Part shown: positions 1 to 33,230 of the stretch, piece by piece | How the letters are laid out: each line of letters begins with the position of its first letter | Position numbering within the stretch: the first letter of the stretch is position 1 | Origin: a virus | Lineage: Duplodnaviria > Caudoviricetes | DNA length: 33,230 nt | Direction: 5' to 3' (one strand) | IMG/VR virus record: IMGVR_UViG_3300033485_000056 | Location: 1-33,230 of that record | Translations under genes and position numbers: made by a program | Notes under the pieces: model-generated | What the model was told of the DNA's origin: nothing | The model's input: only the letters and a program-made list of their open reading frames with translations | The model's database searches: none

Positions 1-127
1 AAGTATTACAAGTCATGCTCTGCCGCCGAGAATGTAGTCATCATGCCTCATGGCGGTTTAAAGCGTAGACCCGGTATGTCACGGGTATCTGGTAGCTACA
101 TTAATAAGTATTGTCGTTTAGAGTCGT
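1..127. repeat. Terminal direct repeat (identical to 33104-33230); circular assembly overlap
   Basis: Exact 127-nt identity of both contig ends; it falls inside a gene that reads through the junction. Confidence 0.97.
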
Positions 128-1599
128 TTGAGTTCTCGATTACACAGCGTTACCTAATCATTGTAGCAACCGATTTAATTCATATCTACAAAGATGGCGC
201 ACAAGTAGCAACAGTTACAAGCCCGTACACTACTACTGCAATAGTAGATAGTTTCGATATGGTTCAGTCAGCGGATACTATGATATTCGTACAAGAGGAT
301 GTCCAGCCACAAAAGCTAGTACGTGGTGCTACTGATGCAAGTTGGACACTATCAGCTATTACACTTACAAACATTCCTACATATAACTTTGGCTCAGGGG
401 CTGAGGCAGTATGGAGTGTAACACGTGGATGGCCTCGTACTTGTACCTTTCATGGTGGCAGACTATGGTTTGGTGGCAGTAAGTCCAAGATAAGCACTGC
501 ATGGGGTAGCGTAGTTAATGACTTCTTTAACTTTAACATGGGGACCGGGCTAGCAGATGAAGCACTATTTGATACTCTTGACACTGACCAATATAATGCT
601 ATTCAAGGCATATACTCAGGACGTAACCTACAAATCTTTACTAGCGGTGGAGAGTTCTATAACCCGTCTAAAGTCATAACGCCTTCTGACTCATCATGGT
701 TGATGCAGACTAACTACGGAGCTAAGAGAATAAGACCCGTGAGCGTTGATGGTTCTACATTGTATGTATCTCGTAATGGCAGAGCATTGCGCCAATTCCT
801 TTATAACTTTAATGAGGATGCTTTCGTATCGGTTAATGCTTTGCTTATGTCAGAGCATCTAGTCACAAACATACGCACTATCGATGTTCAGAAGGGTACG
901 CTTGATAATATAAGCGACTTTGTTTACATGATAGATGATAATGGTAACTGCCTCGTACTTAATACTATGCGTAGTGAGGATATTCTAGGCTGGACTCATT
1001 GGACTACACAAGGGTTATTCAAGGACTGTGCAGTAGTAGGTGATGATGTTTATTTCTTAGTCATGCGTGACGGTACATACTATATCGAGAAACTGAATAC
1101 TGCAACGTACACAGACCACAACACAGTTAAGACTGGTACTGCCTTCACTACGGTAGAGACACTTGAAGAGTCTCCTATGAAACTCAAAGCTCATAAGGTT
1201 GTATCAGATGGCGCAGTACAGCTTGATAAGACACCTAATGGCTCAGGAGTTATCACACTAGATAGACCGGCTAATTATTGCGAGGTAGGTCTAGGCTTTA
1301 CTGTAACTATAACGACTATGCCGATTAACTTCCAGGACCGTGAAGGTATGACAGTAAACAGTAAGAAGCGTGTACTAAAGACTAGGCTAAGAGTGTATAA
1401 TACTAAAGGCGCAATAGTAGAGGGAGCATTATTGCAAGGTAGACAATTCCCTATACAATTCAATAGTAATCCTAATCCATATACAGGGGTGTTAGAAATA
1501 TCACACCTTGGGTTCTCAGATATTAACAGCGTCACGGTCACGCAAACAGACCCACTACCACTGCATTTATTGCAGATAGAATCAGAAATGGAGGCATAG
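1..1599 (+). CDS. Tail tubular protein B / nozzle (T7 gp12-like), 3' part; true start at 33026
   Basis: GGLKRRPG, WPRTCTFHGGRLWF and GWTHW motifs; follows tail tube A. Confidence 0.85.
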   Translation, partial: KYYKSCSAAENVVIMPHGGLKRRPGMSRVSGSYINKYCRLESFEFSITQRYLIIVATDLIHIYKDGAQVATVTSPYTTTAIVDSFDMVQSADTMIFVQEDVQPQKLVRGATDASWTLSAITLTNIPTYNFGSGAEAVWSVTRGWPRTCTFHGGRLWFGGSKSKISTAWGSVVNDFFNFNMGTGLADEALFDTLDTDQYNAIQGIYSGRNLQIFTSGGEFYNPSKVITPSDSSWLMQTNYGAKRIRPVSVDGSTLYVSRNGRALRQFLYNFNEDAFVSVNALLMSEHLVTNIRTIDVQKGTLDNISDFVYMIDDNGNCLVLNTMRSEDILGWTHWTTQGLFKDCAVVGDDVYFLVMRDGTYYIEKLNTATYTDHNTVKTGTAFTTVETLEESPMKLKAHKVVSDGAVQLDKTPNGSGVITLDRPANYCEVGLGFTVTITTMPINFQDREGMTVNSKKRVLKTRLRVYNTKGAIVEGALLQGRQFPIQFNSNPNPYTGVLEISHLGFSDINSVTVTQTDPLPLHLLQIESEMEA

Positions 1600-1600
1600 C

Positions 1601-1996
1601 ATGGGAATTGAAACAGCATTAATAGCAACAGCAGTTCTAGGAGCTGGTACGTCTGTAATGTCAGGCATGCAACAGAAGAAGGCGTACAAGCAACAAGCTG
1701 AACAAGCTAAGATGGCAGCAGAGGCAAACGTAACAGACCGCACAAGAGCATTAAATGAAGCAATGGCAGTACAGAACGCTATGATGGGTTCATCAGGTCG
1801 TGCAATGGAAAGTATCAGCTCTGTAATTGGGGGCGATAAGAAGCGTTATGAGAGTGATGTTAAGATGATTAGAGCAGGAGCAGAGTCACAAGCACAGCAA
1901 TACAAGTCGGCAGGCAATACAGCTATGGCAATGGGTGTAGTTGAAGGTGCAAGTAAACTAAGCGAAGCAAAATATAAACACTCTATGTTAAAGTAG
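1601..1996 (+). CDS. Small internal virion (ejection) protein, gp14-like
   Basis: Ala/Gly/Gln/Met-rich with hydrophobic N-terminus; position after nozzle. Confidence 0.6.
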   Translation: MGIETALIATAVLGAGTSVMSGMQQKKAYKQQAEQAKMAAEANVTDRTRALNEAMAVQNAMMGSSGRAMESISSVIGGDKKRYESDVKMIRAGAESQAQQYKSAGNTAMAMGVVEGASKLSEAKYKHSMLK

Positions 1997-2002
1997 GAAG
2001 CA

Positions 2003-3628
2003 ATGGCAGATTTACAAAGATACCAAGGCGGAGCAACACCGTTTCAGCAAGTAGACCCTACGGCCGCTAAAGCATCAGCGCAAATGTTTCAATCACTATC
2101 TACACGCTTAGAAGAATGGAATGGCATAGCGTATAAACAAGCCCAAGTAGAAGTGGCAGAAGAAGGGCAACAGAAAGCCATTAACGATATGCTTAGCGGT
2201 GACCCATTGAAGATTGAAAAGGGCCATACGTTCTACGCTAATGCCTATAATGATATTTCTAAGGCTGCCTATAACGTACAAGTTGAGAGTGACCTAAAGA
2301 CTACTGCTGAGCAATACGCTGCACAATTTACCAATGACCCTAACGGCTTTAATAATGCTTTCGGTGCATACACTAAAGAGGCATTAAAGGGGCAGACTGA
2401 ACCTGAGTTCCAAGCGATACTAAAACAAAAAGCTATGACCTTGCAAGGCACATACGGTGCTAATGTAGCTAAGGAAGCTTTTAAGAATAACCGTGATAAT
2501 GAAAATAAAGCTATTGAGGCTTACAAAGATGAAGAAGCTATATCGTATGCCTCATTCATTGCTAATGGTGATGCAGTAGGCGCTACAAACTCTTTGGCTA
2601 AGATCACTTCACTCATAACATTACAAGCAGAACATGGACTCATGCACAAGGGTATGATACCGCTAGAGATTAAGAAGATGCAAGAGAAGGCACAAGAGAC
2701 TACTACTCTTATGAGACTAGATGAAAGCCTAGAACGTGGTGAAACTGACTTTGTGCAGAAGTTTACTAGTACTCCTGAGTATAAAGCGTTACCAATGGAT
2801 AAGCGCACTGCAATTAGTAAGAAAATGTATGAGCATATCGATGGTAAGTTCAAGGCTCAAACTGAGGCGTTTGATGCTAATGCTACGCTAGTTGAAAAAG
2901 TGAGTAAGAAAAAAGCACTAGACGTATCATCTGACATTATGCTAGGTAAGCCTCCAACTGATACACAGCTTGATGATATGCTTAGAGAAAATAAGCTAAG
3001 ACCTGAGGAATACAAGAACCTTAAAGAGTTAAAGAATGATATGAGCGCAGGTTCATTAACCGATAATGAAAGCGTAGTTATGGACTATGAACTAGCTATC
3101 GAGAGAGTAAACCCTAGAACGATAGCGTATGATAACAGACTCACAGCAAAGACTAAACAATCATTAATTAGCAAAGCAATATCACATCAGCGCAGGGTTG
3201 CATCAGATAAAGAGATGGCTAATGCTATGCGTGGATTCAAGCAGAATATGGGCGGTGACCCTTGGAAGGTAGCTGATGATTATATTGTAGCTAATGTTCC
3301 GCTTGACGATGCTACTGAGCTAAAGCGTTTACGCCTTACTATGAAGAACCAATTACGTGAGGATGTAGAAGCAGGAAAGATCAATGTATTCGATGTACCT
3401 GATGCCATGCAACAAAAGGTTGATTCGTACCTTGTTAAGAATAAAGATAAGACCGACTCCACCAAATATGATAGATCGTTTAAAGAATACGAGGATAAAG
3501 TCAAGGTTTATAATAAGTCTAAAAACTCCACTTTTGGTAAGCTCAAATCTAAAGTTGGTATTGACTCAACACCACCGCCACAAGCACCAGCTAAACCATC
3601 AAACTATATCCCTAAAGGACAGAGATGA
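2003..3628 (+). CDS. Internal virion (ejection) protein, gp15-like position
   Basis: 541-aa helical protein in the ejectosome block. Confidence 0.55.
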   Translation: MADLQRYQGGATPFQQVDPTAAKASAQMFQSLSTRLEEWNGIAYKQAQVEVAEEGQQKAINDMLSGDPLKIEKGHTFYANAYNDISKAAYNVQVESDLKTTAEQYAAQFTNDPNGFNNAFGAYTKEALKGQTEPEFQAILKQKAMTLQGTYGANVAKEAFKNNRDNENKAIEAYKDEEAISYASFIANGDAVGATNSLAKITSLITLQAEHGLMHKGMIPLEIKKMQEKAQETTTLMRLDESLERGETDFVQKFTSTPEYKALPMDKRTAISKKMYEHIDGKFKAQTEAFDANATLVEKVSKKKALDVSSDIMLGKPPTDTQLDDMLRENKLRPEEYKNLKELKNDMSAGSLTDNESVVMDYELAIERVNPRTIAYDNRLTAKTKQSLISKAISHQRRVASDKEMANAMRGFKQNMGGDPWKVADDYIVANVPLDDATELKRLRLTMKNQLREDVEAGKINVFDVPDAMQQKVDSYLVKNKDKTDSTKYDRSFKEYEDKVKVYNKSKNSTFGKLKSKVGIDSTPPPQAPAKPSNYIPKGQR

Positions 3629-5037
3629 GTGAGTTAGAATATAATCGAGAAGAAAGCAGTGGTTCAGAGTCTATGCTAAAAGCTATGCAAGACCAAGGCG
3701 CTACATATCGTGAAGAAGATTTAGCTACTAACCTTGACTGGATTGAGGCATCAGGCAAAGTATATCAGATGAATAATAACGGTGAGAAGTTCCAAGGTGA
3801 CTATAGAGCCTTAGCTAAGTACGGCATAGACCAAATGAGTGAGTTTAACTATAACGTGGCCATGGGAATGATACCTGACGTTTTAGCAGTAGAGAAAGCA
3901 GACCCTGAAACACAAATGTCATTTGCTTATTTAATGGATACCTACGATAAAAAAGATATTACATTAGATGGTTTTGGTAGGGCAGTTAAAGAGTTAGCAC
4001 TTGACCCCACTACCTATTTAGGTATTAGTACACTTGGTGCTGGGTTCGCCGTGAAGAAAGGCGCACAACAACTAGCCAAAGAAGGACTAAAGAATAGATT
4101 ACATAGCTCCATTAGAAACTATCTCACAAGTGGTTTAGCAGTAGGAGCTACTGAGGGAGCTATCTATTCAGCAGGAGATACAACAGCTAGAGAGATGATA
4201 CAAACTGATGCAGGACTACGTGAAGGAGTAAGCGGTACAGATGTAGCTATCTCAGGTGCCATCGGTGCAGGAGTTGGGGCAGGACTAGGCAAAGGTATCG
4301 AGGCAGCTGGGAAGGCTATCGGTAAAGGTATCGACTATATCAACCGTGAAGGTGAACAAGCTATGGCGCAAGTAGCTGGTGGCGGTGTGCCTCCTACTGC
4401 ATTTATGGATATGCCCATTGACAATACAAGAACTAGACGAGCTATCTCTAAACCTAGAACTGACTGGACAAAAGATAGAATAAAGAAAGAACTAAAAGGA
4501 ATGTACACTGACTCATCCAGTAGGACTTTTAGAAATGAAATATCAAGATTTAAAGATGAACAAGAATTAGATAATAATATTTTTTATCACGGTACATCTT
4601 CATCGGAAACAAAACTAAAACCCTCCATTGTTTTGAAGGAAGGAAGTTATGAGGGTGGAGGATATGGGGAGCAATATTGGGGCATAAGCGTATCTAAAAA
4701 TAGAAATATTGCGAGTAATTTTACTGGTAGTCAAAGTAGTGGCAGAGTAATGCCCATTCTTTTAAAGAAAGATGCAAAAATAATAGACATGCCGGAGATA
4801 AGTGATAGTGTAGAATTGGAAGATCATATTGAAGGATTATGGAAAAATAATATTGACGCTGTAAGAATTGGAGATTGGAACACCCCATATTCTGAACAAG
4901 AATTGGTTATACTAAACCCTCATTCTGCTGTAACTGGAAAGCCCGAAAGCTTTAGAGTATTCCAAAAAAAGAAGTTTGAAAATCTAACTCCATCAGAACT
5001 AATTGAATTACACAAACCATCAGAGGAAGCTAAATGA
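3625..5037 (+). CDS. Internal virion protein with C-terminal ADP-ribosyltransferase-like domain
   Basis: DPTTY plus Gly/Ala-rich membrane-like segment; C-terminal FYHGT...GISVSKNRNIASNF...GRVMPILL...IDAVRI...EQELVILNP pattern recalls the ART domain of polyvalent proteins. Confidence 0.6.
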   Translation: MSELEYNREESSGSESMLKAMQDQGATYREEDLATNLDWIEASGKVYQMNNNGEKFQGDYRALAKYGIDQMSEFNYNVAMGMIPDVLAVEKADPETQMSFAYLMDTYDKKDITLDGFGRAVKELALDPTTYLGISTLGAGFAVKKGAQQLAKEGLKNRLHSSIRNYLTSGLAVGATEGAIYSAGDTTAREMIQTDAGLREGVSGTDVAISGAIGAGVGAGLGKGIEAAGKAIGKGIDYINREGEQAMAQVAGGGVPPTAFMDMPIDNTRTRRAISKPRTDWTKDRIKKELKGMYTDSSSRTFRNEISRFKDEQELDNNIFYHGTSSSETKLKPSIVLKEGSYEGGGYGEQYWGISVSKNRNIASNFTGSQSSGRVMPILLKKDAKIIDMPEISDSVELEDHIEGLWKNNIDAVRIGDWNTPYSEQELVILNPHSAVTGKPESFRVFQKKKFENLTPSELIELHKPSEEAK

Positions 5038-8018
5038 ATGAAGAAGAACTAACAATCGTTGAACCAAAAATAGATGATGAACAAGCTCTAGCAGATGCTC
5101 AGGTTATGGCTGAAATGCCGCCAGCTGAGGTAACTGATGTATCAGAGGAAGAAGCAGGAATAGGTGCAGACATTACACGCTTCATCACTAAGGCTATTGG
5201 TATCACTCCTGATGTCCCTATATCTAAAGTTATGCCTAGTCCTAAAGCTAAAGTGAGTGCAGAAATACCTACGCCTAAAGTGGATACTACTGAGCCAATA
5301 GCAGAAACTCCTAAGCCTAAAGCCAAGCCTACACGCATGACTGCATGGGCTAATCGTGAGATACTGGCTAAGAAGCCTGAGCCTAAAGTAAAGAAGATAG
5401 GAGAGATGGTAGTATCTAAGCCTAGAGCAGTACATGAGGCAGAAGTAGTTCCTATGCCTAACGATGTTAATCCTGATGCTATGTTTACTAAGATGGAGCA
5501 GGGAACATCACCTAAGTTTGCTAAGTTTAATCCCGAGAAGGAAGCTGCCAATTTAGTAGAAGCAGATATTGACCAATTCGATGACTCAGTATCGCATCAG
5601 ATTAACTTTAATACTTTAGAGAATGAAGATGACGTTAATTCAGTTATCGCAAGTATCGCAGAGCAGAACAAAGCAAACATTGACTTTGAGCGTAGAGGCG
5701 TTGTATCTGATGACCAACTAATGAAGTTTGCTAATGACATAGGAGCAGATGAAACATTCGTGCGTGATGTCTTTATGCGTGAGGCTGGTGGTGCTATTCC
5801 TCCAGCTGAGTATGTAGTAGCTATGCGTCAAGTGCTTAACCAATCAGCCACTAAGCTTAAAATGTTAGCGGATAAAGTAGCCGGTGAGTTTTCACCGCAA
5901 GATAAAATTGAGTTCGCTAGACAGTTTGACTTCCACCGTAAGTTTCAATCTAAGTTCATGGGTGTTCGTGCTGAGTACGGTAGAGGCTTACGTGCGCTAG
6001 GTGTTCAGATGGGTAATGAGAACGATGTGCTTATGACGCTAGGAGCTATGGAGCGTGAACTGGACATTACTAAAGTAGCAGCAATGATAAGCGACTCAGA
6101 GAGCGCAACAGGTATTAATAAGATGGTTAATGCTTACTCTAGCAATGCTAAGTACGGTATGGACTTGCTCTATACTGAGTATATGTCATCTATGCTATCG
6201 GGCGTATCTACTCAGATGCTAAACTTTGGCGGTACAATCGCTAATATTAGTGTGAATATGGCAGAACGTAAAGTAGCATCATGGATGCCTAAAGGCGCTC
6301 ATGCTATGGACGAGGTACAAAACGATGAAGTGACAGCTATGCTTATCGGGTACTCATCATCATTTAAAGATGCAATGAAAGCAGGATGGAAAACACTAAA
6401 GACTGGTGACCCTTACAAGGGAATGGGCGCAACTGGTGAAGCCTTCACTATGCCTATGCCATCTGAAAAGTTTGCAATGGGTGAAACATCAGGAGCAGTA
6501 GCAGATATGGCGTTCAAGGCTATGGCTTTCCCTTTGCGTAATGTTATGGGCAGTACAGATACATTCTTTAAAGTTCTAAATGAGAGAGCGCAACTAGCTT
6601 CTAACTCATTCCGTGAAGCTAAAGCTATGGTAAATCGTGGCGAGATTCAGCCTGAGCAGTTTCAAGAAACACTAGCTAATATTATCAATGACCCTCACCA
6701 ATCAATGATTAATAAGTCTGAGGACTTTTCTAAAGAGATGGCGTACCAAGAAACACCAGGCAAGATGCTTACTAATATCATGAGTGCTATTAATAAAACA
6801 CCGGGTGCTAGATGGGTTGTTCCATTCGTTAAGACTCTAGGTAACATTACACGCCAAACATTAGTTGAGCGTACACCAGCAGCGGTTTTACAACAGAAGT
6901 TTAGAGATGAAGTAGCAGCAGGAGGAGCTAAAGGACAACTAGCACTTGCTAAGATGAGTTTAGGAACTGGCATTATGGCTACTTCGTATATGTTAGCTGA
7001 GAGCGGTAGTCTTACTGGCCCAGCTCCAAAAGATAGAGCAGAGCGTGACGCTTGGAAAGCAGCAGGAATGAAGCCATTCAGTATGGTATTCAATAATAAA
7101 GATGGCACTAAAGAGTATGTACCTTATACGGGGCTAGAGCCTTTCGCTACCTTCTTTGGTATCTCAGCATCTATCGCAGACTATCAGCGTAAATCTTCTT
7201 ATGTAGATTTATACGATGGGGAAGATGAGAAGTTCAACAGTGTCATGAGTGATTTGCTTGTGGCTATCAGCGAGAACACTCTAAATAGAACTTTTGCAGT
7301 TGGACTTCAAACATTTATGGATGCAGTAAGCGAGGGTGATGCTAAGTCATTCCAACGTTTAGCACAGAGCTATGCTAATACAATGATACCACTAGCAGGG
7401 CTTAGACGTAATATCACTAAGGATATGGATGAGTACAAGCGTAATACGGCAGGGGTTATGGAGTATATCCAATCTCAAATACCTACAATGAGTGAAGCAC
7501 TACCGCCAGTACGTGACTTATTCGGTGAGCCAGTTACACATGATTATACTTATATTCGCTGGAGTCCTTCTACTTCTACTAAAGACACAGTACGATTAGA
7601 GCTATTAAGACTCAATGAGCAAACTAAGAAAATGGCAGTACCACCAGCGAGAGCAATTCTAGGTAAACAGAAGATCAAGCCAGAGGATAGTGAGAAGTGG
7701 CTGACGTATGCTCGTAAAGAATACCGTGACTTTAGTGGGCGCACTTTGCATGAGCGAATAAATGATACAATTCAAGATGAAAACTATCTATCAATGCTTG
7801 AAGATGATAAGGTTAAACATATCCAATCTATCACACAAAAGAATGATATGGCAGCACTTAAAGAACTTGCTAAAGATGATGAGGAATTATTCTTACGACT
7901 TCATGCAAAAGATATTGTTAGAAGCGCCAATATCCTTATAGAAAAAGAAAACATGGATAAAGAAGATGCCTTGGAAGAAGCAAAGCAAGAATATGAAGAT
8001 ATATTTGGAGGTCGATAA
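5034..8018 (+). CDS. Large internal virion (ejection) protein, gp16-like position
   Basis: 994 aa, precedes tail fibre; PFVKT, GSLTGPAP, EPFAT and RDLFGEP motifs are typical of large podophage internal proteins. Confidence 0.65.
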   Translation: MNEEELTIVEPKIDDEQALADAQVMAEMPPAEVTDVSEEEAGIGADITRFITKAIGITPDVPISKVMPSPKAKVSAEIPTPKVDTTEPIAETPKPKAKPTRMTAWANREILAKKPEPKVKKIGEMVVSKPRAVHEAEVVPMPNDVNPDAMFTKMEQGTSPKFAKFNPEKEAANLVEADIDQFDDSVSHQINFNTLENEDDVNSVIASIAEQNKANIDFERRGVVSDDQLMKFANDIGADETFVRDVFMREAGGAIPPAEYVVAMRQVLNQSATKLKMLADKVAGEFSPQDKIEFARQFDFHRKFQSKFMGVRAEYGRGLRALGVQMGNENDVLMTLGAMERELDITKVAAMISDSESATGINKMVNAYSSNAKYGMDLLYTEYMSSMLSGVSTQMLNFGGTIANISVNMAERKVASWMPKGAHAMDEVQNDEVTAMLIGYSSSFKDAMKAGWKTLKTGDPYKGMGATGEAFTMPMPSEKFAMGETSGAVADMAFKAMAFPLRNVMGSTDTFFKVLNERAQLASNSFREAKAMVNRGEIQPEQFQETLANIINDPHQSMINKSEDFSKEMAYQETPGKMLTNIMSAINKTPGARWVVPFVKTLGNITRQTLVERTPAAVLQQKFRDEVAAGGAKGQLALAKMSLGTGIMATSYMLAESGSLTGPAPKDRAERDAWKAAGMKPFSMVFNNKDGTKEYVPYTGLEPFATFFGISASIADYQRKSSYVDLYDGEDEKFNSVMSDLLVAISENTLNRTFAVGLQTFMDAVSEGDAKSFQRLAQSYANTMIPLAGLRRNITKDMDEYKRNTAGVMEYIQSQIPTMSEALPPVRDLFGEPVTHDYTYIRWSPSTSTKDTVRLELLRLNEQTKKMAVPPARAILGKQKIKPEDSEKWLTYARKEYRDFSGRTLHERINDTIQDENYLSMLEDDKVKHIQSITQKNDMAALKELAKDDEELFLRLHAKDIVRSANILIEKENMDKEDALEEAKQEYEDIFGGR

Positions 8019-9673
8019 TGGCATTTAACATAAACCCCGGTAAACAACAGTTTACCGCAACAGCATCACAAACAGTATTTACATTTAACTTTGCTATCTT
8101 TGCAACTACTGATATTAAAGTATATAAGACTTTAGCTGGTGTAGTAGCAAACGATACGACAGACCTATTAACTCTTACCACTCATTACACAGTATCTATT
8201 AATGGAACGCTTGGCGGTACGGTTACGCTAGTATCAGGCGCTAGTGTTAATGATACTATTACTCTTGTACGATCATTGCCTATTACTAGAACAACTGACT
8301 ATGTAACCAATGGGGATTTATTTGCTGATACTTTAGACCTAGACCAAGACTACCAAACGTATCTCGTATTAGACCAAAACGTGCAACTTCAAAGAGCTAT
8401 CGTTGTTCCTGAATCTCTTGGCAATGTAGATTTAGATATTCCAGCACCAGTAGCAAACTCATATCTAAGATGGAACGCTACGGCTGACGCACTAGAGAAC
8501 GATACTTCAATACCTGACGATGTAGTTACCACTACTGCGAATGTAGTCTTAACTAATGCTGACGTAGTTTTAACACACGCTGATGTTGTATTAACTCATG
8601 CTGACGTAGTCTTAGCTAACAAATGGGCGGAAGAAGCGGAGGACGTAGAGGTAGCTACTGGGGAATACTCAGCACACCACTGGGCGATAAAAGCTGCGGC
8701 AAGTGCGGCAAGTTTAACAGTAGATGCAACTCCTACCGATGGAAGCGCAAATGCTGTATCCTCTAATAGTGTATTTGATGCTCTAGCTGGTAAACAATCT
8801 ACTCTTACATTTGATTCTGTGCCTACTAATGGAAGTACAAATCCAGTAGAAAGTAATGGCATATTTGATGCAATAGCCGCTATATCAACTTCTCCGTCAG
8901 GAGTCCGACAGACCGTACAATCAGCGTCAGTAGACACAAGCGGTTTCGCTAACTTTATCTCAATCGGTACAGGGCTTGCAGTAAACATTGCCGCAACTAC
9001 TACGCCTATCGTCATTCATGCGGCAGGTGGTAAAGTATCAAATGATCGTATTGGTACAATCAGCGCAGATACTTCAATAACTGGGCTTACTGCAAACACT
9101 ACAAACTACCTTTATGCAGACGTAGCGGCAAACGGAACAGTTACACTATCCGCTAACGTAGTCGCTCACTTAGAGCAATTTGGCGGTACTCCTGCAGTTA
9201 CAAACAATCTTCTAACATTTAACATTGGAGAGATGAAGGGGTACACTGGAAACGGTGCAACTGCTCCACAAACTTGGAGAGTTCCTATCGGTGAGGCTAT
9301 TACAAACGCAACTAATGTCACAAGCGTAGTGAGTTATGCTTTGAATGGTATGTATATAGAAGCATGGGACACAACACTTCCTTCTTCTATTGGTACATAT
9401 AGCAGAAACTCTAATCTAGGAGTAATCCCATTAATTACCTATATGGAAATTGAAAATACTACTGCTCAATCACCATTTAATGTAGGAGATAGACAAGTTG
9501 TATCTAATACTATAGTATCAGCGGCGGTATATTCGTTTACGCTTAATAAAACAAAAAATACTATTAGTCTATTTTTACCTAATATTATAAACTACCCACT
9601 TAACTCAGGGTCTAACACTACAATAACACTTGCTAGTTGGAAAAAAAGATTTATAGCACAAAGAGGATGGTAA
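8018..9673 (+). CDS. Tail fibre protein
   Basis: T7-fibre-like N-terminal adaptor (QTVFTFNFAIF...DIKVY...ITLVR), heptad repeats, YSAHHWA motif, Thr/Asn-rich C-terminus. Confidence 0.85.
   Translation: MAFNINPGKQQFTATASQTVFTFNFAIFATTDIKVYKTLAGVVANDTTDLLTLTTHYTVSINGTLGGTVTLVSGASVNDTITLVRSLPITRTTDYVTNGDLFADTLDLDQDYQTYLVLDQNVQLQRAIVVPESLGNVDLDIPAPVANSYLRWNATADALENDTSIPDDVVTTTANVVLTNADVVLTHADVVLTHADVVLANKWAEEAEDVEVATGEYSAHHWAIKAAASAASLTVDATPTDGSANAVSSNSVFDALAGKQSTLTFDSVPTNGSTNPVESNGIFDAIAAISTSPSGVRQTVQSASVDTSGFANFISIGTGLAVNIAATTTPIVIHAAGGKVSNDRIGTISADTSITGLTANTTNYLYADVAANGTVTLSANVVAHLEQFGGTPAVTNNLLTFNIGEMKGYTGNGATAPQTWRVPIGEAITNATNVTSVVSYALNGMYIEAWDTTLPSSIGTYSRNSNLGVIPLITYMEIENTTAQSPFNVGDRQVVSNTIVSAAVYSFTLNKTKNTISLFLPNIINYPLNSGSNTTITLASWKKRFIAQRGW
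8537..8620 (+). repeat. 4 x 21-bp degenerate coding tandem repeat (ANVVLTN/ADVVLTH/ADVVLTH/ADVVLAN)
   Basis: Visible in protein and DNA; coiled-coil heptads of the fibre. Confidence 0.85.
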
Positions 9674-9675
9674 TT

Positions 9676-10020
9676 ATGGCACGATATAAAAATGCACAAG
9701 GTCAAGTTTTATCAATAAATAGCGACCTACCACAAGATGGAAGTATTGCAACAGCGGCAGAGGTATTGGCTTATGAGTCAATCATACATATACCCAAAGT
9801 CGTAACTATGCGTCAAGCACGTTTAGCCTTACATCAATCAGGACTATTATCAACAGTAGATACTGCAATAATAAACGGCACAGATGCTGAATTAAAAATC
9901 GAATGGGAATTTGCGGCAGAAGTACGGAGAGATTGGGCTAGTTTAATCGCTATGGCTACTACTTTAAGCCTAACATCAACTGATCTTGATAACCTTTTCC
10001 TATTGGCAAGCACAAAGTAA
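9676..10020 (+). CDS. Tail-fibre-associated protein (assembly/chaperone-like)
   Basis: VTMRQARLAL...IEWEFA...LDNLF pattern common downstream of fibres; ATG at 9676 preferred over the upstream alternative start. Confidence 0.6.
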   Translation: MARYKNAQGQVLSINSDLPQDGSIATAAEVLAYESIIHIPKVVTMRQARLALHQSGLLSTVDTAIINGTDAELKIEWEFAAEVRRDWASLIAMATTLSLTSTDLDNLFLLASTK

Positions 10021-10427
10021 TGCCAAAATTCCTTACACCATTACAGATTGAGCTTATAGGAAAGCAAAAATATAAGCTTATATCCCCATTGGTGTATGAA
10101 AGTTATAGATGGCGCATTACTCTACTTATTGGATTTACGTGTGATAGCCTCTCAAAGCCAGAAGTGCTATGGTCAATCGTAGGCGCACCTTTTGGGGATG
10201 AAGATACATGGGCAGGATTCATACATGACGCTTTATATCGCTCACAGCTGTTCGATAGACGAATGTGTGATTATCTATTCTACGAGGCTCTATTGAGCTG
10301 TAACGTGCCTAAGATGAAAGCTCGTGCTATGTATTACGCTGTACGTGCTGGAGGTGAATCGGCATATCGAGAACGCCTTGATGTTTCAGGCTATCGTGAC
10401 CTAGTTTTGGTGGAAATAAATGGTTGA
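10020..10427 (+). CDS. DUF1353-family protein
   Basis: GFTCDSLSKP...IHDALY...CDYLFYEAL...MYYAVRAGG. Confidence 0.75.
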   Translation: MPKFLTPLQIELIGKQKYKLISPLVYESYRWRITLLIGFTCDSLSKPEVLWSIVGAPFGDEDTWAGFIHDALYRSQLFDRRMCDYLFYEALLSCNVPKMKARAMYYAVRAGGESAYRERLDVSGYRDLVLVEING

Positions 10428-10491
10428 AGCTGTGATAGCGTTCTCTATTGTATTTTGGCTAGTTTTGGCTTTATCAATAGATGATGTATAA
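10420..10491 (+). CDS. Small membrane peptide (23 aa, MVEAVIAFSIVFWLVLALSIDDV)
   Basis: Overlaps DUF1353 stop, GGA upstream, one hydrophobic helix; below the ORF-track cutoff. Confidence 0.4.
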   Translation: MVEAVIAFSIVFWLVLALSIDDV

Positions 10492-10522
10492 TAATAAAAT
10501 AAACACAAATAGGAACAATAAT

Positions 10523-10828
10523 ATGCCAAACAGCCCAGAAAATTATAGCTTTATAACTTATATGTGGGTTATTGGTTTGTCTATTTTAGGGGGGACAGTG
10601 CGAACATTAACAAATATAAAAATGGGTATGAAGTGGAAAGACGTATTTCGTAGATGGGTAATTGATATTACCGTATCAGCGTTTATAGGTATTATTACAT
10701 TCTTCCTATGTGAATATGCTCAACTTGAACCCGTATTAACTGCGGCTTTTGTTGGAGTATCTGCACACATGGGGACTCGTGCTATTTTAATTATCGAAGA
10801 AATTTTATATAGAAAGGCGGTTAAGTAA
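10523..10828 (+). CDS. Holin (LydA-like)
   Basis: MPNSPENYSFITY, three TM segments, SAHMGTRAI; AGGA SD before 10523; next to endolysin. Confidence 0.8.
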   Translation: MPNSPENYSFITYMWVIGLSILGGTVRTLTNIKMGMKWKDVFRRWVIDITVSAFIGIITFFLCEYAQLEPVLTAAFVGVSAHMGTRAILIIEEILYRKAVK

Positions 10829-11280
10829 TGGAAGGATATAGTAAATATTTTACGTTTGAAGAATTAACAGATAGCGATAACCATCCTGCGCTTGTACCTA
10901 AAAACCGTATAGATGCAATACAATTTAAACTTGCAGGTAAACGGCTATCAAAACTCTTAGAATCAATACGACACATCTTAGGTGATACACCATTAAAAGT
11001 AACATCAGGGTATAGAAATCATTTATTGAATAAAGCTGTGGGTTCAGTTGCTAAAAGTTCAGCCCACATGAGATTTGAAGCGGCAGATATAAAACCAAAA
11101 ATGAATTTAAAAGAAGCATTTAACGCTTTAATAATGGCGCATAAAGGTGGATTACTCCCTGATTTAAGAAAGGTATTAATTGAGTCATCATGGTTACATA
11201 TTCAAGTAAAAATGAATATGGATGACCCGACTGAATTTTTTACTACGAATGATAATATAAATTTTACAAAGGTAGCATAA
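10828..11280 (+). CDS. Endolysin, peptidase M15A family
   Basis: SKYFTFEEL, TSGYR, SSAHMRFEAAD and WLH Zn-peptidase motifs. Confidence 0.85.
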   Translation: MEGYSKYFTFEELTDSDNHPALVPKNRIDAIQFKLAGKRLSKLLESIRHILGDTPLKVTSGYRNHLLNKAVGSVAKSSAHMRFEAADIKPKMNLKEAFNALIMAHKGGLLPDLRKVLIESSWLHIQVKMNMDDPTEFFTTNDNINFTKVA

Positions 11281-11489
11281 TGAACCCACTTGCAATACTA
11301 GCTCTTCAATATCTAGCAGTACCGCTATTAAAAGGTATTGCAAACGTATCCATCGCTATGCTTAAAAAAGCTCCTAACGGTATCCCTAAGAAACTCGCCC
11401 TAACGCTCTTAGAAGCTATCACAGAAAGCGAAGCTAACGAAGTAAGCCAAGATCACGTTAAACAAGCAAAAGAAGTGCTACAAGCTTAA
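11280..11489 (+). CDS. Small hydrophobic/amphipathic protein ending the lysis cassette
   Basis: TAATG coupling to endolysin; 69 aa. Confidence 0.6.
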   Translation: MNPLAILALQYLAVPLLKGIANVSIAMLKKAPNGIPKKLALTLLEAITESEANEVSQDHVKQAKEVLQA

Positions 11490-11512
11490 TCTAAGCTATC
11501 TTGCTATAAAAT
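11485..11512 (+). promoter_or_regulatory. Putative sigma70 promoter for the sRNA
   Basis: CTAAGC(11491-96)-N10-TAAAAT(11507-12), same spacing as the repeated early promoters. Confidence 0.5.
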
Positions 11513-11517
11513 TACCT

Positions 11518-11625
11518 TGTTCCTATCTAGGACACCTCATCTATTCACCTCCTAAACACCTCAATCGTCCTGCTTCATCTCAGGGCGATACTTTCGACAA
11601 CCTCTTATAAAAGAGCGTCGTTTTT
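11518..11625 (+). ncRNA. Putative trans-acting antisense sRNA (anti-SD/anti-AUG)
   Basis: 5' hairpin TCCT/AGGA; three CACCTC copies (11533, 11546, 11557); 9-bp hairpin 11564-11589; terminator-like end; 11536-11552 complementary to several early-gene start regions. Confidence 0.6.
11595..11625 (+). terminator. Putative intrinsic terminator
   Basis: CGAC..CTCTT/AAGAG..GTCG interrupted stem followed by TTTTT. Confidence 0.5.
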
Positions 11626-11655
11626 ATCTACAATTAAGAAACATAGTTTTATAAT
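11622..11655 (+). promoter_or_regulatory. Putative promoter of antirepressor/replication operon
   Basis: TTTTAT-N4-AATTAAG-N11-TATAAT, a degenerate copy of the repeated early promoter. Confidence 0.65.
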
Positions 11656-11674
11656 GCTTTTACAATCTTTTAAC

Positions 11675-11746
11675 GGGGTACCAAGTCCACGGGAATGTTT
11701 TCCCGTTAAGAGTTTGCTTAACTGCGTGTGATTGACTTGGTACCTC
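11675..11746 (+). ncRNA. C4/P4-CI-like cloverleaf antisense RNA in the antirepressor leader
   Basis: 13-bp closing stem 11675-87/11734-46, bulge TGATT, CACG/CGTG stem, hairpins GGAA/TTCC and GTTAAG/CTTAAC. Confidence 0.6.
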
Positions 11747-11783
11747 TCTCACTCCTCTTGAATAATCATACCGAAAGAATAAA

Positions 11784-12401
11784 ATGAAACTCATAAAAAT
11801 TGAGTCAAATGTAATTGGTAATGGTGCGGTTAATTCCGTAAACAGTCGTGATATTCATACATCACTATGGGTAAAAACTCCTTATTCAATGTGGATTCAA
11901 AGAGCTATTGAAAAATATGGCTTTGAAGAAAACACCGATTTTACGATTAACAAATTTGTTATCGGTAAAGCAACACAGATTGACTATATTGTAACCATCG
12001 ACATGGCAAAAGAACTTTGTATGCTTGATGATAGCGAGATGGGGAAATCATACCGTCGTTATTTTATTGAAAAAGAAAAAGAGGCATTAAAGCCTATGAC
12101 AATTCAAGAACAAATCGCACTAATTGCACAAGGTAATCAAATCATTGATGATCGTGTTACACTACTCGAACAAACAAAACGACTCGAAGCATGGCAAGAA
12201 CGCTCACTAAGCGACGCTAAAAACAAAAAAGTATACTCATTTAACCCATCCGACGGAGAGAACACTTCAAAGCTTCACCGCGCTGTGTGGTCAAAGTTTA
12301 AAAAACATTTCAATCTCCCACGCTATAACGAACTTCCAGCGGTTAAATATGAAATTGGTTTGGAATTTATCAATAATTTAACTTTGATTGACTTGGTGTA
12401 A
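11784..12401 (+). CDS. Antirepressor-family protein (AntA/AntB N-domain + ORF6C-like C-domain)
   Basis: VNSRDIH...WIQRAIEKYGFEENTDF...DY..TIDMAKELCM...RRYFI; C-terminal FKKHFNLPRYNELP. Confidence 0.85.
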   Translation: MKLIKIESNVIGNGAVNSVNSRDIHTSLWVKTPYSMWIQRAIEKYGFEENTDFTINKFVIGKATQIDYIVTIDMAKELCMLDDSEMGKSYRRYFIEKEKEALKPMTIQEQIALIAQGNQIIDDRVTLLEQTKRLEAWQERSLSDAKNKKVYSFNPSDGENTSKLHRAVWSKFKKHFNLPRYNELPAVKYEIGLEFINNLTLIDLV

Positions 12402-12403
12402 AT

Positions 12404-13237
12404 ATGAGTAAGTCTAAAAAATATTACTGGCTAAAACTAAAAGATGATTTCTTTCATAACCCAAAAATAAAGAAATTGCGTAAAGTTGCAGGAGGTGATA
12501 CATATACCATCATCCTTCAAAAAATAATGCTCTTATCAATAAAAACTGGTGGATTTATTGAGTTTCAACATATCGAAAAAACATTCTCGGAAGAGCTTGC
12601 TCTAATCCTTGATGAAGAGGTTATTAATGTTGAGGTAACTTTATCGTTTATGAACTCAAATGGACTTATGGAGGACTCAAATAGTGAATATTTTATACTT
12701 CCTTTTATCCCTGAATTAATAGGCTCAGAGGGCGACAGTGCCGAAAGAGTACGCAAATTAAGAGAGAATAGAAAGAACATCGAAGCGTTACAATGTAACA
12801 CAGAAGTAACAACACGTAACACAGAGATAGAGAAAAGAGAAAAGAGAGAAGAGATAGAGTTAGATAAAAGAGATATAACGTGCGATACACTCGTTACAGA
12901 TATTATTAAAGAATCTTCTTTTGATACCTTCTGGAAAGCCTACCCTAAAAAAGTAGGTAAAGATGCCGCATTAAAAGCATGGAACAAAAAGAAGCATAAG
13001 CCACACATGGAACTTATCCTCGAAGCAATCGAACGCTACAAGCTATCCAAAACTGTACGTGAAGGATTTACGTGCAATCCTGCAACATGGATTAACGAGG
13101 GAAGATGGTCGGATGAGGTCACACTATCAGACTATGACAAAGCAAAGGCTATACAAACACATACTGGCATGAGTCCAAGTGAAACGCTTGATATACAGCT
13201 ACAACATGCTCAGGAAGAATGGGAGGCTGGAAAATGA
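12404..13237 (+). CDS. Replication initiator (replisome organizer N-terminal domain)
   Basis: KKYYWLKLKDDFF...IKKLRKVAGGDTY; SAERVRKLR; FDTFWKAYPKKVGK; NPATWINEGRW. Confidence 0.85.
   Translation: MSKSKKYYWLKLKDDFFHNPKIKKLRKVAGGDTYTIILQKIMLLSIKTGGFIEFQHIEKTFSEELALILDEEVINVEVTLSFMNSNGLMEDSNSEYFILPFIPELIGSEGDSAERVRKLRENRKNIEALQCNTEVTTRNTEIEKREKREEIELDKRDITCDTLVTDIIKESSFDTFWKAYPKKVGKDAALKAWNKKKHKPHMELILEAIERYKLSKTVREGFTCNPATWINEGRWSDEVTLSDYDKAKAIQTHTGMSPSETLDIQLQHAQEEWEAGK
12787..12870. repeat. Putative iteron origin inside the initiator gene
   Basis: GTTACAATGTAAC palindrome; GTAACA repeats at 12795, 12806, 12816 (GTAACACAGA twice); purine-rich AGAG tract. Confidence 0.55.
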
Positions 13238-13659
13238 AAGATAGAAATTTAAACCATAGTGACTCGTGGGCTACACCGCAATATTTGTATGATGAATTAA
13301 ACGCTGAGTTTAATTTTGACTTTGACCCATGCCCTCTTGAATTAGGAGAAATTACGCCTGAAAATGACGGGCTTTTAAAAGAGTGGGGGAAATCAAACTT
13401 TATAAACCCTCCATACTCACAGAAGCTAAAAGAGGCTTTCGTGGTTAAAGCCATAGAAGAGAGTAAAAAAGGAAAAGTTTGCGTCCTACTTTTGCCAGTA
13501 TCTACATCAACAAAACTTTTTCACGAACATATTTTGCCAAACCAAAAAGAGATCCGATTCTTAAAAGGTCGTGTGAAGTTTGAGGGCATAAATACTTTTG
13601 GGGAAAAAGTTACAACTAAATGCGGTATGCACGATAGCATGATTGTAGTTTTAAAATGA
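13234..13659 (+). CDS. Phage DNA N6-adenine methyltransferase (Dam family)
   Basis: WATP, FDFDPC, FINPPYS, IRFLKGRVKF; GGAGG SD before ATG 13234. Confidence 0.85.
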   Translation: MKDRNLNHSDSWATPQYLYDELNAEFNFDFDPCPLELGEITPENDGLLKEWGKSNFINPPYSQKLKEAFVVKAIEESKKGKVCVLLLPVSTSTKLFHEHILPNQKEIRFLKGRVKFEGINTFGEKVTTKCGMHDSMIVVLK

Positions 13660-14210
13660 AAAACCAACTAATCCAAGACATCAAAAGCAAACTAAAAATA
13701 GTCGGAGGTCACTTCGTAGATGCTGAAATATCAGATTACATCGCAAACATACCTCCCGCAAAGTACAAAGAGTTTTTTAAAGACCTAAGCGGAGATGAGT
13801 TTTCATTTAAGAACGGACTAGATAGGGTCAAGATAGTATCTGAGCGTTACACAAACACGCCTAAAAACGATTTTATCGCAGAAGCTAAGGAAATCGTTAG
13901 CCTTATGCACTCAATCAACAAAACAGCCATTATAGAGTCTCAGGCGAGAGGCATAGGCTATGTTCAATTTATGGCAGGGCTAAAGATTAGAGAAACTTTT
14001 AATCTATCGGATAAACAAGCGCACGTTATTAACGAGATCGGAGGGCGTGAGTACATTATGAAAGTCAATGAAACAGAGCCTAATAGTTTGGAAAGAAAAG
14101 TAGTAGAGCAGTTGGAAAAATATGCACATCGTGATATTAAGCAACTATCAGCAGTGAGAGCCAATAAAGAAGTAATGCAGTTAGCAAACAATATTGTGAA
14201 GAGAGGGTGA
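13656..14210 (+). CDS. Hypothetical protein, possibly helicase loader by position
   Basis: 184-aa ORF with ATGA coupling; function inferred from synteny only. Confidence 0.5.
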   Translation: MKNQLIQDIKSKLKIVGGHFVDAEISDYIANIPPAKYKEFFKDLSGDEFSFKNGLDRVKIVSERYTNTPKNDFIAEAKEIVSLMHSINKTAIIESQARGIGYVQFMAGLKIRETFNLSDKQAHVINEIGGREYIMKVNETEPNSLERKVVEQLEKYAHRDIKQLSAVRANKEVMQLANNIVKRG

Positions 14211-14212
14211 GG

Positions 14213-14845
14213 ATGAAAATTTTAGTAGCTTGTGAAGAAAGCCAGGCAGTAACAACGGAGTTGAGATTATTAGGTCATGAAGCATACTCGTGTGATATTG
14301 AGCCATGCGGAGGAGAGCATCCTGAATGGCACTTACAACAAGATGTTATTCCGTTACTAGAAAAAAAGTGGGATATGATAATTGCATTTCCTCCATGCAC
14401 GTATCTAACTGTTACTGGCAACAGATGGTTTAACGTAGAACGATACGGAGAAAAAGCAATACAACGGCATAAAGATCGCGAGTGGGCTATTAACTTTTTT
14501 ATGACGATAGCTAACTCTAAGTGCAAAAAAATTGCTATTGAAAATCCAGTTGGAATTATGAGCAGTGAATGGAGAAAGCCCGACCAAATCATAAACCCAT
14601 TTCAGTTCGGTGAACCATTCGAGAAAAAAACGTGCTTATGGTTAAAAGGATTGCAAAAGTTAGAAAATACAGAAGTAGTAGAACCGCCAACAAGAACAAA
14701 ATTCGATAGCGGAAAATCAATGCCTACATGGTACGCTGATTGTTGGAAACTTCCTGCAAAAGAACGAGCAAAACAGAGATCAAAAACTTTCACCGGAATC
14801 GCAAAAGCTATGGCTATGCAATGGTGCGGAGAGTGTAGAACATAA
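14213..14845 (+). CDS. DNA cytosine-5 methyltransferase-like protein
   Basis: MKILVACEES, SCDI, AFPPCTYL (catalytic PC), IENP, KKTCLWL, RSKTF.GIA.AMA.QW. Confidence 0.8.
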   Translation: MKILVACEESQAVTTELRLLGHEAYSCDIEPCGGEHPEWHLQQDVIPLLEKKWDMIIAFPPCTYLTVTGNRWFNVERYGEKAIQRHKDREWAINFFMTIANSKCKKIAIENPVGIMSSEWRKPDQIINPFQFGEPFEKKTCLWLKGLQKLENTEVVEPPTRTKFDSGKSMPTWYADCWKLPAKERAKQRSKTFTGIAKAMAMQWCGECRT

Positions 14846-14884
14846 AACCCTTTTATACTTAATTAAGCTAAAACAGTGTACTAT
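14843..14884 (+). promoter_or_regulatory. Repeated early promoter/operator, copy 1
   Basis: TAAAA-N3-TTTTATACTTAATTAAGCT then -10 TACTAT (14879-84). Confidence 0.8.
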
Positions 14885-14910
14885 TTTAAATACCAATGGA
14901 GGTGAAGAAG

Positions 14911-15822
14911 ATGAAAGAAATCGAAGTAGAATTAATTGAAGTTGAAACGCTAGACGTTTCCAAAGCAGTTGAGGTAACTCAAAAACCAATCATTGCATAT
15001 AAAATGCTTGAAATAATTAGTAAAAATGTTGGGGATAAAATTCAATCCCTTAATATCGAATCGCTCGAACCTACTGATGATAATTTATCTCTCATTAAAC
15101 GAACACGGGCAGATTTAACAAAAGATTTTAACGATCTTGAAAATCAGCGTAAAATGGTTAAAGAAATCATCATGAAAGACTACAATCTTTTTGAAGATGA
15201 TTACAAAAAGCTTATTTCGTCATTGTTTAAAAATGCAGACGATCAGCTTAAAAATCTTGCATCAACAGTGGACGATAAAATCCTATCGGTAAAAATTGAT
15301 GGTATCAAAGAATACTTTAACGAAGAAAACACGTTTGAGTTTATCAATTTTGACGATTTAGGATTGAAGATTATCAAATCAAAATCTGATAAATCAATCA
15401 AAACTGAAATTGACGAATATCTCGCAAACATCAAAATGAGTATTTCAACAATCGAAACACTCCCAAATAAAGAGCGTGTGCTTGCAAAGTTTCAAATGAG
15501 CCGTGATTTAAATCGTTCAATCTCTGAAACAAATATCGAAATTCAGCGTGAGGAACAAATCAAAGCGCAAAACGAAGAACGTGAACGCCAAGCGGAAGAA
15601 CGTCGATTAATGCTCGAAGAATCACAACGTATTGCAAAGGCACAGTTCCGAGAAGATATTACGCAAAGCCAATTCATTGAAGAGCATCAGCAAGTTCTAA
15701 CACCTCAACTAATTACCGAAGAAGAACCAGTTTTTAAATGCACATTTTCAGTATTAGCAACAAAAGCACAATTAAAACAATGCAAAGAATTTTTTGCACA
15801 AATAGGAGTAAAGTATGAGTAA
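14911..15822 (+). CDS. DUF1351-like coiled-coil protein
   Basis: KRTRADLTK..NDLENQRK pattern, upstream of recombinase; GGAGGTG SD favours ATG 14911. Confidence 0.65.
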   Translation: MKEIEVELIEVETLDVSKAVEVTQKPIIAYKMLEIISKNVGDKIQSLNIESLEPTDDNLSLIKRTRADLTKDFNDLENQRKMVKEIIMKDYNLFEDDYKKLISSLFKNADDQLKNLASTVDDKILSVKIDGIKEYFNEENTFEFINFDDLGLKIIKSKSDKSIKTEIDEYLANIKMSISTIETLPNKERVLAKFQMSRDLNRSISETNIEIQREEQIKAQNEERERQAEERRLMLEESQRIAKAQFREDITQSQFIEEHQQVLTPQLITEEEPVFKCTFSVLATKAQLKQCKEFFAQIGVKYE

Positions 15823-16507
15823 TGAAATCGCAAAAGTTGAGAAATCAACATGGCTATCTAATGAGGAAAAAGTAATTATCCGTAAGCAATTTTTCCCACA
15901 AAATGCTACTGATATGGAAATGAAGTATTGTATGAGTGTTGCTGAAAAATTTAACCTCAACCCTATTTTAAAGCAGATTTTCTTTATTGCTCGAAAAAGT
16001 AAAGGCGATAACGGACAATGGATTGAAAAAATCGAACCTCTTGCAGGACGTGACAGCTTTTTAACATTAGCGCACCGTAGCGGGAAGTTTTCAGGAATTG
16101 AAACAACCACCGAGATTAAACCAACTGCAAAACTTATCAATGGAGAATGGGAACAAAAAAGTGATTTAGTTGCTATGTGTAAAGTATATAGGTCAGATAT
16201 GGAGCGTCCAGTGATTGTTGAGGTTTCATATTCTGAATATGTGCAAAAAACTAATAACGGTGAAATTACAAAGTTTTGGAAAGAAAAGCCGGAAACAATG
16301 TTAAAAAAAGTTGCAGAAAGTCAGGCATTACGCAAAGCGTTTGACATTACCGGACTATATGCAGAGGAAGAGATTAGAGAGGTACAAGTTGATAATGTAC
16401 GATCATCAGTCCAGCAACAACCACAAATTCAGCATGATGCGTTTAATGATGCGGAAGTTGTAGAAATACCTAAAACAGTTACAACAGTTAATCTCAATGA
16501 TATTTAA
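15815..16507 (+). CDS. bet: Single-strand annealing recombinase (Bet/RecT family)
   Basis: LNPILKQIFFI, AHRSGKFSG, WKEKPETMLKKVAESQALRKAF.ITGLYAEEE. Confidence 0.9.
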   Translation: MSNEIAKVEKSTWLSNEEKVIIRKQFFPQNATDMEMKYCMSVAEKFNLNPILKQIFFIARKSKGDNGQWIEKIEPLAGRDSFLTLAHRSGKFSGIETTTEIKPTAKLINGEWEQKSDLVAMCKVYRSDMERPVIVEVSYSEYVQKTNNGEITKFWKEKPETMLKKVAESQALRKAFDITGLYAEEEIREVQVDNVRSSVQQQPQIQHDAFNDAEVVEIPKTVTTVNLNDI

Positions 16508-17156
16508 AACCATCGAAACAGGGAGTGGTGGGAATTGCTTTCTTCTTGATACTTTGATGATTGACTGCGGTTTGCCATATTCTAAAACGAAGTCATATTT
16601 TGAAGAGGTTGAATTCGTACTTTTGACCCATCACCATGGTGACCACTTAAAAGATGATACTATCCGCAAGATATTTGTTAATCACGAAAATATTAAATTC
16701 GTATGTGGTGAATGGTTGCGTGATAAGTTGCATAAAATCGGAGTTGTTGATAGTCATATAATTGTTGTTGAGTTTGGAAAAGTTTACCAACTTGGAGAGT
16801 ATAAAATATCTCCCGTAATGGCATATCATGACGTTGAGAATTGCGGTTATCGCATTATGAAAGACGGATGGAAGCATTTGCACATAACTGATACTTTCAC
16901 GCTTGATGGTATCGAAGCTTTCGGCTATCAATCAGCATCAATAGAATGTAATCATCATTACGAAACAGCTTTAGAACTTATCGAAAAAGCAAAAGAAGAT
17001 GGTGAATTTTCTCATTTGAAAGGGGCTTTAAATTCTCATTTAGCGGTTAATAAAACGATTGAATTTTGTAAGGAAAATGGAATAGGAAAGTTGTATCCAG
17101 TACATATCGGAAACAGTACGAAAAAACAAGTCATTCAAGCATTGAAAGAGTGGTAA
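16497..17156 (+). CDS. Metallo-beta-lactamase-fold hydrolase (probable exonuclease partner of Bet)
   Basis: TGSGGN, IDCG, THHHGDH, HD, TDT, IECNH, SHL. Confidence 0.85.
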   Translation: MIFKTIETGSGGNCFLLDTLMIDCGLPYSKTKSYFEEVEFVLLTHHHGDHLKDDTIRKIFVNHENIKFVCGEWLRDKLHKIGVVDSHIIVVEFGKVYQLGEYKISPVMAYHDVENCGYRIMKDGWKHLHITDTFTLDGIEAFGYQSASIECNHHYETALELIEKAKEDGEFSHLKGALNSHLAVNKTIEFCKENGIGKLYPVHIGNSTKKQVIQALKEW

Positions 17157-17567
17157 ATGAAAATCACATTTAAAAAAGAGCGTGGGCAATTAATCCCATA
17201 CTCTGATGAAGATCAAGAGAAATTATCAAAAATGTCAGACGGTGCAACTTATACCGTTGACATAAAAAACTTTGATACTCGCACAATCAAACAAAATTCA
17301 GCGATGCACAAATACTTTCAAATGTTGGCTGATACTTTAAACGATAGGGGATTGACTGTCTCAAAAATGGTTAAAGTAGAATTGAACTGGAATGATGGAA
17401 TGGTTAAAGAAACATTATGGCGACCAATTCAGGAAGCAATTTTGCATAAAAAAAGCACGACTGAATTAAACCGTGATGAAATATCACAGGTGTATGATAC
17501 GCTTAACCGTGCACTATCAATTAAGTTTGGAATATCTGTTCAATTCCCATCAATAGAAAAAGACTAA
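17157..17567 (+). CDS. NinB/DUF1367-like protein
   Basis: RTIKQNSAMHKYF and KSTTELNRDE motifs. Confidence 0.55.
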   Translation: MKITFKKERGQLIPYSDEDQEKLSKMSDGATYTVDIKNFDTRTIKQNSAMHKYFQMLADTLNDRGLTVSKMVKVELNWNDGMVKETLWRPIQEAILHKKSTTELNRDEISQVYDTLNRALSIKFGISVQFPSIEKD

Positions 17568-17571
17568 AGAA

Positions 17572-17613
17572 TAAAATACTTTTATACTTAATTAAGCTTA
17601 GTTAGTCTATAAT
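17572..17613 (+). promoter_or_regulatory. Repeated early promoter/operator, copy 2
   Basis: TAAAA-N3-TTTTATACTTAATTAAGCT then TATAAT (17608-13). Confidence 0.8.
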
Positions 17614-17620
17614 TGTTCTA

Positions 17621-18088
17621 CAAGATACGGATCACCTAAATCAATAAAAAGTTTCATCGGCACGAGTAGGTGGAGTGTGCGGTATCTTGCAAGTTATTTG
17701 ATTTACCATCCCAAAGATTACGATAGGGACAAACAAAAATATGGTCGTAAAATAAACCATGTTTAGAGCTTTTGATGCAGGGGTAAAGACGGTGACTAAT
17801 CCGTAAAGCGGTAGAGGTTGAACGCCATTGAGACCATTTTGAATTGGATAGTTGAGATGCTATCCCCCTTGCACAGAGAGCTTTTGCTAGTGATACATAG
17901 TGGCGTAATAAAAGAAACAAGATGGAAGCCTGCAAGTATTTATCAAGATTCTATAAAACACAGACAGTAAAAATTCGTATCCATGCGATTGGTGTCTATA
18001 TCTATGTATCACTACAAAGAGCTTTTAATACAGTCAAGCCATTCAAACAGATGACATTAACTTGGCTGTATTAAGGGTTTAAAGCCCT
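17621..18088 (+). ncRNA. Array of long-stem structured RNA units separated by AGAGCTTTT linkers
   Basis: Closing stems 17621-28/17682-89, 17776-83/17866-73, 17888-900/18002-14 (13 bp perfect), 18025-38/18061-74 (14 bp, one G-U); linkers at 17765, 17877, 18018. Confidence 0.6.
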
Positions 18089-18106
18089 AAAAAACGGAGG
18101 TGAAAG

Positions 18107-18169
18107 ATGAAACAAAAATTACAACAGCTTGAAAATTGGTTCGCTGAAATAGCGGAAAGGATTTTTTGA
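18107..18169 (+). CDS. Small peptide (20 aa, MKQKLQQLENWFAEIAERIF)
   Basis: Strong GGAGGTG SD; TGATG coupling to next gene. Confidence 0.6.
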   Translation: MKQKLQQLENWFAEIAERIF

Positions 18170-18450
18170 TGAAAGTATCAGAAGCAAAAGAAAAAGTTTG
18201 TCCGTTTATGAGTGACGATACTTTACGAAATTGTATTTGTGAACCATGTATGTTTTGGGTCAATACAGTTAAGGGGAAGAAAGAAGTTTCAAGAAAAAAG
18301 ATTCCATATGATATTTACCCAATGGAAGAAGGAAGATTGCGAAGTAGCCTTGAAAAAGATGGATATATAGCAGTTAAGCTAGATGGTGAGTTTAGAGATA
18401 CATATATTAAGTATGAAGAATCACACGAAGGCTACTGTGCAAGGATATGA
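18169..18450 (+). CDS. Hypothetical Cys-containing protein
   Basis: EAKEKVCPF...CICEPCMFW...GYC. Confidence 0.6.
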   Translation: MKVSEAKEKVCPFMSDDTLRNCICEPCMFWVNTVKGKKEVSRKKIPYDIYPMEEGRLRSSLEKDGYIAVKLDGEFRDTYIKYEESHEGYCARI

Positions 18451-18704
18451 CAATGAAAACAAAAACATTATCACAGTTCTTATGCGACTATTTCAAAGAC
18501 AGCGATCAAATACTAGTCAATGCTAAATGGCTTCAAAAAAGAATCACAGAAGCGGTAAACACTGAAAGAGTAATGCAGTCAAAAATACGTGAGCTTGAAT
18601 TACAAAATCAGCGTTTCGCTATCAAAATTGAGTCTTTAAAAGCTGAACACATGATAAGCGAACTTGAAAGCAAAGCTATCTATAAACTAGATGTAAAGGC
18701 GTAA
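18447..18704 (+). CDS. Hypothetical coiled-coil protein
   Basis: ATGA coupling, AAGGA SD. Confidence 0.6.
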   Translation: MTMKTKTLSQFLCDYFKDSDQILVNAKWLQKRITEAVNTERVMQSKIRELELQNQRFAIKIESLKAEHMISELESKAIYKLDVKA

Positions 18705-18705
18705 C

Positions 18706-18789
18706 ATGAACATCGAAAACACAATAGCTGGTGCGGTGATCGTAGTTATCGCTTTGATTTATATTTACACATACTTGGAGGGTGAATGA
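18706..18789 (+). CDS. Small membrane peptide (27 aa, MNIENTIAGAVIVVIALIYIYTYLEGE)
   Basis: Fills the gap between genes, single TM, coupled to next ORF. Confidence 0.55.
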   Translation: MNIENTIAGAVIVVIALIYIYTYLEGE

Positions 18790-19166
18790 TGAACGAGAAA
18801 CAGATGGTAGAAATGCAAAAGCATATTGAGGCGTTACGAAAAGAAAAAGAAATTTTAGCAAACCTATGGGCTATTAGTGAATTACAAAAAGATAAAAAGG
18901 CAAAACAGTTCCGCATAGCAATCGGTAGTTTCGTAATCGTCATAACTTTTTTAGGCGTTTGGATTTATTCGCTGTATTACGCAAACGGTCTTTTAGCAAC
19001 GGATAACCAAACGAAAGAGAATTGGAAGCGGTCAGCAGTTCATCTATTGAAAATAAATGAAGATTTACGAATGGAAAATATGTATATCAAAGATGGAATG
19101 GAAGAAGCTATAAAAACTGGCTTCATTCAGAAAATGCCACCACCGATGGTAAAAAATGACAAGTAA
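18786..19166 (+). CDS. Hypothetical membrane protein
   Basis: One central TM segment. Confidence 0.6.
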   Translation: MMNEKQMVEMQKHIEALRKEKEILANLWAISELQKDKKAKQFRIAIGSFVIVITFLGVWIYSLYYANGLLATDNQTKENWKRSAVHLLKINEDLRMENMYIKDGMEEAIKTGFIQKMPPPMVKNDK

Positions 19167-19341
19167 AGAAATCGACTCACTATTTGAAAGTGTAAAGATC
19201 GACAGCGGTTTTGATATGAGATTAATAGTCGGAAGATTTACACAAGGCTATGCAATTCCAAAAAAGATAAAAGACCTCTTGGAAGATGCCATAGCGGAAG
19301 CGTACATATTGGGCGCAAAAAGTAAGACAAATTTTAAATAA
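19156..19341 (+). CDS. Hypothetical protein
   Basis: 61-aa overlapping ORF in operon. Confidence 0.5.
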   Translation: MTSKEIDSLFESVKIDSGFDMRLIVGRFTQGYAIPKKIKDLLEDAIAEAYILGAKSKTNFK

Positions 19342-19355
19342 ATTAAGGGGATAAA

Positions 19356-19679
19356 ATGAAAGAATACTTTTGGACTATTATAGGAGTAGTTGGGTTTATA
19401 GTTATTATATCGGCAGTATCGCTAGGTATTAAATACTTTGGGCAACCAATGAGTCGTCATATCGACCAAAAAACATTTATGGAATCTCAACAATATGTTG
19501 ATGGTTCGGTACGTGACCTATCTCGTTATCAGATAGAATATCAAAAAGGAGACCCCCAAGCAAAGGCTATGATTAAATCGACGGTGCAACATCAGTTTGC
19601 TAACTTCTCAATGGAAAAAGTGCCTACGCATTTAATGCCATTTTATAGCTCAATGATGAGCGCAGGAGATTTACAATGA
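19356..19679 (+). CDS. Hypothetical membrane-anchored protein
   Basis: N-terminal TM helix, AAGGGG SD. Confidence 0.65.
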   Translation: MKEYFWTIIGVVGFIVIISAVSLGIKYFGQPMSRHIDQKTFMESQQYVDGSVRDLSRYQIEYQKGDPQAKAMIKSTVQHQFANFSMEKVPTHLMPFYSSMMSAGDLQ

Positions 19680-20169
19680 AAAAGGTTTATTTTTTATGAT
19701 GGCTTTGGCTTTATCTGTTATTTTTGCAGGGTGTGAAGTAGAAGAAAGTGGAGAGGAATTACAAGCACGACAACAAAAAGAGAAGACTAAAATTGCGGTT
19801 CAATCTACTGGTATGCCGTCGATTGTCAATTTTACTGAGAAAAAGAACATGAAGATGATATTAGAAATGCGTGATAACCAAGGGCTACGAACATACACAT
19901 ATATGCGTGATATGAATGGTAACCTCCATAAACTTTGTGATTCCATTGGTTATCCTTTACCTTATGCCACTCAATACACGAACCCTCAACAGCTTCATAC
20001 GTCACAATATGGTAACGTTTCGTACCCTATGGCAGACCCAAATGGTTTATATTCTCCATCGTCAGCAGAGGGAACGTATGTAATGTGCCTCAATCCTGAA
20101 TCAAAAGCAATAACCCCAGTTTATGTAGAAGAACGGTTGATAACAAGCACATATAAGATGGGGGAATAA
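19676..20169 (+). CDS. Putative lipoprotein; apparent 1-nt frameshift between SD-supported ATG 19676 and main ORF 19696..20169
   Basis: Lipobox FAGC; CDSIGYPLPYATQYTNP...ADPNGLYSPSSAEGTYVMC. Confidence 0.65.
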
Positions 20170-20667
20170 ATGTTTAACAAAGTAATTCTAGTTGGTAATT
20201 TATCAAGAGATATCGAACTCAGATACTCTCAAAACGGTTCAGCAATAGCAAACACTGCAATCGCAACTTCAAGAAAATTCACCGTAAATGGTGAGAAAAA
20301 AGAGGAAACGTGTTTTATAGACATTACGTTTTTTGGTCGTAGCGGTGAAGTAGCGAATCAATACCTACGCAAAGGGTCAAAGATACTCGTAGAAGGTCGC
20401 CTAAGCTTTGAACAATGGGTTGATAAGACAAGCGGACAAAAGCGCTCTAAACACTCCGTTATCGTTGAAACGATGCAAATGCTGGATAGCAAAAACAATG
20501 GGGAAAATAATAGCGGTGGTTATGCTAATGGTGATGTACCAGTTGATTATACAGATCAGCAAGGTAATAACACTGGAAGTGGGTCATATCAAAAGCCATC
20601 GCCAGTACGTATTCCAGAAAATAATCTCCCTTAGATTGACATCGACGAATCAAATATCCCATTTTAA
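20170..20667 (+). CDS. ssb: Single-stranded DNA-binding protein; in-frame TAG at 20632-34 precedes the acidic tail IDIDESNIPF
   Basis: MFNKVILVGNLSRDIELRY...EETCFIDITFFGR..EVANQYL.KGSKILVEGRL. Confidence 0.92.
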
Positions 20668-20676
20668 AGGACAAAA

Positions 20677-20868
20677 ATGAACGAATACACCCCCCCTGAA
20701 CTTATCAAAGATTTAGGGATGAAATTAACGGCAAACACTTTAAAAAAGAAGCGTTTCGGACTTTATAAATGCTTTTGCGGTGAAGTGTTCGAGGCGTACA
20801 CCAATAACGTAGCAATCGGTGGCACTAAGTCATGCGGATGTTTACGGAAGAATCGTGGTAAAAAATGA
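20677..20868 (+). CDS. Small Zn-binding protein (CxCG...SCGC module seen at the N-terminus of HNH/AP2 endonucleases)
   Basis: YKCFCGEVF...TKSCGCL. Confidence 0.55.
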   Translation: MNEYTPPELIKDLGMKLTANTLKKKRFGLYKCFCGEVFEAYTNNVAIGGTKSCGCLRKNRGKK

Positions 20869-21110
20869 TTGATACAATAAAAGATTTTTGGGTAAATATG
20901 CTTTTATTGGCAGAGTTTAGCGCAATACGCTTATTTATTAATTATGTAATTATTCGGTTTATTATTGATCTGATAGCCTATAACATTGAAAAAATGTTTG
21001 GAGTTCCAACTATTTACCGATGGTATGACATGGTTATTACATTTAGTTTAATTTGGATGTATTTATATAACATTCAATATTTATTAGACGTAATAAAATC
21101 GAGATTGTAA
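20865..21110 (+). CDS. Hypothetical membrane protein
   Basis: Two hydrophobic segments, AT-rich, coupled on both sides. Confidence 0.55.
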   Translation: MIDTIKDFWVNMLLLAEFSAIRLFINYVIIRFIIDLIAYNIEKMFGVPTIYRWYDMVITFSLIWMYLYNIQYLLDVIKSRL

Positions 21111-21490
21111 TGACTCGTATATTTATCCCTATTGCCCCTATGGCTGCGCCACGCCCAAGGGTAACACGTAACGGAACATATAACGACCCAAAGTACACTA
21201 ATTATAAAAAAGCTATTGCGCTAATGGCTCAACATAAATTTGGCGTATCAGAAAAGCCTATTTATATGAAGCTTGAATTTTTCTTTGCTATTCCTAAATC
21301 ATGGAGTAAAGCAAAAAAAGAAAGTGCTAAATGGCACGTATTTAAGCCAGACAGTGATAATTTAGCAAAAGGAATCAAAGATTCGCTAAACGGTATAGCT
21401 TATGTGGATGATGCACAGGTATGTTTTTTGCAAGTACGTAAACAATACGCACAAACCGATGGTATTCTAATCGAGATTGAGGAACTATGA
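21110..21490 (+). CDS. rusA: RusA-family Holliday junction resolvase
   Basis: PMAAPRPR, IPKSWSK, KPDSDNLAKGIKDSLNGIAYVDDAQV. Confidence 0.92.
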   Translation: MTRIFIPIAPMAAPRPRVTRNGTYNDPKYTNYKKAIALMAQHKFGVSEKPIYMKLEFFFAIPKSWSKAKKESAKWHVFKPDSDNLAKGIKDSLNGIAYVDDAQVCFLQVRKQYAQTDGILIEIEEL

Positions 21491-21669
21491 AACAATGCGC
21501 CAAATGCACAGAAACTAAGCCACAAAGCGAATTCCCAAAGCTAGGCGATAAACTACGTGCGGAATGTAAAAGTTGCTACTACGCCGCTAAAAACGCTAGA
21601 CGAAGAAAGCCAAGTAAACAAGAGCGTATCGAAAGAATACGTGTGGCGATAAATAGCATTAAAGTGTAA
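21487..21669 (+). CDS. Small Zn-finger protein
   Basis: CAKC...KP.SEF...CKSC. Confidence 0.6.
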   Translation: MKQCAKCTETKPQSEFPKLGDKLRAECKSCYYAAKNARRRKPSKQERIERIRVAINSIKV

Positions 21670-21708
21670 AACTATTTTATACTTAATTAAGCTAAACAAT
21701 GTTACTAT
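21667..21708 (+). promoter_or_regulatory. Repeated early promoter/operator, copy 3
   Basis: TAAAA-N3-TTTTATACTTAATTAAGCT then TG-n-TACTAT (21700-08). Confidence 0.8.
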
Positions 21709-21736
21709 TTTAAAATATCAAAAAGAGGTGGATTAG

Positions 21737-21916
21737 ATGAGACAACAAGGAAAAAGTTTACTACAATATCATTTAGTAGTATTTAACATTGACCAAGAAA
21801 TGATTGGTAACCCAAACGCTAGAAAACTATGGCAACATATTTGTATTGAAGCTGAAAGCAATAATTCTTTTAAAGAAAAAGTTATCAGCTATGCAGTCTG
21901 TATCATCAATCGTTAA
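21737..21916 (+). CDS. Hypothetical protein (59 aa, MRQQGKSLLQYHLV...)
   Basis: GAGGTG SD; first ORF after promoter copy 3; missed by 60-aa cutoff. Confidence 0.55.
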   Translation: MRQQGKSLLQYHLVVFNIDQEMIGNPNARKLWQHICIEAESNNSFKEKVISYAVCIINR

Positions 21917-22235
21917 AATTATGCTCCAAGAGTGCAAAAAGCATAATAAGATAGTGGATGATATAGAGGCTATCAAAATGGATGTATGGGATGAATTAGC
22001 TACACTATACAAAGATGAGGAGATAGTCGCAAACGTGCCGACAATGATAGAAACTCTATTTTATAATGAGTATGATTGGCTATCAAAGATTAAGAACCTA
22101 GAGAGCAATATTACACGAATGGCTTTTTTAGCTATTGAAGATGATGTTAAGCCTAAAGTAACACGGATAGTAACCGATCAATACAACGATATTCTATCCA
22201 AGCACGTATATAGATATTTAAAGGAGAGCGTATGA
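21804..22235 (+). CDS. Hypothetical protein; start uncertain (ATG 21891 or 21921 more likely)
   Basis: Long ORF coupled to next gene; 5' part overlaps 21737..21916. Confidence 0.5.
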   Translation: MVTQTLENYGNIFVLKLKAIILLKKKLSAMQSVSSIVKIMLQECKKHNKIVDDIEAIKMDVWDELATLYKDEEIVANVPTMIETLFYNEYDWLSKIKNLESNITRMAFLAIEDDVKPKVTRIVTDQYNDILSKHVYRYLKESV

Positions 22236-22468
22236 TGCAAGGCGAATTAGAACTAGATAGATGGTACATCACTAGGCTTGAAGCACGTGTTGAAGAACTT
22301 TTTTTAATCATAAAAGGCAAAGACGTAATCATAGAGTCAATGGCGCAAAAAGATTGTTTAGGTTGTAAATATCTATCATCAACAAAAGAAAAAGATAAAA
22401 AAGAATTTTGCTATAAATGTTCTATTTTTTGGGATAGCAACTATACTAAACGTGATTCAAGATGTTAA
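22232..22468 (+). CDS. Hypothetical protein with two CxxC motifs
   Basis: CLGC...CYKC; AAGGAG SD. Confidence 0.6.
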   Translation: MMQGELELDRWYITRLEARVEELFLIIKGKDVIIESMAQKDCLGCKYLSSTKEKDKKEFCYKCSIFWDSNYTKRDSRC

Positions 22469-22788
22469 GTAAAGCTGAACAACTCAAACGCCATGCGCCA
22501 CTAAAGCAAAAGCCGTTTGTTGATAAAAAGTATCTCGCATACTTACATAGTCAGCCTCAAAAATGTTTCGTGTGTGGCGGTAGTAATAAAATTGAACTCC
22601 ATCACATAAAACTCACATCAAGCGATTTAAAGGATGATAGGCTCGTGATTTGTTTGTGTGGTGAAGAACATCACCGAAACGGAGAACTAAGCCCTCACGG
22701 TAACCCTAAGCGATGGAGAGAAACATATCCTATCGAAGTACAAAGAGAATACGCACAAAAACTTTACAACGAATATAAAGGGGAATAG
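22462..22788 (+). CDS. HNH-like (DUF968/Ref-like) nuclease
   Basis: KKYLAYL...CFVCG...ELHH...ICLC..HH. Confidence 0.65.
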   Translation: MLSKAEQLKRHAPLKQKPFVDKKYLAYLHSQPQKCFVCGGSNKIELHHIKLTSSDLKDDRLVICLCGEEHHRNGELSPHGNPKRWRETYPIEVQREYAQKLYNEYKGE

Positions 22789-23040
22789 ATGAACGGTGAA
22801 ATTACATATACATTTTCAAGGGCATTATATTTAATGCGCTATGGTGGTAAGAAAATGAGTCCAGTTAGTAAAAATTTTGTAGATGATTGGGTTTATTTTG
22901 TAGATGGTGATGTTTTATTTGTCATAACTGGAAAATATCCACATAAAAATAGTATGGTAGATATTGTTAATGTTGCTGAATGTATGGACTCCGATGACAT
23001 AATGGGATCATGGGTAGAGGTGCAAGATGAAAAGCATTAA
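22789..23040 (+). CDS. DUF2829/Tad2-like small protein (tentative)
   Basis: TFSRAL.LM..GKKM...DDIMGSWVEV resembles the F..AL..LK.GKKV...D..A.DW..V frame. Confidence 0.4.
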   Translation: MNGEITYTFSRALYLMRYGGKKMSPVSKNFVDDWVYFVDGDVLFVITGKYPHKNSMVDIVNVAECMDSDDIMGSWVEVQDEKH

Positions 23041-23284
23041 CTACCTATATGAAATGCAAAGTATGCGCCATATATTCACAGAAGATGAGTTAGTAACAAT
23101 TACAAAATATATCAACACACACATTGAAAGAGCCGAACATTTAATCCGCTCAGGATCAATGAACACAGCTATGGAAGTATCGAAGCGTGATGGTTCTAAT
23201 ATATTTGTAGCGCAAGGGGTTATCGTCAATAAAAGATTAGCCGCCGTTGATTTTTGGATTCAAAAAAAGGAAGAGATACAATGA
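23027..23284 (+). CDS. Hypothetical protein
   Basis: GAGGTG SD, operon packing. Confidence 0.55.
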   Translation: MKSINYLYEMQSMRHIFTEDELVTITKYINTHIERAEHLIRSGSMNTAMEVSKRDGSNIFVAQGVIVNKRLAAVDFWIQKKEEIQ

Positions 23285-23973
23285 CTTATGACAGCTATAA
23301 ATCAGACATGAAACGATTTAAACAAGTTCCAATGTCAGAAGAACAATTTAATCTTATGATGAATATCGGAGAGGAACGAATAGAGCCTCTAGTAATTACA
23401 CCAAAGAATCAACAAAAGCCGATGAAGCCTACAATCGAAAATCACGATAAAGTAAAGCCTATAATCAAGCGCATCCGATTATCAAGAGCTAAAGAAAACC
23501 CACAGCCAAAAAAGAATAACGGTACTGATTTAAGCGGATTAAGTGCCGAACAAAAAAGAGCTTATCACAATGATAGAGCATTAAAGAAGTATCATGCAAA
23601 TAAAAGCCCAAATGTAAGGGTAAAAATGAGCGAAGAAGAACGAAAGAAAAAGCGTTATGAGTACGAAAAATCAAGACGTGAGAAAATGAAAGCCGAAGGG
23701 ACATGGTATCGCAAACCACCTACGGAAGAACAAAAGCAAAAAGTAAAAGACTATAAAACAATGAAGAGAAGGGAGCAAGGAATACTGCCACGCACTAAAA
23801 TGGGCGATGAAGAAAAAAGACTAATGGTCATTGAAAGCAACAAAAGATGGAGAGCAAAGTGTAAGACAGAAGGGAAGAAACGAGTTTTAACCGATGAACA
23901 GCGTGAAAGATATAACGCCAATTATAGAGCGAAAGCTAAATTAAAAAAGGAATTAAAAAATGCTACAGTATGA
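23281..23973 (+). CDS. Highly basic repeat-containing protein, probably nucleic-acid binding
   Basis: ATGA coupling at 23281; repeated [ML/P][ST/G]xE[QE][KR] units. Confidence 0.6.
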   Translation: MTYDSYKSDMKRFKQVPMSEEQFNLMMNIGEERIEPLVITPKNQQKPMKPTIENHDKVKPIIKRIRLSRAKENPQPKKNNGTDLSGLSAEQKRAYHNDRALKKYHANKSPNVRVKMSEEERKKKRYEYEKSRREKMKAEGTWYRKPPTEEQKQKVKDYKTMKRREQGILPRTKMGDEEKRLMVIESNKRWRAKCKTEGKKRVLTDEQRERYNANYRAKAKLKKELKNATV

Positions 23974-24127
23974 AGAAATAGGGTATAACGAACTAAATAT
24001 GGAAAAAGCTTTAGCCGAGTATGGAGAAGAGATGGGTAAGTCAGCTATTATAGTAGCGACAAAGTATAATGTGCCGGCAATGGAACTTCATAAAGAGTAC
24101 GCCAAATTTATGGCGAAAAAATGTTAG
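23960..24127 (+). CDS. Hypothetical protein (55 aa, MLQYEEIGYNEL...)
   Basis: AAGGA SD; fills gap. Confidence 0.55.
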   Translation: MLQYEEIGYNELNMEKALAEYGEEMGKSAIIVATKYNVPAMELHKEYAKFMAKKC

Positions 24128-24151
24128 TTTTATATAAATAAATGCTATAAT
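24128..24151 (+). promoter_or_regulatory. Putative promoter of the packaging/late operon
   Basis: Extended -10 TGcTATAAT (24143-51) in an AT-rich gap. Confidence 0.6.
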
Positions 24152-24179
24152 ATAACACTCAAATCTAAGGAGTAGCGGA

Positions 24180-24398
24180 GTGGATATTGTCGATAAGTTC
24201 TATTTAGTATGTGAGCTGTTCGATGATGACCTATATGCTGTATCCTTGGAGCTAAAAAAGAATGGGGTAAAAGGCAGACCATCTAAGGTCATGAAAAATA
24301 TATCTAACTTATTTTTAGATAAATACACTATGCAGATAGACACTATGTATTTACAGAGGATAAATAATGAACCAACAATCACTACTCAACAAGATTGA
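24180..24398 (+). CDS. Hypothetical protein
   Basis: AAGGAG SD with GTG start. Confidence 0.5.
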   Translation: MDIVDKFYLVCELFDDDLYAVSLELKKNGVKGRPSKVMKNISNLFLDKYTMQIDTMYLQRINNEPTITTQQD

Positions 24399-24561
24399 AT
24401 ACTTAGAAGCTACAATACAGTCAATGCGTAACAATGCAATAGATGATGCTAGACTTATTCAAGAGCTTGACTTTAAGATAGCTAGACGTGATGTGATAAT
24501 CCGCTTCTTAGCTACTGGTAAAGCTGATGAAGTCGGTAAGCCTATTGTGAGTGAGTCATAA
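24367..24561 (+). CDS. Hypothetical coiled-coil protein
   Basis: GAGGA SD; coupled to terS. Confidence 0.55.
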   Translation: MNQQSLLNKIEYLEATIQSMRNNAIDDARLIQELDFKIARRDVIIRFLATGKADEVGKPIVSES

Positions 24562-25091
24562 TGGCACTCACTCAAAAACAAGAGAACTTCTGTTTGGCAT
24601 ACATCAAAACCGGTAATGCAAGTGAAGCATATCGTCAAGCATATAACGCTGAAAAGATGAAGCCAGATAGTATTACAGTAAACGCAAGTAAGCTATTATC
24701 AGACGCTAACATAGCACTAAGGATAAAAGAACTAGGCGCACCAGTAGTAGTAGCAGCGCAAGTATCAGCAAAACAAGTAATAGATGAATTAGCTAGGATA
24801 GCTTTTTTTGATGTAGGACAGCTCTATAACGACGATGGTACTCTTAAAGAAATGTCGCAATTAGGCAGTGAAATTACTCGTGCAATTCATTCTACTAAAC
24901 AACGTATCGAGAAACAAGGGCAAGATAAAGAAGATTGGGCAGAGATTAAAGAGATACGAACCCATGACAAACTAAAAGCATTAGAGCTATTAGGTAAGAC
25001 AATCGCACTATTTACTGATGTAAGCAAAACTGAGCTTAGCGGTGCAGTAGGTGTCACATTCCAAATAGACTTGGGCGATGAAAGTAATTAA
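24561..25091 (+). CDS. terS: Terminase small subunit
   Basis: LTQKQENFCLAY..TGNASEAYRQAY; DKLKALELLGK. Confidence 0.92.
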   Translation: MALTQKQENFCLAYIKTGNASEAYRQAYNAEKMKPDSITVNASKLLSDANIALRIKELGAPVVVAAQVSAKQVIDELARIAFFDVGQLYNDDGTLKEMSQLGSEITRAIHSTKQRIEKQGQDKEDWAEIKEIRTHDKLKALELLGKTIALFTDVSKTELSGAVGVTFQIDLGDESN

Positions 25092-26493
25092 ATACAAAGC
25101 GTCACCCACTGTTGCAAAGTATATTAAACAAAACGGCTTTGTATCGCTTATCGTTGGTCCTATTGGTTCAGGCAAAACCCTTGGCTCAATCATTAAGTGG
25201 CAAAAGTTAATACATGAACAACTACCTAGCGCTGATGGTATTAGATACACACGCACCGTTGTAGTGCGTAACACATACGCGGAGCTTAAAGATACCACGA
25301 TCAAGTCATTCGCTGGGTGGTTCGGTGATACGCTCAAATTCAATTGGGGTAACCTAACTGCCTCCTATCAGCATGGAGATATTAACGCCGAGATACTATT
25401 CAGATCACTAGATAAACCAGATGACATGAAGAAGCTACTTTCACTAGAGATTACCTACGCTTATCTAAATGAGCTACGTGAGTTACCTAGAGAGGCACTA
25501 GATAATGTTACGTCACGACTTGGGCGTTATCCTGCTATGTCAAGCGGTGTTGGTGCAACTAAACCACAAGCATGGGCAGATAGTAATGCCTGTGATAACG
25601 AGCATTGGATGTATAAGAAGTTCTTCGAGAATAGACCTGATAATCATCATGTATTTATTCAACCTGCTGCAATACTTGAAGATGGGGAGGTTAATCCATT
25701 AGCTGAAAACCTTGATAATCTACCGTATGAGTATTATCGAGGCTTTATCAAAGGCAAACCACAAGACTGGACAGATGTAATGATACGCTGTAAGTTCATA
25801 CCGCTATCTCATGGTAAGCCAGTGTATCCTGAGTACAATGATCGCTTTCACTGTGTAGAGCATAATAAGCTTGCACCACCTGATAAGTTATTGCCACTTG
25901 TAATAGGCGGAGATAACGGTAGAACCTCAGCCATACTCATAGGTCAAGTAGATAAGTTCGGGCGTTTGGTAGTGTTTGATGAGTTAATATCAGATGATAT
26001 TGGAAGTGCTGAGTTTGGAACTATTGTAGCCAATCATCTACTAGCAAACTATGATGGCTTTAAACATGAGATATATCTAGACCCTGCCGCCAACTCACGT
26101 ACACAGCTTGATGATCGTACGCAAGTAATGGTATGGCGCAATGCTGGTCTGTCAGTACGTACAGCTTCAACCAATAAGCCAAGTGTAGTCATTGAAGCTG
26201 TGAAGAAGAAGCTTAACACTATCATTCAAGGCTTTCCTTCTCTTGTAGTAAGTGATAAGTGTACGCATATACGTAAGGCTCTAGCTGGGTCATATCAATA
26301 CAAGCGTGTAAATGTAAGCGGTGAGCGTTACGCAGAAGCTCCTGATAAGAATAGCTATTCACACGTAGCAGATGCCTTAGCTTACTTGGTCGATGGCATA
26401 GGTGGTACACGTGAGCTTGTATCATCCTCTAAGTTCAAAGAAGCGTTTGATAATGGGTACAGTGCTAAAGCTAACGATTGGAGCGTGTTCTAA
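25078..26493 (+). CDS. terL: Terminase large subunit
   Basis: Walker A GPIGSGKT, VRNTYAEL, YLNE Walker B variant, RNase H-like D...DPA...SHVADAL. Confidence 0.92.
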   Translation: MKVIKYKASPTVAKYIKQNGFVSLIVGPIGSGKTLGSIIKWQKLIHEQLPSADGIRYTRTVVVRNTYAELKDTTIKSFAGWFGDTLKFNWGNLTASYQHGDINAEILFRSLDKPDDMKKLLSLEITYAYLNELRELPREALDNVTSRLGRYPAMSSGVGATKPQAWADSNACDNEHWMYKKFFENRPDNHHVFIQPAAILEDGEVNPLAENLDNLPYEYYRGFIKGKPQDWTDVMIRCKFIPLSHGKPVYPEYNDRFHCVEHNKLAPPDKLLPLVIGGDNGRTSAILIGQVDKFGRLVVFDELISDDIGSAEFGTIVANHLLANYDGFKHEIYLDPAANSRTQLDDRTQVMVWRNAGLSVRTASTNKPSVVIEAVKKKLNTIIQGFPSLVVSDKCTHIRKALAGSYQYKRVNVSGERYAEAPDKNSYSHVADALAYLVDGIGGTRELVSSSKFKEAFDNGYSAKANDWSVF

Positions 26494-26879
26494 TGCTTAA
26501 CGAGTGGTACTATGTAGCGTTTATAGGCAATGATAGTGGGTTATATGCTAAGTTCGAGAAGCAAGGCTTTACTCATTGCTTCATCTTTTATCCTATCAAT
26601 GAGAACCAATACTCAGTATTGGAGCATGGCAAAATGTATGTGCAGTTTGGTACTGTTACGCTAGAGCAGATAGAGGAACATATAGGAGATGGCATCATCA
26701 TTAAAGTTAAGAGTAAACGTATGCCAAGAGCTAAGTGGTGGTGGTGGATACCTACGCCTGATACTTGTGTTACAATTGTGAAACAAGTTCTAGGAATTCA
26801 TGCGCCTTTCGTATGGAGTCCTTATCAGCTATACAAACATATTAAAAGGAGTCACAAATGGGTGGAGGGGGTTTTTTAA
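26493..26879 (+). CDS. Hypothetical protein, permuted papain-like (H...C...SPYQLY)
   Basis: GFTHC, DTCV, WSPYQLYKHI; TAATG coupling. Confidence 0.5.
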   Translation: MLNEWYYVAFIGNDSGLYAKFEKQGFTHCFIFYPINENQYSVLEHGKMYVQFGTVTLEQIEEHIGDGIIIKVKSKRMPRAKWWWWIPTPDTCVTIVKQVLGIHAPFVWSPYQLYKHIKRSHKWVEGVF

Positions 26880-27193
26880 GTGCTATTACTAAGCCATTAG
26901 AATCTATTGCAAATAATCGATTAGTTCAAGGAGTCGCTACAGGAGGCCTTAGTGAAGTTTATAATAAACTTGAAAGCAGTGATACCATTAGAGGATTGAC
27001 CGGGCGTGAAACAAGCGCAGAGAAGGCAGCTAAAGGAGAGCAGCAGAAAGCACTAGGAGAAGCACAAGCATCAGCTCAATCAGACTTAGATGCTAGACGT
27101 AAGCGTATGGAGCTAAAGAAGCAAGGACGCGGTAGTTTACTGTCAGGTACAGAGCTAGGCATTACACCTGCAACAACCTCAACACTAGGGTAA
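26858..27193 (+). CDS. Small virion protein upstream of portal
   Basis: MGGG N-terminus, GRGSLLSG and terminal TLG, typical of this podophage position. Confidence 0.6.
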   Translation: MGGGGFLSAITKPLESIANNRLVQGVATGGLSEVYNKLESSDTIRGLTGRETSAEKAAKGEQQKALGEAQASAQSDLDARRKRMELKKQGRGSLLSGTELGITPATTSTLG

Positions 27194-27196
27194 CTT

Positions 27197-27373
27197 ATGT
27201 TTCAAACACAGAACTACACAATCATTTGGTGCGAGAAGTGCCAAGATAGAACCATCATTGAGCCGGGCAAATCATTCGATAAGCTCAACTGTAAATGCCA
27301 AGTAAAGGAAGAAGATGCAAGAGCTGAACCTAGAACAGATCATCAAGCGAAAAGAACACGCCAAAAACAATAA
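27197..27373 (+). CDS. Small Zn-ribbon-like protein (58 aa)
   Basis: WCEKC...CKC; overlaps portal start. Confidence 0.45.
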   Translation: MFQTQNYTIIWCEKCQDRTIIEPGKSFDKLNCKCQVKEEDARAEPRTDHQAKRTRQKQ

Positions 27374-28853
27374 GGATATGTGGCGCAGTCATTTAAAAGA
27401 CTGCTACAAGTATTCTATGCCTGAGCGTGAAACGCTTGATATGTACTCACCGGGGCAGAAGAAGAACCATGAGGTATTTGACTCAACTGCTATTATTGCG
27501 TTACAGAAGTATGCTAACCGTATGCAGTCACAAGTCGTACCGCCTTGGAAGCAATGGCTAGTCCTTAAAGCTGGTACAGATATCCCAGAGGAAGAACAAG
27601 AGAAAGCTAATGAGTATTTAGAGAGTGCTACTAAAATCATATTCGATAATATTAATCACTCTAACTTTGATACACAGATACATGAGGCGTTCTTAGACCT
27701 TGGTGTATCTACTGGTGCTATACTTGTAGAGGCTGGTGACGGCATTAAAACCTCATTGAAGTTTCGCTGTATATCACTATCTGAGCTTATCCCTGAGAAA
27801 ACATCACAAGGTAAGATCGATAATGTATTCCGTGAATTCAAGATGGCACTACGTGATATTCAAGAGATATGGCCTAATGCTAAACTATCACAGAACATGG
27901 AGAAAGACTTAGCTAAAGATGGTAGTGTAGAGGTTGAGCTAGTCGAGTGTGTGTATGAGTTTGAGACTAAACAGAAAGAGGATAAGTACCAGCACGTAAT
28001 CTTCCATGAGAAAGAGAAACATATCTTATTCAGCGAAACGCTAGACTCTAACCCGTTTATCGTATTCCGTGAAAGTGTAATACCGGGTGAAACTATTGGC
28101 CGTGGTCGTATTATGACGCTATTGCCTGACATTATGACACTCAATAAGATCGTAGAGTTCAACCTACGTAATGCGGCACTATCTGTAAGCGGTATCTATA
28201 CAGCAAGTGATGATGGTGTAATCAATCCATATACGCTACGATTACAGCCTGGTGCTATTATTCCCGTTGGTAGTAATGCAACTGATAATCCAACTCTTAG
28301 ACCATTAGAGCGTAGTGGTGACTTTAACATGGCACAGCTTATTATCCAAGAGTACCGTGAACTTATCAATAATGTTATGTTTGCTCAACCATTTGGACAA
28401 CTAAGCGAAACTCCAGTACGTACTGCTACTGAGATGGGTATCCGTCAAGAAGATTTAGTACAGACCTCAGCATCAGCGTTTGGCCGTATGCAGTCTGAGC
28501 TACTAGAGCCACTATTAAAGCGTGTTGTTGATATTCTAAAGAAGCAAGGGAAGCTACCTGAGTTCCGTGTAGATGGTAAAGAGGTAACGATTAAGTTCAC
28601 GTCACCTATGAGCCGTTCACAAGATATTGAGGAGTTATCAGCATTAGATAACTTCATGCAACACATGGTACAATTAGGGCCTGAGCTTATGCAACTTACC
28701 GTTAAGATGGAAGAAGTGCCTAAGTTTATTGCAGACAAATTAGGAGTTCCGATTACACTTCTAAGAAGTAAGCAGGAACAGCAAGAACTAGCACAGCAGA
28801 CTGCACAGAACGCTGAGGCTATGGCACAAGCACAACAAGGACAACCACAGTGA
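27315..28853 (+). CDS. Portal (head-tail connector, T7 gp8/Bbp21-like)
   Basis: FDSTAI, SNF...HEAFLDLGVSTG, GETIGRG, RTATE, FGRMQSELLEPL. Confidence 0.92.
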   Translation: MQELNLEQIIKRKEHAKNNKDMWRSHLKDCYKYSMPERETLDMYSPGQKKNHEVFDSTAIIALQKYANRMQSQVVPPWKQWLVLKAGTDIPEEEQEKANEYLESATKIIFDNINHSNFDTQIHEAFLDLGVSTGAILVEAGDGIKTSLKFRCISLSELIPEKTSQGKIDNVFREFKMALRDIQEIWPNAKLSQNMEKDLAKDGSVEVELVECVYEFETKQKEDKYQHVIFHEKEKHILFSETLDSNPFIVFRESVIPGETIGRGRIMTLLPDIMTLNKIVEFNLRNAALSVSGIYTASDDGVINPYTLRLQPGAIIPVGSNATDNPTLRPLERSGDFNMAQLIIQEYRELINNVMFAQPFGQLSETPVRTATEMGIRQEDLVQTSASAFGRMQSELLEPLLKRVVDILKKQGKLPEFRVDGKEVTIKFTSPMSRSQDIEELSALDNFMQHMVQLGPELMQLTVKMEEVPKFIADKLGVPITLLRSKQEQQELAQQTAQNAEAMAQAQQGQPQ

Positions 28854-29269
28854 TGGAAGAACTAACTCCTAGAATAAATAAGGAAAACCTGAAGTTAGTA
28901 CTTGACAACTATAGCTTAGGGCCATTAGTAACTTCAATATATCCTGATGGAAATAAAATGTATTGGACTCAACTATCAAAAATATGGAGAGTTCCTGAAG
29001 AACAAGCCCGTAATAGACTATGTGCTAACTGTGAGTATTTTAATAATACTACTCGTGCTATGGAATATATGAGTATAGTTCCTATTGACTCATTAGATGA
29101 AGATGGAGGTGGTAGAGGATACTGTGTAAAGTTTGACTTTATATGCCATAACCTTAGAACGTGCAGTGCTTGGGAAGAAAAAGAATTTGAAGAACCAGAT
29201 GATGAAGAAGATATGCCTCCTAAGACTGGAAACATAAAAAGCATGCTAACATTGAAAGGTAAATTATGA
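28850..29269 (+). CDS. Cys-rich hypothetical protein inserted in head module
   Basis: CANCEYF...GYC...C...CSAW. Confidence 0.6.
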   Translation: MMEELTPRINKENLKLVLDNYSLGPLVTSIYPDGNKMYWTQLSKIWRVPEEQARNRLCANCEYFNNTTRAMEYMSIVPIDSLDEDGGGRGYCVKFDFICHNLRTCSAWEEKEFEEPDDEEDMPPKTGNIKSMLTLKGKL

Positions 29270-29571
29270 GCTGGGAAAGCCTAGAAGCTATTACAGACCG
29301 TGACAATGAAGTACGCCAAGCATCAGAGATAGCAACAATGTATTTCTCATGCTTCGGTACAGATGCAGGACAACGAGTGTTAGAGGACTTGGTTAATAAG
29401 TTTCTTACTAAGCCTATCGTAAGACCTGGTGAAGATGCTTTCGCCCAAGGAATACGTGAGGGAAGAAGCGATTTAATTCGTCAAATTCTCATACAGATCG
29501 AATATGCTAAGAACCCACAATCAACAGAGAGTGGTGTATTTGCTTATCTTAAAAAACTACTAAGGAAATAA
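29266..29571 (+). CDS. Bbp19-like conserved phage protein
   Basis: FGTDAGQRVLEDL...REGRSDLIRQI. Confidence 0.7.
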   Translation: MSWESLEAITDRDNEVRQASEIATMYFSCFGTDAGQRVLEDLVNKFLTKPIVRPGEDAFAQGIREGRSDLIRQILIQIEYAKNPQSTESGVFAYLKKLLRK

Positions 29572-29572
29572 T

Positions 29573-30334
29573 ATGTTGGATACCGATACAAGCGCCCAAA
29601 CAGCAGAAACTAGCACACCGTCAATAGGTGAAGCTCCACAAGTATTTGATACTCAGGCAGTAGAAACAACTACTGAAACAACAGAAGCTCCAGCATCATG
29701 GATGTGGGGAGATGATATTACCGGTACAGGTGAAAAGCCAGAATGGTTTAAGGACTCTAAGTACAAGAGCGTATCAGAGCAAGCTAAGGCATATACTGAA
29801 CTAGAGAAACGTCTTGGTGGCTTCGTAGGTGCTCCTAAAGAAGGCTATCAGCTTAATGAAGAACTAGGAGTAAACTCTGATGACCCTTCGATTAAGGCTG
29901 TACTTGATGTACTAGGTAAGAGCAATGCTTCTAATGAAGTAGCTAATGAGTTGATAGCATCATACGTTGAGGCTCAACAAGCACAAGAAGAAGGACGTAG
30001 AGCTAAAGAGCTAGAGCTACTTGGCACTAACGCTGATTATCGTATCAATGCGATTAAAGAGTTTGCTACGTCTGCATTGCCTTCACACTTACAAGATACG
30101 TTTAATGGGATGGTAACTTCTGCTGCTGGCATTGAAGTAGTAGAAGCACTTATGAAGAAGATGCAAGGTTCAGCTGTTGCTCCTGATAGTGTCACTGCAT
30201 CAGCTAAGATGGATGGAAATAAACTTCGTGAGATGATGTTCGCTAAGAACGATAATGGACAGTTAAAGTCTAGTATCGACCCTGAGTACAAAAAGATGGT
30301 AGACAAAGCTTACCAAGAATTCTACGGACGATAA
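29573..30334 (+). CDS. Capsid scaffolding protein
   Basis: Acidic; AKAYTELEKRLG..APKEGY; DPEYKKMV. Confidence 0.8.
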   Translation: MLDTDTSAQTAETSTPSIGEAPQVFDTQAVETTTETTEAPASWMWGDDITGTGEKPEWFKDSKYKSVSEQAKAYTELEKRLGGFVGAPKEGYQLNEELGVNSDDPSIKAVLDVLGKSNASNEVANELIASYVEAQQAQEEGRRAKELELLGTNADYRINAIKEFATSALPSHLQDTFNGMVTSAAGIEVVEALMKKMQGSAVAPDSVTASAKMDGNKLREMMFAKNDNGQLKSSIDPEYKKMVDKAYQEFYGR

Positions 30335-30335
30335 T

Positions 30336-31121
30336 ATGATTTTGCCAAATGAAAGACTAGATACATTTAGCGGAGATGCAGTTACTGACCTATTGGCAAA
30401 TGTGGCATTAGGGCAAATACCTGACGCAAAGCTAGTTTATATTTTTGGTCATACTCCTGCTATTGCTGGAGGAAGCACAGCAGTGCTATGGCCTCTTGAT
30501 GGTACGCTATCTACTACTGGTATATTCCCAGCTAATCCAGTATCATGTTATATATCATCAGCAAGTACATTGGATGTAGGTAATGTATTAAAAATTAGAG
30601 TCCTTGATATAAACTATGATATAAAAGAATATGGGGTAACTCTCAATGGTCAGAATGCGGTTACATTACCTATACAGATTAGACGTGTGGCAAGCATAGA
30701 GAATATGGGAAGTACTGCATTTGTTGGTAATGTATATGCAGGTACAGAAGCAGTACCAGTAGCAGGAGTACCAGCTAGAATAAATACATTAAATATGGTC
30801 ATAGTAGAGGATCAAATATCGCACTCTGCTACTTATACAGTTCCAGCAGGCCATGTATTATTGGTAAATGAGTTTGGTGGAGGTACACCTACCCCAGATA
30901 GCATTAGAGTAAATGCTTTATTCTCTAATCCAGGAACTTCAGTATTTAAGATGGGCATGCACCTAGCTACATATAGGACTACAGTAACTCAGCGTGCAGC
31001 TTACTTTCCACTCATGGAAAAGACTGACTTATATCTATCTGCTACTGCATTCACAAATAACACTGAAGCCTACGGGTTTATCTTTGGAACACTATTGCCA
31101 GTCCACTATCTAAATATGTAG
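30336..31121 (+). CDS. Hypothetical beta-rich protein between scaffold and capsid
   Basis: 261-aa ORF; VTLNGQ and YTVPAG motifs. Confidence 0.6.
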   Translation: MILPNERLDTFSGDAVTDLLANVALGQIPDAKLVYIFGHTPAIAGGSTAVLWPLDGTLSTTGIFPANPVSCYISSASTLDVGNVLKIRVLDINYDIKEYGVTLNGQNAVTLPIQIRRVASIENMGSTAFVGNVYAGTEAVPVAGVPARINTLNMVIVEDQISHSATYTVPAGHVLLVNEFGGGTPTPDSIRVNALFSNPGTSVFKMGMHLATYRTTVTQRAAYFPLMEKTDLYLSATAFTNNTEAYGFIFGTLLPVHYLNM

Positions 31122-31126
31122 CGTAC

Positions 31127-31153
31127 TTTTATCTTTATATTATGTGATATGAT
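31127..31153 (+). promoter_or_regulatory. Putative capsid promoter
   Basis: TG-a-TATGAT (31145-53) with upstream T tracts. Confidence 0.5.
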
Positions 31154-31160
31154 TTTATTA

Positions 31161-31263
31161 CGAGTTCTGTATGTCTGAAAGATACCCGAAAGGCCCTATC
31201 AGAGTACGGTGTCGAGAAGTGGCCTGAAAAGTACCCACAATAGTAATTTAAAATAACACTATT
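31161..31263 (+). ncRNA. Structured 5' leader of the major capsid gene
   Basis: Three hairpins, two capped by GAAA tetraloops, ending just before the AAGGA SD. Confidence 0.55.
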
Positions 31264-31276
31264 ATAAGGACATACA

Positions 31277-32128
31277 ATGAGTAAAAATCTCTCAGCAGTT
31301 GCATCAACTCAGTTTGATGATATGGTAAAACACGCTTTCCAAACATCTGGTAAGCTTCGTAATTACGTAACCATTCGTAATAACATTGTAGGTGATACTT
31401 ACAAATTCCGTGCAATGGGTAAAGGACTTGCTACACAGCGTACAGCTCCGTCATCTGACACTATCCCAATGGATATCGCACATAGCTTGATTACTTGTAC
31501 TTTGACTAACTGGGATGCTGATGAATATTCAGACATCTTCGATCAAAAAGAAGTAAACTTTGATGAGGTTAATGAACTTGCTTCAACTATCTCTAGCGCT
31601 CTAGGTCGTCGTCTTGACCAATTGATTATCGATGCTTGTATTAACGCTGGTTCATACGCTGGTACTGTTGGTACTGACGTTGGTGGTGCTGGTACTGGTA
31701 TGAATATGGATAAAATCCGTAAGGCAAAGCGTTACTTGGATGACCAAGGCGTGCCTATGGACGGTCGTGTTATGCTTATCTCTGCAGCTGGTCTTGAAGG
31801 ACTACTTGGACAAACTCCAGTAACTTCTACTGACTACAACAGCGTTAAAGCTTTGGTTAATGGTGAGCTTGATACTTTCGTAGGCTTCAAGTTTGAAGTA
31901 ATTGAAACTCGTGCAGAGGGTGGATTGCCAATTACTGTTGGTTTGGTTCGTGATGGTTTTGCGTTCCACAAGGATGCACTAGGTCTTGCAGTAGGTATGG
32001 ACATTAGCACTAAGATTGACTGGATTGCTCAGAAGAAATCTTGGTTGTCTGCTGGTCAGATGAAGTCAGGCGCTATTGCTCGTGACGTTCTTGGTATCGT
32101 TAAGGTACAATCTACAGAGGTAGCGTAA
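31277..32128 (+). CDS. Major capsid protein
   Basis: ALGRRLDQLIIDA, TSTDYNSVKALVNGELDTFVGFKF; strong codon bias; position. Confidence 0.92.
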   Translation: MSKNLSAVASTQFDDMVKHAFQTSGKLRNYVTIRNNIVGDTYKFRAMGKGLATQRTAPSSDTIPMDIAHSLITCTLTNWDADEYSDIFDQKEVNFDEVNELASTISSALGRRLDQLIIDACINAGSYAGTVGTDVGGAGTGMNMDKIRKAKRYLDDQGVPMDGRVMLISAAGLEGLLGQTPVTSTDYNSVKALVNGELDTFVGFKFEVIETRAEGGLPITVGLVRDGFAFHKDALGLAVGMDISTKIDWIAQKKSWLSAGQMKSGAIARDVLGIVKVQSTEVA

Positions 32129-32155
32129 GCTACTCTCTAACATAAAGGAATTACT

Positions 32156-32401
32156 ATGGCATTTGTACGTAAAAATTTACAGTGTATTTCAGGTGGGGGT
32201 TCTAATGCTCCTCAATTATTTTCTTTGCTATCTACTGATACAAAGTTATTGACTCTTGGTGCTAACTATCTTGATGGGGCGCTTAAGATACTTGCAGTTG
32301 GTGATTTTATTATCGCTCGTTGTTCTGATGGCGCACAGCTTATGAGTGTTGCTACCAATGATGGTACACATGTCACTACAATCGTTATCGCACTAGCGTA
32401 A
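32156..32401 (+). CDS. Probable capsid decoration/cement protein
   Basis: 81 aa, after MCP; GANYL...LAVGDFI. Confidence 0.55.
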   Translation: MAFVRKNLQCISGGGSNAPQLFSLLSTDTKLLTLGANYLDGALKILAVGDFIIARCSDGAQLMSVATNDGTHVTTIVIALA

Positions 32402-32406
32402 TCATT

Positions 32407-32430
32407 AGAGGGGTTTACCCTCTCTTCTTT
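32407..32430 (+). terminator. Putative intrinsic terminator
   Basis: AGAGGG-gttta-CCCTCT followed by CTTCTTT. Confidence 0.55.
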
Positions 32431-32469
32431 AATGTGTTAAAATATCGTTAATAAATTAAAGGGGAGCCT

Positions 32470-33024
32470 ATGGCCACTTCCAAAGTATCAATCTGCTCAA
32501 ATGCCCTCATCTTACTAGGGGATGCTCCTATATCTTCATTCGATGACCCGGGAGCAGGAGCTACAACCGCTTCAAATCTATATGAATCAAGCTATCAAAA
32601 CATTCTATCTATGCACCGATGGCGTTTTGCTTCAAAGAAATCACCACTTTCACGCTTTACCGATACTCCGTTAAACCAATATCAGCACCAATATCAAATC
32701 CCTACGGACTGTATCGCAGTTATCACCGTATATCCAGTTGGAGATTATGAGATTTACGATGACCGTATCTTTTCAAATAGCTCTAGTATTGACCTTGACT
32801 ATGTATACCGTGTTGATGAAAGTAAGTTGCCTCTATGGTTTGCTAAGACTATGGAGTTTTACTTAGCTATGCAGTTCGCTATTCCAGTCACTGGTAATAG
32901 CACCCGACTAGGTGAGATGCAACAGCTATTCACTCAACAATTACGTTCAGCTAAGAACATTGACTCTACTATCAGACCTAACGCAGGAGTATTTGACAGT
33001 CCATTTACTTCGATTCGGTGGTAA
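32470..33024 (+). CDS. Tail tubular protein A / adaptor (gp11-like)
   Basis: VSICSNALILLG..PISSF, HRWRFA, YQIPTDC. Confidence 0.85.
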   Translation: MATSKVSICSNALILLGDAPISSFDDPGAGATTASNLYESSYQNILSMHRWRFASKKSPLSRFTDTPLNQYQHQYQIPTDCIAVITVYPVGDYEIYDDRIFSNSSSIDLDYVYRVDESKLPLWFAKTMEFYLAMQFAIPVTGNSTRLGEMQQLFTQQLRSAKNIDSTIRPNAGVFDSPFTSIRW

Positions 33025-33025
33025 T

Positions 33026-33230
33026 ATGAGAACTAAAGTATTACAGACTAACTTTACTGGTGGTGAGATTAGCGAAACACTAGCAGGACGCACCGAGCTA
33101 GAGAAGTATTACAAGTCATGCTCTGCCGCCGAGAATGTAGTCATCATGCCTCATGGCGGTTTAAAGCGTAGACCCGGTATGTCACGGGTATCTGGTAGCT
33201 ACATTAATAAGTATTGTCGTTTAGAGTCGT
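33026..33230 (+). CDS. 5' part of tail tubular protein B (nozzle); continues across the origin to 1599 (558 aa total)
   Basis: ATG at 33026 gives MRTKVLQTNFTGGEISETLAGR...ENVVIMPHGGLKRRPG, the typical N-terminus of this family, in frame with ORF 43..1599. Confidence 0.9.
   Translation, partial: MRTKVLQTNFTGGEISETLAGRTELEKYYKSCSAAENVVIMPHGGLKRRPGMSRVSGSYINKYCRLES
33104..33230. repeat. Terminal direct repeat (copy of 1-127)
   Basis: AAGTATTACAAG...TTAGAGTCGT identical to contig start. Confidence 0.97.

What the first reader, a model, noticed from the sequence alone, without database searches (positions are those of the whole stretch)
11518..11625. Candidate multi-target antisense sRNA against the start regions of the phage's own early operons
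Seen in sequence: a non-coding unit with a promoter-like site, a 5' hairpin, a 9-bp hairpin and a terminator-like end. Its single-stranded core 11536-11552 (CTCATCTATTCACCTCC) has reverse complement GGAGGTGAATAGATGAG. This matches the SD+AUG of the first gene behind each of the three repeated promoters: 14898-14914 GGAGGTGAAgaAGATGA (9+6 bp), 18096-18110 GGAGGTGAA-AGATGA (15 bp, 1 bulge) and 21725-21741 GAGGTGgatTAGATGAG (16 bp, 1 G-U, 1 bulge). It also matches 22779-22792 AGGgGAATAGATGA (13/14), 23017-23030 GAGGTGcaAGATGA and 18777-18792 GGAGgGTGAAT-GATGA. Two more CACCTC copies and the hairpin loop CTTCATCT (anti-AGATGAAG) repeat both halves of the seed. Most structural genes use AAGGA-type SDs and match far less. 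Inference: one sRNA could act as master translational repressor (immunity or early shut-off) in a phage with no visible CI. Established context: Campylobacterota lack Hfq and use C/U-rich sRNAs such as RepG and CJnc190. Caveat: the anti-SD part pairs with any strong SD, so the extension over AGATGA is the informative part.
Basis: partly seen in the sequence, partly recalled or inferred. Interest (0 to 1): 0.9.

Follow-up and report, generated by a model that had tools for sequence, protein, structure and literature searches.

The report
Phage RNA mirroring early-operon start sites
A virus that likely infects the freshwater bacterium Sulfuricurvum carries a conserved 108-base hairpin sequence whose exposed middle is the mirror image of the ribosome-binding and start-codon region of the first gene of each of three early operons, so it likely acts as a small RNA that turns those operons down, although no transcript has been seen.

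Summary
11518-11625 is a conserved non-coding unit in a complete 33.1-kb phage, likely of Sulfuricurvum. Eight distinct copies keep the promoter-like site, two hairpins with compensatory changes and G-U pairs that favour a + strand RNA, and an unpaired anti-SD/anti-AUG seed. No Rfam match.

In five RNA-bearing phages, 15 of 15 operon-first genes have a GAGG-type SD and AG|ATG, although those genes are swapped between phages. Other genes show it in 18 of 244 cases, host genes in 12 of 318. A blind scan ranks the seed as the best partner of these starts in 5 of 5 genomes.

Against: no expression data; no seed-target covariation (one relative changed the seed without changing targets); G004 has the start signature (3 of 3) but no detectable RNA; the sites belong to about four cassette families.

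The replication operon is not matched and no integrase or CI was found, so damping or shut-off of early operons fits better than immunity. New variant of C/U-rich anti-SD sRNAs.

The parts
11492..11512 (+). Predicted promoter of the RNA, TAAG-11nt-TAAAAT
   Evidence: Same spacing as the repeated early promoters; TAAG and TAAAAT kept in 8 of 8 copies. Activity untested.
11518..11625 (+). Candidate small RNA, about 108 nt (ends inferred)
   Evidence: 8 distinct copies; 97.8% of 184 cells paired, 5 pairs with both-side changes; z -4.62; no Rfam match
11518..11534 (+). 5' hairpin
   Evidence: Two haplotypes (6 and 2 copies) with different sequence and the same fold; 92.5% of cells paired
11536..11553 (+). 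Single-stranded seed: anti-AUG, anti-AG, anti-SD
   Evidence: Identical over 11537-11553 in 7 of 8 copies, one base changed in L084/G003; predicted unpaired; best genome-wide partner of operon-first starts in 5 of 5 phages
11564..11589 (+). 9-bp hairpin whose loop (11573-11580) repeats the anti-start half of the seed
   Evidence: 72 of 72 cells paired, 3 pairs with both-side changes, G-U pairs valid only on +; loop TCATC invariant; loop alone pairs at -7 to -8 kcal/mol
11595..11625 (+). 3' hairpin with U tail (terminator-like, also at the end of the late/lysis operon)
   Evidence: Nearly invariant sequence; not listed by the terminator scan
11280..11489 (+). 69-aa orphan gene that travels with the RNA
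   Evidence: Directly upstream in 8 of 8 copies; a 55%-identical homolog (L095) has no RNA behind it; its start is not among the top 14 of 54
14843..14914 (+). Promoter cassette P1 and predicted target 1 (ATG 14911, DUF1351-like first gene of the recombination operon)
   Evidence: Repeat D2; duplex -23.8; cassette kept to the ATG in 5 relatives while the gene behind it differs
17572..17619 (+). Promoter cassette P2
   Evidence: Repeat D2; followed by a 480-nt structured leader here and directly by a gene in G001 and L089
18096..18110 (+). Predicted target 2 (ATG 18107, 20-aa first ORF of the P2 operon)
   Evidence: Duplex -23.7; rank 1 of 54 with the whole RNA; the same ORF pairs at -10.9 and -9.6 where it is not first (G002, L089) and -17.8 in G001
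21667..21741 (+). Promoter cassette P3 and predicted target 3 (ATG 21737, 59-aa orphan)
   Evidence: Repeat D2; duplex -24.1; other first genes in G001-G003 keep AG|ATG
22779..22792 (+). Predicted secondary target inside the P3 operon (ATG 22789)
   Evidence: Rank 2 of 54 with the whole RNA; same start region in G002 and G003, changed in G001
14199..14216 (+). Weaker possible target (ATG 14213, DNA methyltransferase)
18777..18792 (+). Weaker possible target (ATG 18786/18789)
   Evidence: Rank 6 of 54; extension lost in G001 and G003 (-15.1)

Best explanation
The element is likely a phage-encoded small RNA of about 108 nt that is predicted to pair across the Shine-Dalgarno site and start codon of the first gene of each of three early operons, and so would turn their translation down while sparing the replication and structural genes. 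Shown: conserved fold, conserved unpaired seed, exact complementarity, and a start signature that goes with first position in the operon. Inferred: transcription from its own promoter (and possibly from the late operon, which ends here), Hfq-independent pairing through a 15-17 bp duplex, blocked 30S binding, and polarity on downstream genes. The most likely role is damping or shut-off of the recombination and accessory operons as the RNA accumulates during a lytic infection.
For: Compensatory changes in two hairpins; 0 of 500 shuffles reach the paired-cell share, and slid controls give 35-54%. + strand consensus -24.19 against -19.1 for -. Unit kept while lysin, ant and (in G002, G003) tail-side genes are swapped. 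AG|ATG in 15 of 15 operon-first genes (10 distinct 14-nt leaders) against 18 of 244 other genes and 2 of 21 other strong-SD genes; host 12 of 318, strong SD 1 of 25, promoter-proximal 1 of 10; 30 other phage loci 98 of 743, 9 of 76, 0 of 8. Seed ranks first among 6,613-8,276 scored windows in 5 of 5 RNA-bearing phages. Top 6 of 54 starts are all in the early region; best late gene -14.2. The natural 5 nt between anti-AUG and anti-SD rank 7 of 1024. The 20-aa ORF matches best where it is first. No Hfq in 5 of 5 Sulfuricurvum genomes searched. C/U-rich anti-RBS repression is established in this phylum (PMC8687705, passages).
Against: No seed-target covariation: G003 changed the seed base facing the G of AG|ATG and its three first genes did not follow, losing 3.6-5.2 kcal/mol. 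G004 has the signature at 3 of 3 promoter-proximal genes and no RNA or best partner; L330 has two such starts and no RNA in the 13 kb held. So the signature can exist without this RNA. The 15 sites fall into about four cassette families, so the Fisher p of 2e-8 is inflated. Many internal genes have a stop codon at -2/-1, which lowers their AG rate. Four of the 15 first genes were assigned by hand. The covariation rests on two haplotypes per hairpin. The single window sequence folds slightly better on the minus strand (-26.0 against -23.7). In G002 an internal gene and in G003 a doubtful late start outrank the first genes.
Confidence: 0.55

Rival explanations
1. The RNA maintains a non-integrated carrier or plasmid-like state and gives immunity in place of a CI protein: replication genes stay on, while polar silencing of P1-P3 (P3 leads into terminase) keeps the lytic programme off.
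For: No integrase or HTH_3 repressor in 5 of 5 records; own host-type promoter; replication operon spared; all genes on one strand with P3 running into terS.
Against: No partition genes seen; no copy in 151 and 5 host-family genomes or in plasmids; G004 lacks the RNA yet has the same layout; pairing alone rarely gives tight repression (my knowledge).
Confidence: 0.13
2. The RNA is a generic anti-SD RNA aimed at host mRNAs or at co-infecting relatives that share the cassettes; the match to the phage's own starts is a by-product.
For: Relatives without the RNA (G004) carry matching starts at -18.7 and -20.8; many variants occur together in one run; 2 of 318 host starts reach -20.
Against: AG|ATG is rare in the host (12 of 318), and GAGGT..AGATG counts in five host genomes (10-43) are of the order of their reversed controls (19-25); the promoter-plus-signature pattern is found once in 3 of 353 host-family genomes; self-matching starts would be selected against if harmful.
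Confidence: 0.15
3. The unit is a structured 3' end or spacer of the late operon, and the seed is an inverted copy of a cassette RBS with no role in trans; the shared AG|ATG is inherited with the promoter cassette or read by a protein.
For: Signature present without the RNA (G004, L330); G003 tolerates a seed change; cassettes are repeats; promoter cassettes that shuffle genes are known in T4-type phages (PMC2839356, search listing only).
Against: The seed is more conserved than the stems around it and than the coding gene upstream; promoter boxes invariant in 8 of 8; the anti-start motif is kept a second time in a loop whose stem changed; spacers vary in length and sequence while AG stays.
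Confidence: 0.13
4. The seed is the real RBS of a minus-strand gene, decayed or tiny.
For: The minus strand reads as a perfect SD plus ATG, and the G003 change keeps that ATG.
Against: Frames are 5-7 codons with unconserved peptides; no minus-strand TAAG-type promoter in 11400-12000; G-U pairs break on minus.
Confidence: 0.04

Closest known systems
C/U-rich trans-acting sRNAs of Campylobacterota: CJnc190 (C. jejuni) and RepG (H. pylori) (PMC8687705, passages read)
   Same: C/U-rich single-stranded element pairing with a G-rich RBS or leader; repression of translation; host phylum without Hfq.
   Different: Those are chromosomal and act on host genes; here the RNA is phage-encoded, the seed lies between hairpins, includes anti-AUG, and the predicted targets are the phage's own operon-first genes. 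No sequence family match.
Cuckoo / alpha-r14 anti-SD sRNAs (PMC4615179, passages read)
   Same: Anti-SD motif displayed by a small hairpin RNA with covarying stems.
   Different: Cuckoo RNAs have 2-4 hairpins each with CCUCCUCCC in the loop and are alphaproteobacterial; here the anti-SD is in a linker and the loop carries the anti-start motif.
Phage antisense regulators: P22 Sar, lambda OOP and aQ, VP882 VpdS (PMC12197685, parts 1-2 of 6 read); P1/P7 C4 (PMC8201110, passages)
   Same: Phage RNA controlling phage gene expression by pairing; Sar blocks translation initiation of ant.
   Different: Sar, OOP and aQ are single-target antisense RNAs, C4 controls ant, VpdS needs Hfq. This RNA is distant from its targets, multi-target, and does not match the adjacent ant start.
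Start-associated sequences (SAS) of Cluster K mycobacteriophages (PMC3203893, passages read)
   Same: A phage-specific extended RBS shared by many non-structural genes, conserved beyond 16S pairing; the authors left open an RNA or protein reader.
   Different: Different sequence and host; no partner RNA is known for SAS, whereas here a complementary RNA is in the same genome.

Membership tests
Any Rfam family (incl. RepG, cuckoo/ar14, C4, Sar) | Covariance-model match at the gathering score | tested here: not met
   0 matches in the window; only E 2.6-4.6 chance hits near the unit
RepG/CJnc190-like sRNAs (functional kind) | C/U-rich single-stranded element complementary to a G-rich RBS | tested here: met
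   Unpaired seed, 15-17 bp duplexes at about -24 kcal/mol
RepG/CJnc190-like sRNAs (functional kind) | Host lacks Hfq | tested here: met
   0 of 5 Sulfuricurvum genomes match PF17209, control rings in 5 of 14; genomes may be incomplete and the host is inferred
RepG/CJnc190-like sRNAs (functional kind) | Transcript exists and represses translation by pairing | not testable with these tools
   No RNA holder listed; needs experiment
Cuckoo / alpha-r14 | 2-4 hairpins each with CCUCCUCCC in the loop | tested here: not met
   Anti-SD lies in the linker; loops lack the motif
Cis-antisense phage RNAs (Sar, OOP, aQ) | Encoded opposite its single target with perfect complementarity | tested here: not met
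   Same strand as the targets and 3-11 kb away; imperfect duplexes
C4-type antisense repressor of ant | Pairs with sites in the ant leader of its own operon | tested here: not met
   ant start 11784 is not among the top 14 of 54 (only -40..+20 tested); the ant leader has its own internal pairing
Type I antitoxin | Pairs with the start of a neighbouring small toxin gene | tested here: not met
   Start of the 69-aa gene is not among the top 14 of 54; its start region varies between relatives
Multi-target phage early-start regulator (proposed kind) | Seed and target sites change together across relatives | tested here: inconclusive
   Seed identical in 7 of 8; the one change is not followed by the three first genes, though it gains one other start (-19.1 against -14.8)

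The most novel reading that the evidence does not exclude
A single Hfq-independent RNA serves as the master regulator of a non-integrating phage with no CI: it reads a dedicated extended RBS class placed at the head of every gene-shuffling promoter cassette, so any gene swapped into first position falls under its control, and it sets early shut-off or a carrier state with RNA-based immunity.
Probability: 0.2. Interest if true: 0.9.

Novelty: new variant of a known kind. Interest (0 to 1): 0.68.

Why it matters
Known phage regulatory RNAs mostly control one gene or need Hfq. An RNA that reads one RBS class shared by all cassette-first early genes would be a compact way to switch a phage from its early programme without a protein repressor, and would keep working as genes are shuffled. 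It would give a testable model for unexplained start-associated sequences such as the mycobacteriophage SAS, and a first regulatory element for phages of sulfur-oxidising Campylobacterota. Unchecked AI notes from this scan describe similar designs in unrelated phages, so this may be one case of a recurring, undescribed strategy.

Tried and rejected
Expression: no RNA holder listed; the one possibly-RNA run laid nothing; neither is evidence. Distant homologs: model R1 found 4 of 33 phage records, all already known, plus one E 0.66 hit; 0 of 151 and 0 of 5 host-family genomes; 0 of 80 loci from the signature and host searches; one chance-level hit in cultured phages and none in plasmids; nothing by protein in genome contigs or with the endolysin. 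An analog in G004: none by R1 without filters, duplex scans or alignment of its C-rich post-lysis patch (113 of 1000 shuffles as good). Analogs in 33 loci (31 of other phages plus the two G004 stretches): none. Pattern scans 45 and 47 had wrong gap lengths and are uninformative. The signature scan of viral contigs gave 85 stretches; among the 80 listed only G001-G004 had two copies, and the singles were mostly unrelated phages. E. coli-type promoter and terminator scans do not list the RNA's promoter or 3' hairpin. Rejected: minus-strand gene, type I antitoxin, C4-type ant repressor, cuckoo membership, target 23027.

Full report
Setting. The window is a complete phage genome of 33,103 bp with a 127-nt terminal repeat. 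All genes with a family match are on the + strand: tail and internal virion genes, holin, endolysin, a 69-aa orphan (11280-11489), then ant, a replication initiator, methylases, recombination genes, accessory genes, terminase and head genes (56 proteins scanned). The SSB is 76% identical to SSBs of Sulfuricurvum genomes, which fill the top of the list; the host is inferred from this. No tyrosine integrase or HTH_3 repressor was found in 5 of 5 phage records, 3 of them at least 90% complete.

Observation. The unit folds at -23.7 kcal/mol, z -4.62, 0 of 200 shuffles as good, and the seed is predicted unpaired. The upstream site TAAG-11nt-TAAAAT has the spacing of the three repeated promoters and of the ant promoter; the pattern occurs 6 times on the + strand and twice on the - strand. 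The E. coli-type scanners list neither this promoter nor the 3' hairpin. Rfam has no match.

It is a conserved structured RNA. Searching with the 69-aa gene gave 4 viral and 8 metagenome loci, which reduce to 7 distinct relatives with the unit plus one distant homolog (L095) without it. In the 8 aligned copies both hairpins occur in two haplotypes that keep the fold: 97.8% of 184 cells pair, 5 pairs change on both sides, 0 of 500 shuffles reach the paired share and 6 of 500 the pair count, and slid controls give 35-54%. These are few independent events. The second hairpin pairs in 72 of 72 cells using G-U pairs that break on the minus strand; the consensus energy is -24.19 on + and -19.1 on -, although the window sequence alone folds slightly better on -. 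The seed 11537-11553 is identical in 7 of 8 copies and the loop motif TCATC in 8 of 8. The two extra CACCTC copies are not conserved. Lysin and ant genes on either side are swapped between relatives, and in G002 and G003 most of the 10 kb upstream has no DNA match to the window. Contigs from two further runs listed under different study codes hold variants, including the second stem haplotype. On the minus strand the seed would start frames of 5-7 codons with unconserved peptides and no promoter pattern lies upstream.

The targets are special. In the window and four relatives, all 11 genes within 60 nt of a TAAG-11nt-TAnnAT promoter have AG directly before ATG and a GAGG-type SD. Adding four operon-first genes by hand (three behind the long P2 leader, one behind a 69-nt gap) gives 15 of 15, with 10 distinct 14-nt leaders, against 18 of 244 other ATG genes and 2 of 21 other strong-SD genes. 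Gene starts were called by my own script and some are wrong. Controls: 400 kb of a Sulfuricurvum genome, 12 of 318 overall, 1 of 25 strong-SD, 1 of 10 promoter-proximal; 30 loci of other phages, 98 of 743, 9 of 76, 0 of 8. The gene behind each cassette differs between phages while the cassette is kept to the ATG. The 20-aa ORF pairs at -23.7 and -24.7 where it is first, and at -17.8, -10.9 and -9.6 where it is not (window seed). A blind scan of 24-nt windows on both strands (step 4, windows with CC, direct antisense to the targets left out) puts the seed first in 5 of 5 RNA-bearing genomes. With the whole RNA, the top 6 of 54 window starts are early genes (18107, 22789, 21737, 14911, 14213, 18789); the best late gene reaches -14.2; ant, the replication initiator, the 69-aa gene and 23027 are not in the top 14. 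With the SD fixed, 19, 14 and 5 of 193 swapped spacers pair as well, and the natural five bases between anti-AUG and anti-SD rank 7 of 1024.

Results against. (1) No seed-target covariation. G003 changed the seed base facing the G of AG|ATG; its three first genes did not follow and lose 3.6-5.2 kcal/mol, while one other start gains (-19.1 against -14.8). (2) G004, a more distant relative estimated 91% complete, has the signature at 3 of 3 promoter-proximal genes but no R1 match, no standout partner and no significant remnant. L330, a distant fragment, has two such starts and no RNA in the 13 kb held. The signature may therefore be older than the RNA, which could have adapted to it, or it may have another reader. 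(3) The 15 sites belong to about four cassette families, so the Fisher p of 2e-8 overstates the case, and stop codons overlapping internal starts lower the control rate. (4) In G002 an internal gene and in G003 a doubtful late start outrank the first genes. (5) There are no expression data (searches are blank and not evidence).

Mechanism. The best reading is a trans-acting, Hfq-independent RNA (no Hfq in 5 of 5 host-genus genomes) that covers SD and AUG of the first gene of P1, P2 and P3, blocks initiation, and through polarity lowers the operons behind. The second loop could serve as a first contact (-7 to -8 kcal/mol alone); this is inference. Because the replication operon is spared, no integrase or CI is seen, and the RNA sits at the end of the late operon with its own host-type promoter, damping or shut-off during lytic growth (0.55) is more likely than immunity in a carrier state (0.13), action on host or competing phages (0.15), no role in trans (0.13) or a minus-strand gene (0.04).

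Comparison. It works like CJnc190 and RepG, which use C/U-rich loops on G-rich sites (PMC8687705, passages), but belongs to no Rfam family. It fails the cuckoo definition (PMC4615179, passages). Phage RNAs in the review I partly read (PMC12197685, parts 1-2 of 6; its supplementary table of 38 uncharacterised RNAs not seen) are single-target antisense RNAs or Hfq-dependent. The shared extended RBS recalls mycobacteriophage SAS, for which an RNA or protein reader was left open (PMC3203893, passages). Five searches of the open-access library (listings and abstract starts seen) showed no paper describing this RNA or a phage RNA aimed at the first genes of several of its own operons; subscription papers are not covered. 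Eight unchecked AI notes from this scan describe similar designs in other genomes; none matches this sequence. They are leads, not support, and suggest the design recurs.

Verdict. A real, undescribed, clade-restricted structured RNA with a strong but correlational link to its phage's early operon starts. New variant of a known kind; interest 0.68.

Noticed in passing
window 11655-11783; L085 10355-10510, L083 10355-10505, L002 9845-9998, L004 9850-10000, L008 9830-9990: The leader of ant has two mutually exclusive folds: an upstream hairpin encloses an 11-nt segment that is complementary to a site further down, and segment and site change together in six phages. It ends in a C-rich tract before a weak SD. 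It recalls C4 / P4 CI control of ant (recalled); no Rfam match.
   Followed up: partly
window 17620-18095: A 480-nt, highly structured leader behind promoter P2 (-137.5 kcal/mol), absent in G001 and L089; G003 has a tRNA-Trp in the equivalent place. No tRNA or meaningful Rfam match in the window.
   Followed up: partly
L089 about 7645-7735 and L093 about 565-650: A tRNA-like insertion directly after the RNA's 3' hairpin in two relatives, not called by ARAGORN; also seen as loose ends in runs X1 and X2.
   Followed up: no
G004 (L102 13652-13702, 15952-16005; L103 about 3110-3176): A relative with the same promoter-plus-AG|ATG cassettes but no detectable RNA; it has a C-rich patch after the lysis genes (8450-8560) and a 290-nt structured intergenic region (23290-23580, -89.4 kcal/mol).
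   Followed up: partly
window 21737-21916 and 21804-22235: The 59-aa first ORF of P3 has no homolog in the relatives and overlaps a TTG-started frame whose last 114 codons match a 156-aa protein of G002 and G003 at 93-96%; a replaced 5' end or a frameshift.
   Followed up: partly
window 11280-11489: 69-aa orphan with only 7 homologs among 5.8 billion proteins, no Pfam or PHROG match, always the last gene of the lysis block.
   Followed up: partly
L082-L084 against window 1-11280: The same early-region cassettes and RNA are joined to structural modules that do not match each other at DNA level in G002 and G003, so the control module moves between virion types.
   Followed up: partly

Follow-up and report, generated by a model that had tools for sequence, protein, structure and literature searches.

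The window, the whole 33,230-nucleotide stretch of viral DNA analysed here, holds the complete 33.1-kb genome of a freshwater phage, taken as complete because of a 127-nt repeat shared by its ends and the record's classification under direct terminal repeats. Its gene content comprises podovirus-like virion genes, an anti-repressor, a replisome organiser, RecT, NinB, SSB and RusA, with the RecT/Bet-type annealing protein encoded at 15815–16507 on the + strand (Pfam RecT, E 3e-35; PHROG 252). Two DNA methyltransferase genes (13219–13659 and 14207–14845) may have an anti-restriction role, and a ~290-nt gap without genes, running from the lysis genes to the anti-repressor (11490–11783), contains inverted repeats. 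The host is likely Sulfuricurvum, given that most named SSB relatives carry that name and that related cassettes occur in a Sulfuricurvum prophage (L103/L107: cassettes inside an integrated prophage, integrase, then a host gene).

A promoter-like repeat lies at 17583–17613 (+ strand), formed by an AT-rich upstream element and TATAAT at 17608–17613. It is the second of three copies in the window (14854, 17583 and 21678), the other two preceding other gene blocks; an E. coli-type promoter scan makes no call at this copy. Transcription would start near 17620. The first-pass annotation had placed an array of structured RNA units directly behind copy 2, and unit 1 does follow immediately. The same element stands before arrays in three relatives (L006, L015 and L018), where, as in the window, the array begins ~7 nt past TATAAT, and AT-rich promoter-like DNA is found 5′ of most other first arrays in relatives.

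The array is composed of five folded units on the + strand, three of them closed by helices made from the linker AGAGCTTTT. This near-palindromic linker flanks units as a direct repeat, occurring at 17765–17773, 17877–17885 and 18018–18026 as originally reported; all copies in the window fall within the array (three against 0.42 by chance, a count reached in 1 of 100 shuffles), and the variant AAGGGTTT is present at 18073. Adjacent linker helices overlap by two bases and therefore compete, in keeping with the earlier proposal that each linker can pair with either neighbour. That every unit is closed by its own stem proved true in part: the four stems are where they had been placed (17621/17682, 17776/17866, 17888/18002 and 18025/18061), and a fifth unit (~17696–17764) has no linker-helix closure.

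Unit 1 (17620–17691) is closed by an 8-bp stem (17621–17628/17682–17689; z −2.7 whole, +0.6 for the interior alone); it is ~95% identical in L006 and L015 and replaced in L018. Unit 2 (17696–17764, z −1.1) consists of two hairpins whose loops could possibly pair (17718–17723 with 17745–17750). It is missing from L006 and near-identical in L015 and L018, and hence without covariation. Unit 3 (17768–17881) stacks a 6-bp linker helix, a 2x2 loop and an 8-bp helix (17776–17783/17866–17873) that closes a four-way arrangement; fold and motif scan place in it a hairpin (17789–17804), a k-turn-type hairpin (17810–17835) and a T-loop-like hairpin (17846–17865). Unit 4 (17880–18022) repeats the 6-bp linker helix and 2x2 loop below a 13-bp helix (17888–17900/18002–18014) and a 101-nt interior, which by itself folds at z −1.0 and for which no homologue was found. 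Unit 5 (18021–18078) is an uninterrupted 18-bp helix capped by a small conserved loop (z −5.8); homologues are present in L006 and L018, and L015 has the unit-5 frame with another interior. An end hairpin (18074–18088), conserved in L006, L015 and L018, overlaps and competes with the base of unit 5, just 5′ of a ribosome-binding site (18096–18100). Directly 3′ of this site is a 20-aa ORF (18107–18169), possibly a leader peptide, which overlaps the next start and is kept in L001, L006, L015 and L018.

The array region folds at z −4.25, a value equalled by none of 100 shuffles; among 18 other 300-nt windows of the genome, one came close (z −3.7 vs −4.2). For the window alone, folding leaves the strand unfixed (against 20 shuffles, z is −3.8 on + and −6.4 on −). 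Across 17 array spans from the window and its relatives, 13 reach z ≤ −3 on the + strand (20 shuffles each) and 16 have a lower fold energy on + than on −. The interiors of units 1, 3 and 4, taken by themselves, fold no better than shuffles.

Cutting all arrays at linker-like motifs gave 32 segments, refined to 30 cassettes after six mis-cut segments were dropped and four re-cut. In the 32 segments, a segment's own 5′ and 3′ arms pair at a mean of −20.6 kcal/mol, vs −11.2 for arms drawn from different segments. Half of the cassettes (15 of 30) share one frame, in which two linker halves form a 6-bp helix that is followed by an internal loop (2x2 or 3x3) and an upper helix, mostly of 8–14 bp. 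The 3′ side of that loop reads CA, CC, CCA or CCC in 14 of these 15. The remaining cassettes are mostly continuous 17–18-bp helices or close variants, two lacking closure in the fold. The stem covariation sought at first pass is there, as two-sided changes in the closing helices: nine in the unit-3 helix (16 cells) and seven in the unit-5 frame (51 cells), with no broken pair in either, a zero that is partly by construction since the helix registers came from our own folds. The two commonest stem types differ on both sides at four positions.

Related arrays were recovered by pattern and BLAST searches in 12 other records, namely nine viral or metagenomic contigs (L006, L007, L008, L010, L012, L013, L015, L018 and L113) and three phage-like regions of Sulfuricurvum genomes (L107, L108 and L110). 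L017 is identical to the window and was not counted as independent; L024, L109 and L111 were discarded, their matches being due to chance or to the promoter only. L112, stem-closed and of unclear phage context, was counted as uncertain: at 1500–1815, in a Sulfuricurvum genome and bordered by convergent host-like genes, it has a linker-flanked unit with a stretch resembling the 5′ half of tRNA-Gly. The unrelated viral contig L024 contains a type II hammerhead ribozyme above the gathering score (1378–1456, − strand). The window capsid protein is matched in only one of five array-bearing records, and the arrays are therefore not bound to one virion type.

These records bear out the proposal that the units are modular and exchangeable, with cassettes shuffling between conserved linkers among both relatives and metagenome contigs. 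The phages that share units 1, 2 or 5 with the window (L006, L015 and L018) differ in whole cassettes. Metagenome contigs depart from the window sequence at or near linkers (17772, 17775, 17881 and 18020), the in-between part of several joints not being seen; linker 1 is an exchange point at which contigs diverge (17772 and 17775) into other cassette types, linker 2 carries a contig joint 17613–17881, and linker 3 carries joints 17614–18020 and 17691–18020. One contig of run X1 equals window 17736–18049 without differences, and this run may be the window's source. Exchange also reaches inside the stems. The unit-4 stem alone encloses seven interiors, its seven records carrying different sequences of 41–151 nt (the others being L007, L008, L010, L012, L013 and L015), with short variants in runs X1 and X2. 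The short interiors of this type in L013 (1439–1520) and in X1 and X2 differ in their hairpin loop, TTAAAT vs TGAAAT, recalling different anticodon loops. The unit-3 interior, in turn, sits in two unrelated stems (that of the window and L113, and that of L110), and another interior is found in different stems in L008/L018 and, more loosely, in L010. Sequence comparison accordingly demonstrates the cassette frame, its compensatory changes, exchange of whole cassettes at the linker and exchange of interiors within one stem; on the same footing, closing stems and interiors shuffle independently.

The interior of unit 3 is conserved across three phages (the window and its homologues L113 and L110). 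In its first hairpin the loop is invariant while the pairs go from AU-CG-GC-GC to AU-AU-UA-GC. In the middle arm, a 3-nt bulge with U as its last base precedes G.A/A.G positions, a sequence pattern found in all three homologues. PMC4382518 gives the standard k-turn as a 3-nt bulge followed by G.A and A.G between two helices. By sequence pattern, unit 3 would therefore carry a k-turn-type motif, the pattern having been written after the motif was seen and its three real hits forming one family. We presume a resemblance to P2 of the SAM-I riboswitch, from which the array differs in having no Rfam riboswitch match. The last arm presents a T-loop-like loop on different stems across the homologues. 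A scan for the T-loop motif counts 19 such hairpins in the 17 spans (including four copies of one homologous end hairpin), whereas 300 shuffles gave 6.4 ± 2.4 and the − strand gave 6.

This strand-specificity of loop motifs (19 vs 6) speaks against treating the units as DNA-level recombination cassettes, selfish hairpin elements or decaying tRNA genes, without RNA function. So do the unpaired loops of unit 3, conserved while the stems change, and the absence of any integrase or transposase from the window. A near-palindromic linker repeated in direct orientation, breakpoints that fall on it, good folding of the window on both strands and interiors that are often unstructured all lend that explanation something; we judge it improbable.

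A further structured type forms the first unit of four arrays (L010:1650–1716, L007, L012 and L107). It looks pseudoknot-type, with four two-sided changes (statistically weak, being drawn from four rows and attained by 17 of 500 shuffles), and has no Rfam match. Likeness to tRNA is confined to a minority of members. The window contains no tRNA genes, and its three linker-closed units are no closer to 31 host tRNAs than shuffles are (6, 50 and 50 of 60 as good); likeness above shuffles (≤ 2 of 60) is seen in only 4 of 32 segments. Among the relatives there is one tRNA-Trp(CCA) predicted by ARAGORN, in L018, which lies within the cassette frame, its CCA placed where other cassettes have the 3′ strand of the loop, and one Rfam tRNA match, in L007 (35.9 bits), with D- and T-arms and without a normal anticodon arm. 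The window units end in CA, not CCA. Several tRNA-like sequences were seen besides. The L007 phage has a second, isolated Rfam tRNA match (L116 (G360), 46 bits) with a TCC anticodon loop and no ARAGORN call; the reverse strand of the large middle segment of the L006 array (~370 nt) contains a tRNA-like unit whose anticodon-type loop has 6 nt, together with a CCA-ending unit, and a hairpin in that segment we take to resemble a tetraloop receptor. The anticodon-like loops seen in units 3 and 4 could be U-turn-type loops that arose by chance.

Such diverse compact folds, the k-turn-type unit 3 and the pseudoknot-type first unit among them, would suit free RNAs acting in trans outside defence, as antisense regulators, ligand aptamers or titrators of housekeeping proteins (k-turn binders, tRNA enzymes or RNases). 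The searches argue the other way. The window array, used as a BLAST query on 66 Sulfuricurvum genomes, gave three matches and no long antisense match to a gene, and no Rfam aptamer or riboswitch family matched the array RNAs. We regard a non-defence role in trans as unlikely.

The array appears to be uncatalogued. Rfam 15, run on the window in gathering and E-value modes, gave no hit at gathering, the best local hits being sub-threshold chance matches. BLAST against cultured phages and plasmids found no real match, and the exact linker-stem pattern is absent from the GTDB genome collection. The unit-3 core pattern, with three mismatches allowed, has one match among 353 family genomes. A unit-3 covariance model found nothing in 151 genomes of the order, a sample without a known positive, and on 19 sources recovered only the three sequences it was trained on and weak matches to the frame. 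The array is not described in the literature searched. Within PMC10690425, six supplementary files have no match; files 1, 2 and 4 were outside the search, and its candidates may therefore include these RNAs.

Protein coding is the least credible alternative. The region had been said to hold no + strand ORF; two 50-aa ORFs do overlap it (17818–17970 and 17922–18074), neither conserved, and a 93-aa ORF runs on the minus strand, whose conservation as a protein would have undone the array reading. The ORFs exist, and beyond that the data oppose them: the 93-aa product has no family, homologous DNA yields only pieces of it, L015 interrupts it by a stop and shifts its frame, and the ORF extends over units that are shuffled separately. 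We give coding practically no weight.

Two known kinds of small RNA were also compared. CRISPR arrays and repeat-mimic anti-CRISPR RNAs share the plan of a promoter-driven array with constant and variable parts, and Y RNAs combine a terminal stem with tRNA-like parts. CRISPR-Cas is present in the host genus, where 10 of 66 genomes have Cas2. The array differs from CRISPR in its 9-nt linker, 53–190-nt folded units, lack of cas genes and unlikeness to host repeats, and its spacing of 112/141/55 is set against the regularly spaced 23–50-nt repeats of CRISPR, so that the first-pass verdict of 'not CRISPR' stands. Seven host repeats match the arrays no better than shuffles, and 93 host spacers yield no real match (best 14–16 nt). 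As for Y RNAs (YrlA/YrlB), there is no Rfam hit, and Ro60 (TROVE) is found in none of 5 phages and in only 3 of 66 host genomes. It is thus very improbable that the units are CRISPR-repeat mimics or Ro60-bound Y RNAs.

Whether the units work in cis is the more serious question. Cis-acting phage leaders include RNase III sites and put-type RNAs, and the main rival to our interpretation is a 5′ leader whose units stabilise, process or antiterminate the downstream early mRNA, their variety being tolerated drift. The arrays do lie behind a promoter and ahead of the first ribosome-binding site, directly upstream of which the end hairpin and unit 5 are in competition, and in L108 the array comes after a cI/cro-like pair. 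Set against this is L001, a close relative with the upstream gene and promoter as in the window and then ORFs directly. The array is therefore dispensable, and contigs in X1 and X2 likewise go from promoter straight to ORF. A tRNA gene and many unrelated interiors would not be expected of one cis signal, and the tertiary-type motifs of unit 3 persist in three phages. A cis-acting leader seems to us doubtful.

The array is real, selected and uncatalogued; its structure and exchange are well supported, and the first-pass view of modular, processed non-coding RNA cassettes is supported in part. We tentatively favour, at somewhat less than even confidence, a reading in which exchangeable, helix-closed non-coding RNA cassettes are made as one precursor, cut by host RNases and deployed as variable decoys for host RNA-binding defence proteins. 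From the adjacent promoter-like signal the whole array would be transcribed as a single RNA laid out in the manner of a tRNA operon, in which leader and trailer pair at the foot of each unit. This RNA would then be cleaved by RNase P and/or RNase III at the internal loop, where a tRNA has its 5′ start and its CCA end. The closing helices of the window units measure 14–21 bp, an RNase III substrate being about two helical turns of duplex, and RNase III is present in five of five host-genus genomes; cleavage by RNase P at the internal loop would fit equally well. Processing into separate small RNAs is likely on this model. Cassettes would be swapped by short-homology recombination in the conserved stems, probably by the phage RecT, for which the conserved 13–20-nt arms are plausible substrates. 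The released RNAs would act as decoys for host defence proteins, for example tRNA-targeting nucleases. This last step is a reasoned guess, and no defence system was found as a partner; counter-defence does fit an array that is dispensable, quickly shuffled and placed early and that has tRNA-related members.

The nearest described case is T4 RNAC/RNAD, phage small RNAs of unknown function (PMC3014915, PMC9697503); small RNAs of phage tRNA regions have been without a known role for decades (PMC3014915). They share with the arrays a position beside or in place of tRNA genes, one related array having a tRNA gene. T4 has two fixed genes, whereas here a shared linker helix recurs, most units are not tRNA-like and interiors are swapped within fixed stems. 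PeSLs of T4-type phages (PMC2839356) resemble the array in that short conserved non-coding stem-loop motifs mark points of module exchange, and the array does lie at exchange points between related phages. Each PeSL, however, has a promoter and SD and shuffles protein genes, and we rejected this identity for an array with one promoter-like element before several non-coding units and one RBS after. Phage tRNAs that defeat tRNA-cutting defences (PMC11555353) likewise combine a strong phage promoter with small RNAs variable between strains; these are functional tRNAs replacing cut species, whereas the window units could not decode. At least one effector, according to PMC12851939, reads the acceptor stem, T-arm and CCA tail.

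A broader version of the decoy reading, which we put forward as possible and on balance rather unlikely, is that Sulfuricurvum phages carry a recombinable RNA counter-defence library. A few fixed tRNA-slot scaffolds would provide for processing and swapping, and every interior (tRNA mimics, k-turn, T-loop and pseudoknot folds) would sequester its own host immune protein or signal, so that the library would be the RNA equivalent of anti-defence gene islands. The locus offers at least two uncatalogued structured RNA families, the k-turn-type RNA of unit 3 and the pseudoknot-type first unit of the relatives. Since one promoter occurs in nature with these cassettes, with other cassettes and with none, the question can be put to the test one cassette at a time. 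If true, a fixed scaffold bearing interchangeable RNA cargo would give phages a new means of diversifying weapons that are not proteins.
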